Shown here one piece after another: positions 1-64,000 of a DNA stretch of 64,000 nucleotides (positions within the stretch are counted from its first letter, which is position 1; each line of letters opens with the position of its first letter). The DNA comes from Patescibacteria group bacterium. Its GTDB lineage: Bacteria; Patescibacteriota; Patescibacteriia; Patescibacteriales; UBA12465. Location of the stretch: the NCBI GenBank assembly GCA_035269015.1, contig DATFJU010000031.1, positions 41,326-105,325 on the forward strand, in the 5' to 3' direction. Position numbers and translations under genes: made by a program. Under the pieces are notes generated by a model that saw only the letters and a list, made by a program, of their open reading frames with translations, had not been told where the DNA came from and did not search any database.

Positions 1-328
1 TTCTCTTCATTTTTAAATTAATCTTTTGACTGAAATTTCTATCTTTACTAGGTCCAAAAGTGACACCACCACCAATCCAAATAGGTGATCTATTTGAGCC
101 TGCTCTAGCTCTACCAGTTCCTTTCTGACGCCATGGTTTTTTACCACCACCTCTAACTTCACTTCTAGTTTTAGTATGAGCTAAAACTTGTCTAGCATTA
201 TTCCTTTGAGCTGTAACAGCTTGATAAAGTAAATCTTGATTAGGTTCAACAGAAAACACTTTCTCATCTAAAGTCATTTCTCCAGTACTTTCAGCTTTTT
301 GATTATATATTTTTACTTTAATAGACAT
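1..328 (-). CDS. rplD: 50S ribosomal protein L4 (5' part; gene runs off window start)
   Basis: Reverse-strand translation from the ATG at 328 gives [78 protein letters not shown]..., a typical uL4 N-terminus. It lies directly downstream of rplC as in the S10 operon. Confidence 0.8.
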
Positions 329-340
329 ATTATAATATCA

Positions 341-1180
341 TTATTTTACTTGATTCTCAGCTTTTTCAGCTGTTGGCTCTTCTTTTAAATTATCTTTTTT
401 ATCTTCTTCTTTAACTTCTTCTTTCTTATTTGCTTCTTCTTTATTTGCTTCTTCTTTTTTTTCTTCTTTAATCTCAGTTGTTTCTTTATTTTCAGTATCT
501 TTTACTTCACCTTCTTTTTTTTCTTCTTTTTTCTCTGTAATTTTTAATTCACCTTCAGCGCTAATATAAACAAGAGAGTTTCTATGTCCAGGTACCGCAC
601 CTTTGATGTATAATAAATTATTTTCAGTATCTATTTTAATAATTTCTAAATTAGCTACACTAATTCTATCATTTCCCATTCTTCCGGGCATACGCATACC
701 TTTAAATACGTGAGCTGGTCCAGTTGATCCAATAGACCCTGGCATTCTTAACTGATCTTTATTACCATGAGTAGCTTTTGTACCTGAGAAACCGTGTCTT
801 TTAACTACACCTTGAAAACCTCTACCTTTTGACTTACCTGTAACTTTTACCTTTTCCCCTTCTTTAAAACTTTCAATACTAATCTCATCTCCAGCTTTAA
901 CATCTTTAAGCTCCTCGTTAATTCTAAATTCTTGTACATGTTTAGGGCTAAGATTTAATTTCTTAAAGAAAGCTAATTGAGGTTTTTTAATATTCTTTTC
1001 TTTTCTTTTTCCAAAAGCAACCTGCACAGCATTATATTTATCTTTAGCTTCACTACTTTTAATTCTAGAAATAAAACATGGTCCGGTTTTCACAGCTGTT
1101 ACAGCCACGACATCATCACCGTTCCATACTTGAGTCATATTCTGTTTTTCTCCGATTATAAATTTCATATTTTTTAACAA
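341..1180 (-). CDS. rplC: 50S ribosomal protein L3 with ~70-aa Lys/Glu-rich C-terminal extension
   Basis: 279 aa. The uL3 core (MTQVWNGDDVV...GKSKGRGFQGVVKRHGFSG...) is followed by a low-complexity tail (EKKEEKKEGEVKDTENKE...KEEANKEEANKKEEVKEEDKK). Position between rpsJ and rplD fits the S10 operon. Confidence 0.9.
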   Translation of the reverse strand: MLKNMKFIIGEKQNMTQVWNGDDVVAVTAVKTGPCFISRIKSSEAKDKYNAVQVAFGKRKEKNIKKPQLAFFKKLNLSPKHVQEFRINEELKDVKAGDEISIESFKEGEKVKVTGKSKGRGFQGVVKRHGFSGTKATHGNKDQLRMPGSIGSTGPAHVFKGMRMPGRMGNDRISVANLEIIKIDTENNLLYIKGAVPGHRNSLVYISAEGELKITEKKEEKKEGEVKDTENKETTEIKEEKKEEANKEEANKKEEVKEEDKKDNLKEEPTAEKAENQVK

Positions 1181-1364
1181 AAAACTGGCTTATCAATAAA
1201 CCAGCGAACAGCCTAAAAAATTTAGGTGCTTAACATTTAGTTAATTGTTCGTGATATTTATTGAATTTACCTCCGTATATATTAGATTCCATTTAAGTAC
1301 TTTCTTAAATAATTAAGAGTTACTTAGACGGTCAATAATATGTTTTTAATAATACAAAAGTATT

Positions 1365-1739
1365 TTACTGCATTTTAATTTCCACGTCAACCCCTGCTGG
1401 AAGATTTAAACTACTGAGGTCTTCAATAGTCTTTTGCTTTGGTTCTACAATATCAATTATACGTTTGTGGATCCTCATTTCATATTGATCTCTAGCATCT
1501 TTATGCACAAAAGTTGATCTATTTACAGTATACTTTTTCTTGTCTACTGGTAATGGAATTGGTCCATAAATTTGCTCATCATTTCTTTGCGCTGTTTCCA
1601 TGATAGTTTTTGTAGACTGATCAATAATTTTGTGATCAAAAGCTTTAATCTTAATGCGGATTCTCTGCTTAAAATCTTTGTTTTCTTTAGTTTCTTTTTT
1701 AGCTTCAGTTTTCTTTGAAGCAACTTTTTTCTCTGCCAT
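1365..1739 (-). CDS. rpsJ: 30S ribosomal protein S10 with short basic N-terminal extension
   Basis: 124 aa. The uS10 core ([18 protein letters not shown]...[27 protein letters not shown]) follows a KK/E-rich N-terminus. Confidence 0.9.
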
Positions 1740-1777
1740 GTGGATAATTTTAAATTAAATTTAAATAGGCACTACAA

Positions 1778-1800
1778 AGCCTCGGAATTAATCCGAGGCT
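1778..1800 (-). terminator. GC-rich stem-loop between tuf and rpsJ (possible attenuator/terminator or processing hairpin)
   Basis: agcctcgga-attaat-tccgaggct: a 9-bp perfect inverted repeat standing out in AT-rich DNA. The flanking U-tract is weak. Confidence 0.35.
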
Positions 1801-1808
1801 CAAAGTAT

Positions 1809-2996
1809 CTATTTGTCTACTTTTGTTACAACACCAGCACCTACAGTTCTACCACCTTCACGAATAGCAAACTTTTGCTTTTCTTCTAAAGCTACAGGTG
1901 AAATTAACTTAATGTTAACATTCACAGTATCTCCAGGCATAACCATTTCAGTTCCTTCTGGTAATGTAATTTCACCAGTTACATCAGTAGTTCTAATGTA
2001 GAATTGTGGTTTATATCCTTTGAAAAATGGTTTGTGACGACCACCTTCTTCTTTACTTAGAATATAAGCTTCTGCTTCAAATTCAGTATGAGGAGTAACA
2101 CTACCTGGTTTAGCAAGTACTTGACCTCTTTCAACTTCTTCTTTTTTAACACCACGAAGCAAAATACCAGCATTATCACCAGCTTCTCCGCGATCTAGAG
2201 ATTTGTTAAACATCTCTACACCAGTAACAGTAGTTTTTTTAGTATCCATTAAACCAACCATTTCAATCTCATCACCTACATTAACAACACCTCTTTCAAT
2301 ACGACCAGTAACAACAGTACCACGTCCTTCAATTGAAAAGATGTCTTCAATAGGCATTAAGAAATCTTGATCAATATCTCTTTCAGGAGCTGGGATGTAA
2401 TCATCAAGAGCTTTTACAAGATCCATTATAGCATCTCCATCTTCTCCTTCAGAGTTTTCAAGAGCCTTTAAAGCACTACCGCGAATAATTGGAGTTTCAT
2501 CTCCAGGAAATTCATATTTATTAAGCAAATCACGAACTTCTTCTTCAACAAGATCAATTAATTCCTTGTCTTCAACCATGTCGCATTTGTTTAAAAATAC
2601 TACAATTCTTGGCACACCAACCTGACGAGCAAGTAAAATATGCTCTCTGGTTTGAGGCATGGGTCCGTCAGTAGCTGAAACTACTAAAATTGAACCATCC
2701 ATTTGAGCAGCACCTGTAATCATGTTTTTAACATAATCAGCGTGACCTGGACAGTCTACGTGAGCATAATGACGATTTTCTGATTCGTACTCAACGTGAG
2801 CTGTAGCAATAGTAATACCGCGAGCCTTTTCTTCAGGAGCGGCATCAATTTGACTTACATCCTTACTTGAAGCTGTTAAACCTTTAGCGGTTAAAGTCTT
2901 CAAAATAGCTGCAGTCAAGGTTGTTTTACCGTGGTCAACGTGGCCAATAGTTCCAACGTTAACATGCGGTTTTGATCTTTCAAATTTATCTGCCAT
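1809..2996 (-). CDS. tuf: elongation factor Tu
   Basis: 395 aa. [13 protein letters not shown] and DCPGHADY G-domain motifs; full-length colinear with EF-Tu. Confidence 0.97.
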
Positions 2997-3119
2997 GTTT
3001 TTATGTTCACGACCCCTAATAATAGGGTTACTTGTTCTATAAGAACAACCAGTCGTATTTCTTAATTATTTATAATTATATTAATATTTTTAATATTTTA
3101 TTTAACTTGCTTTAGTTAT

Positions 3120-3545
3120 TTATTCAATAACCTCCGTAGCTGAATTTTTTACCTGTCTAGAAATTTCCCATTTTTCCTTCTTGTTTTCCAATACATCTTT
3201 TACTGAAGTTGGCATATTAGGATCGCTATAAACTTCCCTATTTCCTGATACACCATTTAATTCTTCTCCACTAATATCATCATTACTATTTTCTTCTATA
3301 TTTCCCTCATTATCTGATTGATTATCATTCTCTTTAATGGATTCTATTTTATCACCTGAATCACTAGTTGTCAACTCTTCACTCCTATCACTTTTATTCT
3401 CATTTTTTTCATTATTAAGCAACTTTTGATAATCTTTTAAGGATACAGCTACCCATGATTTTTCAGGGTTTTCAAGATTATATATAACTAATCTATCATT
3501 ATTTTCCTGTGATAGACTAAGTAATTTTAGTAAATCATTATTCAT
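3120..3545 (-). CDS. hypothetical acidic protein inserted between fusA and tuf
   Basis: 141 aa. Ordered N-terminus (LVIYNLENPEKSWVAVSLKDYQKL) followed by an Asp/Glu/Ser/Asn-rich disordered stretch. It starts 10 nt after the fusA stop and is probably co-transcribed. No recognisable family. Confidence 0.5.
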   Translation of the reverse strand: MNNDLLKLLSLSQENNDRLVIYNLENPEKSWVAVSLKDYQKLLNNEKNENKSDRSEELTTSDSGDKIESIKENDNQSDNEGNIEENSNDDISGEELNGVSGNREVYSDPNMPTSVKDVLENKKEKWEISRQVKNSATEVIE

Positions 3546-3554
3546 AGTTATATA

Positions 3555-5630
3555 TTAAGAATTCTTTTCCTTTATTTTCTCTAATATATTAGCAGGCACT
3601 TCAGCATAATGCAAGAATTCCATAGTATAATTAGCTCTTCCCTGACTCATAGATCTAATATCAGTAGCATAACCAAACATTTCAGAAAGTGGCACTTTAG
3701 CGTCAATAACTTTAGTGTTAGCTCTATCAACCATATCACCAATTTGACCACGTCTAGCATTTAAATCACCAATAATATTACCCATATATTCTTCTGAAGT
3801 TACCACCTCAACTTTCATCACTGGCTCAAGTAGTACAGGTTTAGCTTTTTGACAAGCATCTTTAAAAGCAAAAATACTAGCCATTTTAAAGGCCAACTCA
3901 GAAGAGTCAACATCATGATAAGAACCATCAAAAACAGCTACTTTTATATCAACCATAGGATAACCAGCTAAAATACCATTATTCATAGCTTCTTTAACAC
4001 CCTTCTCAATAGCTGGAATAAACTCCTGAGGAATTGAACCACCTTTAATTTCATTAACAAATTCAAAGCCAGCACCCTCTTCATTAGATTCAACGCGTAA
4101 GTAACAATGACCATACTGACCTTTACCACCTGATTGCTTAACATATTTATGCTCAGCCTCAGCTGTCTCTTTAATAGTTTCCCTATATGATACTTGTGGT
4201 TGACCCACATTGGCTTCTACATTAAATTCTCTTTTCATACGGTCAATAAGTACATCCAAGTGTAATTCTCCCATACCTGAGATAAGTGTTTGATTAGTTT
4301 CTTCATCAGTTTCAACTCTAAAAGTTGGATCTTCTTCTGCTAACTTAGATAAAGCTACACCCATTTTTTCTTGGTCAGCTTTAGTTTTTGGTTCCACTGC
4401 TATTTGAATAACAGGATCAGGAAAATTAATTGATTCTAAAAGCACTGGTGTATCTTCTGCACATAGAGTATTACCGGTAGTAGAGTCTTTTAAACCAACT
4501 ACAGCTGCAATATCTCCAGCATACAATTCTTTTACTTCTTCACGGCTATTAGCATGCATTCTTACTAATCTTCCAATTCTTTCTTTTTTACCAGTAGAAG
4601 AATTAAGAACATATGTTCCTGATTCTAAAACTCCTCTGTAGACACGAATAAAAGCTAATTTTCCCACATAAGGATCAGTAGCAATTTTAAAAGCTAAAGC
4701 AGCAAATGGTTCATCATCATTTGATTTTACTACCACTTCTTTCTCTTCATCTTTAGGATCATGACCTGTAATATCAACTGCCTCAACCGGATCAGGTAAA
4801 TACTTAATTACAGCATCTAAGCCCGGTTGAATACCAATATTTTTCAAAGCTGTACCACATAATACAGGATATAATTTATTATTTACTACTCCAATATGAG
4901 CAGCCTTTTCTAACTCATCAATACTAAGCTCTTCTCCATTTAAATATTTTTCCATAATAACTTCATCGTTTTCCACTATTTTTTCAATCATTTCTGCACG
5001 ATATTTTTCTACTTTTTCTTTCATATCTTCTGATATTTCAATTTCCTCAATATTTTCACCAAAATTACCAGTAAACTTCATAGCTTTTCTACTCATAAGG
5101 TCAATTATACCACTAAAGTCATCTTCAGCACCAATAGGTAATTGAAAAGCAACAGCATTAGGATTTAACCTTTCTCTAATAGAGTCAAGACTCATATAGA
5201 AATCAGCTCCTAACTTGTCCATCTTATTTACAAAACAAAGTCTAGGTACCTCATATTTATCAGCTTGTCTCCAAACAGTTTCAGACTGAGGCTCTACACC
5301 AGCAGAACCATCAAAAACAGCAATAGCTCCGTCAAGCACTCTTAAAGATCTTTCTACCTCAACGGTAAAGTCAACGTGACCAGGAGTATCAATAATATTA
5401 ATCTTATGATCTTTCCAATAACAAGTAGTAGCCGCAGAGGTAATAGTAATTCCTCTTTCTTTTTCTTGTTCCATCCAATCCATTTCGGATTCTCCACTAT
5501 GAGTTTCTCCAATTTTATGCTTTTTTCCAGTATAAAAAAGCACCCTTTCAGTGAAGGTGGTCTTTCCGGCATCAATGTGAGCCATAATACCAATATTTCT
5601 AATTTTTTCTAATGGGTATTCTCGAGGCAT
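3555..5630 (-). CDS. fusA: elongation factor G
   Basis: 691 aa. AHIDAGKTT and DTPGHVDF motifs; full five-domain EF-G architecture. Confidence 0.97.
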
Positions 5631-5689
5631 AATAATTTATTTAATCTTTATATATGTTTAAATTTAAAACTTTTTTATTAAAACTTCTA

Positions 5690-6157
5690 TTATCTAGCAA
5701 AGTGAGCAAAAGCCTTATTAGATTCAGCCATCTTATGTACGTTTTCTCTTTTTCTTACAGCCATACCCTCACCTTCAGAAGCTTCTAAAATTTCATTAGC
5801 TAATTTTTCAGCCATAGCCTTACCTTTCTTACTTTTAGTTGAATCAATTAACCACTTACAAGCTAAATAAAAACGTCTGTCCCCTTTTACTTGAAAAGGA
5901 ACCTGAAAATTAGCACCACCAACTCTACGCCCTCTAACTTCAACTAGTGGTGATATTTTTTTCATAGCTTTGTTGAAAATATGTCTTGGGTCTTGCTTAG
6001 TTTTTTCTTTAATAATATCAAAGGAATCATACACAATAGTTTGAGCCACTGATTTTTTACCATGACTCATGATGTAATTGATAAACTTAGCAATACTTTC
6101 ATCATTATATTTTAAATCCCCTTTTATTTCTTTTTTTTGAGCTTGTTTTCCTCTCAT
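5690..6157 (-). CDS. rpsG: 30S ribosomal protein S7
   Basis: 155 aa with uS7 signature regions (VEVRGRRVGGANFQVP...). Classic str operon order rpsL-rpsG-fusA. Confidence 0.95.
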   Translation of the reverse strand: MRGKQAQKKEIKGDLKYNDESIAKFINYIMSHGKKSVAQTIVYDSFDIIKEKTKQDPRHIFNKAMKKISPLVEVRGRRVGGANFQVPFQVKGDRRFYLACKWLIDSTKSKKGKAMAEKLANEILEASEGEGMAVRKRENVHKMAESNKAFAHFAR

Positions 6158-6173
6158 ATGTATTTATATATTA

Positions 6174-6587
6174 TTAACTTTTTTTAGCACCATATTTACT
6201 ACGGCTCTTCTTTCTACCTTCCACACCCTGTGCATCATATACGCCTCTAACCACTTTATATCTAACACCAGCTAAATCTTTAGTACGTCCACCCTTAAGT
6301 AGAACCACTGAGTGTTCTTGTAAATTATGTCCCATTCCAGGCACATAAGCAGTAACTTCCATACCATTTGAAAGTCTAACCCTAGCAATTTTACGCAAAG
6401 CTGAGTTAGGTTTTTTAGGTGTCATTGTAGTTACCTTTAAACAAACCCCTTGCTTAAAAGGAGAGCCTTTTTTGGTAACTTCTTTTTTACGGTGCAAAGT
6501 ATCTACATTTGTATGTAAAGCCAAGGTTTTCTTTTTCTTCTTTATTTGCTTTCTTCCCTTGCGCACCAATTGATTAATTGTTGGCAT
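6174..6587 (-). CDS. rpsL: 30S ribosomal protein S12
   Basis: 137 aa: [12 protein letters not shown]...[58 protein letters not shown]. It has a Lys-rich insertion near the N-terminus and a short basic C-terminal tail. Confidence 0.95.
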
Positions 6588-6618
6588 AATCTATTTAATC
6601 TTATTTTTATATTATATT

Positions 6619-6647
6619 TATATACTACGTTTATATATAATTTTCAA
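6619..6647 (-). promoter_or_regulatory. candidate sigma70 promoter of the rpsL-rpsG-fusA(-tuf) operon
   Basis: Minus strand reads TTGAAA-17nt-TATATA about 30 nt upstream of the rpsL ATG and just downstream of the terminator of the preceding gene. Such matches are frequent by chance in AT-rich DNA. Confidence 0.3.
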
Positions 6648-6673
6648 GATAAAAATAATCCCGTATAACGGGA
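6648..6673 (-). terminator. rho-independent terminator after the M50 protease gene
   Basis: Minus-strand hairpin GTCCCGT-TATA-CGGGAT followed by TTATTTTTATCTT, immediately 3' of the 6753..7397 ORF. Confidence 0.55.
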
Positions 6674-6752
6674 CAATATTTATATAGCTAATTTAACAAA
6701 TGTAAAAAGATAAGTCAAGACCTTCTTTAACTTGGTTTATCTTAATAATTAA

Positions 6753-7397
6753 TTAAACTCCAAACATCATGCTTATTTGCATCATAGCACCATTACCTAC
6801 AATAAGTCTCATTAAGAAAAAGGTTACAGGAATAATAATATCAAAAGCAAAAAAGATAAAAATAATTACCAATATCATTCCATATCTTTCTAATTTTATG
6901 AATTGCATTTGCCACTTAAAGGGTAAGAAAGGCATTATTACCTTAGACCCATCTAAAGGAGGAATGGGCATAAGATTAAATATCATGAGTACTAGATTAA
7001 TAAGTATTGCCATAGCAAATAAGGCTATCATAGTAGGATTAGCTATTTCCAAAAAACGCAAAGTCAAGCCCAGCATTAAAGCTATAATCAGATTTCCTAA
7101 AGGACCAGCAATAGCAACCTTAGCTGAGCCCCACTTTTTATCACTTAAATTATTAGGATTAAACGGTACTGGTTTAGCCCAACCAAAAATAATACCAGTG
7201 CCAGATAATGCCATTAGTGAAGGTAATATAATTGAACCAAAAAGATCCAAATGAGGAATTGGATTCAAAGTTAGGCGACCCGCATCTTTAGCTGTGTTAT
7301 CACCTAAGCGCTCAGCCATCCAACCATGCATGTATTCATGGATAATTGCTGAAAATATTAATATTATAATACCAAATATTTGTAACATAATATTCAC
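6753..7397 (-). CDS. site-2 protease family (peptidase M50B-like) integral membrane zinc metalloprotease
   Basis: 214 aa, multi-TM. HEYMH zinc-binding motif at the N-terminus and a later LDG-type motif (PIPPLDGSKV), typical of short SpoIVFB-like M50 proteins. Confidence 0.7.
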   Translation of the reverse strand: MNIMLQIFGIIILIFSAIIHEYMHGWMAERLGDNTAKDAGRLTLNPIPHLDLFGSIILPSLMALSGTGIIFGWAKPVPFNPNNLSDKKWGSAKVAIAGPLGNLIIALMLGLTLRFLEIANPTMIALFAMAILINLVLMIFNLMPIPPLDGSKVIMPFLPFKWQMQFIKLERYGMILVIIFIFFAFDIIIPVTFFLMRLIVGNGAMMQISMMFGV

Positions 7398-7474
7398 ATA
7401 TTATCATAACTTGATTTTTAAATCAAAGCGTGATAGTATAGCTTTATCATTAATTAGAAATTAATTTAAATCAT

Positions 7475-7666
7475 ATGGCGCGAAAATGTGATATCTGCCA
7501 AAGAGGCTCAACTAAAGGAGCTAGTCGCTCTCACTCTAAAGTTAAAACCTTAAAACGCCAACACATTAATTTGCAAAGCAGAAAGGTTGGAGGTATAAAA
7601 ATAAAAGTTTGTACTTCTTGTCTAAGAACTTTAACTAAAGACGAAAGAGCCCAGGCAAAAAAATAA
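7475..7666 (+). CDS. rpmB: 50S ribosomal protein L28
   Basis: 63 aa. MARKCDICQRG...SRSHS...CTSC: bL28 size and a zinc-ribbon Cys pattern. Confidence 0.8.
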   Translation: MARKCDICQRGSTKGASRSHSKVKTLKRQHINLQSRKVGGIKIKVCTSCLRTLTKDERAQAKK

Positions 7667-7667
7667 A

Positions 7668-9074
7668 TTAAATATTTTTTACAAACAACAGATTTTTTCG
7701 AAGTCTGTTTTTTGTTATCTGAAAATATAATAATATTCCTAAATAATACAAAAAAACAAAGTATATATTAATATTTAAACTTATATAAAAAGCACTAAAA
7801 TTAAAACTAGCTATAATATAAAAATATTCAAAAACAAAATATAAAGGTATAAAAAATATTTTAGATATAAAAGCTATACCTGACACACTGATACCTGAAA
7901 TAATTAAAACCAAGATTACTGGAAGAAGTGGTAATATTAATAAATTAAGAAAAATTGATAAAGTGTTATAAACACCAAAATAATATAAAAGAAGTGGCCA
8001 AAGTATAATGTTAACTGCCAAAGAAGCTATAAACAAAAAATAAAAATATTTAAAGTATTTATTTTTAAATATAGTGATAATAAATTTATATAAACTCAAC
8101 TTTAAACCTCTATATCTGCCCTCTTTAAGTTTTAGCGCCACTTTACTAACTCTTCTAATAATATAATAATCTAAACTTGGCATAATACTTAGAAGCGACC
8201 AAACTGCTAAAAAAGACATTTGCATAGCCGGACTAAACAATAATTCAGGTGAAATAAAAAGTATAATAAAACCTGCTAAATACAATCTATTTAAAGACTT
8301 TTTTAAAGTGTTAGCACTGAAGCTAATTATAATCATTATCACTGCCCTTGAGGCAGAAACACTAAAACTAATCATAGCTAAATATATAAGTAAAATACCG
8401 CTTATTAAAAACTTAATTAACTTATTATTAACTCTTAATCTTTTAAAAATAAAAAAGATTAAAGTATAAAGTATAGCAATGTGCATTCCTGATATAGCTA
8501 AAATATGAGCCAAACCATTATCTTCCAAGCTTTCTTTTAGTTGAGGCTCTACCTCTGTTTTTAAACCTAAAAACATAGCCTTAGATAATCCTGCTCCTGG
8601 CTCAGGTAAATTTCTCTCTATCTTGTTAACTAGTTTCATTTTAAATAACCATAATTTATATTTAATTTTCTTAAATATGGCTAACGTAGAATAATTTACT
8701 ACATCTAACTTTCTAATACTCCAAGAATAACAAGTAAAATATATATTTTGTTTATATAAATAACTTTTATAATCAAAATCACTATAGTTTTCCGGTACTT
8801 GTAATTTACATTTAACCAACAACTTGTCATACAAACTGTAACTAGGAAAAATTGATGTTGTAACTTGCACTTTATAGGGTTCATCGCTACACAACACTAA
8901 TACTTGCTTGTCAAAATACCTTTTGGGCTCACTACAAACATTAGCCACAAAAGACTTATCTTCAGGTTTTTTAAACTTGTGTATTTCATTGCTTAAAAAA
9001 CAAAACCTTAAAAACAAAATAAAAACTAATAAATATTTAAAGGTTTTAGATTTAAAAAAATAGCGTTTAGTCAT
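7668..9074 (-). CDS. comEC: ComEC/Rec2 family DNA-uptake channel protein (competence domain only, no metallo-beta-lactamase domain)
   Basis: 468 aa polytopic membrane protein. LAHILAISGMHIAIL is the ComEC competence-domain signature, preceded by a DUF4131-like N-terminal region. The C-terminal MBL nuclease domain is absent. Confidence 0.75.
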   Translation of the reverse strand: MTKRYFFKSKTFKYLLVFILFLRFCFLSNEIHKFKKPEDKSFVANVCSEPKRYFDKQVLVLCSDEPYKVQVTTSIFPSYSLYDKLLVKCKLQVPENYSDFDYKSYLYKQNIYFTCYSWSIRKLDVVNYSTLAIFKKIKYKLWLFKMKLVNKIERNLPEPGAGLSKAMFLGLKTEVEPQLKESLEDNGLAHILAISGMHIAILYTLIFFIFKRLRVNNKLIKFLISGILLIYLAMISFSVSASRAVIMIIISFSANTLKKSLNRLYLAGFIILFISPELLFSPAMQMSFLAVWSLLSIMPSLDYYIIRRVSKVALKLKEGRYRGLKLSLYKFIITIFKNKYFKYFYFLFIASLAVNIILWPLLLYYFGVYNTLSIFLNLLILPLLPVILVLIISGISVSGIAFISKIFFIPLYFVFEYFYIIASFNFSAFYISLNINIYFVFLYYLGILLYFQITKNRLRKNLLFVKNI

Positions 9075-9126
9075 AACGCTATATTAAAGGAATCTATATT
9101 AAAATTATCTAAAGTAAATAACAAAA

Positions 9127-10233
9127 CTACTTATTTTCATTATTCTTTCTCCATCTTAAATAAGCTTCAATTAACTCTTCTAAATCACCATCTAAAACAT
9201 CTTCAACCTGATCAGTGCTATAGTTGGTTCTATGATCTTTTACCATCCTGTATGGTTGCAAAACGTAGGATCTAATTTGCTTACCCCAGACAGCTTGCTT
9301 TACCTTCCCTTTTAACTTCTCTTCTTTCTTCTCCCTTTCTTCTTCTTGCAATTGATTTAATTTAGACTTTAAAAGCCTAAGAGCTATTTCCTTATTTTGA
9401 TGTTGAGATCTTTCTGTTTGTGAAGCCACTGATATTTTAGTAGGTAAATGAACAATTCTTACAGCTGAATCAGTAGTGTTAACACTTTGACCCCCTGGTC
9501 CTGAAGACTTAAAGACATCAATACGTAAGTCTTCATCTTTAATTTCAAGATCTTCGTCTTGTTCTAGCTCAGGAATAACCTCTATTTTTACAAAAGAAGT
9601 ATGGCGCATACTCTCAGCATCAAAAGGTGATATTCTCACCAATCTATGCACTCCATTCTCACTCTTTAAAAAAGCATAAGCCCATCTACCCTCAACTTTA
9701 AAAACCTGACTTTTAATACCAGCTTCTTGCCCTGGATTATTCTCTATTATTTCAAGTTTTAAATTCTTTTTTTCACAAAACCGCATATACATACGAGAAA
9801 GCATCTGCGCAAAATCCTGGGCATCTACCCCACCAGTACCTGCATGTATAGAAACAATGGCACTATGTTTGTCATATTTTCCAGAAAATAAAAGCATAAA
9901 CTCCAGTTTTTCAAACTTTTCATCTAACTTGTGATAGGTGTCTAAGGAATCTTTATAGACAGAACTATCTTCTTCTTTATTTGCTACTGCTACAAATTTC
10001 TCTAAATCTTCTATCTCTTTTTCAATACCTTCCCATTTACCTACCTCTTCGTCTAAGCTTTCCGCTTCCTTACTTACCCTCACAGCCTCTTCGTTATCAG
10101 CCCAAAAACCAGGTTTTTTCATTTTATTCTCTAAGTCCCTTTTCTCTGTCTTTAAAGCTTCAATATCTAAAAGCTCTTTAGCTTCAATAACTTTTTGCCT
10201 TAAATCTTCAATTTGTTTTAAGAGGTTTTCCAT
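9127..10233 (-). CDS. prfB: peptide chain release factor 2 (single uninterrupted ORF, no +1 frameshift site)
   Basis: 368 aa with the SPF tripeptide (RISPFD), diagnostic of RF2, and the GGQ motif (SGPGGQSVNTTDSAVR). Confidence 0.9.
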   Translation of the reverse strand: MENLLKQIEDLRQKVIEAKELLDIEALKTEKRDLENKMKKPGFWADNEEAVRVSKEAESLDEEVGKWEGIEKEIEDLEKFVAVANKEEDSSVYKDSLDTYHKLDEKFEKLEFMLLFSGKYDKHSAIVSIHAGTGGVDAQDFAQMLSRMYMRFCEKKNLKLEIIENNPGQEAGIKSQVFKVEGRWAYAFLKSENGVHRLVRISPFDAESMRHTSFVKIEVIPELEQDEDLEIKDEDLRIDVFKSSGPGGQSVNTTDSAVRIVHLPTKISVASQTERSQHQNKEIALRLLKSKLNQLQEEEREKKEEKLKGKVKQAVWGKQIRSYVLQPYRMVKDHRTNYSTDQVEDVLDGDLEELIEAYLRWRKNNENK

Positions 10234-10648
10234 TATTATACTTATTTTTATTATTGTTTAATTATAACATGATAATACAAATAATCTCAATTTATTTAAA
10301 TTCCCTGTAGTTTAAACTAGTTGTTACCTCTAACCTAAGTTTTTCACGTTACTAACTAAAAAGATAAACATAATCACTTTTCTTTATACTGTGAAAATTC
10401 TTCAGACTTTAAAGCTAATCCAGTTAAAAAATTTCCAAACTCACTTAGATTAACAACTTCTAATGATTATTTAAATTCAAACTATTTCTCATTTCATTTT
10501 TCCTTTTTAATTGCCACCGACATTTTTTCCTTTATTATCTCATATTTAACATACACAGAATTTTAATATAAAAAATCACACTAATATTAGCATGATTTTA
10601 TATATAACTATATGTAAGCTTTTATTTAATACTGATATAATGTAAAGA

Positions 10649-10813
10649 CTAATCAGAGCTACTATAATTTTTTAATACCTCAACACCACCATGTCTATTA
10701 ACCACATCTAATTGCTCTTTTGTGGCTCTATCAACGGCCTGTTTAACTATTTTTGCTTTTTCAGTTGTATTTAAACCAAAAAAATTATTATTATTTTTCA
10801 TTTTCTTTTTCAT
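10649..10813 (-). CDS. small ORF (54 aa) overlapping the 3' end of the zeta-toxin-like gene; possible cognate partner, speculative
   Basis: Read manually; below the ORF-track size cutoff. MKKKMKNNNNFFGLNTTEKAKIVKQAVDRATKEQLDVVNRHGGVEVLKNYSSSD. It overlaps the zeta gene stop by about 20 nt in another frame. No family recognised. Confidence 0.3.
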   Translation of the reverse strand: MKKKMKNNNNFFGLNTTEKAKIVKQAVDRATKEQLDVVNRHGGVEVLKNYSSSD

Positions 10814-11576
10814 ATATTAATTCATTTAGTGTTTTACGATTATATTTTAATTTTAAGTAATTGTCAATATTATCAATATTAAATTTAATATTTTTTGTTT
10901 TTGTATTACTTATATCTTTTTCAACCAACCAAACTTCAACTTTCTTTTTATATTCTTTTTTTATTATATTAACATTCAAAATTGATTTGAATAAAGAATT
11001 AATAAACATATCTTTCTTAATTTTCCTTCCCTCATCTCTTTCTCTAATTTTTGTAAAACCCCAAGCTATTAATGGATCCTGATAAACATAAACAATAAAT
11101 ATGTTTGCATTAATTTTTAAGGCTGATTTAATATTTTTTTGAACAACCCCAATAGAAGAAAAGGTTCCATCTATTATAGTGTGATATTTATTTTTTACAC
11201 AATTATCAAATAAAATTTCTATTCCTTTTATACAGCCTCTTTTATATTTATCTGAATTTTTACCATTATATCCTAGCGGTCTAAAAATATTTCTAATTTC
11301 ATCTGCATCAATCCTAACAATACCATTATTTAAACTTCTTTTTTCTAAAATTTTTATTAATTTTTGTGACCACTCAGTTTTACCTGCACCTGGAGCACCA
11401 GCCATAAAAATAAAAACTGGTTTATTATTTGATTTAATGTCGTCACTGATAAATTTTTTTATAATTTCTTTTTTATGTTTTTTTGCAAACCTAAAAGATT
11501 CATCACTTATATTATTCATATAACAATTATAACAAAAATCAACAGCTCTCTCAACTGTTGATTTTATAATATACAA
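10791..11576 (-). CDS. zeta-toxin/PezT-family P-loop kinase (putative UDP-N-acetylglucosamine kinase toxin)
   Basis: 261 aa. Walker A GAPGAGKTE, then the zeta catalytic Asp motif IVRIDADEIR; YHTIIDGTFSS and ANIFIVYVYQDPLIAWGFTKIR align with the PezT/zeta core. Start is 12 nt after the rpsI stop. Confidence 0.7.
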   Translation of the reverse strand: MYIIKSTVERAVDFCYNCYMNNISDESFRFAKKHKKEIIKKFISDDIKSNNKPVFIFMAGAPGAGKTEWSQKLIKILEKRSLNNGIVRIDADEIRNIFRPLGYNGKNSDKYKRGCIKGIEILFDNCVKNKYHTIIDGTFSSIGVVQKNIKSALKINANIFIVYVYQDPLIAWGFTKIRERDEGRKIKKDMFINSLFKSILNVNIIKKEYKKKVEVWLVEKDISNTKTKNIKFNIDNIDNYLKLKYNRKTLNELIYEKENEK

Positions 11577-11588
11577 ATATGTATAATT

Positions 11589-12110
11589 TTAACGTTTACT
11601 CCATTGCGGTCTCTTTCTAGCTTTTCTAAGACCTGGTTTCTTTCTTTCTTTCTTTCTAGAATCTCTAGTTAACCAGCTTTGAACTTTAAAGACTTCTCTT
11701 AAACCTTCATCTAAACTAAGCAAGGCTCTAGCTACACCATGTCTAATTGCTTCAACTTGAGCTTGTACTCCTCCACCTTTTACTATTATAGAAATATCAA
11801 AATCTTTAAGACGATTAGCTTCTTTAAGAGGCTCTAAAGCAATGTTATGTTTATCTGCTGGAAAATATTCTTTAATCTTTTTGCCATTAACAAAAACTAA
11901 ACCTTTACCTTTTTCATGAAGTCTTACTTGAGCTACAGCTGTTTTTCTTCTCCCTACAGCTCTAGTATATTTACCAGAAAAATTAGCATCCTCTATTTTA
12001 TCTACTTTCTTTTCTACTTTCTTTTCTTCCTTTTTTTCTGCTTTTTCCTCAACTTTATCTGTCTTAGCTGTGCTTTTTTCTTTACTTGTTGTTTTACTTG
12101 CGCTAGGCAT
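11589..12110 (-). CDS. rpsI: 30S ribosomal protein S9 with ~45-aa Lys/Glu-rich N-terminal extension
   Basis: 173 aa. The uS9 core (GRRKTAVAQVRL...GGGVQAQVEAIRHGVARAL...RKKPGLRKARKRPQWSKR) is preceded by KEKSTAKTDKVEEKAEKKEEKKVEKKVDK. Confidence 0.9.
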   Translation of the reverse strand: MPSASKTTSKEKSTAKTDKVEEKAEKKEEKKVEKKVDKIEDANFSGKYTRAVGRRKTAVAQVRLHEKGKGLVFVNGKKIKEYFPADKHNIALEPLKEANRLKDFDISIIVKGGGVQAQVEAIRHGVARALLSLDEGLREVFKVQSWLTRDSRKKERKKPGLRKARKRPQWSKR

Positions 12111-12113
12111 ATT

Positions 12114-12470
12114 TTATTGAATAATTAATCTTTTTAACATTTCTTTTCTAAATTTTACTGGAGGAAGCATTTCTCTAACAGCTCTTTGTAGTACTTCAGC
12201 TGGGTTTTTCTCATATACTTCACCCATAGTTTTTTCTTTAAGACCTCCTGGATAGCCAGAATATCTAAAATACTTTTTTTGATCTAATTTTTTTCCACTA
12301 AATCTCAACTTATCAATATTTTTTACCTCTACCACATCACCACAATCTAAATTAGGTTCGAATTCAACCTTATTTTTTCCACGGAGTAAGGTAGCAATAT
12401 CAGTAGCAATTATTCCTAAAACTTTATCTGTAGCATCTATAGTATATTTTTGTCTTGTTATTTTTTTCAT
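12114..12470 (-). CDS. rplM: 50S ribosomal protein L13 (compact form)
   Basis: 118 aa with uL13-like N-terminal region (IDATDKVLG...LLRGKNK). Conserved rplM-rpsI order. Confidence 0.85.
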   Translation of the reverse strand: MKKITRQKYTIDATDKVLGIIATDIATLLRGKNKVEFEPNLDCGDVVEVKNIDKLRFSGKKLDQKKYFRYSGYPGGLKEKTMGEVYEKNPAEVLQRAVREMLPPVKFRKEMLKRLIIQ

Positions 12471-12475
12471 ATAAA

Positions 12476-12826
12476 TTATACTAATTCAATTTGTACTATC
12501 TTTGCACCATCGCCTGAACGAGTGCCTAATTTTATAATACGAGTATACCCGCCTTGCCTATCTTTATATCTATCAGCTAGAACTTCCATAGCTTTTCTAA
12601 TAGCTAACTTCTGAGGTAGTGAACTGATAAGTTTTCTTCTGGCGCTTAAATCTTGCTTTTTAGAAACAGTAATTAATTTTTCCACTAAAGGTTTAACAGC
12701 TTTAGCTTTAGCTTCAGTAGTTTTAACTTTTTCATACATTAAAATACTAGATGCTAGATTATTTAGCATAGCTTCTCTTGGTGCTTTTTTCCTGTCTAGG
12801 ATTACTCCTTTATTTCTATGTCTCAT
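12476..12826 (-). CDS. rplQ: 50S ribosomal protein L17
   Basis: 116 aa. MRHRNKG...GGYTRIIKLGTR.GD: bL17 signature. Follows rpoA as in the alpha operon. Confidence 0.9.
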   Translation of the reverse strand: MRHRNKGVILDRKKAPREAMLNNLASSILMYEKVKTTEAKAKAVKPLVEKLITVSKKQDLSARRKLISSLPQKLAIRKAMEVLADRYKDRQGGYTRIIKLGTRSGDGAKIVQIELV

Positions 12827-12835
12827 ATTAATATA

Positions 12836-13594
12836 TTATTTTTTGTCTTTCTTATTTTCTTCGCTCTTTTTAGAGCTATCCTTACTAGTACTTTTTTTAG
12901 CTTCTTTTTCTTTTGGTAGTAATGAACTAAATTGATTAACTAAAATATTAACTGAATCATTAAAGGCTTCTTCAAAGCTCATAGTTCCGTCAGTAGTAAT
13001 ATCCAAAACAAGTTTATCCCAGTTAGTCATCTTACCAACACGCACATTTTCTACTTTTAAACTTACCTCTACAACAGGAGAAAAAACTGAATCAATTTCT
13101 AAATATCCTAAATCTTTAGCTTCTTTTTTATTAGTTTCAGTTAACTTATAACCTCTACCAGCACTAACTATTATTTCCATGTCTAAACTACCTTTAGCAT
13201 CTGTAATTTCAGCAATCTTTAAATCAGAGTTAATAATTTCTACATCACTGTTTTTTTCAATATCTTTAGCAGTAACTTTCTTTTTTCCACTAACATGAAG
13301 CTCTAATTTAATCTCTTCATCAGAATGAACTTTTAATCTTAACTCTTTTAAGTTTAAAATAATCTCTAATACATCTTCTTGAATATTAGGTAATGCCATA
13401 AATTCATGATCCGCTCCTTTTATTTTAACACCAATAACTGCAGCACCTGGAAGTGAAGAAAGAAGAACCCTGCGAAGCGAATTACCCAGTGTCATGCCAT
13501 AACCAATATATAAAGGTTCGATACTTACATGCCCTGAATTGGCACTATCACCTTTTTTAAAATCAATTTTGTTTGGTAAGGCAATATTTTCCAT
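12836..13594 (-). CDS. rpoA: DNA-directed RNA polymerase alpha subunit, N-terminal (assembly) domain only; alpha-CTD replaced by a Lys/Ser-rich tail
   Basis: 252 aa. The alpha-NTD (GYGMTLGNSLRRVLLSSLPGAAV...) ends about residue 230 and is followed by KEAKKSTSKDSSKKSEENKKDKK. No alpha-CTD/helix-hairpin-helix module is present, and rplQ starts 10 nt downstream. Confidence 0.85.
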   Translation of the reverse strand: MENIALPNKIDFKKGDSANSGHVSIEPLYIGYGMTLGNSLRRVLLSSLPGAAVIGVKIKGADHEFMALPNIQEDVLEIILNLKELRLKVHSDEEIKLELHVSGKKKVTAKDIEKNSDVEIINSDLKIAEITDAKGSLDMEIIVSAGRGYKLTETNKKEAKDLGYLEIDSVFSPVVEVSLKVENVRVGKMTNWDKLVLDITTDGTMSFEEAFNDSVNILVNQFSSLLPKEKEAKKSTSKDSSKKSEENKKDKK

Positions 13595-13614
13595 ATAATT
13601 TTAAAATTAGTTTA

Positions 13615-14220
13615 TTATTTAGAATAAAACTCTACAATAGCTCTAGTATCAATACTTTGATCTACGTCAGTTTCTGTCTTTGGTTCATGTAATACTTTAG
13701 CACTTAATGATTTAAGATCAAGATTTAACCAACCAGGAACTTTTTGCAAGTCTAATTCTTGTTTTATGATTTCAAAATATTTACTTTTTTGACTTTTTTC
13801 TTTTACAGTAATCTCATCCCCTTCTTTTACTTTAAATGAAGGTATATTTACTCTTCTACCATTTACTCTAATATGAGCATGATTAACAAGTTGTCTAGCT
13901 GCTGGTCTACTTTTAGCAAAACCTAGTCTATATATCACATTATCCAATCTTAATTCTAATAATTTCAATAAATTAAAACCAGCATCTCCATCTAATCTTT
14001 GAGCCTTGTTAAAAGTTAGTCTAAACTGCTTTTCTCTTAAATTATATATAACTTTAGCTTTTTGTTTTTGAGCTAACTGTTCTCCATAGTCACTTCTTCT
14101 ACCTCTACCTTTTGGTCCATGAAATCCAGGCGGATAATTACGCTTCACAAGTGGAGATTTATTTGAATCTGTTGTTTTAATGCCGTAGCGACGACAAATT
14201 TTGTTGCTATAAAAATTCAT
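13615..14220 (-). CDS. rpsD: 30S ribosomal protein S4
   Basis: 201 aa. N-terminal uS4 Zn-ribbon-like region plus S4 RNA-binding domain (LDNVIYRLGFAKSRPAARQLVNHAHIRVNGRRVN). Confidence 0.9.
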   Translation of the reverse strand: MNFYSNKICRRYGIKTTDSNKSPLVKRNYPPGFHGPKGRGRRSDYGEQLAQKQKAKVIYNLREKQFRLTFNKAQRLDGDAGFNLLKLLELRLDNVIYRLGFAKSRPAARQLVNHAHIRVNGRRVNIPSFKVKEGDEITVKEKSQKSKYFEIIKQELDLQKVPGWLNLDLKSLSAKVLHEPKTETDVDQSIDTRAIVEFYSK

Positions 14221-14232
14221 AAATTCTATAAA

Positions 14233-14931
14233 TTAAACTCTACGTGGTTTTTTAGGTCTACAACCATTGTGTGGTACAGCAGTAACATCTTTAATGGCTG
14301 TAACTTCAAGGCCATTAGCATTTAAAGCTCTGATTGCTGATTCCTTACCAGTCCCTACTCCAGAGGCAAATACTGCTACTTCTTTTAAGCCATACTCTTC
14401 TTTGGCTTTCATGGTAGCAATTTTAGTAATAATTTGAGCAGCATATGGAGTAGCTTTCTTTGGTCCTTTAAAACCAGCAACACCAGCACTTGCCCATGAT
14501 ATTACACCTCCTTGTAAATCGGTAAGAGTTACAATGGTATTATTGTATGTAGCTTTAATGAATGCTTTTCCTGTCTTTACTTGAGTTTGAGGACCTTTCT
14601 TTTTCTTCTTTTTCTGTTTTTTCTTATTAACCTTCTCTCTAGCTATTTTATTTTTCTCTAACTTTTCTTTAATTTCTTCTGGCAACTCTTCATCATCCGC
14701 GCTTGAAAAAATACTGCTTTCCTCTTCCTCCTCCTCTTCTTCAACTTTAGCTTTTTCTTCAGGTTTTTCCTTTTTAGCTTCTTTTTTAGCTTCTTTACTT
14801 ACTTTTTTTGTATCTTCTTTTTTTAAAACAGCTTTTATTTCTTTTTCATCCTCAAATTCGACTTCTTCAAGTTTAGAGTCTTCTTTGATTTCTTCTGTTT
14901 TTTTTGCTTTTTGAGCCTTATCTTCACTCAT
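14233..14931 (-). CDS. rpsK: 30S ribosomal protein S11 with ~100-aa Lys/Glu-rich N-terminal extension
   Basis: 232 aa. The uS11 core ([18 protein letters not shown]...[15 protein letters not shown]...[13 protein letters not shown]) occupies the C-terminal ~125 aa. The N-terminus is poly-K/E, including an EEEEEEEE run and a [11 protein letters not shown] stretch. Confidence 0.9.
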
Positions 14932-14953
14932 ATTAAAAATTCAAATTACTAAA

Positions 14954-15352
14954 TTAAGTTTTTTGAGCCGTAGCATTGGTTTTACCTGAACCCATAGTCA
15001 AACGTTTATTACCTCTAGCTGTACGACTATTAGTTTTAGTTCTTTGCCCTCTAGTAGGTAATCTTTTTGCGTGACGAGAACCACGAACACTATCTATTTC
15101 TTTTAATCTTTTAATGTTTCCACCAATTTGTCTTCTTAAATCTCCTTCAACAGTATAATTCTTTTCAATATATTCACGAATCTTATTAGCATCAGCTTCT
15201 TTTAAATCTTTAACTCTAGTACTAGCATCTATTTTTACTTGTTCAACAATCTTTTGAGCTTCACTGAGTCCAATACCATAAATATAAGTTAATGCATATT
15301 CTATTTTTTTGTCACTGGGGATATTAATTCCAGCAATTCTTATATTAGCCAT
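14954..15352 (-). CDS. rpsM: 30S ribosomal protein S13
   Basis: 132 aa. IAGINIP...ALTYIYGIG...PTRGQRTKTNSRT: uS13. Confidence 0.9.
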   Translation of the reverse strand: MANIRIAGINIPSDKKIEYALTYIYGIGLSEAQKIVEQVKIDASTRVKDLKEADANKIREYIEKNYTVEGDLRRQIGGNIKRLKEIDSVRGSRHAKRLPTRGQRTKTNSRTARGNKRLTMGSGKTNATAQKT

Positions 15353-15363
15353 AAAATAATAAA

Positions 15364-15477
15364 TTAACCCTGTCTTTGCTTATGTTTAGGGGTTTTACAA
15401 ATAACATAAACACGGCCTTTACGTCTAACGACCTGGCAATATTTACACATCTTTTTTACACTTGCTCTTACTTTCAT
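15364..15477 (-). CDS. rpmJ: 50S ribosomal protein L36
   Basis: Read manually; below the ORF-track size cutoff. Minus strand encodes [37 protein letters not shown] (37 aa), the canonical bL36 sequence, between infA and rpsM. Confidence 0.85.
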
Positions 15478-15537
15478 AAAAAACTTTAATTTAAGCTTCT
15501 TCTAGATTTACTATATAGAAGCTATTTAATCAATTGA

Positions 15538-15822
15538 TTAAAGTCTATAAACTATCCTGCCCTTATTTAAGTCATAAGGACTGATTTCAAGTTTAACTTT
15601 ATCACCTGGTAACAATCTAATCTTGTTCATCCTCATCTTACCAGACAAATGAGCCATGATTTCATGACCATTTTCTAGAGCCACCTTAAAAGTAGTGGCA
15701 GGCATAAGCTCAAGCACTTCTCCTTCCATTTCTAAGAAGTCCTTTGAGTTTTGTACCTGTGATTGTTCTTTTAAATTTTTATTATTTTCCATTAACACAA
15801 AAATTTGATAAAGAAAAAACAT
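15538..15822 (-). CDS. infA: translation initiation factor IF-1 (true start may be the internal Met at 15792)
   Basis: The S1-like IF-1 core ([55 protein letters not shown]) aligns with bacterial IF-1. The N-terminal ~35 aa are an extension. Confidence 0.85.
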
Positions 15823-15878
15823 TACTTTATCAAACCATTTAGCAAAACAGATTGTCTCTGTTTATTAAATATAGGCTT

Positions 15879-15907
15879 ATTATATATACTAAATATATAC
15901 TTGTCAA
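15879..15907 (-). promoter_or_regulatory. consensus sigma70 promoter for the infA-rpmJ-rpsM-rpsK-rpsD-rpoA-rplQ-rplM-rpsI operon
   Basis: Minus strand reads TTGACA - 17 nt (agtatatatttagtata) - TATAAT, a perfect -35/-10 with optimal spacing, about 55 nt upstream of the infA ORF and downstream of the alaS stop. Confidence 0.5.
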
Positions 15908-15939
15908 GAGCCAAGCACTAAGGTGCTATAAATTAAATA

Positions 15940-17712
15940 TTATCCCTCTAATACAGCCTTTATTCTCCTAACCCCGGCACTACTACTTTCTTCTTTTTTA
16001 ATCTTAAATTTACCTAATTTTCCAGTATTTTCAACATGTGGTCCTCCACAAATTTCTCTAGAAAAGTAATTATCATTATCTCCTACTTGATAAACTTTAA
16101 CACGTTCTCCATATTTAGATTCAAAAACTCCCATAGCATTTTTAGCTCTTGCTTCCTCTAAAGTCATTTCTTCAAAAGTAACTGGCAAGTCTTGAGCTAT
16201 AATTTCATTTACTATTTCTTCCACTTCTTCTTTTTGTTCTGCTGTTAATTTTTCTAGATGAGAAAAATCAAAACGTAATCTTTCTGAAGTAATATTTGAC
16301 CCTCGTTGCTCAACATGATCACCTAAAACTTTTCTAAGAGCTGCTAACAATAAATGAGCAGCTGTATGAAGCTTAGTCGTTTCTTCACCACTGTCAGCTA
16401 AACCACCCTGAAACTTCCCAGCTGAAGCTGTGCGAGAAAGTGCTTGATGTTTAGCCATAGCATCTTGAAAATCCTTATCAAAATCTGAAGCTAAGTTAAG
16501 ATTTTTTTCTTTAGCTATTTCTTTAGTCATCTCTACTGGATAACCAAAGGTTTGAAAAATATTAAAAGCTTCTTCCCCGCTTATCTCATTTTTTATATTA
16601 TCAATTTGCTTAGCTCCAGCTTCTAAAGTGCTTAAAAACTTCTTCTCTTCTTTATCAATCTCTATAATAATAAAATCTTTATTCCTCTTTAACTCTTGAT
16701 AAACATCTTGATAATTATCTATAACAATTTCAGCTAAATCTTTAAAGCTATAATCAACCTCACTATTTAGTTGCCTCATATACCTTAAAGCTCTTCTAAT
16801 TAACTTTCTAAGTACATAACCTTGATCAGTATTAGATGGTGACACCGCTTTATCATCTCCTAAAATAAAAGTAGCCGCTCTAATATGATCAGCTATAATA
16901 CGTATCTCTTTAGTTCTGTCTTCATATTTAGCGCCTGTTAAATCTTCTATTTTTTCCACTATAGGCCAAAGTAATTCTGTTTTATAAACATCACTTAAAT
17001 TATTAAGCACTGCTAAGGTTCTCCCAAGTCCCATCCCGGTGTCTACATTATGTTGGGATAATTTACTGTAGCCATCACTATTCTTTTGATACTCCATAAA
17101 AACATTATTCCAAATCTCTATCCAACCCTCATCATCAGGATTAAACTTTAAAGGTGCTGGTTCTTCTTTAGACCAATAGAAAATTTCTGTATCCGGTCCA
17201 GCTGGAGAATTTTCACCTGATAGTTCCCACCAATTTTCTTTCTTATCTAATTTGGCAACTCTATCTTCTTTTAAGCCTAAGTTAAGCCAAGCCTCATAAG
17301 ACTCTTCATCAAAGGGAGCGTTCTCATCACCTTTAAAAACAGACACAGCAATCTTTTCTTTATCAAGTCCTAGCCATTCTTTTGAAACTAGAAATTCATA
17401 TGAATATTTTATTGCCTCTTCTTTAAAGTAATCGCCTAAAGACCAATTACCTAACATTTCAAAGAAAGTATTATGAGTATTATCACCAACCTCATCTATA
17501 TCACCTGTACGAATACATTTTTGAATGTTTACCAATCTTTTTCCACTAGCATGACTTTGCCCCAGTAAATATGGAACCAATGGGTGCATACCAGCAGTGG
17601 TAAAAAGTACTGTGGGATCATTTTCAGGTATAAGCGAAGCGCTACTTAACATACTATGATCTTTAGTTACAAAGAAGCTTAAATATTTATCTCTTAATTC
17701 TTTAGCTGTCAT
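15940..17712 (-). CDS. alaS: alanine--tRNA ligase, short form (catalytic + editing domains; no C-Ala domain)
   Basis: 590 aa. N-terminus FTTAGMHP (class II motif region); editing-domain HTAAHLLLAAL and CGGPHV motifs near the C-terminus. It ends about 280 aa short of canonical AlaRS. Confidence 0.9.
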   Translation of the reverse strand: MTAKELRDKYLSFFVTKDHSMLSSASLIPENDPTVLFTTAGMHPLVPYLLGQSHASGKRLVNIQKCIRTGDIDEVGDNTHNTFFEMLGNWSLGDYFKEEAIKYSYEFLVSKEWLGLDKEKIAVSVFKGDENAPFDEESYEAWLNLGLKEDRVAKLDKKENWWELSGENSPAGPDTEIFYWSKEEPAPLKFNPDDEGWIEIWNNVFMEYQKNSDGYSKLSQHNVDTGMGLGRTLAVLNNLSDVYKTELLWPIVEKIEDLTGAKYEDRTKEIRIIADHIRAATFILGDDKAVSPSNTDQGYVLRKLIRRALRYMRQLNSEVDYSFKDLAEIVIDNYQDVYQELKRNKDFIIIEIDKEEKKFLSTLEAGAKQIDNIKNEISGEEAFNIFQTFGYPVEMTKEIAKEKNLNLASDFDKDFQDAMAKHQALSRTASAGKFQGGLADSGEETTKLHTAAHLLLAALRKVLGDHVEQRGSNITSERLRFDFSHLEKLTAEQKEEVEEIVNEIIAQDLPVTFEEMTLEEARAKNAMGVFESKYGERVKVYQVGDNDNYFSREICGGPHVENTGKLGKFKIKKEESSSAGVRRIKAVLEG

Positions 17713-17763
17713 ATTTTAGTATATTTACTTTATTTAATTTATCTTTTTTATTTAATATTATAT

Positions 17764-18783
17764 TTAATATATATTAACTTCAGGTACAAGTTCAATATCA
17801 AATTTTTCTTTAACATCAGCTATAATAGTTTCAGCCAGCTTTTTAATATCTTTAGAACTAGCTCCCCCTAGATTTATCAATATCAAAGCTTGTTTCCCCC
17901 AAACACCAGCCTTACCTAAAGATTTACCTTTCCAACCAACCTCTTCTATCAACCAGCCAGCCGGCACCTTAATCAAACCATTATCTAAATTATAATATTT
18001 AATATCTGGGTATTTAACTTTTAATTTTTCAAAATGCTCTTTTTCAATTTCAGGATTTTGGAAAAAAGAGCCTGAATTACCCCACTTTTCTGGCTCTGGT
18101 AGTTTGCTTTTTCTAATTTCAATTATGGCTTTAGAAATGTCATTTGGTTTAAGATCATATATATCTTTTTTAATAATATCACCTAAAGATCCATAATTTA
18201 ATTGAGGTTTAGCTTCTAGTGATAGTTTCAAAGAAACAGAAGTGATAAAGACTTTGCTTTTCAATTGTTTCTTAAAAATACTACTACGATAGGCAAAATT
18301 ACACTCATGTTTCTCAAATGTTTCAGTTTCTAAGCTATCAAAATTAATTGCTCTAAGACTATAAAAGACATCTTTTAATTCTACACCATAAGCTCCAATA
18401 TTTTGCACAGGTGAGGCGCCAATAGTTCCTGGTATATAACTTAAGTTTTCTATACCCCAATATTCCCTGTCAACACTATACTTAACTACGTCATCCCAGA
18501 TTTCACCTGAACCAGTCTCAATGATAATATAATTATTATCTACTTTCTTTTCTCTGATTCCTTTAATATTATTTTTAATCACCAAACCTAAAAAATCTTC
18601 ATCAGGTAGTAACATATTAGATCCTTGCCCAATGATGAGTATTTCTAAATCTTTATGCTTAGCCCAAGAAATAGCTTCTCGAGCTTCATGTTCATCACTT
18701 ACCTCTACAAAATACTTCGCTAAGCCACCAATATTAAAAGTGGTATATAAAGATAAGACCTTATTTTCTTCAATATTTAACAT
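17764..18783 (-). CDS. murB: UDP-N-acetylenolpyruvoylglucosamine reductase
   Basis: 339 aa. FAD-binding N-terminus (FNIGG...IIGQGSNML) and ENLSYIPGTIGASPVQNIGAYGVE motif. Confidence 0.85.
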   Translation of the reverse strand: MLNIEENKVLSLYTTFNIGGLAKYFVEVSDEHEAREAISWAKHKDLEILIIGQGSNMLLPDEDFLGLVIKNNIKGIREKKVDNNYIIIETGSGEIWDDVVKYSVDREYWGIENLSYIPGTIGASPVQNIGAYGVELKDVFYSLRAINFDSLETETFEKHECNFAYRSSIFKKQLKSKVFITSVSLKLSLEAKPQLNYGSLGDIIKKDIYDLKPNDISKAIIEIRKSKLPEPEKWGNSGSFFQNPEIEKEHFEKLKVKYPDIKYYNLDNGLIKVPAGWLIEEVGWKGKSLGKAGVWGKQALILINLGGASSKDIKKLAETIIADVKEKFDIELVPEVNIY

Positions 18784-18842
18784 ATTTTTATATAATTATA
18801 TTAGCAAGGGAAAATTAAGAAGTAAAGAATTATTACTACAAA

Positions 18843-20252
18843 TTAACCTTCTAAAAGTGACTCTGCTACTCTAAAAATATCACCAGCACCAAGGAGTAAA
18901 ACAATATCTTTATCTTTATAATTTTTTCTTAAATAATTTTCTGTTGCTTTAAGGCCACCAGTGGCTTTTACATCCTGTTTAATGTTCTGTTTTTTATTAT
19001 ATTTTTTAATAGCTCTTTCTAAATCCTTACTACTTACCCCTCCCTGCTTCTCTCTAGCTGAACCATAGATATCATTTATCAAGACTTCGTCAGCCTCACT
19101 AAAGCTAGTAACAAAATCATTAAATAAAGCTTTAGTCCTGGTATAAGTATGAGGATGGAAAACCACGCAGATATGCCTATCCTTATACTTTGCTCTCAGT
19201 CCGAAAATAGTACTTTTTATTTCAGTCGGATGATGTCCATAATCATCATAAATACTCATATTCTTATACTTCCCTAAAAATTCCATTCTTCTAGCTGTAC
19301 CAGTAAAAGAAGATAAGCCTTCTTTTATTTCTTTAAAACTAAGCCCTAACTCTAAAGAGCTAGCCATTACCGCTAAAGCATTATAGACACCGTGTCTACC
19401 TAAAAGTTTAATCTCAATATTTCTAAGATTCTTTCTCTTTCCTTTTTTATTTATTTGTAAATCAAAACTTTGTTTTAATTTATTTTGTTTTAAATTATAA
19501 GCAAAGAAATCGGCACTGCTATCCTCTAAGGATATACTTATCTTCTTAGTTTTTACATTAATACTAAGTTTTTGACACTTCTTGTCATCTAAATTATATA
19601 CCAAAAATCCTTGCTTATTTATTTTTTTTACAAAATCACTAAAAACTTTAGTGTAAGCAGATTTAGTTTTAAAAAAATCAGGATGATCAAAATCAATATT
19701 TAAAAGTACAGTTGCAAAAGGATTAAAATATTTTAACTTATTTTGATACTCATCCACTTCAGCAATTAAGTAGTCACTTTTACCTGCTAAACTAGATCCT
19801 TTTAATTGTGGTACCCGAGCCCCTATTAAAGCTTTAGGGTCTTTATTAGCTCTATAGAGCACATAACTAAGCCAGGCTGAAACCGTAGTTTTACCATGAG
19901 AACCTACCACCGCTACTCCCTTATAATCATTAAACACTAAACTCAAAGCCTCACCGTAACTTATCATCTTAACTCCCTTTCTCTTATTTAATTCTTTTAA
20001 TTCAACATTGTTATCTTGATTATAAGCACTGGAATAAACAACTAAATCACAGTCTTCTTTTAAATTATTGACACTAAAACCTTGATGGACTTTAATCCCC
20101 TGCTTTTTCAAAACCTGATCGGTCATAAAAGTCTCTTTAGTATCAGAGCCACTAATATTATAACCCAACTGTGCTAAAAAACTAGCTAACATAGTCATGC
20201 CTACACCCTTAATGCCAACAAAGTACAATTTTTTAATATTTTTATTTAACAT
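18843..20252 (-). CDS. murC: UDP-N-acetylmuramate--L-alanine ligase (start placed at the internal Met; the ORF extends to 20282 but would overlap murG by 41 nt)
   Basis: KKLYFVGIKGVGMTMLA N-terminal Mur ligase motif, the GSHGKTT P-loop and a Mur ligase C-terminal domain. Confidence 0.88.
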   Translation of the reverse strand: MLNKNIKKLYFVGIKGVGMTMLASFLAQLGYNISGSDTKETFMTDQVLKKQGIKVHQGFSVNNLKEDCDLVVYSSAYNQDNNVELKELNKRKGVKMISYGEALSLVFNDYKGVAVVGSHGKTTVSAWLSYVLYRANKDPKALIGARVPQLKGSSLAGKSDYLIAEVDEYQNKLKYFNPFATVLLNIDFDHPDFFKTKSAYTKVFSDFVKKINKQGFLVYNLDDKKCQKLSINVKTKKISISLEDSSADFFAYNLKQNKLKQSFDLQINKKGKRKNLRNIEIKLLGRHGVYNALAVMASSLELGLSFKEIKEGLSSFTGTARRMEFLGKYKNMSIYDDYGHHPTEIKSTIFGLRAKYKDRHICVVFHPHTYTRTKALFNDFVTSFSEADEVLINDIYGSAREKQGGVSSKDLERAIKKYNKKQNIKQDVKATGGLKATENYLRKNYKDKDIVLLLGAGDIFRVAESLLEG

Positions 20253-21321
20253 AATTATCAATAATATTAATGATTTTCTCACTAGCTTCCTTAGGTACTA
20301 ACTTATATAAATTATTCTCATATTTCTCTCTAAGCTCATCATCTTCTAAGAGATCTAATATTTTCTTAGAAAACTCTTTAGGAATAATTCTGTCTTGCTC
20401 TAAAACAACACCAGCCTCATATTTTTTAATATAATCAGCATTGTCTTCTTGATGACTATTAGGCATAGGGATAAAAATAGTGGGTTTAGCTAAATATGAT
20501 AATTCAGTAATCAGGCCTAACCCACAACGAGATATAACTAAATCTGATAAGTACAATACTTCAGCAATCTTTTTTGCTTCCAAAAAACTGTAACTATGAT
20601 AATTATCATCTTTAATATTGCTAGGCTTTCTATTACCTAAAATATGAAGCACTTGAACTTTATCTTTTAAACTATCATAACTTTTAAATATTAAATCATT
20701 AATACCTTGGGCACCAGTCCCTCCACCTAAAGCTAGTAATATAGGTAAGTTTGATTTTAAATTATATTTATTTAACAAGTCCTCCCTATTTCTATTTATA
20801 TTTTTAAACTCTTCTCTAACTGGATTACCAGTTAGCACGGCTTTAGATTTAAAATCAGCTACAGACTTAGAAAAAGTAACACTAACTTTTTTAGAAACTA
20901 TAGCCATTATTTTATTAGCTAAACCAACCTTAATATCTTGTTGATGAGAAAAAACTGGGATGTTTAATAAGTAAGCACTATAAGCAACGGGCACGCTAAC
21001 AAAACTACCAGCACTAAGCACCGCTTTAGGTCTAAGTATTAAAAGATATATAAAAGATTGAATAAAACCAACTATTATATTTAAAATATCTAAAAAGTTT
21101 TTAAAGGAGAAATATCTACGCAACTTGCCACTAAAAATTGGATAATACTTTAAATTTTCTTTTTTTACCATTTCTCTCTCAATTCCAGACATGCTACCAA
21201 AAAAACCAATTTTCCAATCTGGATGCTTTTTTTGCAATTCTTTAATCACTGCCAAAAGCGGAGCCACTGAACCACCAGTTCCCCCTCCAGAAAAAATAAT
21301 TGTTTTGGGTTTAGTTTTCAT
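20242..21321 (-). CDS. murG: undecaprenyldiphospho-muramoylpentapeptide beta-N-acetylglucosaminyltransferase
   Basis: 359 aa. IIFSGGGTGGSVAP N-terminal G-loop and GT28 C-terminal domain. Located between ftsW and murC. Confidence 0.85.
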   Translation of the reverse strand: MKTKPKTIIFSGGGTGGSVAPLLAVIKELQKKHPDWKIGFFGSMSGIEREMVKKENLKYYPIFSGKLRRYFSFKNFLDILNIIVGFIQSFIYLLILRPKAVLSAGSFVSVPVAYSAYLLNIPVFSHQQDIKVGLANKIMAIVSKKVSVTFSKSVADFKSKAVLTGNPVREEFKNINRNREDLLNKYNLKSNLPILLALGGGTGAQGINDLIFKSYDSLKDKVQVLHILGNRKPSNIKDDNYHSYSFLEAKKIAEVLYLSDLVISRCGLGLITELSYLAKPTIFIPMPNSHQEDNADYIKKYEAGVVLEQDRIIPKEFSKKILDLLEDDELREKYENNLYKLVPKEASEKIINIIDNYVK

Positions 21322-21345
21322 ATATAAATTAATCTAAAATTATAT

Positions 21346-22491
21346 TTAATTTTCAACTGTATATCTACTGATATTAACTAATATACCCATAGCAATCAAG
21401 CCTGCTAAGATGGCTGAGCCACCATGAGAAATAAAAGGTAGTGGCACTCCAGTCATAGGTATTAAATTTAACATACCACCGATATTTAAAAAGGCTTGAA
21501 AAAATATCCAAGAAACTATACCTACTGCCAAAAGTCTACCAAACATATCTTTAGCTTTTAAAGCTATCAACCAACCACGATAGAAAATATAAGTATACAA
21601 TAATATTAAAGTGCTAGAAAAAATAAAACCAATTTCTTCTGATATAATTGGAAAAATTGCATCTCCACTCACCTCTGGTAAATAAGAATATTTTTGGCTA
21701 CTCTCTCCTAATCCTTTACCCCAAAGACCACCTGAACCAACAGCAATTAATGACTGATTAATTTGATAGCAGTCATCTTGAGTGTCAAAAGAAGGGTCTT
21801 TTAAACAAGCAAAACGTTCTTGTTGATAATCAGTGTAAGTAACCATAGAATAAACCCCCAAAAAAGCAATTAAAACTAAAGCAACAATATGCTTTTTATT
21901 AGCTCCACCTACAAAATAAACTACCATTGAGCTAAGAGCAATAATAGACCAAGTACCCAGATCTGGTTGCATAAACATCAAGATACTAATAAAGAAAAAG
22001 ATGAACAAAAAAGGTATTAAACCTTGAGACATTGTTTTTATTGCTTTATGCCTAACTTGTAACCAGGCAGCTAAATATATTAGAAAAGATATCTTCACAA
22101 ATTCAGCTGGTTGCAAAGATTGTCCAAAAACTACAATCCAACTATTGGCAGTACCATGACCAGCAGATAAACCTGGAATAAAGACTAGAAATAATAGAAG
22201 TACAGAGGCTAATAAAAAATAAATAGCATTTCTTTTCCATACCTGATAATCTGTTTTGCTAATAATATAAAAAAACATTAGACCAATACTTGTAGCTATA
22301 ATTTGTCCTTGAATATAAGCATAGCTATTTCCAAATTTACTATAAGCCGAAAAAGCTGAAGTAGAAGCTAACATTACCAGACCAAAAATAATTAAAATAA
22401 ATAAGGCATAAATTAATTTTTTATCTGGCTCATGCTCATTTTTACCTTTTTTCTTATTAAATTTTTTCAAGACCTTTTTTATCAAACTCAT
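21346..22491 (-). CDS. ftsW: FtsW/RodA/SpoVE (SEDS) family peptidoglycan glycosyltransferase/lipid II flippase
   Basis: 381 aa, about 10 TM, with SEDS conserved regions (QPSEF-like QPAEFVKI, GGMLNLIPMTGVPLPFISHGGSA). Position between mraY and murG implies FtsW. Confidence 0.85.
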   Translation of the reverse strand: MSLIKKVLKKFNKKKGKNEHEPDKKLIYALFILIIFGLVMLASTSAFSAYSKFGNSYAYIQGQIIATSIGLMFFYIISKTDYQVWKRNAIYFLLASVLLLFLVFIPGLSAGHGTANSWIVVFGQSLQPAEFVKISFLIYLAAWLQVRHKAIKTMSQGLIPFLFIFFFISILMFMQPDLGTWSIIALSSMVVYFVGGANKKHIVALVLIAFLGVYSMVTYTDYQQERFACLKDPSFDTQDDCYQINQSLIAVGSGGLWGKGLGESSQKYSYLPEVSGDAIFPIISEEIGFIFSSTLILLYTYIFYRGWLIALKAKDMFGRLLAVGIVSWIFFQAFLNIGGMLNLIPMTGVPLPFISHGGSAILAGLIAMGILVNISRYTVEN

Positions 22492-22508
22492 GTTATATTA
22501 TTACCCTT

Positions 22509-23558
22509 TTATAACCCTCTATCCAATAAAAATAAAATAATACCAATAGCCGCTGTAATAGCTGATATAACCCAAAAACGCATAACAATTTTAGGTTCTG
22601 ACCAACCTATAGCTTGAAAATGATGATGAATTGGTGTGGAATAAAATAATTTCTTTTTTCTAATTTTCTTATGAAATACCTGTAATATAACTGACAAAGA
22701 TTCAAAAACAAATAAGAGTCCAATAATAGGAAGTAAAATGACATAATTAGTTAACATAGCAATTATAGCCAAGGTAACTCCTAAACTCATAGCACCTGTA
22801 TCTCCCAGATAAAAACGAGCAGGAGGAATATTAAACCACAAAAAAGCCAATAATCCACCCGTGATTACACCACAAAAAGCAGCTAAATCATACCTTCCTA
22901 AAGCAAAAGCAATAACACCAAAAGCTACATAAGATGTAACTAAAGTACCACCAGCTAATCCATCTAAACCATCACTTTCATTAACTGAAAAAGCTGTACT
23001 AATAATAACTAAAATAAAAATAGGTATATACCACCAACCTATTTCAAAGCTTCCAAAAAAAGGCACATGAAGCACTGTCCAATCTAATTTAAAATAAAAC
23101 CACAAAGCCCCAACTAAAGCTATAATCGCATATATAAATAAACGATAACCAATAGTGAGACCGCCACCACCTTTAGCTCCTTTGCCTCTTACATCTAGCC
23201 AGTCATCAACAAGTCCTACCATAGCAGTAGCAATTAAAGCCCCTAATGGCAAAAGAGTTTCACTTCTGGAAAGAAAATTTAGATTACTTAAAAACTCCCA
23301 ATTAAGTAAATCACCTAAAAAACTAAAAAGAACAATTAAAATAAGAAGTGTTAACCAAATTAAAATTCCTCCCATAGTAGGTGTCCCAGCTTTATGAGCA
23401 TGAAGCTTAGAAAATATAGGTGTTTTACCACTGTTTCTAATATTTTTACCCATCTTATACTTATATAAATAATGCGTTAAAAGTGGTGTCCACAAAATGG
23501 CAAAAATAAAAGCTAAGGTAAACAAACTAAGAATTTTAGCAATTTGAAATTCCGGCAT
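22509..23558 (-). CDS. mraY: phospho-N-acetylmuramoyl-pentapeptide transferase
   Basis: 349 aa polytopic. NESDGLDGLAGG and FYLGDTGAMSLG MraY motifs. Confidence 0.9.
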   Translation of the reverse strand: MPEFQIAKILSLFTLAFIFAILWTPLLTHYLYKYKMGKNIRNSGKTPIFSKLHAHKAGTPTMGGILIWLTLLILIVLFSFLGDLLNWEFLSNLNFLSRSETLLPLGALIATAMVGLVDDWLDVRGKGAKGGGGLTIGYRLFIYAIIALVGALWFYFKLDWTVLHVPFFGSFEIGWWYIPIFILVIISTAFSVNESDGLDGLAGGTLVTSYVAFGVIAFALGRYDLAAFCGVITGGLLAFLWFNIPPARFYLGDTGAMSLGVTLAIIAMLTNYVILLPIIGLLFVFESLSVILQVFHKKIRKKKLFYSTPIHHHFQAIGWSEPKIVMRFWVISAITAAIGIILFLLDRGL

Positions 23559-23559
23559 A

Positions 23560-23955
23560 TTAGAAAAAGTTAACTAAATAAAGACTTAAAAGACTGAAAA
23601 TAATAATTACACTAACAAGCAAATAACTTATAGGTAATAAATGACTCAAAAAATCAAAATGTTTTTTTCTAAAGAAACTAATAGTAACTGAAGTATTAAA
23701 TATAAATACTGCTAAAGCAATAAGTGGTAAAACAAAAACCTCTTGAGGATCACCAACCTTATCAATACCAAAAAGCACATTATAATGTAAAACCATAAGA
23801 TCTGAACTAATGTTTTGATAGAGATACCAAGCAAAAACAAAGGCTAAAACTAAAAGTAATAAATTAATTATGGTATAAATACGTAAATGCTTATTAGAAA
23901 ATACTCTTTTAAAAAACCACAAATAACGCCTTAAAGCAATTAATATTTTTTGCAT
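23560..23955 (-). CDS. hypothetical small integral membrane protein (4 predicted TM) immediately upstream of mraY
   Basis: 131 aa, hydrophobic segments; 1-nt spacing to mraY suggests co-transcription. No family recognised. Confidence 0.45.
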   Translation of the reverse strand: MQKILIALRRYLWFFKRVFSNKHLRIYTIINLLLLVLAFVFAWYLYQNISSDLMVLHYNVLFGIDKVGDPQEVFVLPLIALAVFIFNTSVTISFFRKKHFDFLSHLLPISYLLVSVIIIFSLLSLYLVNFF

Positions 23956-24046
23956 ACATCAATTTTAATATAGCCCTTATAAGAAAGAGCTTTATTTAAT
24001 ATTATCATATTTTTCAATAATGTAAAAATAATGTTATAATAATATT

Positions 24047-25138
24047 ATGAAATTAAACTTTATTTCCAAAATAATAAATTATGGTCTGTGGCAAGGTGCT
24101 AGTAGTCTTTATATTGAATTAAGTTCAAAGGGTTTAGAAGTGGATTATCATGACGCCAGCGCAGATGATTTACTACTTCCCCAGAGTGCTTGTGATAAAT
24201 TTTTAACTGAATTAAATTCTTTAACCAATAATCAAAAGTTAGAATCTGGTGCTAATATTCATTTTCCATTGAAAACAGCAATTAATACTCGCACCGTTTC
24301 TTTAACTAGCATTGCTGGTGAAAATCATAAATACCTAATACAAGTTATTGAACCAGAAAGCACAGCCTGGAAATTATCAAATTTAGGCATGGACTCAAAT
24401 ATTTTAAGAAACCTTAAACAACATTTAAGAACAGGAAGACCTGAAGGCCTTATTGCTATCTCTTCTCAAAGTAAAACTGACCAAGAAAAAACCTTAGAAG
24501 CTCTAGCCCATGAATTAAAGAAATTAAATAGAGATATAATAAGTATTGGTAAGATTCATAAGAATATTCTTAATCTAGATGAGAATGAAAGATACTTGAA
24601 AGATATTGATGAGGATGATTTAATTAATCTTTTAAATAAACACGGTGAAGATGTTATAATTACCAATAGTGAAAAGGAAAATATTATTAAAGCCCTAATT
24701 AAATATAGCTTAAATAGTAACAAACTTATCATTCTAGCTATAAACAGCCAAAGCTCACATGATGCCTATAATAAACTACAGGAGCAAATAAATGATAAGG
24801 GGCTAAGTAAAAATATTAACTTCATACTACATCAAGAAAGTTTTAAACGTCAGTGTCCTTTTTGCTTAGACAAAGCTGAGTATAGCTCTTATGAAGCCAA
24901 GTCTTTAGATGATTTAGCCTTTAACTATGATTTAGGGGATATAAAGAATAATTCCTATAGCAGTAGTGGTTGCAAAAAATGTAATTACAAATCATATAAC
25001 GGCAACGTCTTAGCTTTTGAAGTGCTCTCTTTTAAATACCCTCACCTAAACACCGCCTCTGTAATAGATGATGCTTCTAAAAAGCAAAAGCTAGGTATAA
25101 TTTCAGCTAATGATTTGTTAAGATTAACTAGAATATGA
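24047..25138 (+). CDS. GspE/PilB-family secretion-ATPase-like protein with degenerate Walker A/B and His box but retained tetracysteine zinc motif (predicted pseudo-ATPase)
   Basis: 363 aa. LYIELSS..EVDYH resembles the T2SSE ASDIHIEP region, and RTVSLTSIAGENHKYLIQVIE resembles the RVSTLPT.GEKVVLRIL region. The expected GPTGSGKTT Walker A reads ISSQSKTD. The His box reads AINSQSS. CPFC ... CKKC followed by GNVLAFEVLSF mirrors the C-x2-C...C-x2-C + GRxGIYELL tail of GspE/PilB. Confidence 0.5.
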   Translation: MKLNFISKIINYGLWQGASSLYIELSSKGLEVDYHDASADDLLLPQSACDKFLTELNSLTNNQKLESGANIHFPLKTAINTRTVSLTSIAGENHKYLIQVIEPESTAWKLSNLGMDSNILRNLKQHLRTGRPEGLIAISSQSKTDQEKTLEALAHELKKLNRDIISIGKIHKNILNLDENERYLKDIDEDDLINLLNKHGEDVIITNSEKENIIKALIKYSLNSNKLIILAINSQSSHDAYNKLQEQINDKGLSKNINFILHQESFKRQCPFCLDKAEYSSYEAKSLDDLAFNYDLGDIKNNSYSSSGCKKCNYKSYNGNVLAFEVLSFKYPHLNTASVIDDASKKQKLGIISANDLLRLTRI

Positions 25139-25797
25139 AAATACTTTGTGTAATCCCAGCCTACAACGAAGAAAAAAATATAAGCAAGACTGTTGAGTCA
25201 GCTAAAAAATACATCAATGATATCTTAGTGATAAATGATGGCTCTAAAGATAAAACTAAAGAGCTAGCTAAAGAAGCTGGAGCTAAAGTTCTTAGCCACA
25301 TCATTAATCGCGGACAAGGAGCAGGCCTTGAAACTGGTAATGAATATGCCAGGCGACATAATTATGATATTGTTGTACATTTTGATGCTGATGGACAGTT
25401 TTTAGCTGAAGAGATTCCTGATATTTTAAAACCCATTATAGAAGATGGCTACCCTATGAGTTTTGGATCTCGCTTTTTAAATAAAAAAACAAAAATGCCC
25501 TGGTTTAAAAAGCATATAATTATGCGTTTAGCCAAAGCTATGAACTATATATTTTTAGGTATAAAAACAACTGATCCCCAAAGTGGCTTCAGAGCTATGG
25601 ACAAGGAAGCACTAAAAAAGATAAAAATTGAAAACGACGGTATGGCTCATTGCAGTGAAATTTTAGCCAAGACCCATAAATACGGCTTAATTTTTAAAGA
25701 GGTACCTATCACTGTAATATATAATGAATTTGGACAATCACTGGGCTCTGGCTTTAAAACAGTTAAGGATTTATTAATTAATAAGATAAATAAATAA
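25135..25797 (+). CDS. family 2 glycosyltransferase (polyprenyl-phosphate sugar synthase, DPM1/GtrB-like)
   Basis: 220 aa. IPAYNEE...DIL..VINDGSKDKT...DADGQ: GT-A fold motifs. Start overlaps the preceding ORF stop (ATGA). Confidence 0.85.
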   Translation: MKILCVIPAYNEEKNISKTVESAKKYINDILVINDGSKDKTKELAKEAGAKVLSHIINRGQGAGLETGNEYARRHNYDIVVHFDADGQFLAEEIPDILKPIIEDGYPMSFGSRFLNKKTKMPWFKKHIIMRLAKAMNYIFLGIKTTDPQSGFRAMDKEALKKIKIENDGMAHCSEILAKTHKYGLIFKEVPITVIYNEFGQSLGSGFKTVKDLLINKINK

Positions 25798-25798
25798 T

Positions 25799-26143
25799 AT
25801 GTGGCAACAAATAATAGCTTTGGTTTTGATTATCATCTTCATCACCCGACTAAACCTACTAAGAAAGAAAAATAAGATTCAAAAAAATGAATATATATTT
25901 TGGATGATATTTTGGGGTCTAGCCGGATTAGCTATATTATTTTTAAAACAACTAGATACTTTATTAATAGATTTTGGTTTTTCTGGTAGTGGTATTAATT
26001 TTCTACTTTACTTAGCTGTACTTTTTCTTTTCTATTTAATCTTTAGACTAAGACTAAAAATACTAGACTTAGATACAAAAATAACTAAACTGCTAAGAGA
26101 ACTAGCTCTAAAAGATGATCATAATACACCTAAAGAAAAATAA
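25799..26143 (+). CDS. DUF2304-like small membrane protein partnered with the GT2
   Basis: 114 aa. One or two TM then LRKKNKIQKNEYIFWMIFW and a C-terminal amphipathic LLRELAL motif. It sits 1 nt after the GT2 stop, a commonly seen GT2+DUF2304 pairing. Confidence 0.5.
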   Translation: MWQQIIALVLIIIFITRLNLLRKKNKIQKNEYIFWMIFWGLAGLAILFLKQLDTLLIDFGFSGSGINFLLYLAVLFLFYLIFRLRLKILDLDTKITKLLRELALKDDHNTPKEK

Positions 26144-26145
26144 GT

Positions 26146-27267
26146 ATGAAAATAGCTCAAATTGTCTGCTCCTTTCCTCCCTATAAAGGTGGTATGGGTA
26201 ACAGCGCTAAGCGCCTAATAAAACTTCTTAGTCCTGAAATAGAACTCAGTACCTTTACTACTTTAAAGGATAAAAATAAATCTCAAAAACAAATAAATAA
26301 TGTCCATTATTTAAAACCACTAATTAAAATTGGTCAGGCTGCTATTTTGCCCGACCTATTTTTTAAATTAAAGAAATACGACGCCATTATTTTACACTAC
26401 CCTTTCTTTGGTACTAATGAAATATTATATTTATATAGATTGTTTAACAAAAAACAAAAGCTCTACATTTATTATCACATGGACGTTAGAGCCTCAAACC
26501 CCTTATACAAACTATTAAGCTTGCCCGGACAAATATGCGGTAAAGCCTTATTAAAACAAGCTGACAAAGTTATTGTTTCTAGTTTAGATTATATACAAAA
26601 CTCACAAATCAAGAAATTATACTATAAGAACCCTAAAAAATACCAAGCTATCCCCTTTCATTTAAATGAAAATTATTATCATAAAAACTTTGAAGTAAAA
26701 GACCAAAACAATATACAACTTCTATTTGTAGGCGGTTTAGATAAAGCTCATTACTTCAAAGGTGTAAGCAATTTAATTAAAGCTTTAGGAAAATTAACGA
26801 ATAATAATTGGAACTTAAATATTGTTGGTAGTGGCGAGTTATTAAACAAATACAAAAAACTTGTTCTTAATTTAAATTTAGATAAAAATATTAAGTTTTT
26901 AAATAAAGTAGATGATAAAGAATTAAAAAAGATATATGAACAAGCAGATATAATATTACTTCCTTCCTTAAACCAAAACGAAGCTTTTGGCATTGTCTTA
27001 ATTGAAGCTATGGCCAATTCCACAGCTGTTATTGCTAGCGACCTTAAAGGTGTTAATCAAGTTTTTAATGATAACTGTGGTTTAAAAATAATTCCTGGTA
27101 GTATTATAGATTTGAAAAATAAACTAGATTATTTACTTAAGAGCCCAGAAATAATTAAAAACTTTAAAAAGGAAGCTTTTTACTTAGCTAAAAAAAGATA
27201 TTTAGCTAAACACATTAAAACAAAATGGTTAAATATTTTAACTAAAAAAGAAAAAGAAAATAAATAA
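26146..27267 (+). CDS. family 4 (GT-B) glycosyltransferase
   Basis: 373 aa. EAFGIVLIEAMA-type E-x7-E donor-binding motif and N-terminal GT4 acceptor domain (PYKGGMGN). Confidence 0.8.
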   Translation: MKIAQIVCSFPPYKGGMGNSAKRLIKLLSPEIELSTFTTLKDKNKSQKQINNVHYLKPLIKIGQAAILPDLFFKLKKYDAIILHYPFFGTNEILYLYRLFNKKQKLYIYYHMDVRASNPLYKLLSLPGQICGKALLKQADKVIVSSLDYIQNSQIKKLYYKNPKKYQAIPFHLNENYYHKNFEVKDQNNIQLLFVGGLDKAHYFKGVSNLIKALGKLTNNNWNLNIVGSGELLNKYKKLVLNLNLDKNIKFLNKVDDKELKKIYEQADIILLPSLNQNEAFGIVLIEAMANSTAVIASDLKGVNQVFNDNCGLKIIPGSIIDLKNKLDYLLKSPEIIKNFKKEAFYLAKKRYLAKHIKTKWLNILTKKEKENK

Positions 27268-27273
27268 TCATTT

Positions 27274-28413
27274 ATGAAAATAGCCTTAATTAACAATCTC
27301 TATGCTCAGCAAAAAAGAGGTGGAGCAGAAATAATTGTAGAAAAACTAAAACATGCTCTTGAAAAACAAGGCCATGATTGTTTTGTTATCTCTACTGCTC
27401 CCAAAAAAATTAGTAAAAATACTAATAATAATGAGAACTATTTAATTAGTTCACTGTATTATAATCTTCATAAACAACCCTACATATTTAGACTACTATG
27501 GCACTTATACAAACAGATAGAATGTAAGTCAGTTATTAAAGTAAAAAAAATACTTGAACATGAAAAACCGGATTTAATTATTAGCCACAACCTCACAGGT
27601 TTCGGTATTAAAATATACAAAATTATAAACCAATTAAATATTCCTCATATTCATTATTTGCACGACAGCCAAATGCTTCATCCTGCTGGCAGAATAATAC
27701 ACAATCAAGAAAATATAATTAATTCTTTTTTTGCCCGTCTTTATCAAACAATACAAAAAAAATATAGTAAAAAAGCTGACTTAATTATTTCACCCTCTAA
27801 ATGGCTACTAACATTACACCTAGACAAAGGTTTCTTCAAAGATACTAAAGTCTGGCAAAAATTTAATCCTGTTGAAAATACTGAAATTAAAGACAAAAAA
27901 AGAAATTCTAAATTTACCTTTATATATATTGGCCAAATTGATAAAAACAAAGGAGTGGAATTAATGATAAAATCTTTTATTAAAATACCAGAAAACAAGG
28001 CAGAGCTTAAAATAATTGGAGATGGAAAAACTTTAAACGCTTTAAAACAAAAATATGATAAATATATAAACATTATTTTCTTAGGCAGACTATCATATCA
28101 AGAATCCATGCAGGAACTTAGTATTGCCGATACCTTGGTATTACCATCTTTAATATATGAAAATTCCCCCACTGCCCTCTTTGATGCTTTGAAATTAAAC
28201 AAAAATATAATAGCCTCAAACTTAGGTGGTAATAGCGAAATACTTAAAAAATACTATGGACAATTAGTTAGTCCTAATAATATTGATTCTCTAAGCACTG
28301 CTATGAGTAATTCTTTAAATAAAAATGAAAGAGACAAAAAACCTGCAGATCTCAGTGACCTACAGGCTAAAGTGTATATACAAGAATTACTAAAGCAACT
28401 ACATCTTTCTTAA
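27274..28413 (+). CDS. family 4 (GT-B) glycosyltransferase
   Basis: 379 aa. RGGAEIIVE N-terminus; C-terminal ENSPTALFDALKLNKNIIASNLGG GT4 donor-binding region. Confidence 0.8.
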   Translation: MKIALINNLYAQQKRGGAEIIVEKLKHALEKQGHDCFVISTAPKKISKNTNNNENYLISSLYYNLHKQPYIFRLLWHLYKQIECKSVIKVKKILEHEKPDLIISHNLTGFGIKIYKIINQLNIPHIHYLHDSQMLHPAGRIIHNQENIINSFFARLYQTIQKKYSKKADLIISPSKWLLTLHLDKGFFKDTKVWQKFNPVENTEIKDKKRNSKFTFIYIGQIDKNKGVELMIKSFIKIPENKAELKIIGDGKTLNALKQKYDKYINIIFLGRLSYQESMQELSIADTLVLPSLIYENSPTALFDALKLNKNIIASNLGGNSEILKKYYGQLVSPNNIDSLSTAMSNSLNKNERDKKPADLSDLQAKVYIQELLKQLHLS

Positions 28414-29415
28414 ACGCTTTCTGGCTTGCAAATCAAAGATAGTCTTCTTTATACCATTATTTAAAGTAGTGATAGGCATCCAGCCTAGTTCATTTCTAGC
28501 TTTATGAATATCAGGGGTAAGTAATGGTGTCATAAATATTTTACTTGATTTATACACAATCTTAGACTTGGACTCAGTAGCTTCAATTATTTTTTTAGCT
28601 AAATCAGTAATATTAACATCAACATCTGAACCAATATTAAACGGGCCTGCTAACTCTGATTCCATAAACTTTAAAGCACCATCAATAGCATCACTAATAT
28701 AACAAAGAGAAGAAGAAAAATTCTCATCACCATTTATTTCAACGTCTTTACCCTCTAAAGCGTTGGCCACCATATCAGGAATCATCTGCCCATCACCTAA
28801 AGTCATACGAGGACCAAAAGTCCTAAAAAGTCTAATTATTTTAGCATCAATATGCTTTTGTTCTCTATAAGTATATACTAAAGTCTCCGCAAACCTTTTA
28901 CCTTCGTCATAACAGGCGCGTTGACTGGTTGTAGAAACTTGCCCCATATCTGTTTCATTAACTTGATAATCTCTTAATTCTTTTCTTTTAAAGCCATAAA
29001 CAACAGAAGAAGAAAATTGCATAAACTTTGACTTATATTTCACTGCTAAATCTAATAAATTCTTAACCGCTAATGAATTGGCATTAATAATATCTAATTT
29101 ATTTTTAACAAAATTATCAGGTGACATTGGACAAGCTAAATTATATATTTCTTGTATTCCTTGAAAATTAATTTTAAATCTTTTCAAGCTATTCATTTTT
29201 TCTAGATCAATAGGCTCCGATAAATCATGATTTAAAAAAGTAAAATTAGAATTTGAAAGTAAGTGATCTATGTTTTTCTCTGAACCAGTAGAAAAATTGT
29301 CTATACAAATAACTTTAGCTTCTTTAACTAGCTCATCACATAAATGTGAACCAATAAAACCTGCACCACCTGCTACGATTACATTTTTTTTATCAAAAAT
29401 TATTTTTTTATCCAT
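28399..29415 (-). CDS. UDP-glucuronate decarboxylase (UDP-xylose synthase)-like short-chain dehydrogenase/epimerase
   Basis: 338 aa. Rossmann GGAGFIGSHL; catalytic YDEGKRFAETLVYTY is the UXS/ArnA-type YxxxK context. It converges tail-to-tail with the upstream GT4. Confidence 0.75.
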   Translation of the reverse strand: MDKKIIFDKKNVIVAGGAGFIGSHLCDELVKEAKVICIDNFSTGSEKNIDHLLSNSNFTFLNHDLSEPIDLEKMNSLKRFKINFQGIQEIYNLACPMSPDNFVKNKLDIINANSLAVKNLLDLAVKYKSKFMQFSSSVVYGFKRKELRDYQVNETDMGQVSTTSQRACYDEGKRFAETLVYTYREQKHIDAKIIRLFRTFGPRMTLGDGQMIPDMVANALEGKDVEINGDENFSSSLCYISDAIDGALKFMESELAGPFNIGSDVDVNITDLAKKIIEATESKSKIVYKSSKIFMTPLLTPDIHKARNELGWMPITTLNNGIKKTIFDLQARKRLRKM

Positions 29416-29430
29416 ATTATTAAAATTATT

Positions 29431-31461
29431 TTATTTTCTTATTGAAATATAACTTACATCAACTCCTAAATTATTAGTAGCCTCACCCGCATAAAAACCT
29501 TGCAATACTTTAGCTTCATTATTATAAACTCTTACATGCGGCGCTCCGCCTGGTCCAGCACCAGTAATAATATCAGCTAAACCATTAATATCTGTATCAC
29601 CCACACTTATACTAACCCCTTCTTTAAATTTAGGTGCATAAGCTAAGAATTTTTCTTTAAGTTGGGCTTTATCATTAAACACTCTTATTTCTGGTTCAAT
29701 CCCAGGTCCAGGTGAAGTAATTATTTCTTTTTTATTTCTATCTCTTAAACCATCAATATCTCCAATAGCAATTTCAACCCCTGCTCTACTGTTTTTATCA
29801 TAAGCAAAAAATTGTCCACTAAGATTACCATGCATATCAAAAATTCTTACTTGGGGACCTGATCCCGCTTTAGTTGAACTAACAATTTCAGCTTTACCAT
29901 CACCACTTATATCTCCCACCGCTAAATTAACTCCAATATTCATATTTTTATAAGCACTAAATTCACTAAGAAGTCTTCCTCTAAGATTATAAACTTTAAT
30001 ACGTGAATTATCTCCAGAATCTAAAGTAGTGACAATTTCATCAACTCCATCTTTATTCACATCTCCCACCGCTACATTGACTCCATGCCTCAAACTTGAA
30101 TCAAAAGCAAAAAATTGAGATTTAAGTTCTCCCTCAATATCAAAAACTCTAACATGAGCTCCTCCACCACTTTTAGCACCAACAACTATTTCATTAACTC
30201 CATCACCATCAACATCGCCACTGTTAATATTCATACCTCCTTTAAAATTTTCGCTATAAGCTAAAAAGGAAGATATCTCTGTTCCCTCCTCGTCTCTAAT
30301 ATATATTCGAGGTTCAGAACCTATATGAGAACTCGTAATAATATGTGGTTTTTGTGAACTTAATTTTAACCAGGCTATATCCACCGCTCTATCAACATTA
30401 ACCCTACCTCGACCCAGCTTACCTAAATAATCTGGATTAAGTCTTCTAATATCATCAGTACTAGACATCAAAATATTCATAGCTTCTTGCTTACTAATAG
30501 TAGGATTAATACTAAGTATTAAAGCTAACGAACCGCTAATAACTGGAGTGGCCATAGAAGTACCTGACCAATAACCATCATAAAGTTTGGAAAACTGATT
30601 TTGATCAAAACCAGGATTAGAAGCTACTGTACCAAAAAAGCTCACTCCTGGAGCACTAATATCAATACAATTTACACCATAACTAGAAAATTCTGCTTTT
30701 TGATCCAGAGCATCTGTAGCTGCAACACCTATAACCATATTATTATCACCATCGTGACAAGCTGGATAAAGTGGTACCTCATCTACATCATAACTAACAT
30801 CATTATTATTTTCATTACCCCCTGCTGCTACCACTAAAACTCCAGCTTCATGAGCTCTTTTAATAGCTTCTTGGAGTCCTTGGCTATAGTTTTCTCCTAC
30901 AAAACTAAAGTTAATAATATGAGCACCATTTTGTATAGCATAATCAACTGCTCTAATCACATCCCGCATACTACCAGCGCCAGCATCATTTAAAACCTTA
31001 AGAGGCATTATCTTACTTTCCCAACTAATCCCTGCTACTCCCACCTTGTTATTACCTTGAGCAGCAATAATACCTGAAACAATAGTACCATGAGAAAGTC
31101 CTCCCTCGGTCCAGCTTTCAGTAAAATCTGGAGAAGGATTATTATTGTCACCTACAAAATCCCAACCATTAACATCGTCAATAAAACCATTAGCATCATC
31201 ATCTATACCATTATCAACTATTTCCTTAGAATTTTGCCAAATATTATTTTTCAAATCAGGATGATTAATTTGCACACCACCATCAATCACAGCCACCACA
31301 ATCTCCTTAGCGCCAGTAGTTCTCTCCCAAGCACTTGGTGCATTAATTTTTTCTAAGTACCACTGCCTATCATAATACCTATCATTTGGCTCTAAAGCTA
31401 AAGATAAACTAGGTGTAGCTAAAAATATAAATATAAAAAATGTAATCAAAATTTTCTTCAT
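29431..31461 (-). CDS. secreted subtilisin-like serine protease (peptidase S8) with C-terminal FG-GAP/VCBS repeat domain
   Basis: 676 aa with signal peptide MKKILITFFIFIFLATPSLSLA. Catalytic triad contexts AVIDGGV (Asp), HGTIVSGIIAA (His), GTSMATPVISG (Ser). About 6 repeats of GD.DGDG..E.V.G.....G...V.V follow. Confidence 0.8.
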   Translation of the reverse strand: MKKILITFFIFIFLATPSLSLALEPNDRYYDRQWYLEKINAPSAWERTTGAKEIVVAVIDGGVQINHPDLKNNIWQNSKEIVDNGIDDDANGFIDDVNGWDFVGDNNNPSPDFTESWTEGGLSHGTIVSGIIAAQGNNKVGVAGISWESKIMPLKVLNDAGAGSMRDVIRAVDYAIQNGAHIINFSFVGENYSQGLQEAIKRAHEAGVLVVAAGGNENNNDVSYDVDEVPLYPACHDGDNNMVIGVAATDALDQKAEFSSYGVNCIDISAPGVSFFGTVASNPGFDQNQFSKLYDGYWSGTSMATPVISGSLALILSINPTISKQEAMNILMSSTDDIRRLNPDYLGKLGRGRVNVDRAVDIAWLKLSSQKPHIITSSHIGSEPRIYIRDEEGTEISSFLAYSENFKGGMNINSGDVDGDGVNEIVVGAKSGGGAHVRVFDIEGELKSQFFAFDSSLRHGVNVAVGDVNKDGVDEIVTTLDSGDNSRIKVYNLRGRLLSEFSAYKNMNIGVNLAVGDISGDGKAEIVSSTKAGSGPQVRIFDMHGNLSGQFFAYDKNSRAGVEIAIGDIDGLRDRNKKEIITSPGPGIEPEIRVFNDKAQLKEKFLAYAPKFKEGVSISVGDTDINGLADIITGAGPGGAPHVRVYNNEAKVLQGFYAGEATNNLGVDVSYISIRK

Positions 31462-31519
31462 AGTACTCTTATTCTACCATTACTTAGCTCTTTAATGCAA
31501 TTAATGTTAATAAAATTAT

Positions 31520-31544
31520 TAAAAAATACCCAGTGACTGGGTAT
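31520..31544 (-). terminator. strong rho-independent terminator after the GT4 gene at 31569..32849
   Basis: Perfect 9-bp palindrome ATACCCAGT-g-ACTGGGTAT, followed on the minus strand by TTTTTTAATAATTTT. Confidence 0.6.
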
Positions 31545-31568
31545 GACATAAAATATATTTATATTTTA

Positions 31569-32849
31569 TTACATTTCCTTAATTTGTTTTAATGTCTCTT
31601 TAGCTGCTTTTCCCCAAGAAAATAATTTAGCTCTCTCTAAACCTTTAATTTTTAAATTATTTCTCAATTCCTCATCATTGACTAAAGTGTGCATAGCCTG
31701 ACTAATAGCATATTTATCATAAGGATCAAAAAATAAAGCGCTATCACCTGCCACCTCTTTCATAACTTCAATATTACTGACCGCTGAAGGGACACCACAG
31801 GCAAGCGCCTGGATAACAGGAATGCCAAAACCTTCATGACGAGTTGGGAAGATAAAAGCACTGGCACCATTATATATGTAAGGCATATCTTTTTCTGCTA
31901 CCCAGCCCAACATAATTACTTCTAAATCTAAATCAAATTCCTCAATATAATATTTAACATCATCATAACCATGACTAGCATCACCAATTAAAACTAACTT
32001 ATGTTTTATCTCTGGATTGTTTTCTTTTAGTATTGCTAAAGCTTCAATAAGATTAGGTGTATTTTTCTTTTTCTCTAATCTACCTACATAAAGAAAATAT
32101 TTTTCATGTAAACCATACTTCTTACAAACCTGATGTATCTCCTCTTTATCATCAATAAGACGATATAATTTATTATTATAACCATTATGTATTACTGTCA
32201 TTTTTTCAGCTTTAGTTTTATAGACATCAATGATTTCTTTTTTAGTAAAATGAGAAACAGTAATTATTTTCTTGGCAGTTTGTAGAGCAAACTTAGTGGA
32301 CCAATCAAGATAGTCTAAATTATTTAAACTATATTTATTAAAACTTAATATTTTAACTATTATATTAGTTATTCTTCTAAAAAAACCTGCTTCCTCCCAA
32401 GCCATCTTTTTACTATATATAGACCCTTCTCTTTTAAAAGCAATATCGTGAATAGTAGTTATAGTACGTTTAGGATGAATTAAAGGTATAGTGTGTGCTG
32501 GTACAAACAAAACATCTGGAGCCTTAAAAATCATTTGCAAAGAAAATCTTCCTAGTGTCCATAAATAAGAAAAAGGCCAGCGTAGGACCTTTCCTTTAAA
32601 ATTATTATGTGGACTTTTAATAATTTGATAACCATATTTATCAAACTTAGGCTTTTCATCCATTAGCTCAAAATTCTCACCTTTTTGTGTAAAATCTACT
32701 AAACCTCCAATTAAAGGTTTGTCAGTATAAAGTATATATTGATTTTCAGAGTCTATCTCGGCTAAGGCTTTAATTAAATAATAAGAATACCATTCTGTTC
32801 CAGTTTTGTGTCGACGATTAGCTCTGCTTGCATCTATGCCAATTATCAT
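31569..32849 (-). CDS. family 4 glycosyltransferase with extended N-terminal domain
   Basis: 426 aa. C-terminal GT4 motifs (RHEGFGIPVIQALACGVP; E-x7-E). Located 12 nt downstream of the mreB paralog. Confidence 0.75.
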   Translation of the reverse strand: MIIGIDASRANRRHKTGTEWYSYYLIKALAEIDSENQYILYTDKPLIGGLVDFTQKGENFELMDEKPKFDKYGYQIIKSPHNNFKGKVLRWPFSYLWTLGRFSLQMIFKAPDVLFVPAHTIPLIHPKRTITTIHDIAFKREGSIYSKKMAWEEAGFFRRITNIIVKILSFNKYSLNNLDYLDWSTKFALQTAKKIITVSHFTKKEIIDVYKTKAEKMTVIHNGYNNKLYRLIDDKEEIHQVCKKYGLHEKYFLYVGRLEKKKNTPNLIEALAILKENNPEIKHKLVLIGDASHGYDDVKYYIEEFDLDLEVIMLGWVAEKDMPYIYNGASAFIFPTRHEGFGIPVIQALACGVPSAVSNIEVMKEVAGDSALFFDPYDKYAISQAMHTLVNDEELRNNLKIKGLERAKLFSWGKAAKETLKQIKEM

Positions 32850-32860
32850 ATTTAACTTTG

Positions 32861-33868
32861 TTATTTAGTTGCTAATATTGATCTCTTATATGAGTCAAGA
32901 TTTTCTAGAGCTGTGCCTGTGCCTTTAGCCACACAAAGTAATGCATCATCTGCAATATAAGCTGGCACACCTGTAGTTCTAGAAAAAAGTTGATCTATAT
33001 TTCTAAGTAAAGCACTACCCCCTGAAATAACCATACCTTTATCCATAATATCAGCTGCTAACTCTGGAGGAGTATTATTTAAAACTTTCTTAGCTGCATT
33101 TATTATCGCTTCCAATTCATTTTGTATAGATTCAGTAATATCATCACTACTTACCACGATAGATCTAGGCAGCCCTGTCATAATATCTCTACCTCTAATT
33201 TCCATACTAAGTTTATCTTCAATAAATAAAGCTGATCCAATGTTAATCTTTAACTCCTCAGCTGTACGCTCACCAATAGCTAAGTTATATTTCTTTTTAA
33301 TAAATTCTAAAATAGACTTATCAAATTTATTCCCTCCAACTCTAACAGAGGCTGAATAAACCACACCACCCAAAGAGATTACCGCCATTTCTGATGTTCC
33401 ACCACCAATATCAACTATCATATGACCAGTCGCTGAACCAATTGGTATTTCAGCACCAATAGCAGCTGCTACTGGTTCTTTAATAATATAAGCGGCCTTA
33501 GCTCCAGCAGCAATTGTAGCCTCTACTACTGCTCTTCTTTCAGTAGAAGAAATACCAGCTGGCACTGCTACCATAACCTCTGGTCTAAACAATCTAATAC
33601 CTCCTAAAGTTTTATTAATAAAGTACCTAATCATAGCTTCAGTAATACGATAATCAGCAATAACACCATCTTTTAAGGGTTTTACAGCAATAATAGAATC
33701 AGGCGTTCTACCTAACATATCCTTAGCTTCATTACCAACTGCTAATATTTTTCTATCATCCACTGAAACAGCCACAACTGATGGTTCATTAATTACTATT
33801 CCTCTTTTAGGTAAGTATACTAGAGTGTAAGTTGTACCTAAATCAATCCCTATTTTTTTTGCAAACAT
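32861..33868 (-). CDS. mreB: MreB/Mbl-family actin-like protein (second paralog, outside the mreBCD operon)
   Basis: 335 aa. IGIDLGTTYTLVY phosphate-1, VDIGGGTSEMAVISLGG phosphate-2, ISGGSALLRNID adenosine motif. Confidence 0.85.
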   Translation of the reverse strand: MFAKKIGIDLGTTYTLVYLPKRGIVINEPSVVAVSVDDRKILAVGNEAKDMLGRTPDSIIAVKPLKDGVIADYRITEAMIRYFINKTLGGIRLFRPEVMVAVPAGISSTERRAVVEATIAAGAKAAYIIKEPVAAAIGAEIPIGSATGHMIVDIGGGTSEMAVISLGGVVYSASVRVGGNKFDKSILEFIKKKYNLAIGERTAEELKINIGSALFIEDKLSMEIRGRDIMTGLPRSIVVSSDDITESIQNELEAIINAAKKVLNNTPPELAADIMDKGMVISGGSALLRNIDQLFSRTTGVPAYIADDALLCVAKGTGTALENLDSYKRSILATK

Positions 33869-33928
33869 AAGTTAATTTAAAAATAGCTAATACTTTATAT
33901 TAGCTTATAATCAAGACTTTAGTCAATA

Positions 33929-34333
33929 CTAAAAACCATTACCACTATTTTGTTTGTTATTTAAAATTCTAATTACTTTTTCTGAAAACTCATTAATATC
34001 AAAATCTGTTTTAATAAAGTAATAGTCAGCTCCTAACTCCATACTACGATTCTTACTATCTTCATCACTAAGATCAGTAAAGACAAAAACTGATAAATCT
34101 TTAAGCTCATCTTCAGATCTAATAGCTTCCAAAAGTTCAAAACCATCTAAGTCAGGTAAAATTAAATCTAAAATTACATAATCAAACTTACTTTTTTTAA
34201 TATAAGCTAAAAGCTCTTCTAAAGTTTCTTCTCCGGTAGTGATTTCTACTTCATAACCTTCCGAACTAAAACGAGATTGTAAGCCATAGAGTAAATTGGC
34301 ATCATCTTCAATGATATATATTTTTTTACTCAT
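33929..34333 (-). CDS. single-domain response regulator (CheY-like receiver only)
   Basis: 134 aa. Acidic pocket IIEDD, phospho-acceptor Asp in VILDLILPDLDGF, conserved T/K positions. No output domain, and no histidine kinase in the window. Confidence 0.8.
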   Translation of the reverse strand: MSKKIYIIEDDANLLYGLQSRFSSEGYEVEITTGEETLEELLAYIKKSKFDYVILDLILPDLDGFELLEAIRSEDELKDLSVFVFTDLSDEDSKNRSMELGADYYFIKTDFDINEFSEKVIRILNNKQNSGNGF

Positions 34334-34365
34334 ATTTTTTGTTGTTAAAATTATTTAAACTTTAT

Positions 34366-35331
34366 TTAAGCTTTTAATTTTTTCCACCAGGCATTATTTT
34401 TTTTATACCAGTTTACTGTATCCTTTAATCCTTCTTCAAAACTAATCCTGGGCTCCCAGTTAAGTTCACTCTTGGCCTTACTATAATTGATAGCATAGCG
34501 CAGATCATGACCAGCTCTATCTTTTACATATTCTATCATACTATCATCAGTATTCATTATTTCAAGAATCTTTTTAGTAATCTCTAAATTACTAAACTCA
34601 CTATTTCCTCCTAGTAAATAAATTTCACCAGCTTTTCCCTTCTTTATAATAGCTTCTAGTCCCCGACTATGATCATCAACGTGTATCCAGTCTCTAATAT
34701 TATCACCCTTCCCATAAATCGGTATTTTTTTACCTTCCATTAAATTTGTTAAAAACAAGGGGATTAGTTTTTCTGGATATTGATAAGGACCATAATTATT
34801 AGAACAATTAGAAATAGTAATTGGCAAATTATGGGTGTGAAAATAAGCTCTAACTAAATGATCTGAGGCAGCCTTAGAGGCGCTATAGGGACTTCTGGGA
34901 TCATAGGGGGTATTTTCATTAAAAGGAGCATCTTGAAAAGATAAGGCACCAAAAACCTCATCAGTAGAAACATGATGGAATCTTGAAACACCAGCTTTTC
35001 TAGCTTCATCAAGTAAAACTCTTGTGCCTTCCACATTGGTACGTATAAAATCTTCACTATCTTGTATAGATCTATCTACATGACTCTCAGCTGCTAAGTG
35101 CACCACCACATCAACATCTTTCATTAAAGTTTTAACTAACTCCCTGTCACAAATATCACCTTTAACAAAACTATAATTACTATTATTTTCAATATCTTTT
35201 AAATTATCCAAATTACCAGCATAAGTTAATTTATCTAAATTAACTACTTCATCACTACTGTTATTTTTAAGCCAGTAGTGGATAAAGTTTGAACCGATAA
35301 AACCAGCTCCGCCAGTAATAAGTAATTTCAT
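34366..35331 (-). CDS. rfbB: dTDP-glucose 4,6-dehydratase
   Basis: 321 aa. LITGGAGFIGSNF Rossmann, YSASKAASDHLVRAY YxxxK, overall RmlB colinearity. Confidence 0.88.
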   Translation of the reverse strand: MKLLITGGAGFIGSNFIHYWLKNNSSDEVVNLDKLTYAGNLDNLKDIENNSNYSFVKGDICDRELVKTLMKDVDVVVHLAAESHVDRSIQDSEDFIRTNVEGTRVLLDEARKAGVSRFHHVSTDEVFGALSFQDAPFNENTPYDPRSPYSASKAASDHLVRAYFHTHNLPITISNCSNNYGPYQYPEKLIPLFLTNLMEGKKIPIYGKGDNIRDWIHVDDHSRGLEAIIKKGKAGEIYLLGGNSEFSNLEITKKILEIMNTDDSMIEYVKDRAGHDLRYAINYSKAKSELNWEPRISFEEGLKDTVNWYKKNNAWWKKLKA

Positions 35332-35351
35332 ATAATAATATAATTATTAAA

Positions 35352-35756
35352 TTAATTAATCCTTATCATCTCTACAATCTTTTCTGGCTCACCATCTTTA
35401 TATTCCCTTTGTGGCCAAAGCCTTAAGTGATCTTCTGGATTTCTAGGAATAACATGAAAGTGAGTATGAGGAATTTCTTGTCCAGCTACAGGATCATTAT
35501 TTAAATTAACATTATACCCCAAGGCTAAATTATCTTTAATACTATTTCCCACTTTTTTAACTGCTTTAATAATATCAAGCAAAACCTCTTCTGGCATATT
35601 TTCTAAATTATAATAATGATCTTTAGGAACAACTAAAGTATGTCCAGGGTTGACAGGTTTTATATCTAAGAAAGCCATTACCTTATCATCTTCATATACT
35701 TTGTATGCAGGCAGTTCACCTTTTACAATTTTACAAAAAATACAATTATTATCCAT
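35352..35756 (-). CDS. HIT-family (HINT-like) nucleotide hydrolase/transferase (start set at the internal Met; ORF extends to 35795)
   Basis: CIFCKI N-terminal motif and histidine triad HTHFHVIP. Confidence 0.8.
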   Translation of the reverse strand: MDNNCIFCKIVKGELPAYKVYEDDKVMAFLDIKPVNPGHTLVVPKDHYYNLENMPEEVLLDIIKAVKKVGNSIKDNLALGYNVNLNNDPVAGQEIPHTHFHVIPRNPEDHLRLWPQREYKDGEPEKIVEMIRIN

Positions 35757-35839
35757 ATTTATTATTCTTACTATTCTATTAATTATACAAACCAAATTAT
35801 CACTAAATTTTTAAGAAGTAAAGTTAAAATAGAATTAGG

Positions 35840-36292
35840 CTATTCAATAATGTAAGGAGAATCTTCTTTGTTTTCCCACCTTATTTCATCAATATCATCT
35901 TCTTTTTGAATACCTTTATATAATTTATTAGGTAAATTAATACTAAGAGCATCAATATCAGATATACACTTATAACCATGTACTACTCCAGGAGGAACTA
36001 TCACTAAACTAGGATTATCTTCTCCTACTGCTAATTCTAAGTGCTCTCCCTTAGTTTTAGACTCTTCCCTTCTATCCCATAAATGTAATTTAAAAGTACC
36101 AGGACCAATAAAAGCAAAAGCATCTGATTGGTAAACATGCTCATGTGGTCCTCTAACAATTCCTGGTTTAGTTAAACTAACATAACTCATAGCTGGCAAA
36201 TAATCTATATCATCATGACGATATATTTCTGTTAACCAACCTCTATCATCTTTATATTTATTTAATTTTTTTATTATTACTCCTTCTATCAT
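35840..36292 (-). CDS. rfbC: dTDP-4-dehydrorhamnose 3,5-epimerase-like cupin (compact)
   Basis: 150 aa. DDRGWLTE (compare DERGFF), RGPHEH (compare RGLHFQ), LVIVPPGVVHGYKCISD (compare LWIPRGFAHGF..LSD): the RmlC pattern in shortened form. Confidence 0.6.
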   Translation of the reverse strand: MIEGVIIKKLNKYKDDRGWLTEIYRHDDIDYLPAMSYVSLTKPGIVRGPHEHVYQSDAFAFIGPGTFKLHLWDRREESKTKGEHLELAVGEDNPSLVIVPPGVVHGYKCISDIDALSINLPNKLYKGIQKEDDIDEIRWENKEDSPYIIE

Positions 36293-36321
36293 ATAGTTAA
36301 ATTTTTATATAATTAAAACTT

Positions 36322-37296
36322 TTAAATATCTTTCTTTTTAAGTAAACCATTTTGCGCACCTTGAGCTGATATTACAGAGGCTGAGTTTCTAGCCCCTAAA
36401 ATTAGAGCTTTTTGTATATCACCATCATATAATTCTAAACCATAAACAAAAGCACTATTATGAGCATCACCTACCCCAGTAGTATCAACCCTTCTTTGCT
36501 CTTTTATTATTTCTTGATTATATATTTTCTTACCATCATAAGCTATAGAACCACTTCTGCCTAAAGTAATAACTACAATTTCAGGTCCCATTTCTTTAAT
36601 AATTTTAAGTAAATTATTATTATTAAAAAAACTGTTATTTTTATTCTTATACCTCTTATCACTTATTACCAATTCAATTGCTTCATCTTTATTTAAACAC
36701 AACACCTTAGTTTTCTTGAAATACTTCTTTAAAACACTAGCACCAGCTTTTAACTGCTCAGAGCCTGGATTCCAGGCCACTTTTTTAGCTACATTCAAAG
36801 CTTGAGAAAGCATACTTTTCCAAGGCTTAGATAATGAGGTAACATAAAGCCAATCAGCTAATTCAATAGCTTTTAAAGTCTTCTTATTTAATTTTAAATC
36901 AACCTTAGAACCTCTATAAACAAAAGCAACGTGCTCACCTTTTGGACCTATTATTAGTAGGGTATGTGGGCTTAAATAATTAGAACTATTTAGAATATAA
37001 CTAATATTTACACCTTTATCTTTTAAATTCGCCTTTATCTTTTTAGCCCTCTCACCTTTTCCTAAAGCTGTGATAATACTAGAGCTAAAACCTAAATTTG
37101 AAAAACTAACTGCGCTATTAGCAGAACCGCCTCCAAAACTAGAAATCATATCATCTACAAATATTTTAGCACCATATTCAAAAGCTATGAGTTTTTGTCT
37201 AAGCAAATCCTCTTTATTATCTAAAACTTTAGCTTCTCGAGGATAGATAGTTATATCCTCAGTAGCCCCTCCTAAGGTAACAATTTTTTTATTCAT
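36322..37296 (-). CDS. PfkB-family carbohydrate/nucleoside kinase
   Basis: 324 aa. N-terminal GG motif region (FGGGSANSAV) and C-terminal DTTGVGDAHNSAF PfkB signature 2. Confidence 0.8.
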   Translation of the reverse strand: MNKKIVTLGGATEDITIYPREAKVLDNKEDLLRQKLIAFEYGAKIFVDDMISSFGGGSANSAVSFSNLGFSSSIITALGKGERAKKIKANLKDKGVNISYILNSSNYLSPHTLLIIGPKGEHVAFVYRGSKVDLKLNKKTLKAIELADWLYVTSLSKPWKSMLSQALNVAKKVAWNPGSEQLKAGASVLKKYFKKTKVLCLNKDEAIELVISDKRYKNKNNSFFNNNNLLKIIKEMGPEIVVITLGRSGSIAYDGKKIYNQEIIKEQRRVDTTGVGDAHNSAFVYGLELYDGDIQKALILGARNSASVISAQGAQNGLLKKKDI

Positions 37297-37402
37297 ATCT
37301 TTAAATTACTTTTATATTTTATCATAATTAAGACAATTAGCAAAAAGGTACAAAAAAAGACCTCTTATTAAAAGATCTTTTAAGAAATTTAGTTTAAACT
37401 TA

Positions 37403-37663
37403 TTATTCAAAATAAGCTATAAATCTTTTTTTACCATTTTGATCTTGAAATATCTTGACCACAGGTAGAAATGGAAATCTTGTAATAGTAGACTCTAACT
37501 CTTTTGGTAAAATTAAATAAACATCAATTCCTGCTATGATTTGTTTAGCAGTTTTTGGATTAAAACCAGTTTCAACTAATTCCAAATCATACGAAGATGA
37601 CTCCTCGACTAAATTTTCATTTAAAAAAACAAAAGTTTCATCATTTATTTTAATTTCCTTCAT
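37403..37663 (-). CDS. hypothetical small protein (86 aa)
   Basis: ORF with no recognisable motif, preceded by a tandem-repeat promoter region. Coding status uncertain. Confidence 0.35.
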   Translation of the reverse strand: MKEIKINDETFVFLNENLVEESSSYDLELVETGFNPKTAKQIIAGIDVYLILPKELESTITRFPFLPVVKIFQDQNGKKRFIAYFE

Positions 37664-37704
37664 TATTTAATTAATTTTAAAGTTCGACAATTATTTATAA
37701 TTAG

Positions 37705-37750
37705 TATATCAACTTAATTCATATATATCAACTTAATTCATATATATCAA
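37705..37750. repeat. tandem direct repeat, 19-bp unit tatatcaacttaattcata x2.4
   Basis: Two perfect adjacent copies plus a partial third (tatatcaa), in the 107-bp spacer between mreD and the 86-aa ORF. Confidence 0.5.
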
Positions 37751-37770
37751 TATTAGATTATTATTTCTCT

Positions 37771-38307
37771 TTATTTCCTTTCTAATAAATAAGGTCTTAA
37801 GCGTCTACTTGTAAACTTAACAACATAAAATAGTAAGGCCATAATAATGCTATGAAAGATTAACTTATAACTAAGAGCCCGCCAAAACCAAACTTGGGCT
37901 ATAATAAAACTATTTGCATTTTGATAAATACTAAAAATAGAATCTATAATTTGGTAAGAGAAATTAAAAATCACAGTTGCAAAAGCTGTGATAACAATAA
38001 AAGAATAAATTGATCTATTAGTAAAAAAACTAAGTTGTAAATATCTAGAAGCTATGGCTGTACTAAAAAAGCTAATGATATAAATAGAAAAAATATTAAA
38101 AGAAAAAATATCAAATATAAAGCCAATTAAAAAAGCAAAATAAAGATAATAATCTTTTCTTCCTAAAATAACTACTAATATAAGAAGGATTAAAGGTAGG
38201 TTAATTAAATTAAAAGGTACACCCGCAGAAGATATAAAGGTAAACTGCAAAATAATCAAACAATAACTTAAAAATATTTGCAAAGCTAATTTAAAATACT
38301 TAGTCAT
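37771..38307 (-). CDS. mreD: rod shape-determining protein MreD-like polytopic membrane protein
   Basis: 178 aa, 5-6 hydrophobic helices. It starts 4 nt after the mreC stop, in the mreB-mreC-mreD position. Assignment rests on synteny and topology rather than motifs. Confidence 0.5.
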   Translation of the reverse strand: MTKYFKLALQIFLSYCLIILQFTFISSAGVPFNLINLPLILLILVVILGRKDYYLYFAFLIGFIFDIFSFNIFSIYIISFFSTAIASRYLQLSFFTNRSIYSFIVITAFATVIFNFSYQIIDSIFSIYQNANSFIIAQVWFWRALSYKLIFHSIIMALLFYVVKFTSRRLRPYLLERK

Positions 38308-38310
38308 ATA

Positions 38311-39123
38311 TTAAAGAGTAAGCACAGCTAAAAAATCAATTTTATTTAAATTATACAAAGGCTCAATAATAGCTTCCTGCCAAATATCATTGCTTTGTTT
38401 GGAGACAGAGCTAACTTCACCAATAATTAATCCAGGAGGTATATTTTTTTCCAATCCTGAGCTTACCACTAAATCACCAATATTTATATCATATTCCTGA
38501 GGAATAAGATTCATGGATATAGTTAAGCCTAAACTACCTTGTACCACTCCCTGGGCTTCACTTTGCTCAGAAAAACGGGCAGCAAATTTACAGTCTTCAT
38601 TAATACTTAAACAAACTTGAGCTGAGTTGTCATGAAGTGACAATATCTTTCCCACCAATATTCCTTCCTCATTTATCACAGCCATACCTTCCCTTAATCC
38701 ATCTTCTGAGCCTTTATTAAGATAAATGTTACTTTGATTTGCATTTTGAGACAATAAATTATCTGAAGCTACTACTCTTGCCATTACCTTATTGTATTCA
38801 TTATCTTCAAAGAAATTTAAATAATTTCTTAATTTATCATTTTCTCTTTCTACTTCCTGCCACTTAGCTTTTTCAGCTAATAACTCATTAACTTGTATTT
38901 GCAGATTTTCGTTATTTTCTTTTAAATTTCTTTCTTCTTGAGAACCCTTAAAAGATGGCTTCCAATTACTGCCTAAATTATAAAAAACTTCTCCACCTTT
39001 ATTTATCCCACCAATAATTGTTTTCTCTATAGGTTTTAAAGCATTTAAGTAATGCAAAAATACAAGCAATATAAATAAAGCTAGAATAAAGTATATTTTC
39101 TTTTTATTAAAAGTTTTCTGCAT
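38311..39123 (-). CDS. mreC: rod shape-determining protein MreC
   Basis: 270 aa. N-terminal TM, coiled-coil (ENLQIQVNELLAEKAKWQEVEREN), C-terminal beta-domain ending GLEKNIPPGLIIGEV typical of MreC. Confidence 0.8.
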   Translation of the reverse strand: MQKTFNKKKIYFILALFILLVFLHYLNALKPIEKTIIGGINKGGEVFYNLGSNWKPSFKGSQEERNLKENNENLQIQVNELLAEKAKWQEVERENDKLRNYLNFFEDNEYNKVMARVVASDNLLSQNANQSNIYLNKGSEDGLREGMAVINEEGILVGKILSLHDNSAQVCLSINEDCKFAARFSEQSEAQGVVQGSLGLTISMNLIPQEYDINIGDLVVSSGLEKNIPPGLIIGEVSSVSKQSNDIWQEAIIEPLYNLNKIDFLAVLTL

Positions 39124-39131
39124 GAAATATA

Positions 39132-40175
39132 TTAATCTTCCATGTCAGCAGAAGAGACTATCTTTTCTAAAAGCTCAAAATCATCAAGCAACGCACCAGC
39201 TCCTCTAGACACACAAGTTAAGGGGTCTTCTACAATATTAACGGGGATTTTAGTAGCTTGAGCAATAGCTTTATCCAAACCCCTAAGCATAGACCCACCA
39301 CCTGAAATATATATACCCCTTTGATAAATATCAGAAACTAACTCAGGAGGTGTATTTTCTAAAGTATTTTTAATATTATCTACCATTTTACTTACAGTTT
39401 TAGAAATAGCTTCTCTAACTTGATCATCACTTATATTTATAGCTTTTGGTAAACCAGTTAAGAGATCTCTACCTCTAACTTCTATTGTTTTAGGTTCTTC
39501 TAATGGCAAAGCACTACCAATCTCAATCTTTACCTTCTCTGCTAATTGTTCTCCAATTAAAATGTTAAACTCTTCTTTAATATAATCAACAATATTAGTA
39601 TCAAACTCATTACCAGCAATTCTAAGTGACTTCCAAGTAACTACACCGCCTAAAGATATCACAGCAATCTCAGTAGTACCTCCACCAATATCAACCATCA
39701 TAGTAGCAGTGGCTTCAGTGACTGGCAATCCTGAACCAATAGCTGCAGCCATAGCTTCATCTATCAAATATACCTTTCTAGCTCCAGCAGACTTAGCAGC
39801 ATCTTCAACAGCTTTTTTTTCTACCTCTGTTAAGTCAAGTGGAATTCCAATTACAACTCTTGGTCTAGGAATAAGGGTAAAAGTTTCACTGTGAACTTTG
39901 TTAATAAAATACTTAAGCATTTTTTCAGTTACTTCAAAATCAGAAATAACCCCATCAATTAATGGTTTAATAGCTTCAATATGGCCAGGAGTTTTTCCTA
40001 CCATTTTTTTAGCTGCTAGACCTACTTCTAAGATTTCAGCTGTTCTATTATTAATAGCTACCACTGATGGTTCATTAATAATCACTCCTTTATCTTTAAC
40101 ATAAATCAAGGTATTTTTTGTACCCAAGTCTATTCCTAAATCATTGCTAAATTTTCCCAGTAATTTATTAAACAT
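39132..40175 (-). CDS. mreB: rod shape-determining protein MreB
   Basis: 347 aa. GIDLGTKNTLIYV, VDIGGGTTEIAVISLGG, ISGGGSMLRGLD actin-fold motifs. First gene of the mreBCD operon. Confidence 0.9.
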   Translation of the reverse strand: MFNKLLGKFSNDLGIDLGTKNTLIYVKDKGVIINEPSVVAINNRTAEILEVGLAAKKMVGKTPGHIEAIKPLIDGVISDFEVTEKMLKYFINKVHSETFTLIPRPRVVIGIPLDLTEVEKKAVEDAAKSAGARKVYLIDEAMAAAIGSGLPVTEATATMMVDIGGGTTEIAVISLGGVVTWKSLRIAGNEFDTNIVDYIKEEFNILIGEQLAEKVKIEIGSALPLEEPKTIEVRGRDLLTGLPKAINISDDQVREAISKTVSKMVDNIKNTLENTPPELVSDIYQRGIYISGGGSMLRGLDKAIAQATKIPVNIVEDPLTCVSRGAGALLDDFELLEKIVSSADMED

Positions 40176-40176
40176 A

Positions 40177-41427
40177 TTATCTTAATTTCGCTAAAACTTC
40201 ATCTAAACTTAAAAACTGTGGCTCTGCTTGTGAGCGCTTTTTAAATTCAATATTATTGTTCTCTATTGTCTTAGAGCTAACTAATATCCTGTTAGGACAA
40301 CCAATAAGATCAGAATCAGCTAACTTCACTCCAGGAGATACATCTCTATCATCATATAAAACTTCAATTCCTTCACTAAGTAACTTCTCATATATTTTAT
40401 CTGCTTCAGAATTTTGTCCTAATGAAAGTAAATGCACACTATATGGTGAAATTGATTCACTCCAGCTCATACCTTTATCATCAGCAAATTTCTCTACTAT
40501 CACACCCATTAAACGACTAGGGCCAATACCATAGGAAGCCATATAAACAATCTCTTTTTCACCTTTTTCATTGGTGAAATAATAATCAAAAGCTTTAGAA
40601 AACTTAGTATTTAAAGGAAAAATGTTGCCAACTTCAGAAGCTTTAGTAACTCGTAAATCCTTATTTTTACACTTAGGACAGCTATCTTGTCTATCTAAGA
40701 CTTCTTTATTTAAAGCTATTTTACACTTATCACAAACATATATTTCGTCTTCACCGGTAGGACATTCAGTTTGAAACTCGTGAGAAAAATCTTTAGTAAA
40801 ATCACCACCAGAAGCTAAAGTAATATAGGTACTATCTCCAATTCCTAGTCTTGCAAAAATTCTTAAATAAGCTTCTTTTACCGACTCATAATATATTTTC
40901 ATATCCTCTTCACTAACATGAAAACTATATAAGTCTTTCATAATAAATTCCCTACCTCTAAGTAATCCAGATTTTGGTCTAGGTTCATTTCTAAACTTAG
41001 TTTGTATTTGATAAACAGCAAAAGGTAAATCTTTATAACTTAAAGCAAACTTTTTAGCAATTGGAGTAATTACTTCTTCATGGGTAGAGTTTAAAACATA
41101 AGAGCCATCATTAACTCTTCTAGACTTTTCATTAGCTCCTCTAGCTTCAAACAGTACATCCATAGTATCCAAACGATTAGTAATTTGCCAATTTTCCTTA
41201 GGTGATAAAGCAGACATAAACATCTCTTGTCCGCCAATAGCATCCATCTCTTCTCTAATAATTTGTTCAATCTTTTTTAAAACTCTATAACCTAAAGGCA
41301 AAAACTCATAAACACCGGCCATTATTTTATCAATAAAACCAGCTTTAATTAACAGCTGAGAGTTTAAACTTTGCTCATCTTTAGCTACTTCTTTACTTGT
41401 TTTTGTAAATAAGGCTGATTGTTTCAT
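40177..41427 (-). CDS. proS: proline--tRNA ligase, bacterial-type core without the INS editing domain; the INS position is occupied by a Cys-rich zinc-ribbon-like segment
   Basis: 416 aa. The N-terminus aligns residue-for-residue with bacterial ProRS through motif 2 (YQIQTKFRNEPRPKSGLLRGREFIMKDLYSFH). The insert is ECPTGEDEIYVCDKCKIAL...SCPKCKNKD. C-terminal anticodon-binding domain present. Confidence 0.85.
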   Translation of the reverse strand: MKQSALFTKTSKEVAKDEQSLNSQLLIKAGFIDKIMAGVYEFLPLGYRVLKKIEQIIREEMDAIGGQEMFMSALSPKENWQITNRLDTMDVLFEARGANEKSRRVNDGSYVLNSTHEEVITPIAKKFALSYKDLPFAVYQIQTKFRNEPRPKSGLLRGREFIMKDLYSFHVSEEDMKIYYESVKEAYLRIFARLGIGDSTYITLASGGDFTKDFSHEFQTECPTGEDEIYVCDKCKIALNKEVLDRQDSCPKCKNKDLRVTKASEVGNIFPLNTKFSKAFDYYFTNEKGEKEIVYMASYGIGPSRLMGVIVEKFADDKGMSWSESISPYSVHLLSLGQNSEADKIYEKLLSEGIEVLYDDRDVSPGVKLADSDLIGCPNRILVSSKTIENNNIEFKKRSQAEPQFLSLDEVLAKLR

Positions 41428-41538
41428 ATGTGCAAATATTTTATACGATATTAAGTCTTATTTAAATTTATCTTAACTTAAATATTTAGGGTTGTAAAGA
41501 TAAATTTTATTTAATTTAATTTATCTGAGTAATCAATA

Positions 41539-42108
41539 TTATATATTTTTCAGTGCTTGTTTCACTCTTTCTCCACTATCACTAATATTTTTATCCACTT
41601 TTCTTAAGGCTTCCCTGGCTTCATTCATGTTATAACCCAAAGCCATTAAAGCATCCATCTCATCACTAGAGCTAACACCTGTTTGTGTATCGGTTTTAAA
41701 GTCAGCTAACTTAGCTATCTTCTCTTTTAACTCTAAGACCACCCTTTGAGCTGTTTTTTTACCTATTCCTGAGACTTTAGTTAACATACCAGCATCTTCT
41801 GAGGCAATAGCTTCTTTTAAGTGATTAGTACTACTTAGTGATAGCACAGCTAAAGCAGACTTGGGTCCAATACCAGATACTGATAGTAGCATCTCAAACA
41901 TTTCTAAATCATCTAAACTTTTAAAACCATATAAGTCTAAGCTGTCTTCTCTAACATGTTGATGGGTATACAACTCTACTTCACTATCTTTAGTAATTTC
42001 ACTATAAATATCAGCACTAACACTAACCTTATAGCCTAAACCTTGATTTAAAATTATTAAATCACCACCTTGTTTAGCAATAATTTTACCTTGAATGTAT
42101 GCAATCAT
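41539..42108 (-). CDS. ruvA: Holliday junction branch migration protein RuvA
   Basis: 189 aa. MIAYIQGKI N-terminal OB domain, two HhH motifs (GIGPKSALAVL / GIGKKTAQRVV), C-terminal domain III. Confidence 0.85.
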   Translation of the reverse strand: MIAYIQGKIIAKQGGDLIILNQGLGYKVSVSADIYSEITKDSEVELYTHQHVREDSLDLYGFKSLDDLEMFEMLLSVSGIGPKSALAVLSLSSTNHLKEAIASEDAGMLTKVSGIGKKTAQRVVLELKEKIAKLADFKTDTQTGVSSSDEMDALMALGYNMNEAREALRKVDKNISDSGERVKQALKNI

Positions 42109-42112
42109 ATAA

Positions 42113-43381
42113 TTAATTAATTTTTCTTCTTAAAACACTTAATTGTGGAATCTTCTTCTCAAAATACATATAAACCGTTTGTCCACCTCCACCACCATGA
42201 GCTTCAACTATTTCTTCTTGACTCTCTTTATCTAACATTTTCTTTAACTTAAACTTTATAACTTCATAGCCAGGCATTACTAACTCTAAAGTATCACCTT
42301 TTTTTAAAGTATTGTGAACCTTAATCTCTGTTTTATACTTATAATCACCTTTTACTTTGCTATCATTTTCAGAGCTTATGGTCTGTCCACAAAACTCCCA
42401 ATTAGGTAAATTATTTTCATTTTTTAAGTTCTGAGCTTCCCTGCCGCTGTTAAACATAAAACCTTCAGTAAATCCTCTGTGATATAATTTACTTTCTAAC
42501 TCTTTATATAAATAACTTAATTCTTTTTTTCTATCTTCAGCTCTAAACGATTTATCATTACTAATATCAATAGCTCTACGATATGCTCCTACTACATTAG
42601 CTAAGTAATAGACACTTTTAGCTCTACCCTCTATCTTGAAAGCTTTTATTTTAGCACTAATCATTTCTGGTATTCTTTTTATCAAACAAAGATCTAAAGA
42701 ATTAAAAATATAAGAGCCATTTTTATCTTCCCCTAAAACAAACTTAGCCTCATGACCAAGTGGTTTTACCTCATACTGCCACCTACAAGGTTGAGCGCAA
42801 TCTCCTAAATTAGCATCTCTATCTATTAAATATTTTGATAAAAAACAACGACCAGAATAAGCCATACACAGAGCTCCGTGAACAAAGGTTTCTATTTCTA
42901 AACCAGGCACTTTAGTTATAACTTCCTTTACTTCTTTTAAAGCTAACTCCCTACCTAAAATAACTCTCTTTACACCCATATCCTTATACATCTGAGCTGA
43001 CATCCAATTAGTACAATTAGCTTGAGTACTTAAACTAATCTTTACCTCTGGCCACACCTCTTTAATTAAATATATGAGACCTGGATCAGCCACAAATAAA
43101 GCATCAGGCCCTAAACTTTTTAGTTGTTCTATGTGCCTTTTTACCTTACTTAAATGAGTATTATGAGCAAATATATTTACCGTAACATAAGCTTTCTTAT
43201 TTATACTGTGAGCATAATCAATTCCTGCTTTCATATCCTTTAAACTAAAGTCATTAATACGTACCCGCAAAGAAAAATCAGGTAGACCAAAATAGACGGC
43301 GTCAGCGCCGAAAGCAAAGGCTGTTTTTAGTTTTAATAAATTACCAGCTGGAGCTAGTAATTCCACTTTATTTTTTTTCAT
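42113..43381 (-). CDS. peptidase U32 family protein
   Basis: 422 aa. VELLAPAGNLLKLKTAFAFGADAVYFG N-terminal U32 signature and a conserved Cys cluster. Confidence 0.8.
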   Translation of the reverse strand: MKKNKVELLAPAGNLLKLKTAFAFGADAVYFGLPDFSLRVRINDFSLKDMKAGIDYAHSINKKAYVTVNIFAHNTHLSKVKRHIEQLKSLGPDALFVADPGLIYLIKEVWPEVKISLSTQANCTNWMSAQMYKDMGVKRVILGRELALKEVKEVITKVPGLEIETFVHGALCMAYSGRCFLSKYLIDRDANLGDCAQPCRWQYEVKPLGHEAKFVLGEDKNGSYIFNSLDLCLIKRIPEMISAKIKAFKIEGRAKSVYYLANVVGAYRRAIDISNDKSFRAEDRKKELSYLYKELESKLYHRGFTEGFMFNSGREAQNLKNENNLPNWEFCGQTISSENDSKVKGDYKYKTEIKVHNTLKKGDTLELVMPGYEVIKFKLKKMLDKESQEEIVEAHGGGGGQTVYMYFEKKIPQLSVLRRKIN

Positions 43382-44327
43382 TAAATCTTTTTACCCTAAT
43401 TAATCCTGAAGTAGGGATAACTTCAATACCTTGTTTTTCTATTTCATCTAAGAACAGATTCATACCTAAAGAATCAGAACTCATATGTCCAGCAATAATT
43501 ACATTCATATGATGCTTTTCTGCTTCTTTCCTGTGCTCTTCTGACATATGCATACCAATAATGGTACCAAAACCATAATGAGCCATTTTTTCAAAAACAT
43601 CTTTAGAGCCAGAAGTACCACCAGTAAATTCTGTTACCACTACCTTACCTACTCTACTATCCTTAGAACCAGCAAAAAGTTTCGGACCAACTTGTCTAGC
43701 ACTTGATTCTTGATACTCTGGAATCTCTTTAAAAATAGCAAATATATCTTCTACATATTCTGGTTTTTTCTCTTGTATTAAATCGTGCATAAATCTAGCT
43801 GCTAAATTATCAGCTGTAGTATGAGTGCACATAAAATCTAATCCTAGAATTTTAGCAGTATCCACAGCTCGATAATGATTAATAGGTGATAAACCTCTGT
43901 TTACCTCCTCTGCTCTAAATTTAGTAACAGCTTCAGCTATATTAATAGGCAATCCATATTTAGCTAAAACCTCAGCCTGTAAATCCATCACTGCTGATAA
44001 CTCTGCTAAAGCAGCTCCTTGAGGATGGTGAGAAATTACTAAATCTACATCTCCTAATTTATCAGCTAACAATAACTCAGAACTATCGATATCAATTCCA
44101 GTCATCACCTTTTTTATTTCTCTAGTCTCATCAGGATTATTTAAAATCCTACTATCAACATAAGGGTTATTTAATTTTTCCTTATCAAATTCAACTTTTT
44201 GTTTTTCAGAAAGTTCATTAAACTTTTTATTTATACGAGTCATTCTTTTTTCAACTTCACTCTTACCTCTTAAGTCGGCTTCAATAGCTTTGTCCACAGC
44301 TATCTTAAATATATCTTTAGTATTCAT
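43368..44327 (-). CDS. Nif3-family dinuclear-metal-centre protein (YqfO/YbgI-like)
   Basis: 319 aa. DLVISHHP motif plus a second His cluster near the C-terminus (IIAGHMSSD). Overall NIF3 topology with insertion domain. Confidence 0.6.
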   Translation of the reverse strand: MNTKDIFKIAVDKAIEADLRGKSEVEKRMTRINKKFNELSEKQKVEFDKEKLNNPYVDSRILNNPDETREIKKVMTGIDIDSSELLLADKLGDVDLVISHHPQGAALAELSAVMDLQAEVLAKYGLPINIAEAVTKFRAEEVNRGLSPINHYRAVDTAKILGLDFMCTHTTADNLAARFMHDLIQEKKPEYVEDIFAIFKEIPEYQESSARQVGPKLFAGSKDSRVGKVVVTEFTGGTSGSKDVFEKMAHYGFGTIIGMHMSEEHRKEAEKHHMNVIIAGHMSSDSLGMNLFLDEIEKQGIEVIPTSGLIRVKRFNEKK

Positions 44328-44367
44328 ATATAAATTATTAATTATTATATTTATCTTTTTTATTTTC

Positions 44368-45261
44368 TCATTGCATTGATCTAAGCTTAGAAATTCTTTC
44401 TTCTATAGGCGGATGGGTCATAAAAGCTTTTTTAAAAAGGCTTTTTCTCTTTTTTCCCTTCTTATCTTTTAAAGGACTAGCAATAAAGAGATGGGCCATA
44501 GCAGAGTTAGCGTGTTTAAGGCTGTTTTCATCTGCACTAATCTTCTCCAGCGCTTTGGCTAATCCTTCCGGATAACGAGTAAGTAAAGCTCCATCAGCAT
44601 CAGCTAGAAACTCCCTTTTTCTGCTAATAGCAAACTTAATCATATAAGCAAAAATTGGAGCTATAATAATCACTGCGATTAATATAACTAAGAAAATGGG
44701 GTTCTTTTTTGAGTCCCCTCCTTTAAAAAATAATGAGTACCTCAGCATATCAGCTAAAATAACCACTGCTCCCACTAAAACTGTCACCAAGGTAGCAAAC
44801 AACATATCTCTGTTGCCAATATGAGAAAGCTCATGAGCTATAACCCCTTCCAACTCACTTCTTTCCAGCTTTTGTATTAAACCAGTACTCATTGCTATCA
44901 CCGCCTTTTCTTTATTTCTCCCAGTAGCAAAAGCATTCGGGGCAGGATCATGAATTATATAAATTTTAGGTAGTGGTAATCCAGCAGTAATACAAAGATT
45001 TTCCACTAATCTATATATCTCCTTATTATCTTCAAACTTTAATTCTTGAGCTTTAGCCATATTAAGTAATATTTTATGACTATTGTAATAACTAAAAAAG
45101 CTAGCTAAAACACTAATTAACACTGCAATAATTAAAATACTAGGATCATTCATATACCAACTAACACCCCAACCAATAGCGATAATAAAAACAAAAAACA
45201 AAGAAATAAGCAAATAACTCTTTCTAGTATTTGAGCTAGCGTGTGTATATAAATTGGCCAT
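44368..45261 (-). CDS. htpX: membrane zinc metalloprotease HtpX (peptidase M48)
   Basis: 297 aa. Two N-terminal TM, HELSHIGNRD HExxH motif, further TM pair. Confidence 0.85.
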   Translation of the reverse strand: MANLYTHASSNTRKSYLLISLFFVFIIAIGWGVSWYMNDPSILIIAVLISVLASFFSYYNSHKILLNMAKAQELKFEDNKEIYRLVENLCITAGLPLPKIYIIHDPAPNAFATGRNKEKAVIAMSTGLIQKLERSELEGVIAHELSHIGNRDMLFATLVTVLVGAVVILADMLRYSLFFKGGDSKKNPIFLVILIAVIIIAPIFAYMIKFAISRKREFLADADGALLTRYPEGLAKALEKISADENSLKHANSAMAHLFIASPLKDKKGKKRKSLFKKAFMTHPPIEERISKLRSMQ

Positions 45262-45266
45262 AGTTG

Positions 45267-45830
45267 TTAGAATTTAACTTCAATATTTTCTGCTTGAGCA
45301 GTTTCAATCTCAAAGTATTCATAAGGGGTAAAGCTTAAACCTTTAGCAATCATATTAGTAGGAAAAACTTGAATCTTAGTGTTAAATTGTCTGACATTAG
45401 AATTAAAGAATCTTCTAGCTGCCTGTATTTTATTCTCTGTATCAGATAGTTCTCTTTGTAGTTCCAGAAAATTAGTATTAGCTTTTAAATCAGGATAACT
45501 TTCTGATAGTGCAAAGATAGACTTTAAAGCTGAGGTCAATGAATTCTCTGCTTCAGCTTGTACTTTAGTATCACCTTTTTGCTGAGAATTAATAGCTTGA
45601 TTTCTCGCTTCAACTACACTATCTAGAGTTTCCCTTTCATGACTAGCATAACCTTTAACTGTTGAAACTAGGTTAGGAATAAGATCATAACGTCTTTTAA
45701 GCTGTACATCAATATCACTCCAAGCTTCATCAACTCTATTTTTTAACTTAATTAAAGAATTATATAAGGAGATAACGATAAGTCCTAGAAGGACTATAGC
45801 TCCAACAATAATCCAAATTGTTGTAGTCAT
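45267..45830 (-). CDS. lemA: LemA family protein
   Basis: 187 aa. N-terminal TM then LemA consensus (NSLIKLKNRVDEAWSDIDVQLKRRYDLIPNLV...). The lemA-htpX pairing is a common association. Confidence 0.8.
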   Translation of the reverse strand: MTTTIWIIVGAIVLLGLIVISLYNSLIKLKNRVDEAWSDIDVQLKRRYDLIPNLVSTVKGYASHERETLDSVVEARNQAINSQQKGDTKVQAEAENSLTSALKSIFALSESYPDLKANTNFLELQRELSDTENKIQAARRFFNSNVRQFNTKIQVFPTNMIAKGLSFTPYEYFEIETAQAENIEVKF

Positions 45831-45840
45831 AATTTTGGGG

Positions 45841-48756
45841 TTATTTTATTTTTTCTAAACCAATATTTATTGATTTATTATTAATATTAATTTGTTTTTT
45901 AATCTCAGTTTCTACCTCTGTTTCAAGCTTAGTAATCTTATCAGCTAAAACTTCTCTTTCTATATCCTCTTGATATTTATTTATTGCTGCTGCAAATTCA
46001 GGCTCTAAGCTTGAATAATAAACAACAACTCTATCTTCTATAGTTAAGCCAGAATTCTTTCTTAAATTATTGATAACTCTAATAATTTCTCTCTTCATCC
46101 CTTCTTCAATTAAGTCTGGACTTAAGTTAGTATCTAAAACTACTTCAATATTTTCTTTTTCTTTATCTAATTCAAAGCTTAATTCCTTAATATTTAATTC
46201 ATCCTTAATTAAAGCAAAATAATCTTCAGCTAAGGCTAAATCTTCTTTAAATACTACCGTAGCTTTTTGTAATGGCTGTCTAACTTTTAATTTATTTTCA
46301 TCACGCTGAGCCAAACCTTTTTCTACTATTTCTTTAACTAATTCCATCTTAGAAATAATATCAGTATTTATCTCTTTAATCTCGGGCCAAGATTCTAAGT
46401 GTACACTTTTATTTTCATCTTTAAAATTATAATCATTAATTTTTTGCCACATTGTTTCTGCCATAAAAGGCATAAAAGGTGCCATTGTTAAGGAAAGTTT
46501 TTCAAATACTGTCTTTAAAGTACTAAGCGCTTTTAACTTTTCCTGTCTATCCTCTCCTTTTAGCCTATCTCTTGATCTTCTTAGATACCAAGTAGAGAGA
46601 TCATCGATAAAGATAGCAATTGGCTTAGAAGCTCTAACTAAATCATATTTTTTCATATTATCTTCAATCTCAGCAGTTGTTTGTTGTAATCGTGCCAATA
46701 TCCAATTATCTAAAACATTATCACTTTCACTTATAGTTTCCACCTCTTTTTCCCTATACATATCATAGAACTTATACACATTCCAAACTAACATAGAAGT
46801 TTTACGAAATGACTGCAACACGTCGGCTTCACTAAAATTAATAGTTTCAGCTTGCATAACCGGAGAACAAAGTAAATAATATCTTAAAGCATCAGCACTA
46901 TATTTTTCAATCACTTCCATAGGATCAGGATAGTTTTGTAGTCTCTTAGACATCTTTTTACCATCTTCTGCTAAAACTATACCATTAACAATCACATTTT
47001 TAAAAGCTGGCCTATCCATGATAGCGGTAGATAATACGTGTAAATAATAGAACCACGCTCTAGTTTGATCCGCTCCTTCAGCTATAAACTCTGCTGGAAA
47101 ATTACCCTCAAACTTAGCTTTATTTTCAAAAGGATAATGCTTTTGAGCATAAGGCATAGAACCAGATTCAAACCAACAATCAAAAACATCTTCAATACGC
47201 TTCATAGTACCACCACAATCACATTTAATTTCAATCTTATCTAAAGTGTGCTTGTGTAAATCTTCAACTTTTTCTCCACTCGCTTCTTCTAAATCTTTAA
47301 CTCCACCAAAAACCTTAGTATTTTCACAAGTGTCACATTTCCAAACTGGAAGCACTGCTGCCCAAAAACGTTGACGAGATATAGACCAATCTCTAGCACC
47401 TTCTAACCATTTACCAAATCTTCCTCTTTTAATATGTTCAGGTGACCAATTAATTTCTTGAGCTTTTTTAAGTAAATCTTCTTTTATTTTTTCTACACTT
47501 ACAAAATATGAAGAAGTAGCATAGTTAATAAGTGGTGTTTCACAGCGCCAACAATGAGGATAACTATGCTCATATTTTTCTTTAGAAAATAACCTATCAT
47601 GATGAGCTAAATACTTAACTATTTCTATGTCAGTAGCCATGTGATCACTCTTTGGTTTAACGGACATATCTTGAAAATCATGCACCTCTTCTTTAAACCT
47701 ACCACCAATATCAATGTGTTGAACAAAAGGCAAGTTTTTTTCTTTACCTAAGTTAAGGTCATCTTCACCAAAAGCTGGAGCGATATGTACAATACCTGTT
47801 CCCTCTTCAGTATTAACAAAATCAGCGCTTTGTATTTTGAAAGCATTTTCTATATTTTTTATATCAGCGTTTTGATAATAATAAAAGACGGGCTCATAAT
47901 CTAAACCTACTAAATCTTTGGCGTATAAAAGCTCTTCTATTTTATAATCTTTATCCTTAAAAACTTCCTCTAATCTTTCTTTAGCTAAAATATAATAATC
48001 ATCTTCATATTCAACTTTAACGTATTCAATATCTTCTCCCACAGCTAAAGCGACATTAGCAATTAAAGTCCAAGGTGTAGTAGTCCAAGCTAACAAAAAA
48101 GTATTATCCTGGTCTTTAATTTTAAACTTAGCTGTGACTGATAAATCTTTAATATCTTTATACCCTTCAGTTACCTCAGATTGAGATAAAGTGGTTTCAC
48201 ATCTAGGACAAACGTGCATGGAGCGATATCCTTTATATATTAAATCTTTCTCCCATAAAGTTTTAAATACCCACCAAACAGATTCCATATAATCTAAGTC
48301 CATGGTCTTATAACTACTATCCATTTCTGCCCATCTACCCAACTTATCTATAACCTTTCTCCATTCATCAGCATATTTTAAAACCTTAGTTTGACATGAT
48401 AAATTAAACTTTTCTATTCCAGTATCTACAATATCCTTTTTACTTTCTGTGCCCATTTCTTTTTCCACAATATTTTCAATAGGTAAACCATGACAATCCC
48501 AACCCCAACGTCTTTCCACTCTATAACCTTGCATGGTCCAAAATCTAGGAACAACATCTTTCATAATACTACCAACAATATGACCATAATGAGGTGTACC
48601 AGTAGCAAAAGGAGGACCATCATAAAAAACGTAATCACCATTTACTGCCTCTTTATTTACTGACTTTTTAAAAATGTCGTTTTCATTCCAAAAATCAAGG
48701 ACTTGGTTCTCGAATTCTGCAAATATATTCTTATTTTCTTTACTTTTTTCTGACAT
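45841..48756 (-). CDS. ileS: isoleucine--tRNA ligase, type 2 (eukaryote/archaea-like form)
   Basis: 971 aa. PPFATGTPHYGHIV HIGH region characteristic of type-2 IleRS; KMSKRL; CP1 editing domain; zinc-binding Cys in C-terminal region. Confidence 0.95.
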   Translation of the reverse strand: MSEKSKENKNIFAEFENQVLDFWNENDIFKKSVNKEAVNGDYVFYDGPPFATGTPHYGHIVGSIMKDVVPRFWTMQGYRVERRWGWDCHGLPIENIVEKEMGTESKKDIVDTGIEKFNLSCQTKVLKYADEWRKVIDKLGRWAEMDSSYKTMDLDYMESVWWVFKTLWEKDLIYKGYRSMHVCPRCETTLSQSEVTEGYKDIKDLSVTAKFKIKDQDNTFLLAWTTTPWTLIANVALAVGEDIEYVKVEYEDDYYILAKERLEEVFKDKDYKIEELLYAKDLVGLDYEPVFYYYQNADIKNIENAFKIQSADFVNTEEGTGIVHIAPAFGEDDLNLGKEKNLPFVQHIDIGGRFKEEVHDFQDMSVKPKSDHMATDIEIVKYLAHHDRLFSKEKYEHSYPHCWRCETPLINYATSSYFVSVEKIKEDLLKKAQEINWSPEHIKRGRFGKWLEGARDWSISRQRFWAAVLPVWKCDTCENTKVFGGVKDLEEASGEKVEDLHKHTLDKIEIKCDCGGTMKRIEDVFDCWFESGSMPYAQKHYPFENKAKFEGNFPAEFIAEGADQTRAWFYYLHVLSTAIMDRPAFKNVIVNGIVLAEDGKKMSKRLQNYPDPMEVIEKYSADALRYYLLCSPVMQAETINFSEADVLQSFRKTSMLVWNVYKFYDMYREKEVETISESDNVLDNWILARLQQTTAEIEDNMKKYDLVRASKPIAIFIDDLSTWYLRRSRDRLKGEDRQEKLKALSTLKTVFEKLSLTMAPFMPFMAETMWQKINDYNFKDENKSVHLESWPEIKEINTDIISKMELVKEIVEKGLAQRDENKLKVRQPLQKATVVFKEDLALAEDYFALIKDELNIKELSFELDKEKENIEVVLDTNLSPDLIEEGMKREIIRVINNLRKNSGLTIEDRVVVYYSSLEPEFAAAINKYQEDIEREVLADKITKLETEVETEIKKQININNKSINIGLEKIK

Positions 48757-48939
48757 ATTTTATATAATATTACTTATTTATATACAAAAAAACTAAAAGC
48801 CCAACTCTATTATTATTATATTTTATATAAGGTGGCAAGTCAATTTTTTCATCTCACTTATTTAATTAAAAAAATAGAAAAATAATATCTACCTTAATTT
48901 AAAATAGAATTAAAAAAACAATATTATATATAAATAAAA

Positions 48940-50127
48940 TTAATAGAAATTATTTACAGTCATCATTTTTACACTTGCCTGCTTATATCTGTTTTTAAAA
49001 GCTTGATTTAAGAATCTTTTTTTGTACTTAATCTCAACACCAATTAAGTCTTCATTATTATCTAAGACCAAATCAATCTCTGAGCCCTGCTTACTACGCC
49101 AGTAGTAACACTTATAATTTTTATCAGAATAACTTAATTGCTTTATAATTTCTGAGATAATAAAATTCTCAAAAAGCGCACCTTTATCTTCACGTAAAGA
49201 AATATTAGAAAAATTCTCTAAGAGTGCATTTCTTATACCATTATCATAAAAATAGATTTTAGCAGACTTAGAAATCTCATTTCTTTTATTTTTAGAATAT
49301 GGGTAAAGTCTAAATAAAATATAACTTTGCTCAAATATCTCTATATATCTTCTAATTGTTCTAATATCTGCTCCTAAGCGAGAAGATAATTCTGAATAAT
49401 TAATTAAATTTCCTATTTGAGAGGCTAAAACTTTTAATAAATCAGTTGCTAATTTTTTATCTTCAATTAACTTAAGCTCTAATATATCTTTAAGAATAAG
49501 ACTGTCTACAAAATTTAGTAAATATTTTTTATCATTAGGATTATTAACATTTTGAGGATACTGTCCATATATTAAAATACTTTCTAAAATGCTTTCCATA
49601 TCAAAAAGATAGTTTTTATCTTTCAATTCTTTTTTTAAAGTAACATTTTCTAAAATATTAAAATTGAGATCTTTTTCAATATCTTTTTGCACTAAATACT
49701 CAGAGAAAGTGAGTGGATGCAATTTATAATCTATTTTTCTACCAGCTAAACTTTCTGAAGTTTTATTTTTTATATGAAAAGAAGATGATCCAGTAATTAT
49801 TAAATCTACATCATTTAATTGATCATATATTATTTTAGCGGCTCTACCAGGATTTGATAATAAATGAATCTCATCAATTATTAGCATTTTAGCATCAGGG
49901 CTTATTAAACTTTTATATGATTCTATATCATAAGTTTCTAAAATCTTCCTGATAGGCTCATTGTCAACTAATAAGTAGTTAGCTTGAGAAAATATTTTTT
50001 TCACAATAGTTGTTTTGCCAACCTGCCTAGAACCAAGTAAAACAAGGATTTGTTTATACTTAGAAAAATGTATTTTAATTTTTTCATCTAAATGTCTTTG
50101 CATAAAAATATATAACTTTTTTAACAT
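48940..50127 (-). CDS. AAA_14/DUF4143 family ATPase
   Basis: 395 aa. Walker A LLGSRQVGKTT, Walker B MLIIDEIH, C-terminal DUF4143-like region. A widespread stand-alone ATPase family of unknown role. Confidence 0.75.
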   Translation of the reverse strand: MLKKLYIFMQRHLDEKIKIHFSKYKQILVLLGSRQVGKTTIVKKIFSQANYLLVDNEPIRKILETYDIESYKSLISPDAKMLIIDEIHLLSNPGRAAKIIYDQLNDVDLIITGSSSFHIKNKTSESLAGRKIDYKLHPLTFSEYLVQKDIEKDLNFNILENVTLKKELKDKNYLFDMESILESILIYGQYPQNVNNPNDKKYLLNFVDSLILKDILELKLIEDKKLATDLLKVLASQIGNLINYSELSSRLGADIRTIRRYIEIFEQSYILFRLYPYSKNKRNEISKSAKIYFYDNGIRNALLENFSNISLREDKGALFENFIISEIIKQLSYSDKNYKCYYWRSKQGSEIDLVLDNNEDLIGVEIKYKKRFLNQAFKNRYKQASVKMMTVNNFY

Positions 50128-50292
50128 CTAATGTATAAATATATATAACTAATTATACATCCTATCTAAAAATTAGACAATAGACTGCCTAAATTACATA
50201 AATAATTTACTATACAATTTTTATACTATTGACACTAATCAAATTCAATGATTTAATGTTATATTGTTCTTTAATAATCAAAATAATAAATT

Positions 50293-50493
50293 ATGTCAGA
50301 ATTATTTATTTTTAGTAGTTTAAGTATTCTTTTTTTAACACTATTTATCATTGAAATAGTAACCAAAAAAGAAAAAAGACAACTTCCAAGGTTGTGGTTA
50401 GCAATATTTATAATTATGCTTATAATCACCATAAGCCATATTAGCAACCACCCAGAACTAATTACAAAAATTAGTCCTTATTTGTCTTTATAA
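50293..50493 (+). CDS. hypothetical small membrane protein (66 aa, 2 TM)
   Basis: Plus-strand ORF in a gap between minus-strand genes, followed immediately by a hairpin terminator. No homology recognisable. Confidence 0.3.
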   Translation: MSELFIFSSLSILFLTLFIIEIVTKKEKRQLPRLWLAIFIIMLIITISHISNHPELITKISPYLSL

Positions 50494-50501
50494 AATGTAA
50501 A

Positions 50502-50535
50502 AAGTCCACAATTATTTGTGGGCTTATTTTATTTC
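50502..50535. terminator. bidirectional rho-independent terminator
   Basis: AAGTCCACAA-TTAT-TTGTGGGCTT (10-bp stem, one G-U), flanked by T-rich runs on both strands. Sits between the plus-strand small ORF and the 3' end of the minus-strand ITPase gene. Confidence 0.5.
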
Positions 50536-50676
50536 TAAATATTAATAAGTATTACTTTTTCTAATCTTATAGTCTCTCAAAAATATAAAAAAACTCTTAA
50601 TTTTATACCTTTTTACTTTCCATATATTTAAATATACTAAATAATTAATCAACTATTATATAGAAAGCTTAGCACA

Positions 50677-51198
50677 TTAATTATCAATATGAATTAAAGA
50701 AGTTCTAATGGCTTCTTTGGTGTATTCTTTTCTAGTGAGTCTTCCTTTAGTCATAATACCCACTAAACCTTGGGCTGAACCAACTTTCATATTATCAGTA
50801 TAGCCAGCCCTATAGGCGGCTTCATTCATATCCAGACCATCTTCTAACATTAACTTAGAAACTCTCTCAGGGGCTTCCCAGGCTGAAGAAAGACCTAAGT
50901 GATACTCACTACCATCAAAGATAGCACAAGCGCAAACATCCATATAACCTGACTTAGTATGTGGCACTGCCATTAGTCCTGATTCAATACCAAAACTATA
51001 ATCACAATCAATATGTGCTTTCTTGGCTCTGTTTTTAGCTCCAGTAATTGTCTCTTCTAAAGACTTAGGTTGTTCGCTAACACCTGAAAATACATCTGCG
51101 CTTTCTACTTTAGCGTCTTGCAGATGTTTATAGTCTAAAAGTATCTCTTTTAGAGCTTCTACCTTAACTGGATTTTGTGAAGCAATTTTTATATTCAT
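50677..51198 (-). CDS. inosine/xanthosine triphosphatase (YjjX/NTPase_I-T family, Maf/Ham1 superfamily); start set at internal Met to avoid a 41-nt overlap with secA
   Basis: MNIKIASQNPVKVEAL...SGVSEQPKSLEETITGAKNRAKKA...GIESG aligns with E. coli YjjX (VVCATTNPAKIQAI...[20 protein letters not shown]). Confidence 0.7.
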   Translation of the reverse strand: MNIKIASQNPVKVEALKEILLDYKHLQDAKVESADVFSGVSEQPKSLEETITGAKNRAKKAHIDCDYSFGIESGLMAVPHTKSGYMDVCACAIFDGSEYHLGLSSAWEAPERVSKLMLEDGLDMNEAAYRAGYTDNMKVGSAQGLVGIMTKGRLTRKEYTKEAIRTSLIHIDN

Positions 51199-51199
51199 A

Positions 51200-53905
51200 C
51201 TACCTACCACAACACTTCTTATACTTCTTACCGCTACCACAAGGACAAGGATCGTTTCTGCCTACCGTCTTGCCACTTTCATCTTTAACTTTAGTCTTTA
51301 CCACATTTAGCTGACTAGTATTATCACCACTTTTCTCACTCATAACCTTAGCTGGAGCTTGAAAGTTCTTAGCTCTGTCAGCTAGTGTTGGTGACTTAAA
51401 CATATTTAAAGCGTCTCCCTCTATAGCAGATACAGTTTTGTATATAGAGTAAACTACTTGTTTTCTAATTAAATCTTGTAGCTCATTAAATAATCTAAAG
51501 GCTTCTTTCTTATACTCCACTAAAGGGTCTCTTTGACCATAACCCCTAAGACCAATTCCCTGCCTAAGATAAGCAATGGTTTCTAAATGTTCAATCCAGA
51601 GATTATCAATAGAGCGAATAAGAATACCTTTTTCTACCTCAGCAAAATTCAAATTCAATTCTTTAAAAGAATCTTTCATCTCTTGATATATTTTCTCAGC
51701 TTTAGTTTGCAAATATTTTTTAATCTCTTCCCTGCTTTCATCTTTAGATTTCACTTTTAACATTGTCTGTAATTTTTCTTCCAAAGCACCTTCCACTTTA
51801 TACATAGTACTAATAGTTTCAGCAATCTCTTTAATATTCCATTCTTTTTGTAATTCTGAGCTAGTATGAAAATCTACTAACATAGAAATTTCTTCACTAA
51901 CCATATTTAAAATTCTCTCAGACAACTTATCTTTATCCTCTGCTCTTTCGTATATATATAGAATCTCTTTTCTTCTTTTGTAGATAGTTTCTCTATGTTT
52001 GTTAATAACATCATCATACTCTACTAAGTGTTTTCTCATATCAAAATTATTACCCTCCACTTTTTTCTGAGCAGATTCTAAAGAGTTAGAAATCATAGAA
52101 TTTTGAATAGGTTGATCCTCTGGTAATCTTAATTTAGACATTAAAGACTTCATTCTCTCTCCTCCAAAAATACGCATTAAATCATCCTCAGCAGAAACAT
52201 AAAATTGACTAGAACCAGGATCACCTTGTCTACCTGAACGACCTCTAAGCTGATTATCAATACGTCTAGCCTCATGCCTCTCTGTACCAATCACATGTAA
52301 ACCACCTAAGTCTTTTACTTTCTCTTGTTCTTTTTTATCTCCTGGGTTACCACCTAAAACAATATCTACACCACGACCAGCCATGTTGGTGGCAATAGTA
52401 ATAGCTCCTGGACGTCCAGCTTGAGAAATTATTTGCGCTTCCTTGGCATGATTTTTAGCATTTAAAAGTGCTGGTTCTAAGCCTTCTTTTTCCATCAGTG
52501 ACACTAAAAATTCATTTTTTTCAATAGAAATAGTACCAATTAAAATAGGTTGTCCTTTCTCATTTCTTTCCTTAACCTCTTTTATCACAGCCTTATATTT
52601 ACCCAATTCTGTTCTAAAAATAAGGTCATTATAATCTTTTCTAACCACTGGTTTATGAGTTGGAATTACTATTACCTCAAGTCCATATATTTTGAAAAAT
52701 TCTTCTTGCTCGGTTTCTGCAGTACCTGTCATACCTGATAACTTTTCATACATTCTAAAATAGTTTTGAAAAGTAACTGTAGCTAAAGTCTGTGATTCTC
52801 TTTTTACCTCTAACCCTTCTTTGGCTTCAATCGCTTGGTGCAAACCTTCACTATAACGTCTACCAGGCATTAAACGTCCAGTAAACTCATCAACGATGAT
52901 TACTTCACCGTCTTTAATTACGTAATCTTTATCTTTCTTAAAAAGCACGTGTGCTTTTAAAGCTTGTTCAATGTGATGCACCTCTTTTACACCCCCTGAA
53001 ACATAGATATTTTCCACACCTAACCAATTTTCCATTTTAGAAATTCCAGCCTCACTTAAAGTGGCTGTTTTCATCTTTTCATCTACGTTATAATCTTCAT
53101 TTTCATCTAATCTACTAACTAAGTTAGCAAATTTAAAATAACGCTCAGTAGACTGCTCTGCTGGCGCACTAATAATTAAAGGCGTTCTAGCCTCATCAAT
53201 TAAAATGGAATCAATCTCATCAACAATACAATAATTTAATTCGCGTTGTACAATATCATTAAGTGAGCCAGTCATATTATCACGCAAATAATCAAAACCA
53301 AACTCATTATTAGTACCATAGGTAATATCAGCTTGATAGGCTTCTTTTCTGCTAATAGGTTTAAAATGCTTTAACCTTTCATCATAAGCACTATCATCAA
53401 CGTGTTCACTATCATAAATAAAAGCACCATCTCCTACAATCACAGCTACCTCTAAACCTAAATAATTATAGACAGGAGCCATCCAACCAGCACCAACTCT
53501 AGATAAATAATCATTAACAGTAATAAGGTGAGCACCTTTTTCACTTAAGGCATTTAGAAAAAGTGGTAAAGTAGCCACTAAGGTTTTACCCTCACCAGTT
53601 TTCATTTCAGCAATTTTTCCTTGGTGTAAAGTAATACCACCAACAAGCTGAACATCATAATGCCTTAAGCCTAAAACTCTTTTAGATACCTCTCTAACTA
53701 CAGCAAAAGCTTCAGGCAAAATATCATCTAAAGTTTTCCCTTGTTTTAATTCTTCTTTTAAATCTTGTGTTTTAGTTTTAAGTTCTTCCCTGTCTAACTT
53801 ACTCACCTCTTCCTCCAAGGCATTAATTTTTTCTACAGTAGGATTCATAGCTTTAATAGCCTTGGCATTCAAGTCTCCAACTAATATTTTTTTAAGAAAA
53901 TTCAT
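51200..53905 (-). CDS. secA: preprotein translocase ATPase SecA
   Basis: 901 aa. DEAD-like motor (MKTGEGKTLVATLP, DEIDSILIDEARTPLIIS), preprotein cross-linking domain, C-terminal zinc finger CPCGSGKKYKKCCG. Confidence 0.95.
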   Translation of the reverse strand: MNFLKKILVGDLNAKAIKAMNPTVEKINALEEEVSKLDREELKTKTQDLKEELKQGKTLDDILPEAFAVVREVSKRVLGLRHYDVQLVGGITLHQGKIAEMKTGEGKTLVATLPLFLNALSEKGAHLITVNDYLSRVGAGWMAPVYNYLGLEVAVIVGDGAFIYDSEHVDDSAYDERLKHFKPISRKEAYQADITYGTNNEFGFDYLRDNMTGSLNDIVQRELNYCIVDEIDSILIDEARTPLIISAPAEQSTERYFKFANLVSRLDENEDYNVDEKMKTATLSEAGISKMENWLGVENIYVSGGVKEVHHIEQALKAHVLFKKDKDYVIKDGEVIIVDEFTGRLMPGRRYSEGLHQAIEAKEGLEVKRESQTLATVTFQNYFRMYEKLSGMTGTAETEQEEFFKIYGLEVIVIPTHKPVVRKDYNDLIFRTELGKYKAVIKEVKERNEKGQPILIGTISIEKNEFLVSLMEKEGLEPALLNAKNHAKEAQIISQAGRPGAITIATNMAGRGVDIVLGGNPGDKKEQEKVKDLGGLHVIGTERHEARRIDNQLRGRSGRQGDPGSSQFYVSAEDDLMRIFGGERMKSLMSKLRLPEDQPIQNSMISNSLESAQKKVEGNNFDMRKHLVEYDDVINKHRETIYKRRKEILYIYERAEDKDKLSERILNMVSEEISMLVDFHTSSELQKEWNIKEIAETISTMYKVEGALEEKLQTMLKVKSKDESREEIKKYLQTKAEKIYQEMKDSFKELNLNFAEVEKGILIRSIDNLWIEHLETIAYLRQGIGLRGYGQRDPLVEYKKEAFRLFNELQDLIRKQVVYSIYKTVSAIEGDALNMFKSPTLADRAKNFQAPAKVMSEKSGDNTSQLNVVKTKVKDESGKTVGRNDPCPCGSGKKYKKCCGR

Positions 53906-53916
53906 ATTTATTTATT

Positions 53917-54240
53917 CTAAGCTCGTCTTTTTTGACTTAACTTTTTTCCTTTATATTTTTTAATAATCATCTCTAAATGATCTTTAACCTTATCTATAGC
54001 TTTATACAAGTCTTGTTCAGTTTTGTCCACCCTGAGCAAATCTCCTGGCACATCTATATTAGCTTCTGCTCTATATATCTTACCTGAATTTTGATCACTA
54101 ATAGTTAACTCTACTTCAAAATCACAATTAATAACTGGCACATCTCCTAAGAATTTTTCTAACATATCCATTTTCTTTTGAACATAATCTTTAATTTCAT
54201 CAGTTAAAGTTATTTTTTTAGCTTTGATGTTAATATTCAT
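53917..54240 (-). CDS. hpf: ribosome hibernation promoting factor / ribosome-associated inhibitor (S30AE family, short form)
   Basis: 107 aa. MNINIKAKKITLTDEIKDYVQKKMDMLEKF..., YfiA/HPF beta-alpha-beta-beta-beta-alpha pattern. Confidence 0.85.
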   Translation of the reverse strand: MNINIKAKKITLTDEIKDYVQKKMDMLEKFLGDVPVINCDFEVELTISDQNSGKIYRAEANIDVPGDLLRVDKTEQDLYKAIDKVKDHLEMIIKKYKGKKLSQKRRA

Positions 54241-54257
54241 ATTATTATAATAATTAA

Positions 54258-55385
54258 TTAATTAAATAAACGACTTACATCCTTAAAAGTAACAAGTAAC
54301 ACTAAGAGCATTAAAAGGATAAAGCCAAGATTATGAATAACATTTTCTACTTCTTGTTTAACTGGTGATCCTTTAATCTTTTCAATAACTAAAAATAATA
54401 TTCTACCACCATCTAGAGCTGGAAAAGGTAATATATTAATCACTGCTAGATTTAGTGACAATAGAGCTGTAAATTGAAGAAGATAAGAAAAGCCCATGCG
54501 TGCATAATTACCTGTCATATCAGCAATACCAATTGGTCCAGCTATTTCAGCTGAAATAGGCGCTCCCACAAACAAGTTTTTAATTAATTCAAAAAAGGCT
54601 ACAAATATAGCTCCTAGTAACAAGAAAGCAACCTTAAATCCTTGCCAAATTGATTGAAAAAAAGGATATTTAACTATACCACTACTTACTATTGCCACCC
54701 CTAAACTACCCTGTCCATTATCTTTTACGTCAGGACTAACTATTAAATTCATAGTTTTGTCTTGTCTCTTTAAAACTAAATCCACTTCTTCATTAGCTCT
54801 AGCCCTGATAAGTTCTTGTAGCTCTATTTCTGAATCAATACTTTCGCCATCGACTGAAACCACCACATCTCCTGCTTTAATATCGGCTGACTCAGCTGCG
54901 CTATCAGGCATAATTTGAACAATTTGCACTTGTTGACCCGAAACTTGAGCTGACTTTGGTAAATTAGCAGTACTATCAGGAAAACCAATCATATAACCAA
55001 CAGAGATTAAAACTCCAGCTAAGATAATGTTCATAACTACTCCAGCTACTAAAATCAAAGCTCTTCTCCAAACTGGTTTATGAGCAAAACTATCTTTATC
55101 TTCTTTATTTTGTCCACTTTCTCCTTTAATCTTTACAAAACCACCTAGTGGTATCCAATTAAAAGAATAAATTGTGCTTTTAGCATCTTTTACTTCTTTT
55201 TTTCCCCTAACTTGTTTCCATTTATTTTCCTTATTTTTATATATTCCCCAAACTCTAGGAGGAAAACCAAAACCAAATTCTTCTGCTTTAACACCATTTT
55301 TTCTAGCTACTACAAAGTGTCCCAATTCATGTACAAAAACTAGCACACCTAAAACTAGTAAAAATATAATTATAGTAAACGTCAT
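54258..55385 (-). CDS. rseP: RIP metalloprotease RseP (site-2 protease with PDZ domain)
   Basis: 375 aa. HELGHFVVAR HExxH in TM1, central PDZ domain, C-terminal LDGG motif (PFPALDGGRI). Confidence 0.85.
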   Translation of the reverse strand: MTFTIIIFLLVLGVLVFVHELGHFVVARKNGVKAEEFGFGFPPRVWGIYKNKENKWKQVRGKKEVKDAKSTIYSFNWIPLGGFVKIKGESGQNKEDKDSFAHKPVWRRALILVAGVVMNIILAGVLISVGYMIGFPDSTANLPKSAQVSGQQVQIVQIMPDSAAESADIKAGDVVVSVDGESIDSEIELQELIRARANEEVDLVLKRQDKTMNLIVSPDVKDNGQGSLGVAIVSSGIVKYPFFQSIWQGFKVAFLLLGAIFVAFFELIKNLFVGAPISAEIAGPIGIADMTGNYARMGFSYLLQFTALLSLNLAVINILPFPALDGGRILFLVIEKIKGSPVKQEVENVIHNLGFILLMLLVLLVTFKDVSRLFN

Positions 55386-55407
55386 ACATTAATAGTAATT
55401 AAATTAA

Positions 55408-55962
55408 TTAAACTGTCATAATATCTTCTTCTTTTTTGTCTCTTAATTCTTTTATCTTGTTATTATAATTAGCTACTTCTTCTTCTAGTTCTTCTAAATA
55501 ACGGTACTTATCATCTTCACTAATATCTTTATCTGTAAAAGCAGTTTCAATTTCTTCTTTAATATCATCTCGTACTTGTCTAACTCTAATACGCGCTTCC
55601 TCTTGTTTTTCATTTAAGCGCTTAACATAATCTTTCCTGTTCTCTTCTGTCATTTGTGGTACGGTTAGATGTAACTTGTCACCATCATTTTTAACACCTA
55701 AACCAAGTTGAGCTTCTACAATTGCTTTTTCAATATCCTTAACCAAATTCTTATCCCAAGGAGTTACTGTAATAGTTCTAGAATCACTTACCCCGACACT
55801 AGCTACAGCGTTTATAGGATTTCTAATTCCATAAGCTTCAACTTGAACGCTATTTAAAATAACTGGATTAGCTCTACCAGTTCTAATAGTGCTAATTTCT
55901 TTTTGAAAAAACTCAAAAGCTTTCTCAAATTCAGGTTTTTTATTACTTAAATATTGATTCAT
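55408..55962 (-). CDS. frr: ribosome recycling factor
   Basis: 184 aa, colinear with RRF (three-helix bundle plus beta/alpha domain; VEAYGIRNPINAVASV). Confidence 0.9.
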   Translation of the reverse strand: MNQYLSNKKPEFEKAFEFFQKEISTIRTGRANPVILNSVQVEAYGIRNPINAVASVGVSDSRTITVTPWDKNLVKDIEKAIVEAQLGLGVKNDGDKLHLTVPQMTEENRKDYVKRLNEKQEEARIRVRQVRDDIKEEIETAFTDKDISEDDKYRYLEELEEEVANYNNKIKELRDKKEEDIMTV

Positions 55963-56016
55963 ATTTTTTATATTAATTAATATTTTTTAATTTTATTTAA
56001 ATAAATTTATATATTA

Positions 56017-57120
56017 TTACTCAGCTCTGGCAACTGCTAAATAAAGAATCTTGGTATTTTTATAATCAATCACAATATCAGAAGTCACTCTACCACTAGG
56101 TAAATCATTAACTGACCAAGTAGCTCCACCATCTATAGACTTCACAAATACTGAATCAGTACCATAATATATTTCTTCAGCATTATCAGGGTTTATTGCC
56201 ATAGCTTTAATATTTGTTTCTTCAGACAGTGTAAGAAGATCTAAAGGCAACCAACTAAGACCTCCATCAGGTGAGCGAAGTAAGGCCTTATTACTAGCCC
56301 AAATAATATCTTGTCCATCTTTAGAAAATTCTAAAGACACAAATTTGTTACCAATTTCATAACTTTCTAATCCCTTACTAATATTTCTCCAATTAGTACC
56401 ATCTAACCTATTTCTAAACTGAGTTAATTCCTCATAACTAAGATTACTATTAGCATTAAAACGATATAATTCATTTTTACTAGTAGCCACGTATACCTCC
56501 CTACTATCTTGCGGATTAATTATCACTTCTTTAATTGGATTATTAAATCTTTGAATAGTACGCCAATTTTGTCCGTTATCTATACTTTTAATTAAATCTC
56601 CAGCTGAAGTAGCAATATATATATGAGAAGTATTAAAGTGATCTACTGCTACATCGCTAATTCTAAACTCTTGATTAGGCACTAAATATATTTGTTTCCA
56701 GCTTCTACTACAATCAGTAGTTTTCATCACCTTATTATCTAAGGCAACATATAATTTACATTTTTCTTTAGGGTCTACTTCTACATCCAAAACAGTATTA
56801 GAGCCTAATTGTTCTACTTTATTCCATCCATTATTAATATCATATGTATAATACAATCCAAACTCATCACTAGCTAAATACACAGCCGCACTATCATTGG
56901 GATCCATTTCCAAGGAATTAACATTAACAAAACCAATATCTTTAGTTCTACCATCAATACTTGGCACCATTACCATTTGCTTCCATGTATCCCCTTTATT
57001 AGGGCTAACATAAACACCACCATCATTACCACCGCCACTTTTACTTTTTATATTTACACTACAACCCCCCAAAAAAAGAGCTAACAATAATATAGATGTA
57101 ATAATTAATCTTTTTTTCAT
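56017..57120 (-). CDS. BNR/Asp-box repeat lipoprotein (sortilin/Ycf48-like beta-propeller)
   Basis: 367 aa. Lipobox LFLGGCS; at least four S-x-D-x-G-x-(T/N/S)-W Asp-box repeats (SPNKGDTW, SIDNGQNW, SPDGGLSW, SIDGGATW). Confidence 0.7.
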   Translation of the reverse strand: MKKRLIITSILLLALFLGGCSVNIKSKSGGGNDGGVYVSPNKGDTWKQMVMVPSIDGRTKDIGFVNVNSLEMDPNDSAAVYLASDEFGLYYTYDINNGWNKVEQLGSNTVLDVEVDPKEKCKLYVALDNKVMKTTDCSRSWKQIYLVPNQEFRISDVAVDHFNTSHIYIATSAGDLIKSIDNGQNWRTIQRFNNPIKEVIINPQDSREVYVATSKNELYRFNANSNLSYEELTQFRNRLDGTNWRNISKGLESYEIGNKFVSLEFSKDGQDIIWASNKALLRSPDGGLSWLPLDLLTLSEETNIKAMAINPDNAEEIYYGTDSVFVKSIDGGATWSVNDLPSGRVTSDIVIDYKNTKILYLAVARAE

Positions 57121-57174
57121 ATTTTTATATTATGTGAATTTAAATTATACTCTTTTTAAACTTTATTTTCAAGC

Positions 57175-58152
57175 TTAAAAACTTAGCACAAACTCCTCTA
57201 ATACGGCCCTAGGATTGAGATTAGAAGCTAAATACTTCCTAGCTCTGTTTATAGCTTTAATTATAGTCAAACTGTCAGCTTTAGCATTACTAAAATCATC
57301 TGCTAAATCAAGATAAGATACTAAATTAAACTGCTCATTTTCTATTAAAAGTAAATCTCTACTTACAGCTTCCCAAACATCTAAAAGATCATAAGCTAAA
57401 GTTCTTCCTTGGGCTCCATACAAACTCTTAGCATATTTAGCCTGTAGTTCTTTTAATCTGTAATTTTCATCATGAGAAATGAAATTAACAAACATACGAG
57501 CTTGTTCTAAATGCTTAGTATAATAATCTTTATCCTTTAAATACTTCAGAGCTAAAGCAGGTTTTCCCATAGACATGCTTGATATTTTCTTTGCTTCTTC
57601 TCTGTCAGCCTGATGATTTAAAAGATAATCATATATTAATTCCCTTTTCACTGCTTGAAAGTTAAGAATCTGTGAACGAGAAACAATAGTTTGAGGTAAA
57701 TCATCTATTTTCTCTGCCAGTAAAATAATCACCACCTTATTCTCTGGTTCTTCTAAGGTTTTTAGCAAAGCATTAGCTGCTTCTATACTCAATTTATGAG
57801 CATCCTTAATTATACCTACCTTGTATGAATTTAAAAAGGAACTTAAATTTAAGTTCTTAATTAACTCTCTAACCTGTTTAATACTAATATTTTTCTTATC
57901 TTCTTCCAACTCTAAAATCTGCAAATCTCCACTATTTTTAACTATTTTATTCCTATCTTCTTCATTGTCTTTAGAGTCAAAAATTAAATTAGAAGCAAAA
58001 GCCTTGGCTACTTGAAACTTACCTAAATCTCTTAAACCACTAAAAACATAGGTAGAAGATATCTTGTTGTTTAATAAAGCACTTTCTAAGAATTTAATCA
58101 CTGTTTCGTTACCAAGTTGAGGCCAATTATATTGTGTTTTTTCTACTGTCAT
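57175..58152 (-). CDS. holB: DNA polymerase III delta' subunit
   Basis: 325 aa. Degenerate P-loop (SGLRDLGKFQVAKAF) typical of delta', clamp-loader sensor region NALLKTLEEPENKVVIILLAE, and the SRSQ motif (QTIVSRSQIL). Confidence 0.75.
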   Translation of the reverse strand: MTVEKTQYNWPQLGNETVIKFLESALLNNKISSTYVFSGLRDLGKFQVAKAFASNLIFDSKDNEEDRNKIVKNSGDLQILELEEDKKNISIKQVRELIKNLNLSSFLNSYKVGIIKDAHKLSIEAANALLKTLEEPENKVVIILLAEKIDDLPQTIVSRSQILNFQAVKRELIYDYLLNHQADREEAKKISSMSMGKPALALKYLKDKDYYTKHLEQARMFVNFISHDENYRLKELQAKYAKSLYGAQGRTLAYDLLDVWEAVSRDLLLIENEQFNLVSYLDLADDFSNAKADSLTIIKAINRARKYLASNLNPRAVLEEFVLSF

Positions 58153-58367
58153 TAACTTAATATCCTTATTTATTCTACTTAAAGTATATCACAGAGAAAT
58201 AAAAAAACAAACAAAATAAGGAAAATAAAAAATAGTAATAAATATAAAAAAATAGCTTAATTTAGCTTATATAAATTGAATATAACAAATATTAGTGTTA
58301 TATTATTAATATAATTAAATATTTTATTAATAATATAATATAGTAAAAAAACTAATAAAAAAGAAAT

Positions 58368-59657
58368 ATGAAAGGTAATTTTAAAAAAATAGCTGTACTT
58401 TTAGGAGACATAATAGTGCTTCACTCATCTTTAATGTTAACCTTAATTATTAGATATGGCGCAAATAACTTCTATGAGGTCTGGCTCAAACACTGGCCCA
58501 GCTTTGCTATTATCTTTTTTATCTGGATAATAGTATTTTATATATATAACCTATATAATTTAATCTTAGCAGCTGATAAGCTGAAATTTAATCAATTAGC
58601 ATTAAATGCAATCTTAACTTCAGCCCTACTATCAGTAGCTTTCTTTTATTTAAACCCTGCTACACAAATTACGCCTAAAACTAACTTAGCTCTATTTATC
58701 ATCATAACCATAGCTTTATTTATACTTTGGCGTAAGTTTTTTAATGCTTTATTACAAAACTATTTACCTAAAAACAATCTTCTTTTAATAGCTAAAAAGG
58801 ATAAGATAGAAAGCTTGGTTAACTATATTCAAACTAAAACACATCTAGGTTTTAATACAGCTCTAATTTTAGAAGAAACACTGAGTGGAGAAGAATTAAA
58901 AGACATAATCCAAACTAAAAGAATTCATACCATTGTTTTAGATCCCACCCATGCAAAAGCAGAAGCTTTTAGAAAACTTCTCTTTAAGTGCCTTCCCTAT
59001 AACCTCATCTTCACTGACCTTTCCAGCTTCTATGAAAAAATAACAGGAAAAGTCTCTATTGATACTATTACTCACACTTGGTTCTTAGAAAACTTTAATG
59101 AAGGAGAAAAAAAATACTTTAATCATATTAAAAGAATATATGACCTTATTATGGCTCTAATTATTTTCCTTATTACTTTACCACTATGGTTAATCATTGC
59201 TGTAATAATAATCTTAGATTCAGGACTACCTATTTTCTTCAAGCAAAAGAGATTAGGAAAAAATGGAGCAATGTTTCAGATTATTAAGTTTAGGACTATG
59301 AAAAATGAAGAAATTACTAAAGCTGGGTCATTTTTAAGAAAAACCCGCCTAGATGAACTACCACAGCTTCTAAACATCCTCCAAGGAAAAATGAGCTTTA
59401 TTGGTCCTAGACCAGAACAACCAAGTATTGTGGAAAAATTAAAAGAACAAATTCCCTTCTATCAAGAACGACTATTAATTAAACCTGGTCTTTCTGGTTG
59501 GGATCAAATATCAGAGAACTATCACAGCGCCAGTTACAAAGATAGTTTTGAAAAGCTCCAATATGACCTTTTTTACATCAAGAATCGTTCAATATATTTA
59601 GACTTCTCTATTACTCTAAAAACTATTTCTACTATACTAAGACGTAAGGGGAAATAA
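58368..59657 (+). CDS. polyprenyl glycosyl-phosphotransferase (bacterial sugar transferase, WbaP/EpsL-like), initiating enzyme for lipid-linked glycan synthesis
   Basis: 429 aa. N-terminal TM bundle and C-terminal PF02397-type domain (RIYDLIMALIIFL...PIFFKQKRLGKNG..F...KFRTM...DELPQLLNIL.G.MS.IGPRPE). Confidence 0.85.
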   Translation: MKGNFKKIAVLLGDIIVLHSSLMLTLIIRYGANNFYEVWLKHWPSFAIIFFIWIIVFYIYNLYNLILAADKLKFNQLALNAILTSALLSVAFFYLNPATQITPKTNLALFIIITIALFILWRKFFNALLQNYLPKNNLLLIAKKDKIESLVNYIQTKTHLGFNTALILEETLSGEELKDIIQTKRIHTIVLDPTHAKAEAFRKLLFKCLPYNLIFTDLSSFYEKITGKVSIDTITHTWFLENFNEGEKKYFNHIKRIYDLIMALIIFLITLPLWLIIAVIIILDSGLPIFFKQKRLGKNGAMFQIIKFRTMKNEEITKAGSFLRKTRLDELPQLLNILQGKMSFIGPRPEQPSIVEKLKEQIPFYQERLLIKPGLSGWDQISENYHSASYKDSFEKLQYDLFYIKNRSIYLDFSITLKTISTILRRKGK

Positions 59658-59668
59658 AAATACAAAAA

Positions 59669-59693
59669 ACTCTTATCATTAAGCGATAAGAGT
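59669..59693 (+). terminator. hairpin terminator after the sugar-transferase gene
   Basis: ACTCTTATC-attaagc-GATAAGAGT: 9-bp stem 12 nt after the stop. The downstream T-tract is weak. Confidence 0.4.
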
Positions 59694-59735
59694 GTTGTAA
59701 ATTTATACAAGCGTCTAATATAATTATAATCTCAA

Positions 59736-60009
59736 CTATAAGTTTTTTTCTTGTTTAACTAAGTTAATAAGAAAATCTTGCACTTTTTTGAAATCTATTT
59801 CTTTGCCTGGGCTAAATAAAATAGGCTCCATCTTTATATCTTCTTTACCATATATATCAAACAAAAAAATCACAGGCCTTTTTAGTACCCAAGTTTAAAA
59901 CATTGGTAATTATACGCCTCTTATCTCTTCCTACATCTAATTTCTCTATATCATATGACCATAGAAATGGCTTAAATTGCTTTAATTTTTCATTATTTTT
60001 TTCCTTCAT
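59736..60009 (-). pseudogene. small gene (~90 aa) interrupted by a frameshift at an A7/T7 homopolymer (around 59863-59870); pseudogene, slippage site or sequencing error
   Basis: Frame A reads MKEKNNEKLKQFKPFLWSYDIEKLDVGRDKRRIITNVLNLGTKKACDFFV*. The +1 frame continues FLFDIYGKEDIKMEPILFSPGKEIDFKKVQDFLINLVKQEKNL*. Together they form one plausible protein. Confidence 0.3.
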
Positions 60010-60126
60010 ATATTTATATCATAGCATAAAAAGCTGATAAAATCAAGGTAAAAAAAATAAGCTTATATGAAGATAAGCTTATTTATATAGTAATTAAAGA
60101 TTATAATATTTAAAACAGAAAACTAA

Positions 60127-60684
60127 CTAAGTCTTTAAGTTATAATCTTTCTTGTGGCTGTAATCAGTTTCATACTTCTCTTTATCTTGACTTAAGTCTT
60201 CAATGTTTTGCCAGTCATTTACCCAATCTTTAATATTATACTCTAAAATACCCTCGTCTTTATCATTACAAATATATCTATTTAAACCAGCATTAATAAT
60301 CATCTTCTTACACATCAAACAAGGATAGGATTTAATTGGAATAAGTTCATCACCTTCTCCTCTTTTAAAGCCAAACATATACATATCACCGTTTAAAAGC
60401 GACACACCAGCCCTAGCAGCGTTAATAATGGCATTCATCTCCGCATGCACAGAGCGACACATTTCATAGCCTGTACCCGACTTCACGCCTCTTTTTCTGC
60501 GAATACAATAACCCAAATCCATACAATCTTGCACCTTCCTAGGCGCTCCCACATAACCAGTAGATATAATTTGATCGTCTTTAACAATCACAGCTCCAAA
60601 GGCAGCGCTTAAACAATTACTCTTTACACTCACAGCTTTAGCTATACCTAAATAGTAGCTGTCTTTGTCTATTCTTGTAGGCAT
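60127..60684 (-). CDS. dCMP deaminase (ComEB/CDA-fold deoxycytidylate deaminase)
   Basis: 185 aa. Zinc-binding HAEMNAI and PCLMCKKMI motifs in the correct spacing for dCMP deaminase. Confidence 0.8.
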   Translation of the reverse strand: MPTRIDKDSYYLGIAKAVSVKSNCLSAAFGAVIVKDDQIISTGYVGAPRKVQDCMDLGYCIRRKRGVKSGTGYEMCRSVHAEMNAIINAARAGVSLLNGDMYMFGFKRGEGDELIPIKSYPCLMCKKMIINAGLNRYICNDKDEGILEYNIKDWVNDWQNIEDLSQDKEKYETDYSHKKDYNLKT

Positions 60685-60830
60685 ATAAATAGTATTAATT
60701 ATTATATATTATCTAAGTATATTGTATTATTTGTAGTTAATTTTGGCAAATAAATAATTCAATAACAAAAAAGAGCTAAATTAGTAACTCATATTTAAGG
60801 TGTAATCTATTAATAGATAAAAATAATTCT

Positions 60831-61103
60831 TCAAAACAAATCAGAATGTGAACCAATTCTTAATAATAATATTAATAACTCCTTTTTATTTTTTTTATAG
60901 ATAAATAAAACATCTGATTTTAAATGACATTCATAACAACCTTTAAATTCTCCCACTAGTGAATGGTTATAATATTTTTTGGGCAATGGCTTTCCTTTTA
61001 TCAAAATATCTAAAAGATTTTCAAGTACCAAAAACAAATCTTTATCATGTTTAAAAGATTTTAAATCCTTTTTAAAGCGCTTAGAATATTTTAACGAAAA
61101 CAT
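60831..61103 (-). CDS. yafQ: type II toxin YafQ (RelE/ParE superfamily mRNA interferase)
   Basis: 90 aa. Aligns with E. coli YafQ (YSKRFKKDLK / YSGQYSKDVK; LVGEFKGCYECHLKSDVLFIYK / LQGSWKGYRDAHVEPDWILIYK; GSHSDLF / GTHAALF). Confidence 0.75.
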   Translation of the reverse strand: MFSLKYSKRFKKDLKSFKHDKDLFLVLENLLDILIKGKPLPKKYYNHSLVGEFKGCYECHLKSDVLFIYKKNKKELLILLLRIGSHSDLF

Positions 61104-61105
61104 AA

Positions 61106-61390
61106 TTACTTCTTTAACGCATCTTTAATAAGAGAAGAACCACTTTGAAAAGACTTAGAACTATTTTTAGCATCAATTATAGACTCTCTTAGCGTTTCAG
61201 CTTTTTTCAAGGTAAGCCCATTCTCACCTCTTATTTCAAAAGGGATGTTTTTAGTATTTATTATCTGCTTAAAAAACATTTTAACCGCTGAACTCATATC
61301 TAAACCTAGCTGATCTAATATAGCTTTAGTTTCTTTTTTTGTTTTGTGATCTATACGAATTTGCAATTGTTCACTATTTTTAGTCTTCAT
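61106..61390 (-). CDS. dinJ: DinJ/RelB-family antitoxin
   Basis: 94 aa. QLQIRIDHKTKKETKAILDQLGLDMSSAVKMFFKQII resembles the DinJ N-terminal RHH domain (VRARIDEDLKNQAADVLAGMGLTISDLVRITLTKV). It starts 2 nt upstream of yafQ. Confidence 0.7.
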   Translation of the reverse strand: MKTKNSEQLQIRIDHKTKKETKAILDQLGLDMSSAVKMFFKQIINTKNIPFEIRGENGLTLKKAETLRESIIDAKNSSKSFQSGSSLIKDALKK

Positions 61391-61502
61391 ATTATAATTA
61401 AAATTTAATAATGTTTATTATATAATAATATTGTATATCAAAATAACTAATATGTCAATACAAATAATACTTTAGCTTATTCTTCCAAAAGAAAGTTAAA
61501 AA

Positions 61503-62492
61503 TTAATTAGATATAAAATTAATAATTAATTTGATAATAATATCTTTCTGCTTAGGATCGCTTTCGGCCACTAAGAGTGCTAAGGCTACAAGCGCGTTAT
61601 CGCTAAACTTTTTCTCTCCTTTTTTGTTAAATAGATATTTATTACGTGCTAAAAAAAGTATAAATAGTAAAGAACCAATCCGCTTATTGCCATCAATAAA
61701 GGGATGGTTTTTAATAACAAAATAAACTAAATGAGAAGCTTTCTCTTCTATGCTTGGATATAATTCTTTTCCTCCAAAAGATTGATTAATATTGCCTAAA
61801 ATACTTTTTAAGGCTTCTCCCCTTTCCCTACCAAATAATTCACTTGCTTCTTTCTTTTTTATTAAACTATTTTTTAATCTTGATATCGCCTCGCGAGAAA
61901 CTTCGTAATTTAATACATTTCTTACTTTTGCAGTTTTACTAATTTGTAATTTATCTTCATCATACTTCTGAAGAGTTGCCCAGGTATTAGCATAATCTGT
62001 AATAACCCTTAAGAGTCCTTCACTTTCATCACTAGATAATCTTTTAGTTTCCACTGTTTTCTTTATTAATCCAACCGCTTCTTTGAATTCCTCTAATTGA
62101 CTGTCTTTTAATTCTTTTATCCGCTTTTGATTTAAAATATACCCACTAGTAATATAATTTTTCAATGTTTTTGTGGCCCATTTACGAAATTCAATAGCAA
62201 CTTTTGAATTTGTTCTATAGCCAACACTTAAAACCACGTCTAGAGAATAAAAAGTTACTGGTTTATCTGAATTTGCAATATGCATTTTTTGCATATTGCT
62301 TTTTTTATCAATCTCCCTATCTTTAAATATATTCTTAATATGACGAGAAATTACGGACTGATCCACTCCAAACAGTGAAACAATATTAGATTGTGTTGCC
62401 CAAATTGTTTCCTTATTGAAATCACCACGAAGCTCAAGCTTTCCTGTTTTTGTTTGATATATTACTGTTGGTTTATTATTAATATTTTTCAT
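61503..62492 (-). CDS. RhuM-family N-terminal domain fused to a C-terminal Fic/DOC domain (start placed at the internal Met; ORF extends to 62558)
   Basis: The N-terminus (TVIYQTKTGKLELRGDFNKETIWATQSNIVSLFGVDQSVISRHIKNIF) matches Virulence_RhuM-type proteins. The C-terminus carries the Fic motif HPFIDGNKRIGS (canonical HPFx[DE]GNGRxxR with GNK for GNG). Confidence 0.75.
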   Translation of the reverse strand: MKNINNKPTVIYQTKTGKLELRGDFNKETIWATQSNIVSLFGVDQSVISRHIKNIFKDREIDKKSNMQKMHIANSDKPVTFYSLDVVLSVGYRTNSKVAIEFRKWATKTLKNYITSGYILNQKRIKELKDSQLEEFKEAVGLIKKTVETKRLSSDESEGLLRVITDYANTWATLQKYDEDKLQISKTAKVRNVLNYEVSREAISRLKNSLIKKKEASELFGRERGEALKSILGNINQSFGGKELYPSIEEKASHLVYFVIKNHPFIDGNKRIGSLLFILFLARNKYLFNKKGEKKFSDNALVALALLVAESDPKQKDIIIKLIINFISN

Positions 62493-62586
62493 ATAAAGTA
62501 AGTATAACAAATAGGAGATAAAATTTCTATAAATTAACCTTAAAATATAAAAAAACAAGACATCTATTGTCTTGCTTTAAGTAATG

Positions 62587-62673
62587 CGGAAGGACCGGGA
62601 TTCGAACCCGGGGTACCATCTCTGGTACACTTGCACTCCAAGCAAGCGCCTTCGACCACTCGGCCACCCTTCC
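62587..62673 (-). tRNA. tRNA-Ser (anticodon GGA)
   Basis: Minus strand reads GGAAGGGTGGCCGAGTGGTCGAAGGCGCTTGCTTGGAGTGCAAGTGTACCAGAGATGGTACCCCGGGTTCGAATCCCGGTCCTTCCG. It has a 7-bp acceptor stem, an anticodon loop TTGGAGT (GGA), a long variable arm and a GTTCGAATC T-loop. No encoded CCA. Confidence 0.85.
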
Positions 62674-62780
62674 CTTTTTTATATAATTAAATAATAACTA
62701 CATATTTAAGTATGTATCTAAAATATAATTATTTATCTATTATATAAGTATTTAATTATTATACAAGAAAATATTTTCTA

Positions 62781-63551
62781 CTACTTAGACAAATGCTTCT
62801 CAATAATAGTTTTTAATCCTTCTATTTGCTCACCATTGGAATCAATAGACCCCTCCCATTCTCTAGCACCAATAACAAGCTCACTATCCACAAAAGTAGT
62901 CGGAGCACCAAAAACACCAAAGTCATTAGCTTCTTTGCTAACACTATTTACCTTAGCTAAATACTCATTAGTGTCTAAACAATTAGAAAACTGCTCTGTG
63001 TCCAAACCTAAATCTTTAGCTATAGTATACAAATCTTGTTCATATAAATTACTATTATTTAACATAGTAAATACCTCTTCTCTAAAATCTAAATACTTAT
63101 CTTGATCATTAGCACAATATAATGCCTGATTAGCTTCACTGCTTAAACCATTATTACTAACAGAAAAGGGCCTAAAAGCCAACACGACTTCATCACTATA
63201 ATCAGCTACAAGCTTATCTAAGCTCTCCTTATACTGAGCACTAAAGGTATTACTATAGTCTTCATAAACAACAATTTCTAAATCTGCATCTAAATTACCA
63301 AGATAAATGTCACTATCATCAATAGCTCTAAGACTTGGTGCTTTATAGCTTTGTGCTTTAATAATATTTTCTTGATTATTAGCTTTAAGTTCATCAAGAT
63401 TTTCTGTTTCCACATTACTAATGTTTTTACTATTATTACTACTATAGACTAAAAATACTATAACTAAGATAGCGATAATAAGTATAGAGATAACTAATAA
63501 TTTAGCTTGTCTTTTGTTTAATTTATTCATAATCTTAAGCAGATAAATCAA
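62781..63551 (-). CDS. DsbA-like thioredoxin-fold protein lacking the CxxC active site (membrane-anchored; start may be the internal Met at 63530)
   Basis: 256 aa. N-terminal TM. DsbA/Thioredoxin_4 pattern: VVYEDYSNTFSAQY where VEF.D..CPFC is expected, LYCANDQDKYLDFREEVF, GVFGAPTTFVDSELVIGA. Confidence 0.6.
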   Translation of the reverse strand: MIYLLKIMNKLNKRQAKLLVISILIIAILVIVFLVYSSNNSKNISNVETENLDELKANNQENIIKAQSYKAPSLRAIDDSDIYLGNLDADLEIVVYEDYSNTFSAQYKESLDKLVADYSDEVVLAFRPFSVSNNGLSSEANQALYCANDQDKYLDFREEVFTMLNNSNLYEQDLYTIAKDLGLDTEQFSNCLDTNEYLAKVNSVSKEANDFGVFGAPTTFVDSELVIGAREWEGSIDSNGEQIEGLKTIIEKHLSK

Positions 63552-64000
63552 GTTTTTTATTTTCTTGACTTAGACTGTTAAATAATATATTAGAAATATT
63601 TAATAATTGTTTTTCCTCAAAACGAGCAGACATTAACTGTACTCCAAAAGGTAAATTAGAAACAAATTTAGAAGGAATAGAAATTGAACAAATCCCAGCT
63701 AATGAAGGTGCACTAAGAAACTGATCTTCTAAGTACATATCTAAGGGCTTAGTTTTTTCACCTATCTTAAAAGCTGATGTTGGGGCGGTAGGGGCTAAGA
63801 TAGCATCAACTTTTTTAAAAGCAGCCTCAAACTCCCTGCTAATCATAGTTCTAAACTTCTGTGCTTTTACATAATAATCATCATAATAACCTGAACTCAA
63901 AACATATGTCCCTAACATAATTCTGCGCTTGGCCTCAGCACCAAAACCACGACCACGAGATTCTAAATAATGCTGTTTAATATTTTTAGCTTCCCTATAA
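63535..64000 (-). CDS. gatA: Glu-tRNA(Gln)/Asp-tRNA(Asn) amidotransferase subunit A, C-terminal part (gene continues beyond window end)
   Basis: The translation is open to the window edge: ...YREAKNIKQHYLESRGRGFGAEAKRRIMLGTYVLSSGYYDDYYVKAQKFRTMISREF...PSLAGICSISIP, the conserved GatA amidase C-terminus. The 127-aa ORF in the track starts at an internal Met. Confidence 0.85.
   Translation of the reverse strand, partial: YREAKNIKQHYLESRGRGFGAEAKRRIMLGTYVLSSGYYDDYYVKAQKFRTMISREFEAAFKKVDAILAPTAPTSAFKIGEKTKPLDMYLEDQFLSAPSLAGICSISIPSKFVSNLPFGVQLMSARFEEKQLLNISNILFNSLSQENKKLDLSA

Follow-up and report, generated by a model that had tools for sequence, protein, structure and literature searches.

[quoted passage not shown] The N-terminal domain (alpha-NTD) suffices for assembly and basal transcription, for both of which the alpha-CTD is dispensable; UP elements and many activators require the alpha-CTD (PMC8321222; also established knowledge). 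In the genome-reduced symbionts Hodgkinia and Tremblaya, the NTD has been kept and the CTD lost, as in the protein described below (PMC8321222). CTD loss in Parcubacteria receives a passing mention in that paper, and this one sentence is all that we found in the literature on the alpha-CTD in CPR or Patescibacteria: PMC4508563, the source cited there for Parcubacteria, makes no mention of polymerase, and CTD loss is unmentioned in both a 2026 review of alpha-like subunits (PMC13374769) and a 2024 perspective on Patescibacteria (PMC11665869). The archaeal Rpo3/Rpo11 and the eukaryotic Rpb3/Rpb11 and AC40/AC19 are also alpha-like platforms without a CTD (PMC13374769; general knowledge); unlike the bacterial protein considered here, they are heterodimers with other insertions.

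Two further systems concern the way in which polymerase-bound proteins touch upstream DNA. In CarD from Myxococcus xanthus the C-terminal domain is disordered and runs from an acidic segment into RGRP AT-hooks; it binds the AT-rich minor groove upstream of a promoter, and other basic disordered tails can stand in for it (PMC4374960). In a structure with the RNAP holoenzyme, the C-terminal AT-hook of WhiB7 sits in an AT-rich minor groove of the promoter, and the WhiB minor-groove loop binds just upstream of the -35 element (PMC10243135). We found no paper describing an AT-hook on RpoA.

We analyzed a stretch of 64,000 nucleotides from a Patescibacteria group bacterium (hereafter the window, meaning this whole stretch), in which the rpoA gene keeps its canonical position, rpsM-rpsK-rpsD-rpoA-rplQ, within a cluster ordered infA-rpmJ-rpsM-rpsK-rpsD-rpoA-rplQ-rplM-rpsI. 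The relevant features are as follows:

15538..15822, minus strand: infA (IF-1), which opens the cluster
15364..15477, minus strand: rpmJ (L36), 37 aa, assigned from its sequence
14954..15352, minus strand: rpsM (S13)
14233..14931, minus strand: rpsK (S11), its N-terminus extended by a K/E-rich stretch of ~120 aa (Pfam match to residues 121-231 only)
13615..14220, minus strand: rpsD (S4), directly upstream of rpoA
12836..13594, minus strand: rpoA, an ORF of 252 aa with an ATG start, the TAA stop at 12836-12838 included (ORF list, Pfam, NCBIfam, phmmer)
12920..13594, minus strand: alpha-NTD, residues 1-225, with the dimerization domain PF01193, the insert PF01000 and the conserved LGNSLRRVLLSS assembly motif (Pfam, PDB alignment, AF2)
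12839..12919, minus strand: disordered tail of 27 aa, LPKEKEAKKSTSKDSSKKSEENKKDKK, where the linker and alpha-CTD would be expected; net charge +5 (AF2 pLDDT 41-47)
12839..12874, minus strand: terminal basic patch, the last 12 tail residues, SKKSEENKKDKK
12827..12835, minus strand: spacer of 9 nt from the rpoA stop to the rplQ start
12476..12826, minus strand: rplQ (L17), with its ATG at 12826 (Pfam PF01196)
12114-12470, minus strand: rplM, which follows rplQ and is joined to the alpha operon
11589-12110, minus strand: rpsI, joined to the alpha operon 3' of rplM

Upstream of infA-rpsM the window carries alaS and not secY-adk-map. The same holds for two related loci, L081 and L083, which have one unannotated ORF of ~400 aa in between; secY-adk-map is retained in the more distant CTD-less loci L082 and L087. 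Typical bacterial AlaRS proteins are much longer than 590 aa, the length of the one encoded in the window (15940-17712); those of the relatives measure 597-603 aa, and PF01411 and PF07973 are the only domains recorded. The window AlaRS may be without a C-terminal domain, which would be another instance of domain loss.

By its sequence, the product of the window rpoA is a clear bacterial RpoA. It scores 257.1 bits against the curated equivalog model TIGR02027 (cutoff 227.8), the match covering only positions 2-230 of the 298 in the model, and matches to the NCBIfam rpoA models likewise reach only about position 230-250 of 298-344. Both NTD profiles are matched over their full length (PF01000 at residues 56-172 and PF01193 at residues 26-222), and neither Pfam nor NCBIfam finds PF03118, the alpha-CTD, in this protein. 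In a phmmer search of PDB chains, residues 7-227 align with residues 11-232 of E. coli alpha (E = 2e-55), B. subtilis alpha aligns likewise (about residues 13-235), and no structure matches beyond the NTD. The AF2 model (101 homologs) has a pLDDT above 90 to about residue 223, with the last NTD helix at residues 207-223, and is disordered over residues of about 228-252. Comparison with the canonical RpoA of E. coli and B. subtilis, which consists of PF01193, PF01000 and PF03118, thus reveals an NTD that is 41-48% identical end to end, with a conserved LRR assembly motif and a gene placed between rpsD and rplQ; unlike these, the window protein is without the flexible linker and the HhH CTD (~85 aa) that reads UP elements and offers the docking surface for activators. 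A reading made earlier from the sequence alone had placed the end of the ORF at 252 aa, judged the NTD intact and set rplQ right after rpoA, all of which agrees with the ORF and its stop codon, the full-length Pfam matches, the high pLDDT of the NTD, and the 9-nt spacer ahead of a gene that Pfam identifies as L17. Its description of a Lys/Ser-rich tail without a CTD also stands, with the length corrected from 20 to 27 aa.

Since the NTD, which dimerizes and scaffolds beta and beta', is complete, the core RNA polymerase should assemble normally, and the retention of R41/R42, the equivalents of E. coli R44/R45, is likewise consistent with assembly into an alpha2-beta-beta' core. [quoted passage not shown] The sequence-only reading had derived a simplified promoter architecture or regulation from the missing domain; the missing domain is borne out, and a lack of UP-element reading and of CTD-dependent activation is a reasonable prediction from it. 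The sole regulator-like protein seen in the 64-kb window is a stand-alone response-regulator receiver domain (PF00072) with no output domain, which adjoins one of two MreB-like genes; this receiver-domain/MreB-like group occupies 33929-34333, 32861-33868 and 39132-40175.

Could the short form be an assembly truncation, a frameshift or a sequencing error in this contig? The comparative data rule this out, and we accord it a practically negligible probability. Independent assemblies at 88-94% identity (P0001-P0004, L001 and L002) have their stop at the same position, with a tail that is identical or nearly so. The closest relatives of the window RpoA are MAGs of Patescibacteria and Falkowbacteria, which bears out the CPR origin assumed in the sequence-only reading. 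Comparison with RpoA of these relatives finds the CTD-less form lineage-wide: the best 120 clusters (90% identity) from a collection of 5.8 billion proteins, whose named members are Patescibacteria, Pacebacteria or Falkowbacteria, have lengths of 187-298 aa and PF03118 in 0/120; and 80 loci of GTDB species representatives, which cover close relatives only, yielded 77 delimitable RpoA ORFs of 252-310 aa and no alpha-CTD in any frame in a six-frame HMM scan (0/80). Seven distant CTD-less RpoA proteins, about 40-50% identical to that of the window, are encoded inside contigs of 11-152 kb, and in all seven rplQ directly follows the short rpoA. In the window itself rplQ starts so soon after the rpoA stop that there is no room for a CTD, and neither tblastn nor the six-frame HMM finds a CTD in any downstream frame. 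Hence, the CTD-less alpha is genuine and fixed in this lineage. A second way to keep the domain would be a split rpoA with the CTD encoded elsewhere in the genome, as the sequence-only reading had suggested; the visible part of the genome is just 64 kb, which leaves this idea some space, and yet we find no support for it in the window or in 92 related loci. An HMM built from 83 CTDs was applied at maximum sensitivity, in all six frames, to these 658 kb (the window plus the 92 loci) and recovered 5/5 CTD-bearing rpoA genes that served as positive controls and nothing else; no stand-alone CTD was thus found in the window or in the 87 CTD-less related loci, the best score within the window (E = 0.1) falling inside ruvA. 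The CTDs of E. coli (the RpoA query being identical to that of NC_000913.3) and B. subtilis produced only chance or weak tblastn matches in the window. The matches at 47747-47939, antisense within ileS, at 17434-17532, in alaS, and at 41722-41844, in the HhH domain of RuvA, were all rejected as chance or generic HhH similarity. Moreover, the alpha-CTD works through its tethering to the rest of the subunit; once detached, it would be cut off from the connection it needs and could not act as the tethered module does. With 658 kb covered, a split gene is very improbable.

The absence of the CTD is not a general trait of CPR, and is specific to some clades within it. The view that all CPR lack the domain is ruled out by P0134, a protein of 320 aa from a "Patescibacteria group bacterium", and its 118 homologs, all of which have PF03118 and which include proteins labeled CPR2, Doudnabacteria and Parcubacteria group. 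Among the best 150 matches of an exhaustive HMMER search against 1.84 billion 50%-identity representatives, 83 have the CTD and ~53 are without it. A neighbor-joining (NJ) tree of the RpoA NTD alone was star-like and uninformative, and was superseded by an NJ tree of seven concatenated proteins (S13, S11, S4, RpoA-NTD, L17, L13 and S9; 25 loci and 1043 columns, E. coli serving as outgroup). There, the window, L002, a "Paceibacterota" MAG, Falkowbacteria and two AT-hook forms (see below) make up a clade with 100% support; the CTD-less P0176 groups among CTD-bearing proteins, and the CTD-less P0157 and P0230 fall outside a node with 87% support that holds the CTD-bearing Doudnabacteria and P0134. 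If regain is disallowed, this tree requires 4 losses; of 300 bootstrap trees, none is compatible with a single loss and 299 require at least 3, as do 293/300 when RpoA is omitted from the concatenation. The alpha-CTD was thus likely lost more than once in CPR, with about 4 losses on an NJ tree of seven proteins that has sparse sampling, one outgroup and deep-node support of 39-87%. A basic tail is present on each separate CTD-less branch of that tree. This patchy, apparently repeated loss sets the CPR apart from the above-mentioned symbionts, as does genome size: the contigs or chromosomes of the relatives measure about 0.5-1 Mb, up to 977 kb, unlike the 150 kb genomes of the symbionts.

What stands in place of the CTD in these proteins follows a recurrent pattern. 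The typical tail starts with LPGA, continues through 20-50 acidic residues and ends in a cluster, of which KKEKKEKKETKKKTKK and KPAKKKKAK are examples. Across 107 unique tails from close relatives the last 12 residues carry an average net charge of about +5 and the rest of the tail one of about -7.5; when residues were shuffled within each of 42 tails from 50%-identity representatives, 0/2000 shuffles reached the observed polarity. The mean net charge of the last 12 residues is +4.8 in the close CTD-less forms and +2.1 in the CTD-less representatives, versus -0.07 (n=81) and -0.73 (n=118) in CTD-bearing relatives of similar composition, and a 12-aa window with a net charge of at least +5 occurs in 76% of 178 CTD-less tails vs 12% of 201 CTD-bearing linkers. 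The acidic part has a counterpart in proteins that have the CTD: of the 201 inter-domain linkers from CTD-bearing relatives 41% are acidic, and the median linker measures 30 aa, compared with 24 aa for E. coli under the same HMM boundaries. The simplest reading of these sequences is that an arrangement of NTD, acidic linker and CTD became one of NTD, acidic linker and basic tip. Strongly Lys-rich linkers are already seen in some CTD-bearing CPR alpha subunits (P0134, P0136, P0145 and P0182; e.g., KKSKKEKATKTKTKAPAK), and these could represent a pre-adaptation that made the DNA contact of the CTD redundant before the domain was lost.

In nine CTD-less sequences from several 50%-identity clusters (P0020, P0070, P0071, P0081, P0121, P0135, P0139, P0141 and P0151) the basic end is a canonical AT-hook core, KK(K/R)RGRPKK, and AT-hooks are also encoded at the loci L034, L067, L069 and L075. 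The motif was found by regular expression; Pfam reports no AT-hook in the tails, as the motif is too short for it. In the carriers RGRP always lies within a few residues of the C-terminus, and it is absent from the CTD-bearing proteins (0/199). As Arg makes up only ~0.5% of tail residues, we estimate that chance recurrence of RGRP is negligible. The tails of P0157, P0176 and P0230 are of a different kind, being K/P/A-rich and histone-H1-like, and those of a few CTD-less representatives (P0125, P0126, P0149 and P0194) are purely acidic. The sequence-only reading had treated the tail of the window protein as replacement filler; the acidic-then-basic polarity of the relatives and their recurrent AT-hooks speak for more than that, and together suggest a partial functional replacement of the CTD.

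The tail in the window is a short and weak version of this family tail. Its 27 residues (226-252) comprise 11 K, 5 S, 4 E and 2 D, and are predicted to be disordered; it has no acidic segment and no RGRP core. P0001-P0005, the nearest relatives, retain the ending ..KKDKK, and the subclade to which the window belongs (P0001-P0005, L001 and L002) has the shortest tails, 23-32 aa, with neither an acidic stretch nor RGRP. The last 12 residues have a net charge of +3, and 17% of the 65 proteins of the window are at about +3 to +4 or more; with respect to Lys/Arg in the last 27 residues, the count of 11 is second among the window proteins only to that of S9. K/E-rich low-complexity extensions are borne by several ribosomal proteins of the window, which belongs to a genome of 30% GC: S11 (14233-14931) has 232 aa, with the ribosomal domain starting only at residue 121, S9 (11589-12110) has an N-terminal extension of ~52 aa, L3 (341-1180; 279 aa) has a K/E-rich C-terminus, and S10 (1365-1739) has a Lys-rich N-terminus. 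Extensions of this kind being frequent in the genome, part of the tail pattern is accounted for by compositional drift.

Given these observations, we propose that in the CTD-less alpha subunits the ancestral acidic linker between the domains was kept and that a Lys cluster at the terminus or a KK(K/R)RGRPKK AT-hook took the place of the CTD. Tethered to the polymerase on its upstream face by a flexible tail of 25-70 aa, the basic tip could reach the narrow minor groove of A/T-rich sequence lying upstream of -35, with a sequence-tolerant, non-specific upstream anchoring as the outcome. Such a tail would minimally substitute for the DNA-binding half of the alpha-CTD function and not for its activator-docking half. 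It would resemble CarD in that the family tail is disordered and acidic and then basic with RGRP, and is carried by a module bound to RNAP; unlike CarD, an accessory beta-binding protein with four AT-hooks, it has a single hook or Lys patch, of putative function, on the core alpha subunit itself. Similarly, the predicted AT-hook relatives share with WhiB7 a single C-terminal AT-hook on a protein tethered to polymerase, though WhiB7 is an Fe-S transcription factor on sigma region 4 and not a core subunit like alpha. PMC8321222 describes no patterned acidic/basic or AT-hook tail of the kind that replaces the CTD in CPR. Hence, with the bare loss already known in passing, three aspects appear to be new: that the loss within CPR is patchy and probably repeated, that an acidic linker is retained, and that a basic or AT-hook tip stands in for the CTD.

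The principal competitor of this proposal is pure reductive loss, under which the CTD was deleted during genome streamlining, no CTD-dependent activators or UP elements being left to use it, and the tail is a functionless, AT-biased remnant of the linker whose residues reflect a codon bias toward AAA for Lys and GAA for Glu. [quoted passage not shown] However, drift offers no explanation for the sorting of Lys to the extreme C-terminus with a polarity that none of the 2000 shuffles attained, basic termini are absent from CTD-bearing relatives of similar composition, RGRP, made of residues that are rare in the tails, occurs nine times at the same position, and basic tails are present after each independent loss. 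We consider reductive loss a serious possibility, if one held at well under even probability. The tail might alternatively have some other function, such as RNA or ribosome binding, partitioning into the nucleoid or a condensate as a polyampholyte, or, for its acidic part, DNA mimicry or auto-inhibition of the basic tip as in HMGA/HMGB. Disordered polyampholytes, whose possible roles are many, do typically show acidic-then-basic blocks, and rpoA lies among ribosomal protein genes with similar extensions; nevertheless, none of the listed roles has specific support, the AT-hook is a reader of the DNA minor groove in every characterized case cited, and the position of the tail on alpha is that of a DNA-binding domain, all of which makes another function improbable. 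Taken as a whole, the best explanation is a CTD-less alpha fixed in the lineage, with the tail as a partial substitute for the CTD, a reading to which we give even chances. That the tail is more than filler, and that its basic tip or AT-hook contacts the minor groove of upstream DNA, we put at a little below even. The broader proposition that several CPR lineages independently swapped the alpha-CTD for an AT-hook or an H1-like Lys tip that anchors the polymerase to A/T-rich DNA is more tentative, and we would sooner doubt it than affirm it; if true, it would amount to a convergent minimal "UP-element reader" within a core subunit, with activator docking given up.

A large and environmentally abundant CTD-less clade implies that bacterial transcription can run without the alpha-CTD outside of tiny endosymbionts. 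If the tail binds upstream DNA, it would be the simplest known means of keeping upstream promoter contacts, and it would predict a promoter architecture for CPR that could be useful in the design of promoters and reporters; genetic tools are listed as missing for Patescibacteria (PMC11665869). Annotation and completeness pipelines should also not flag the short rpoA of CTD-less clades as truncated.

Our analysis also turned up database records that call for caution. L001, L003-L007 and many others are clearly Patescibacteria and are titled "uncultured Gammaproteobacteria bacterium"; these mistitled records are TPA_asm MAGs, some with isolate names containing "binchicken". Further doubtful labels are Planctomycetota (L064), Bacillota (L068) and "Methanomicrobia archaeon" (P0041). 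As a guide to taxonomy, the record titles of the relatives are therefore unreliable. Some RpoA homologs have about twice the usual length, namely P0122 (569 aa), P0123 (526 aa; Candidatus Termititenax), P0155 (664 aa) and P0139 (475 aa); P0122, P0123 and P0155 have two matched NTD stretches, and P0139 has one, which starts close to residue 249. Tandem or fused alpha subunits could account for these proteins, as could fusions produced by gene calling or assembly.

Elsewhere in the window, a 141-aa ORF with no Pfam match (3120-3545) separates fusA from tuf within the str operon. Directly downstream of rpsI there is a gene for a zeta-toxin family kinase (10649-11576; PF06414, E = 7e-27), whose 3' end is overlapped by an ORF of 54 aa that could be its toxin-antitoxin partner. 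A second putative pair is formed by the adjacent ORFs of 90 and 94 aa at 60831-61390, which by eye resemble a RelE/YafQ-type toxin and a DinJ/RelB-type antitoxin.

Follow-up and report, generated by a model that had tools for sequence, protein, structure and literature searches.

A predicted catalytically dead PilB/GspE-family homologue encoded directly upstream of a GacI/GacJ-type glycosyltransferase pair in Patescibacteria

Introduction

ATPases of the PilB/GspE family carry an N1 domain that tethers them to GspL- or PilM-type partners (GspE-GspL, PilB-PilM). In the archaellum, the GspE-family motor ArlI is regulated by ArlH (FlaH), a RecA/KaiC-like protein that binds ATP and hydrolyses very little of it. 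PilB of Myxococcus xanthus influences polysaccharide production without ATP hydrolysis or pilus assembly, and the nucleotide-free form of the protein is the active signal (Black et al. 2017, PMC5544727). In glycan synthesis, the DUF2304 proteins GacJ and Rv3632 bind and stimulate their partner GT2 glycosyltransferases (bioRxiv 10.1101/180810).

We analysed an open reading frame, designated psE, in a 64-kb stretch of Patescibacteria DNA (hereafter the window). By analogy with M. xanthus PilB, its product may be regarded as a PilB core locked in the nucleotide-free state, with its gene beside glycan genes. Unlike psE, however, the M. xanthus protein is full length and an active motor; it assembles pili, has a c-di-GMP-binding N-terminus and signals through the Dif pathway. 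The genes that follow psE resemble the GacI/GacJ pair of Streptococcus pyogenes and the PpgS/Rv3632 pair of Mycobacterium tuberculosis, with a GT2 gene and then a DUF2304 gene in the gacI-gacJ order, but no PilB-derived third component has been described for those pairs (10.1101/180810). With PilB, GspE and PilF, psE has in common the N2 and C-terminal (CTD) domains, the zinc tetracysteine and the Leu-Gly hinge; it differs from PilB and GspE in that N1 (MshEN) is missing, in that no pilus or secretion genes accompany it, and in that it overlaps a GT2 gene. ArlH shares with psE the principle of a catalytically impaired RecA-type regulatory partner in a type-IV-filament context, but ArlH is KaiC-like rather than of the T2SSE type, binds nucleotide and is encoded in a filament operon. 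The original prediction for this DNA considered the arrangement undescribed, and we likewise found no description of it in the searchable literature.

Results

Organization of the psE locus

The genes and intergenic features at the locus are as follows.

23560..23955, - strand: mp131, membrane protein, conserved and uncharacterised; a constant neighbour that opens the divergent mraY-ftsW-murG-murC operon
23956..24046, no strand: divergent intergenic region of 91 bp between mp131/mraY (-) and psE (+), from coordinates
24047..25138, + strand: psE, 363 aa, catalytically degenerate PilB/GspE homologue without N1 (N2 + CTD)
25135..25138, + strand: ATGA shared by the stop codon of psE and the start codon of GT2, predicted translational coupling
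25135..25797, + strand: GT2, 220 aa, predicted polyprenyl-phosphate sugar synthase of the PpgS/GacI/DPM1 type, soluble catalytic domain (PF00535, E=3e-26)
25799..26143, + strand: DUF2304 small membrane protein of the GacJ/Rv3632 type, predicted GT2 partner (PF10066, E=4.7e-18)
26146..27267, + strand: GT4 glycosyltransferase a (PF00534, E=5.7e-35)
27274..28413, + strand: GT4 glycosyltransferase b, best match TuaC-like, last gene of the forward operon (PF00534, PF13439)

The overlap and the Pfam-based order GT2-DUF2304-GT4-GT4 are those of the original prediction. The adjacency of a DPM1/PpgS-type GT2 gene and a DUF2304 gene, in that order, identifies a pair of the GacI/GacJ-PpgS/Rv3632 kind. 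The best NCBIfam match of the GT2 is PpgS, then AglJ and Dol-P-hexose transferase; the PpgS score of 134.9 bits lies below the equivalog cut-off of 370 and falls short of equivalog-level identity to PpgS/GacI. Its PDB matches are DPMS (5mlz), ArnC and GtrB.

Upstream of psE, TGnTATAAT at 24033-24040 ends 6 nt before the ATG, as a consensus match only; promoter-like matches in this region showed no enrichment over shuffles. The constant neighbour mp131 is at most a candidate member of the same system. ComEC is encoded in the window, in which we found no gene for a GT-C transferase, a flippase or a pilus and no second T2SSE-like sequence. Among about 100 related loci, a single pilin-like gene, in L017, was the only pilus gene found. 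Apart from that gene, these searches of the window and related loci did not yield the pilin-like or type IV pilus genes that the original prediction had suggested looking for elsewhere in the genome. The psE operon encodes no export component, although the original prediction spoke of a glycan synthesis/export module.

psE is a PilB/GspE-family homologue that begins at the N2 domain

Sequence and structure matches support the assignment of psE as a true, and apparently catalytically dead, member of the GspE/PilB family. The Pfam T2SSE profile (PF00437) matches residues 5-330 at 36.5 bits (E=2.9e-9; gathering cut-off 24.9), and phmmer matches residues 5-327 to Vibrio cholerae EpsE (1p9r) at E=2.7e-9, consistent with the GspE/PilB-type order of the CTD noted originally. 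NCBIfam PilB/GspE equivalogs score 28-38 bits, far under their cut-offs of 617-850, and automatic database annotation calls such proteins 'PilB', 'TadA' or 'ATPase, T2SS/T4P/T4SS family'. An AF2 model built on a 149-sequence alignment reached a pLDDT of 91.9 and a pTM of 0.75; with a shallow input of 9 close homologues, the C-terminal third was poor (pLDDT 64). The best Foldseek matches of the psE model were PilB 5tsh (E=3e-23), EpsE 1p9w, PilF 5oiu and GspE 4pht, with a TM of about 0.58, and the fold is closer to PilB/GspE than to PilT or DotB. Chance or low-complexity similarity to T2SSE is ruled out by the Pfam, PDB and structure matches. A chance open reading frame was also rejected, because the frame is intact in dozens of diverged relatives; moreover, a 363-codon open frame is very improbable at 30% GC.

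The AF2 model has two domains, N2 and a RecA-like CTD. The N2-like domain comprises residues 1 to about 105 (24047..24361, + strand), which align with EpsE chain residues 36 to about 140. Both models contain the same N2 elements (H5-15, E20-26, E29-35, E42-44, H46-59, E70-76, E81-89 and E95-101), and an alpha/beta N2-like fold was recovered with the shallow family-only alignment as well as with the deep one. The original prediction had both N1 and N2 missing; this holds for N1/MshEN but not for N2. The protein begins at the N2 helix, with a conserved N-terminus (M-x-x-K/N) 91 bp from the upstream gene, and its C-terminus is about 30 residues shorter than those of canonical proteins.

Catalytic motifs are replaced and structural features are kept

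Motifs were called from a HMMER pairwise alignment to EpsE, a MAFFT alignment of 26 sequences and a MAFFT alignment of 149 sequences, in which 78 canonical proteins served as reference. The motifs map as follows.

24383..24388, + strand: N2-CTD hinge Leu113-Gly114, kept by alignment conservation
24461..24490, + strand: obliterated Walker A, aa 139-148, SSQSKTDQEK versus canonical TGPTGSGKTT
24542..24559, + strand: degenerate Asp box, aa 166-171, SIGKIH versus TxEDPxE
24650..24676, + strand: degenerate Walker B, aa 202-210, DVIITNSEK versus DhhhhGEhRD
24716..24745, + strand: degenerate His box, aa 224-233, SNKLIILAIN versus TGHLVhsTLH
24854..24865, + strand: zinc-motif pair 1, C270-P-F-C273, kept, invariant in the clade and in zinc-positive family members
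24971..24982, + strand: zinc-motif pair 2, C309-K-K-C312, kept, from the same alignments

The Walker A pattern (G-x-x-G-x-G-K-[ST]) is not found in psE, where GPTGSGKTT has become SQSKTDQEK and positions G145, K146 and T147 are D, Q and E. The Asp box VEDPIE reads IGKIHK (D168 to G, P169 to K, E171 to H), and the Walker B segment VGEIRD reads ITNSEK (G206 to T, and the catalytic Glu207 to Asn). Neither histidine of the His box remains (K at 226, N at 233), and GYxGR, the arginine-finger motif, reads SYNGN. Arginines at positions R33, R35, R99, R198, R243, R264 and R320 are all replaced, those conserved in N2 (R33, R35 and R99) by D, H and Q. By contrast, the hinge positions L113/G114 are conserved at 0.89/0.94 in psE, compared to 0.90/0.92 in canonical PilB. 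C270, C273, C309 and C312, a predicted zinc site, are invariant in the psE clade, and the AFEVL segment is kept.

The three independent alignments were concordant, which rules out intact motifs under a better alignment. They agree with the original calls that Walker A, the Asp box, the Walker B glutamate and the His box are mutated; the retention of the CPFC...CKKC motif and the AFEVL tail, also called originally, is seen in the EpsE and 149-sequence alignments. The Pfam comparison proposed as a check returned a significant T2SSE match, and the alignments show the motif loss. No residue with a known part in ATP binding or hydrolysis survives in psE, and the fold, hinge and zinc cysteines are kept. 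Canonical nucleotide binding would then be impossible for psE of the window's clade, and the protein would be a permanently 'nucleotide-free' PilB core. No psE-specific conserved surface hinting at a new binding site stood out in the family comparison.

psE is linked to GT2, and many related loci lack psE

psE stands directly upstream of GT2 in all 13 loci found via psE; an independent scan that started from GT2 gave 20 complete short-psE loci, and psE has this position in every one of them. The psE-GT2 pair therefore recurs, which the original prediction had proposed checking. In all these loci the genes overlap by 4 nt or are separated by at most 62 nt; the 4-nt overlap is shared by L001, L002, L012, L015, L017, L026, L046 and L054. 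The position immediately 5' of GT2-DUF2304 is constant in every psE lineage, over a range of 20-84% identity and in two wider contexts. In L071 the order differs (S8, Epim, psE, GT2, DUF2304), with a 2-nt gap between psE and GT2. In A-type loci, the psE-GT2 adjacency is not independent evidence, because the surrounding ~20 kb is mostly syntenic too (dcw genes, epimerase, S8 peptidase, GT4, MreB).

In 34 of the 69 related loci that could be interpreted, GT2-DUF2304 occurs and psE is absent, which implies that psE is at most accessory to this module. There were at least two clean losses of psE, which left spacers of 45-106 bp, and psE loss did not track GT4 loss. Among matches with long extensions we found no T2SSE-glycosyltransferase fusion; the extensions were REC, PilZ, HU, HTH and zinc-ribbon domains. 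Gene order is the evidence that suggests a functional link between psE and the glycosyltransferases. The original claim that a dead ATPase serves as a subunit of a glycan module thus stands as to homology, motif loss and retention (see below), but not as to the subunit.

The slot upstream of GT2 across Patescibacteria

Source names and a GT2-based metagenome scan, covering up to 10 kb around each match, indicated the breadth of the series; a narrow psE alignment run against species-representative genomes returned two close relatives only. The psE series is restricted to Patescibacteria, and the psE of the window is its most decayed member. Four states of the slot were seen: fully canonical PilB of 572-579 aa, N1-less forms that have a P-loop and lack the His box and arginine fingers, N1-less P-loop forms that also lack the zinc module, and an empty slot. 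Full-length canonical PilB, with all motifs and MshEN, occupies the slot in L020, L022, L023, L032, L035, L037, L059 and L079, at a gap of 16-17 nt from GT2 in L020, L035 and L037; MshEN scores 35.8 bits in a 578-aa PilB of the slot. Pfam T2SSE scores fall along the series from 443.6 through 203.8 and 99.4 to 36.5. Unannotated open reading frames beside the full-length PilB of sister loci showed no pilin-like motifs and were Sec-secreted and rich in Thr, Ser and Asn.

Among 36 psE sequences, G145 is present in 89%, K/R146 in 86% and the hhhhD Walker B aspartate D206 in 64%, and G-K/R-[ST] persists in most of the family. The P-loop of the window's clade reads D-(K/R/Q)-E, that of the window's own psE D-Q-E; the zinc module is lost in many family members. 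Orthology of psE and the full-length PilBs could not be established by sequence, as the psE profile scores those PilBs at about 250 bits and unrelated canonical PilBs at least as high; shared position is what points to it. Because the slot of sister lineages holds a fully canonical PilB, the arrangement looks more like an operon-resident pilB that decayed or was exapted than like a module assembled with a pseudo-ATPase at its centre. We infer that an ordinary pilB once headed the operon and that several lineages lost N1 and the chemistry and kept a non-enzymatic job.

psE is under purifying selection

In the window's clade, omega for psE was 0.109-0.130, compared to 0.16-0.20 for MurG, 0.16-0.18 for GT4b and 0.05-0.07 for GT2. 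This dN/dS of about 0.11-0.13 shows that psE is under purifying selection, so that a relic is very unlikely. More than 30 diverged loci have an intact psE frame. When clades are compared, psE evolves faster than any other gene of the block (21-38% identity versus 50-62% for GT2 and 68-77% for MraY). The L031 copy is frameshifted, through real decay or an assembly error.

Discussion

The reading that we prefer, and hold tentatively, is that psE derives from an operon-resident pilB and acts independently of nucleotide as a scaffold or regulator of a lipid-linked-sugar module. Translational coupling would make psE stoichiometrically with GT2. At the membrane, psE might then act on the GT2-DUF2304 polyprenyl-phosphate-sugar synthase, and perhaps on the GT4 steps, as a zinc-stabilised scaffold or an allosteric regulator. 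In this way it could adjust how much lipid-linked sugar is available for making surface glycans or glycoproteins. The parallel, with precedents in PMC5544727 and PMC11656802, would be ATPase-deficient, nucleotide-free M. xanthus PilB, which signals exopolysaccharide production. Since sister lineages run the module without it, psE would be an accessory rather than a core subunit. A stronger version, which we consider doubtful, is that PilB, without N1 and ATP chemistry, was exapted into a GacI/GacJ-type synthase as its dedicated regulator or third subunit. Such a 'frozen apo-state' PilB would hard-wire M. xanthus-like PilB-to-polysaccharide signalling into the CPR, and the slot would keep every intermediate, from active PilB through a P-loop-only binder, a zinc-less binder and a non-binder to loss.

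The main rival, which we regard as unlikely, is a role in pili or competence, in which the inactive PilB core docks on PilC or mixes into hexamers with active PilB or PilT, as a brake, clutch or assembly factor, and the glycosyltransferase adjacency is a historical leftover. PilB descent would fit such a role, as would the retention in psE of N2, CTD, hinge and zinc module, from which PilB hexamers are built, and the canonical PilB in the same slot of sister lineages. Paralogous pilus ATPases are known to cooperate, Walker-box mutants included (PMC11656802). ComEC in the window implies DNA-uptake machinery, and probably pili, in this organism, and degenerate PilB-like paralogues are frequent elsewhere. 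However, the N1 tether is gone from psE, the zinc module is lost in many family members, and the window and related loci lack pilus genes, apart from the pilin-like gene of L017. Moreover, psE-GT2 translational coupling is kept across clades, and the pair survives the rearrangement in L071. The same rearrangement bears on a cell-wall link, which we judge improbable, in which psE would act with mp131 or MraY via the shared 91-bp control region, for example in dividing undecaprenyl phosphate between the peptidoglycan and glycan pathways. MraY and PpgS/GacI both consume polyprenyl phosphate, which would give MraY and the GT2 a common substrate, and all A- and B-type loci have the divergent mp131-mraY arrangement. 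Yet that arrangement is the same in 13 C-type loci that lack psE, psE overlaps GT2 and not mp131, and in L071 psE follows S8-Epim rather than lying beside mp131/mraY and still directly precedes GT2.

We give very little credence to two further readings. In one, non-canonical residues would still let psE switch with nucleotide or slowly hydrolyse NTPs. In most family members G-K/R-[ST] persists and an hhhhD Walker B has been gained, which implies that nucleotide binding is probably retained in them, but the window's clade has D-(K/R/Q)-E in the P-loop and has lost the catalytic glutamate, both histidines and all conserved arginines. The least probable reading, already disfavoured, is a functionless pilB relic on its way to loss. 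The rapid divergence of psE between clades, its clean deletion at least twice, the frameshifted L031 copy and the stepwise loss of N1, catalytic motifs, zinc module and finally P-loop are in keeping with a relic. Against it, dN/dS in the window's clade is the same as for essential neighbours, 363-codon frames stay open at 30% GC in lineages that share only about 50% identity in MurC, and psE has invariant residues, a constant length and a conserved overlap with GT2.

Other degenerate PilB-like proteins occur in metagenomes (e.g., the HU-fused P0028 and P0120), and 33 of 119 matches outside the family have at least three catalytic positions changed. They share the T2SSE fold and zinc cysteines with psE, but they are mostly full length (500-670 aa), have an N-terminal MshEN or HU domain and fall outside the psE series. 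At one such locus (L098, a 3.5-kb contig encoding P0028), the flanking genes are not glycosyltransferases. We found no description of these proteins in the searchable literature.

If the proposed role is correct, psE would be the first type-IV-filament motor pseudo-enzyme shown to be recruited to glycan biosynthesis, and a counterpart of the M. xanthus PilB finding. Mechanism aside, living intermediates (active PilB, P-loop-only, zinc-less, non-binding and absent) are found at one position, and this series makes the parts needed for non-catalytic functions of secretion ATPases testable by comparative biochemistry. Automatic annotation of psE-like proteins as pilus ATPases exaggerates the pilus capacity inferred for Patescibacteria, and hypotheses on the episymbiotic lifestyle of this group give pili a central place.

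psE is a catalytically degenerate, N1-less PilB core

The ORF at 24047-25138 (+), in a window of ~30% GC, encodes a 363-aa product (psE) that matches Pfam T2SSE PF00437 at 36.5 bits (E=2.9e-9, aa 5-330; cut-off 24.9 bits) and V. cholerae EpsE (1p9r; E=2.7e-9, aa 5-327), and that matches the NCBIfam GspE, PilB, and TfpB equivalogs far below threshold. These matches imply that the GspE/PilB similarity put forward in the original prediction is true homology, yet that psE is no ordinary member. A structure model from a deep alignment (pLDDT 91.9, pTM 0.75) placed the N2+CTD cores of PilB (5tsh, E=3e-23), EpsE, PilF, and GspE at the top of a Foldseek search, above PilT and DotB. By descent and fold, psE belongs to the GspE/PilB branch of the T2SSE superfamily. 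The original claim that N1 and N2 were both missing holds for N1 only; aa 1-~105 align with the N2 domain of EpsE, and an N2-like alpha/beta fold is predicted there from both family-only and deep alignments.

Motifs were called from HMMER pairwise, 26-sequence, and 149-sequence alignments, the last scored against 78 canonical sequences, and all three show the same substitutions.

Catalytic and structural positions of psE
Walker A: SQSKTDQEK versus GPTGSGKTT
Asp box: GKIH versus EDPxE
Walker B: TNSEK versus GEhRD
His226, His233: Lys, Asn
Conserved arginines R33, R35, R99, R198, R243, R264, R320: every one replaced
Retained: N2-CTD hinge L113-G114, G134, Q263, E325, G350
Retained: four cysteines C270, C273, C309, C312

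With N1 absent and none of the catalytic features of T2SSE left, psE does not merit a PilB or ATPase label. Apart from N2, the original description of psE was correct: Walker A, the Asp box, the Walker B Glu, and the His box are substituted, the zinc cysteines are all kept, and the ATGA overlap and downstream gene order are as predicted.

The psE family

A word-indexed search with psE found only 13 close relatives (55-100% identity); the identical protein is recorded for a 'Patescibacteria group bacterium' MAG. Searching 1.84 billion representatives exhaustively with a profile yielded 2131 matches, only three of them at ≤1e-30, and uncovered proteins of 341-389 aa that align to psE over its whole length. 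Aligned to canonical PilBs, these relatives all lack N1, the His box, and the Arg fingers, and their Walker A motifs form a graded series (GPAGSGKT, GPDNSGKT, GNSQSGKT, APARQGKS, SPDNEGKT, SGPNQGRT, GDNYNDRN, and lastly SSQSKTDQ in the window). Their source names are Patescibacteria, with one Falkowbacteria, and their database labels are 'hypothetical', 'PilB', 'TadA', or 'ATPase, T2SS/T4P/T4SS family'.

Among 36 distinct psE sequences, G145 (89%), K/R146 (86%), and T149 (86%) are kept, the canonical Walker B Gly is mostly Asp, giving a classical hhhhD, His226 is mostly Arg, and Phe324-Glu325 is conserved; no psE-specific polar cluster hinting at a new active site emerged. The persistence of G145, K/R146, T149, and hhhhD suggests that most family members could still bind nucleotide, without the hydrolysis machinery. 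The window's clade, with D145, K/R/Q146, and E147, has very probably lost nucleotide binding as well, judging from these residues.

Degenerate PilB-like proteins are not rare: at least three catalytic positions are changed in 33 of 119 non-family matches (HU-fused forms included), a count to be read in light of the bias of the psE profile towards such proteins. An HU-type DNA-binding domain is fused to T2SSE in P0028 (L098:158-1744), P0088, and P0120, the last two also containing MshEN, and the ATPase motifs of P0028 and P0120 are heavily degenerate. The HU-fused degenerate proteins are a second class of dead PilB-like proteins, unrelated to psE. The top non-family matches to the psE profile are ~1000-aa proteins that carry the PilB ATPase module twice in tandem, with Walker A and the zinc motif intact in each copy (P0016, P0020-P0023, P0025, P0029, P0048, P0083, P0093).

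psE is under purifying selection

We compared the window with three relatives (76-80% aa identity) by NG86. The dN/dS of psE was 0.126, 0.130, and 0.109, compared to 0.16-0.20 for MurG and for mp131 (a membrane-protein gene next to mraY), 0.16-0.18 and 0.09-0.15 for the second and first GT4 after DUF2304, 0.05-0.07 for GT2, and 0.07 for MraY; dS of 0.87-1.23 is near saturation, so omega is an approximation, but one that is clearly far below 1. The low dN/dS, combined with AT-rich psE frames that stay open over 290-390 codons in dozens of lineages, excludes neutral-relic status for psE in the window's clade.

One related locus (L014), on contig CAYYPI010000013.1 titled 'uncultured Gammaproteobacteria bacterium', encodes a psE 76% identical to that of the window and has orthologues of 10/10 neighbouring genes in this comparison, from murG to the epimerase; the contig is probably mis-binned or mislabelled.

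Operon and neighbourhood

The psE stop and GT2 start overlap as ATGA at 25135-25138, and GT2 is followed by DUF2304, GT4, and GT4; psE is thus translationally coupled to a PpgS/GacI-type GT2. The original prediction had asked whether this pairing recurs. In sampled psE-derived loci (members at 20-84% identity), every locus with readable flanks has psE divergent from mp131-mraY-ftsW-murG-murC and followed by GT2, DUF2304, GT4, and GT4, with an epimerase, an S8/FG-GAP peptidase, a GT4, and MreB beyond on the other strand. psE and GT2 overlap by 4 nt or lie at most 62 nt apart. Because the entire block is syntenic, this adjacency on its own says little about functional coupling. Between clades psE diverges fastest in the block (21-38% identity, compared to 68-77% for MraY, 50-62% for GT2, and 62-65% for the epimerase).

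GT2 is a 220-aa soluble catalytic domain whose top NCBIfam match is PpgS (polyprenyl-phospho-GalNAc synthase; 134.9 bits, under the equivalog cut-off), with AglJ and Dol-P-hexose transferases ranking next; its top PDB matches are DPMS, ArnC, and GtrB. Two small membrane proteins of the DUF2304 family, GacJ and Rv3632, each bind a GT2 partner (GacI and PpgS, respectively), and GacJ lowers the undecaprenyl phosphate Km of GacI from 18.7 to 1.1 uM and raises Vmax several-hundred-fold (bioRxiv 10.1101/180810). From these matches, the operon very probably makes a polyprenyl-monophosphate sugar donor, with further GT4-dependent steps.

Other features of the window
7668-9074 (-): ComEC
10791-11576 (-): zeta-toxin-family protein
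23560-23955 (-): mp131
32861-33868 and 39132-40175 (-): two MreB paralogues
38311-39123 (-): MreC
61503-62558 (-): RhuM/Fic protein

The window also encodes dcw genes, sugar epimerases, and a WbaP-like phosphoglycosyl transferase. It contains no pilus, GT-C, or flippase genes and, psE apart, no PilB- or PilT-like sequence. ComEC, the zeta-toxin-family and RhuM/Fic proteins, two MreBs, and MreC occur together here in a small-genome Patescibacteria bacterium. Plus-strand genes are confined to 24047-28413 and 58368-59657, and GC skew is locally positive at 24-26 kb. A TGnTATAAT in the 24033-24046 region ends 6 nt upstream of the psE ATG, and no Shine-Dalgarno is visible, so that the psE mRNA may be leaderless; promoter-like matches upstream of psE are not commoner than in shuffled sequence.

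Across loci, mp131 (131-166 aa) has no family, only a weak DUF1648 match, and invariably heads the mraY-ftsW-murG-murC operon, with psE present or absent; it may thus represent a conserved but uncharacterised part of the dcw cluster in this Patescibacteria lineage. The psE-bearing locus L017 has a 607-aa gene (1363-3186, -) between murC and murG with a prepilin N-methylation motif and BNR repeats, the sole pilin-like gene in any locus looked at. At L009:8824-9249 and L010:8777-9193 (both -), an opposite-strand gene of 138-141 aa interrupts the otherwise constant GT2-DUF2304 juxtaposition in that sub-lineage.

The position upstream of GT2 holds active PilB, decayed forms, or nothing

Independently of psE, we retrieved 80 metagenomic loci through the better-conserved GT2 (53-63% identity) and annotated them with the psE profile and the window's proteins; 69 were interpretable.

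Occupancy of the slot directly upstream of GT2
Complete short psE: 20/69
of these, with tetracysteine module: 2/20
of these, without it (deletion of ~50 residues): 17/20
of these, 418-aa form (L071): 1/20
psE- or PilB-like ORF running off contig end: 7/69
572-579 aa protein: 8/69 (L020:4247-5983; L022, L023, L032, L035, L037, L059, L079)
Clean absence, mp131 then GT2 after only 45-106 bp: 13/69
S8-Epim(epimerase)-GT2-DUF2304 without psE: 21/69

The eight proteins of 572-579 aa are PilBs of fully canonical type with an MshEN domain (T2SSE 443.6 bits, MshEN 35.8 bits) that carry ASDIHIEP, RIDG, QDGRF, GPTGSGKTTTLY, VEDPIEY, DPDIIMVGEIRD, TGHLVLSTLHTND, two CxxC pairs, and GYKGRIG; the gap to GT2 is 16-17 nt in 3/8 of these loci. 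The L071 intermediate has GPFNSGKT, both His changed to Tyr, and no Arg finger (T2SSE 203.8 bits). It lies between the epimerase gene and GT2, 2 nt from the latter, so that psE and GT2 stay paired in another gene context too. Pfam scores at the slot fall along the series 443.6, 203.8, 99.4, and 36.5. In a GT2 neighbour-joining tree, which lacks support values and has unreliable deep nodes, slot states group by lineage, and two 'empty' clades adjoin psE-bearing lineages, implying at least two losses of psE; in the GT2-retrieved loci, psE loss does not go hand in hand with loss of the GT4 genes.

One of the 17 zinc-less copies (L031:97-1121) is split by one frameshift near nt 650, with both halves otherwise open; on this 2.4-kb contig, a pseudogene is indistinguishable from an assembly error. 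The canonical PilBs lie between the dcw cluster and the PpgS/GacI-type GT2 operon with no pilus genes near; pilin or surface-protein glycosylation is one possible reason for an active PilB beside lipid-sugar synthesis genes. Genes beside full-length PilB (L023:2684-3805, L020:3318-4133, L079:641-2230 and 2751-3494, L059:5246-5878) encode secreted Thr/Ser/Asn/Ala-rich proteins with a Sec signal and no Pfam match or pilin motif, which may be surface glycoprotein substrates.

Possible roles of psE

We infer that pilB ancestrally headed this operon, would have lost motor function in several lineages, and was then presumably retained as a non-enzymatic accessory. Gene order points, tentatively, to a scaffold or regulator acting on the GT2-DUF2304 module as the most likely role of psE: the GT2 overlap is maintained, the L071 pair occurs in a different context, and M. 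xanthus offers a precedent, where EPS production persists with an ATPase-deficient PilB and the signalling conformation is the nucleotide-free one (PMC5544727; review PMC11656802). Under the main rival, which is less likely, psE would still serve a pilus or competence machine whose genes lie elsewhere, and its place beside GT2 would be a historical leftover; against this, psE lacks N1 and no pilus genes lie nearby in the 64-kb window. Coupling to MraY or mp131, from which psE is divergent, is improbable. We consider a residual nucleotide switch in the window's clade, given its Walker A residues, very improbable, and a functionless relic, against the low dN/dS, slightly more so.

The literature searched, with incomplete coverage, described neither the psE family nor any pseudo-ATPase that derives from PilB and is linked to a GacI/GacJ-type module, in keeping with the original view that the arrangement is undescribed. 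Both the stepwise decay of PilB at a single locus and its putative tie to lipid-sugar synthesis are of interest and amenable to testing, with gene order as the basis of the proposed function.

Follow-up and report, generated by a model that had tools for sequence, protein, structure and literature searches.

Behind tRNA-Ser(GGA), this Patescibacteria genome has a variable defence hotspot, and in the window (the whole 64-kb stretch of DNA analysed here) it holds two modules, a gene encoding a RhuM/Fic-DOC fusion protein, hereafter RhuM/Doc, and a dinJ-yafQ toxin-antitoxin (TA) operon. The modules are independent of each other, because RhuM/Doc precedes other genes in the sister lineage L001 and occurs solo on plasmids, and dinJ has its own promoter. 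All three proteins (RhuM/Doc, DinJ, and YafQ) carry the same names in the GenBank record of a Patescibacteria MAG. An earlier sequence-only reading of the locus is confirmed as a whole in what it observed and partly supported in how it interpreted these observations.

Organization of the locus

On the minus strand, where all features described here lie, the gene order is tRNA-Ser(GGA), the RhuM/Fic-DOC fusion, relB/dinJ, and yafQ. The tRNA-Ser gene (anticodon GGA; 62586..62673), detected by ARAGORN, is the conserved anchor next to which the slot varies, being 100% identical in L001 and also found in the lineages L021 and L013. A terminator-like hairpin with a T-run (62552..62578) is located directly 3' of the tRNA and is followed by a promoter-like site for the RhuM/Doc gene (62501..62529, TAGAAA-17-TATACT with TG), which lies 8 nt before the ATG and would make the transcript near-leaderless. 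The RhuM/Doc gene itself (61503..62492) corresponds to GenBank HKK54649.1, and its stop codon is separated from the dinJ start by 112 nt rather than the 110 bp first given. Within this gap, the promoter-like site of dinJ-yafQ (61430..61458, TTGACA-17-TACAAT, 11/12 matches) gives the closest match to a promoter in the region. Next come the genes of the RelB/DinJ-family antitoxin of 94 aa (61106..61390) and the YafQ-family toxin of 90 aa (60831..61103); the coordinates of the tRNA, dinJ, and yafQ were as previously reported, as was the spacing of exactly 2 nt between the antitoxin gene, which is first, and the toxin gene. Together they form a cassette (60715..61500) with edges defined by synteny breaks, replaced by 7.28 kb in L001. 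Further downstream are a dCMP deaminase gene (60127..60684), within the variable region relative to L021, and remnants (50-aa and 45-aa ORFs; 59736..60009) of a DUF6922 and AbiEii pair, of which L021 has an intact copy.

The slot behind tRNA-Ser(GGA) varies between close relatives

Four congeneric lineages were compared, i.e., the window lineage, L001, L021, and L013, with core genes showing 77-93% protein identity. The dinJ-yafQ operon is present in the window lineage only, thus one of the four, while RhuM/Doc is missing from two of the four. The sequence-only reading had regarded these genes as accessory and took orthologues sharing this locus in every relative as a sign of a housekeeping role; this pattern is not seen among the lineages compared, and the accessory status therefore stands. 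Between the window and L001, collinearity ends precisely with the RhuM/Doc stop codon and is regained 30 nt before the deaminase gene, and in place of dinJ-yafQ, L001 carries ~7.3 kb encoding a wHTH-PRTase, PDC-S01, a methyltransferase, AbiE fragments, and AbiLi/AbiLii. The slot contains PDC-S01 and an HTH-Fic gene instead in L021, the most distant syntenic lineage, to which homology stops just past the tRNA terminator, at 62542, and a Bro-N PDC-S13 gene in L013. The slot genes of the other lineages are recognised or candidate defence genes. The ~50-nt segment with the RhuM/Doc promoter-like site is also found in L001, in two copies, and in L013, where other genes come first behind it. RhuM/Doc shows ~90% protein identity between the two lineages encoding it, at the same position, and is as conserved as gatA, so that it is not a recent arrival. 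Also, 16 contigs of this population, recovered from several samples, all share one locus layout.

The arrangement resembles tRNA-linked islands formed by serial integration, as the slot is positioned 3' of a tRNA gene, its cargo varies among close relatives, and the sister lineage has degenerate direct repeats resembling the tRNA 3' end at junctions. Unlike such islands, there is no integrase in any of the arrays, the window itself lacks repeats, and each cassette consists of one gene of 1-1.3 kb that follows a shared promoter-like segment. In L001, three degenerate tRNA-3'-end-like motifs (GTTYGAAT..GGTTGATYRCTCYCCGCA) are located at cassette junctions, and there is a ~100-bp repeat. The junction motif is absent from the window at up to 3 mismatches, and allowing up to 5 mismatches gave one chance match at 45595. 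No second copy of the tRNA-Ser 3' end was found within the 64-kb window using 10-15-mer tails, in agreement with the earlier observation that an att duplication is lacking. Similarly, the reported lack of an integrase was upheld by gene tables of same-strain contigs, having no integrase Pfam match within ~10 kb on either side, and no integrase was found in the sister-lineage gene tables or among the ORFs of the L021 island. Three matches to the junction motif among viral contigs were set aside as due to chance, because they lie in unrelated, GC-rich contigs without a tRNA.

The comparison of GC content and codon usage with core genes, put forward in the sequence-only reading as a check, did not mark the genes as foreign. 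RhuM/Doc and dinJ are core-like, with z-scores for GC and GC3 of -0.6 and +0.1 for RhuM/Doc and -0.6 and +0.8 for dinJ, respectively, and yafQ has a GC z-score of -2.8 with normal GC3. The dCMP deaminase gene alone is a GC3 outlier (z = +3.4). Finally, homologues of RhuM/Doc on plasmids are found solo, beside transposases.

RhuM/Doc combines a Bro-N/KilA-N-like domain with a Doc-type Fic domain

While the previously proposed fusion of RhuM and Fic parts was supported, its length of 351 aa was not, as this frame begins at a TTG codon (62558) within the tRNA terminator. The frame was dropped in favor of the ATG at 62492, on which homologues and the GenBank model HKK54649.1 agree, making a protein of 329 aa more likely. 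Along the fusion, the Virulence_RhuM profile scored 73.3 bits (cut-off 33.7) and the Fic profile 53.7 bits (cut-off 24), yet the RhuM match (PF13310) spans only positions 15-133 of the 252 in the profile, with the Doc domain replacing the C-terminal half. The full-length protein (residues 6-328) matched positions 4-324 of 327 in the PADLOC model PDC-S23 (PDLC04965) with an E-value of 1.4e-119, the architecture being that of the proteins listed by NCBI as "Virulence protein RhuM/Fic/DOC family protein". PADLOC models this family as a single-gene candidate, and the PDC systems are phage-defence candidates in the description of their own authors; a literature search for PDC-S23 found no paper naming it. 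The family has more than 7,900 homologues, with thousands at 40-90% identity, and its members occur in free-living phyla and on plasmids. Anantharaman et al. 2013 (PMC3710099) described fusions of RhuM and DOC and their defence-island context. The context here is similarly of the defence-island type, except that the gene lies directly behind a tRNA in a CPR genome and not in a type I R-M, BREX, or PrrC locus.

The N-terminal domain (aa 1-125; 62118..62492) is predicted by modelling to adopt a winged DNA-binding fold similar to Bro-N/KilA-N. The AlphaFold2 (AF2) model of this domain had a pLDDT of 78, and Foldseek searches of BFVD gave 14 matches at E<=1e-3, including Bro-N, KilA-N, Ant, and "repressor domain" proteins. 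Matches in the PDB were weak winged-helix matches only (E>=0.03), and a profile search of PDB sequences gave no match for this domain, which is common to PDC-S05 models bearing other C-termini. A helical linker (aa 126-195; 61908..62117) with conserved L152, E156, G159, Y167, and D178 connects it to the Doc-type Fic domain (aa 196-329; 61506..61907). For the full-length protein, the AF2 model reached a pTM of 0.52 with a linker pLDDT of 44-61, and its poor global Foldseek matches can be ascribed to the uncertain packing between domains.

The Fic domain resembles Doc rather than AMPylases

The catalytic motif HPFIDGNKR (61680-61706) was confirmed as part of the reported HPFIDGNKRIG, with the codon of its histidine at 61706-61704, and the pattern HxFxDGNKR is invariant in 57 homologues (H263, D267, G268, N269, K270, and R271). 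The GNK variant pointed out in the sequence-only reading is thus present, but its interpretation as an AMPylation or phosphocholination domain did not hold, as GNK is the signature of Doc and the domain scored 46 bits against TIGR01550 DOC_P1, above the cut-off of 38.65. Together, these two features make a kinase likelier than an AMPylase or phosphocholine transferase, and the C-terminal domain is more likely a Doc-type kinase, as judged from its sequence. The Lys of the Doc Fic motif has a role in kinase chemistry. In addition, the domain matched the PHROG family phrog_577 "Doc-like toxin" (5.7e-20), and the best PDB sequence match was 9vzc, a "Death-on-curing family protein" (7e-6). Foldseek comparison with P1 Doc (3k33_A and 3dd7_A) gave TM scores of 0.66-0.68 and rmsd values of 3.0-3.2.

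It is improbable that the domain is instead a class II Fic AMPylase, or a phosphocholine transferase, controlled by a cis alpha-inh helix formed by SDESEG. The Pfam Fic match is significant, there is a weak SoFic match (E 0.0027, far below the cut-off), and SDESEG in the linker, N-terminal to the Fic domain, fits the [ST]xxxE[GN] pattern. Yet, the invariant Lys occupies the position of the second Gly of AMPylases, the Doc model exceeds its cut-off, and [ST]xxxE[GN] is found at the SDESEG column in just 3 of the 57 homologues, while the conserved linker Glu (E156) is followed by xxG and not by G or N. The SDESEG match, found when looking for the cis alpha-inh motif suggested earlier, is not beyond chance, and no alpha-inh motif was seen by eye in the neighbouring DinJ.

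Compared to Phd-Doc of phage P1 and Salmonella, RhuM/Doc shares the Lys-bearing Fic motif HxFxD[AG]NKR, the TIGR01550 match, and the structural similarity, and the Thr context targeted by Doc in EF-Tu is kept in this genome, as the EF-Tu gene (window 1809-2996) retains all 10 residues. Doc is an EF-Tu kinase inhibited by Phd (PMC9207808, PMC10728895). Sequence identity between P1 Doc and RhuM/Doc is ~20%, and, unlike Phd-Doc, RhuM/Doc has no Phd gene beside it (upstream is the tRNA, with no small ORF giving a Phd match), while its Doc domain is located behind a Bro-N-like domain and a helical region of ~195 aa together.

DinJ and YafQ form a canonical TA pair

The sequence-only reading had recognized a canonical dinJ-yafQ type II TA pair, and the profile matches above cut-offs bear this out along with the gene order and the 2-nt spacer. 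The toxin, a member of the RelE/ParE superfamily, scored 95 bits against YafQ_toxin PF15738 (cut-off 30) and 72 bits against TIGR02385 RelE_StbE (cut-off 27.9), while the narrower model TIGR00053 scored 67 bits, under its cut-off of 87.25. Similarly, the antitoxin scored 74.9 bits against RelB_DinJ TIGR02384 (cut-off 45.65) and 56.7 bits against PF04221, whereas the E. coli DinJ equivalog NF008412 was not reached (26 vs. a cut-off of 96); its PDB matches included 9lew_A DinJ (4e-9) and 4q2u_A (1e-4). BLASTP comparison with E. coli YafQ showed that the equivalents of H50, H63, D67, H87, and F91 are all identical; the numbering of the E. coli sequence used agrees with the published residues. The catalytic pattern likewise matched that of HP0892. 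The pair thus resembles DinJ-YafQ of E. coli and HP0892/HP0894 of H. pylori in its antitoxin-first order, tiny spacer, RelB/DinJ-family antitoxin, and YafQ catalytic positions, with the best PDB matches being 4nrn and 2otr (5e-15) and 4ml2 and 4q2u (5e-9). It differs from E. coli YafQ in showing 37% identity only and in not reaching the equivalog models TIGR00053 and NF008412.

An inverted repeat, TTGTAT/ATACAA, previously proposed as a possible operator, does exist (61463-61458 and 61436-61431) and brackets the TTGACA-17-TACAAT site. However, it does not stand out from chance, as the AT-rich dinJ spacer contains 5 inverted repeats of 6 nt against 6.9 expected, and at least one was present in 98.7% of shuffles. 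Many equivalent repeats were listed as well, leaving the 6-nt repeat as no more than a possible operator.

A hotspot with two modules and its alternatives

We consider it probable that the locus is a variable defence and toxin hotspot holding RhuM/Doc and DinJ-YafQ as two modules acting as follows. RhuM/Doc would use a Bro-N/KilA-N-like N-terminal domain to bind nucleic acid, joined by the conserved helical linker to the Doc-type Fic domain. Like P1 Doc, this domain may function as a kinase of EF-Tu, acting on its conserved Thr and thereby stopping translation. With no Phd-like partner gene, the Doc domain would be kept inactive in cis, through the N-terminal portion of the protein. We infer this cis-inhibition rather than read it from the model, because the interdomain geometry predicted by AF2 is unreliable (pTM 0.52). 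A trigger such as phage infection could then release the protein and lead to an abortive-infection-like response. DinJ-YafQ, expressed from its own promoter as a canonical type II TA operon, would act through YafQ cleaving ribosome-bound mRNA once the antitoxin is lost. Speaking against this explanation, the anti-phage role of PDC-S23 is that of a candidate, the one RhuM and Fic protein studied so far, BifA, was reported as a virulence factor, RhuM/Doc is core-like in composition and as conserved between two lineages as gatA, and the window is without an integrase or att repeat.

It is rather unlikely that the toxin genes serve only themselves, as addiction modules stabilising the islet without benefiting the cell. 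DinJ-YafQ is a classical addiction-type TA pair, and the decay of the neighbouring DUF6922/AbiEii pair is typical of TA turnover. Yet, selfish addiction is compatible with a role in defence, and defence-type cassettes fill the slot in every lineage examined.

Quite unlikely, as we see it, is an integron-like cassette platform in this Patescibacteria genus, lacking its own integrase, with RhuM/Doc as a self-contained abortive-infection kinase. Here, a conserved, promoter-bearing "landing pad" after the tRNA terminator would have single-gene defence cassettes stacked behind it, including RhuM/Doc, wHTH-PRTase, PDC-S01, Bro-N, and others. The tRNA-3'-end-like motif and a hairpin at the end of each cassette would be the recombination site, and the Bro-N-like domain of RhuM/Doc may sense phage nucleic acid.

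The sequence-only reading had also suggested an ancient fixed island, which could imply that the genes reside there stably and are kept for housekeeping or regulation, e.g., growth control. In line with this are the core-like composition of RhuM/Doc and dinJ, the window devoid of integrase and att repeats, the identical layout in the 16 contigs from several samples, and the ~90% identity of RhuM/Doc at the same position in the sister lineage. However, the slot turns over between close relatives, with dinJ-yafQ lacking in the three other congeneric lineages and RhuM/Doc in two, and the sister lineage keeps att-like repeats. The break-points coincide with gene boundaries, the neighbours are defence candidates, and plasmid homologues adjoin transposases. 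The presence and absence of the genes across the four lineages thus argues for an accessory islet and not a fixed one, and the fixed island, already weakened by this pattern, is improbable.

There is very little probability that RhuM/Doc and DinJ-YafQ form one three-gene system, e.g., with DinJ neutralising or regulating the Doc domain. The genes are neighbours on one strand, with a 112-nt gap and no predicted terminator between them. Nevertheless, unrelated genes follow RhuM/Doc in the sister lineage, RhuM/Doc is found solo on plasmids, dinJ carries the region's best promoter match, and PADLOC models the family as a single-gene candidate. The sole studied protein with both RhuM and Fic is BifA of Streptococcus equi subsp. 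zooepidemicus, which was reported, without direct kinase activity, as a virulence factor that targets moesin in human endothelial cells (PMC6529018). That RhuM/Doc, sharing this architecture with BifA, which acts on host cells, is likewise an effector against another cell, such as the host bacterium of the presumably episymbiotic organism, is highly improbable, as the window shows neither an evident signal peptide nor a secretion-system context, the family spans free-living phyla and plasmids, and RhuM/Doc sits among intracellular defence-type genes.

Significance

The dinJ-yafQ and RhuM/Doc genes are ordinary, already catalogued accessory toxin modules, and the locus adds context to the very large PDC-S23 family with its thousands of members rather than a new principle, making its importance modest. 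The junction repeats of the sister lineage are the sole element that may lead somewhere new. RhuM/Doc offers a clean natural case of a Doc-type, putative kinase domain without Phd, joined to a Bro-N-like domain, and the locus illustrates that ultra-small CPR/Patescibacteria genomes retain a turnover-prone defence and toxin hotspot beside a tRNA gene.

Gene content and annotation of the locus

On the minus strand, the locus comprises the 3' part of gatA (64000 down to 63535), a DsbA-like thioredoxin gene (62781-63530), tRNA-Ser(GGA) (62586-62673) followed by a terminator-like hairpin (62578-62552), a RhuM/Fic-DOC fusion gene (RhuM/Doc; ATG at 62492, end at 61503), relB/dinJ (61106-61390), yafQ (60831-61103), a dCMP deaminase gene (60127-60684) and two small ORFs (59736-60009). 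Beyond these lie a sugar transferase gene (58368-59657), on the strand opposite to the islet genes, and holB (57175-58152). The 2-nt spacing of dinJ and yafQ given in the sequence-only reading agrees with these coordinates, while the gap from the fusion stop codon to the dinJ start measures 112 nt rather than 110 bp. Likewise, the 351-aa fusion proposed there uses a TTG start that sits within the tRNA terminator; a 329-aa product from the ATG at 62492 is favoured, and this is the start in homologues, in the gene calls of ten same-strain contigs and in the GenBank protein.

The initial identification of DinJ, YafQ and a RhuM-Fic protein was right, as the exact proteins carry these names in GenBank records of a Patescibacteria MAG: HKK54649.1 (virulence protein RhuM/Fic/DOC family protein), HKK54648.1 (type II toxin-antitoxin system RelB/DinJ family antitoxin) and HKK54647.1 (type II toxin-antitoxin system YafQ family toxin). 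Their identities are hence already on record and not new. The deaminase is also matched exactly (HKK54646.1, dCMP deaminase family protein).

Compared with the window ORFs, the islet genes were not flagged as foreign, with z-scores of -0.6 (GC) and +0.1 (GC3) for RhuM/Doc and -0.6 and +0.8 for dinJ; yafQ has low GC (z = -2.8) and normal GC3. This unremarkable composition fits donors of similar AT-richness, because the best homologues among the matches listed are found in Patescibacteria.

A variable slot after tRNA-Ser

Four congeneric lineages, including the window population, were compared, with identities taken at the protein level. Within the window's own population, contigs recovered from several samples match the window layout exactly. 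The sister lineage L001-L008 is 91% identical to the window in gatA, 78% in DsbA, 89.6% in RhuM/Doc and 96% in the deaminase, and L001 is collinear from gatA as far as the stop codon of RhuM/Doc (window 61501) and again from window 60714, 30 nt ahead of the deaminase. Between these points, the 786-bp dinJ-yafQ cassette of the window is replaced in L001 by 7.28 kb of other DNA encoding a wHTH-PRTase (PsyrT/ShosT-like), PDC-S01 (AAA_14 + DUF4143; a PADLOC phage-defence candidate), a methyltransferase, AbiEi-like and AbiEii fragments, and AbiLi and AbiLii. In L021, whose core genes are 77-90% identical to those of the window, homology stops 44 nt past the tRNA and returns after the deaminase; RhuM/Doc, dinJ-yafQ and the deaminase are all missing at this locus, and PDC-S01, an HTH-Fic gene (PDC-S04/SoFic-like) and two unknown ORFs lie between. 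Finally, L013 has a Bro-N protein (PDC-S13, E 1e-67) immediately behind the tRNA. The L013 contig CAYYPI010000024.1 is titled "uncultured Gammaproteobacteria bacterium", a label that looks wrong because the contig is syntenic with the window locus at ~81% nucleotide identity.

The comparison shows RhuM/Doc and dinJ-yafQ to be two independent modules, of which RhuM/Doc has been in place since before L001 and the window lineage diverged. The proposed accessory status is supported, because not all relatives have orthologues in this position (L001, L021 and L013 differ), whereas an "ancient fixed island" is unsupported, because the content of the slot changes from one close relative to the next. 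The site is thus very probably an accessory, variable defence and toxin-antitoxin hotspot holding these families.

The variable region reaches beyond the deaminase, since epimerase genes follow it in L001 (11633-13622) and a DUF6922 gene in L004 (11118-11411), a contig of the same sister lineage. The deaminase may itself be cargo of this region: its GC3 is 0.333, where 50 window ORFs have 0.198 +/- 0.040 (z = +3.4), L021 lacks it at this locus, and in L001 it is more conserved than gatA and DsbA. Its similarity to anti-phage dCTP deaminase models is only weak. The two small minus-strand ORFs at 59736-60009, a 50-aa DUF6922 ORF and a 45-aa one overlapping it, preserve either end of a DUF6922/AbiEii pair that is intact in L021 (14010-14901; DUF6922 of 95 aa, AbiEii nucleotidyltransferase of 215 aa). 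As the ~605 bp middle is gone in the window, a third toxin-antitoxin-like module beside the islet has decayed.

The RhuM/Doc fusion

The fusion matches Virulence_RhuM (Pfam, 73 bits) over profile positions 15-133 of 252 only, and C-terminal of this match Fic (Pfam, 54 bits). The NCBIfam Doc model TIGR01550 scores 46 (cut-off 38.65), the SoFic AMPylase model scores far under its cut-off, the PHROGs match is "Doc-like toxin" (5.7e-20), and the top PDB sequence match is 9vzc, "Death-on-curing family protein" (7e-6). Across 57 homologues of 51-89% identity, H263, D267, G268, N269, K270 and R271 are invariant. Castro-Roa et al. in 2013 and Cruz et al. in 2014 are said to have found that a Lys for the second Gly sets the Doc kinase apart from AMPylating Fic proteins. 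The conclusions of these two studies are cited in PMC5033356, PMC9207808 and PMC6529018. The earlier suggestion that the GNK variant may alter activity holds in that GNK matters; however, since Lys takes the place of the second Gly, the Doc domain is likely to act by phosphorylation rather than by the AMPylation or phosphocholination then named. The catalytic motifs of both RhuM/Doc and YafQ are intact.

An AlphaFold2 model of the full protein (pLDDT 72, pTM 0.52) superposes its C-terminal domain on P1 Doc with a TM of 0.66-0.68, yet, unlike P1 Doc, RhuM/Doc has no Phd-like partner gene at the locus. A separate model of residues 1-125 (pLDDT 78) matched winged-helix entries of the PDB only weakly, and gave 14 matches among predicted viral structures (E<=1e-3, TM 0.45-0.62), namely Bro-N, KilA-N, Ant-antirepressor and "repressor domain" proteins. 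A Bro-N/KilA-N-like nucleic-acid-binding domain is therefore the most fitting description of the modelled N-terminus.

An inhibitory helix of the class II Fic type finds no support. SDESEG (aa 154-159) fits the alpha-inh pattern [ST]xxxE[GN] in the query, but the pattern occurs in the same column in just 3 of the 57 homologues, and other residues are conserved there (L152-x3-E156-x2-G159-LL, then Y167 and D178).

PADLOC PDC-S23 matches RhuM/Doc over its full length (E 1.4e-119), and the N-domain alone matches many PDC-S05 models with different C-termini. According to the PADLOC authors, PDC systems are 145 untested candidates, derived through "guilt by embedding" within R-M, BREX and DISARM loci. 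RhuM-DOC fusions were placed in R-M/PrrC defence neighbourhoods by Anantharaman et al. (PMC3710099), and RhuM genes are enriched beside phase-variable type I R-M loci. At least 7,947 homologues, from many phyla and at 40-60% identity, came up in a protein search; full-length copies occur on 16 proteobacterial plasmids, and on both plasmids examined the gene is solo and adjoins transposases. Streptococcal BifA (RhuM+Fic) is a reported virulence factor for which direct kinase activity was not demonstrated (PMC6529018), and no other studied RhuM+Fic protein was found in the literature. The islet genes are further members of known families.

Mechanistically, the Doc domain would phosphorylate EF-Tu and so stop translation; the tuf gene (1809-2996, minus strand, 395 aa) retains the Thr context targeted by Doc kinases. 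Since the gene stands alone, the Doc domain could be held inactive in cis by the Bro-N-like domain at the N-terminus together with the conserved helical linker, with phage DNA or a phage protein as a plausible trigger that would free it in an abortive-infection-like logic. This specific kinase and abortive-infection mechanism is offered tentatively, with the balance tilting somewhat against it.

The DinJ-YafQ module

In profile searches, YafQ exceeds the cut-offs of YafQ_toxin PF15738 (95 bits, cut-off 30) and RelE_StbE TIGR02385 (72 bits, cut-off 27.9) and falls under that of the narrow model TIGR00053 (67 bits, cut-off 87.25), while the antitoxin passes RelB_DinJ TIGR02384 (74.9 bits, cut-off 45.65) and does not reach the cut-off of the E. 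coli DinJ equivalog model. Among solved structures, the toxin comes closest to H. pylori HP0892 (E 5e-15) and E. coli YafQ (E 5e-9), and the antitoxin to DinJ chains 9lew_A and 4q2u_A. In BLASTP against what we take to be the E. coli YafQ sequence, whose numbering agrees with the published catalytic residues, all five catalytic positions (H50, H63, D67, H87 and F91) are identical. Upon depletion of DinJ, YafQ is predicted to cut mRNA bound to the ribosome.

The region's best sigma-70-like site, TTGACA-17-TACAAT (11/12), lies ahead of dinJ at 61458-61430. The TTGTAT/ATACAA inverted repeat noted upstream of dinJ is present, flanking this site on both sides, but 6-nt repeats are expected here by chance (5 observed versus 6.9 in shuffles, with at least one in 98.7% of shuffles), and many others of similar kind are present. 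By analogy with type II toxin-antitoxin systems, a candidate operator role is plausible.

Cassette junctions in sister lineages

As first reported, there is neither an att duplication nor an integrase: the 64-kb window contains the tRNA 3' end and its downstream region once only, and the gene tables around the locus (window lineage, L001 and L021 island ORFs) list no integrase. A promoter-like segment, TTTATAGAAATTTTATCT...TTGTTATA, is conserved right after the tRNA terminator (window 62493-62541; L001 2575-2632 and 6150-6208; L013 about 5445-5483), and the first gene behind it varies by lineage (RhuM/Doc, methyltransferase or Bro-N protein). With ~8 nt from the -10 element to the start codon, the transcript would be near-leaderless.

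In L001, a unit of ~100 bp made up of the final 5-7 tRNA nt, the hairpin of the terminator, the promoter-like segment and ATGAA is repeated at ~80% identity 3.6 kb downstream, ahead of the methyltransferase gene. A junction motif, GTT(C/T)GAAT..GGTTGAT(TA/CG)CTC(T/C)CCGCA, can be aligned to the tRNA-Ser T-loop and acceptor 3' end and has a hairpin behind it. It lies 12-40 nt past stop codons: in L001 past those of RhuM/Doc, the PRTase and PDC-S01 (3661-3674, 4797-4810 and 6098-6111), three successive single-gene cassettes, and in L021 past that of PDC-S01 (11581-11594); L021 corresponds to L001 without the RhuM/Doc and PRTase cassettes. The window holds no copy, and a scan of viral contigs gave chance matches only. 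The L001 and L021 junctions would be the traces expected of serial integration at the tRNA 3' end, with no recombinase seen, and an integron-like platform without integrase is a possible but not a likely explanation. This cassette-junction structure is the only element of the locus that might lead further.
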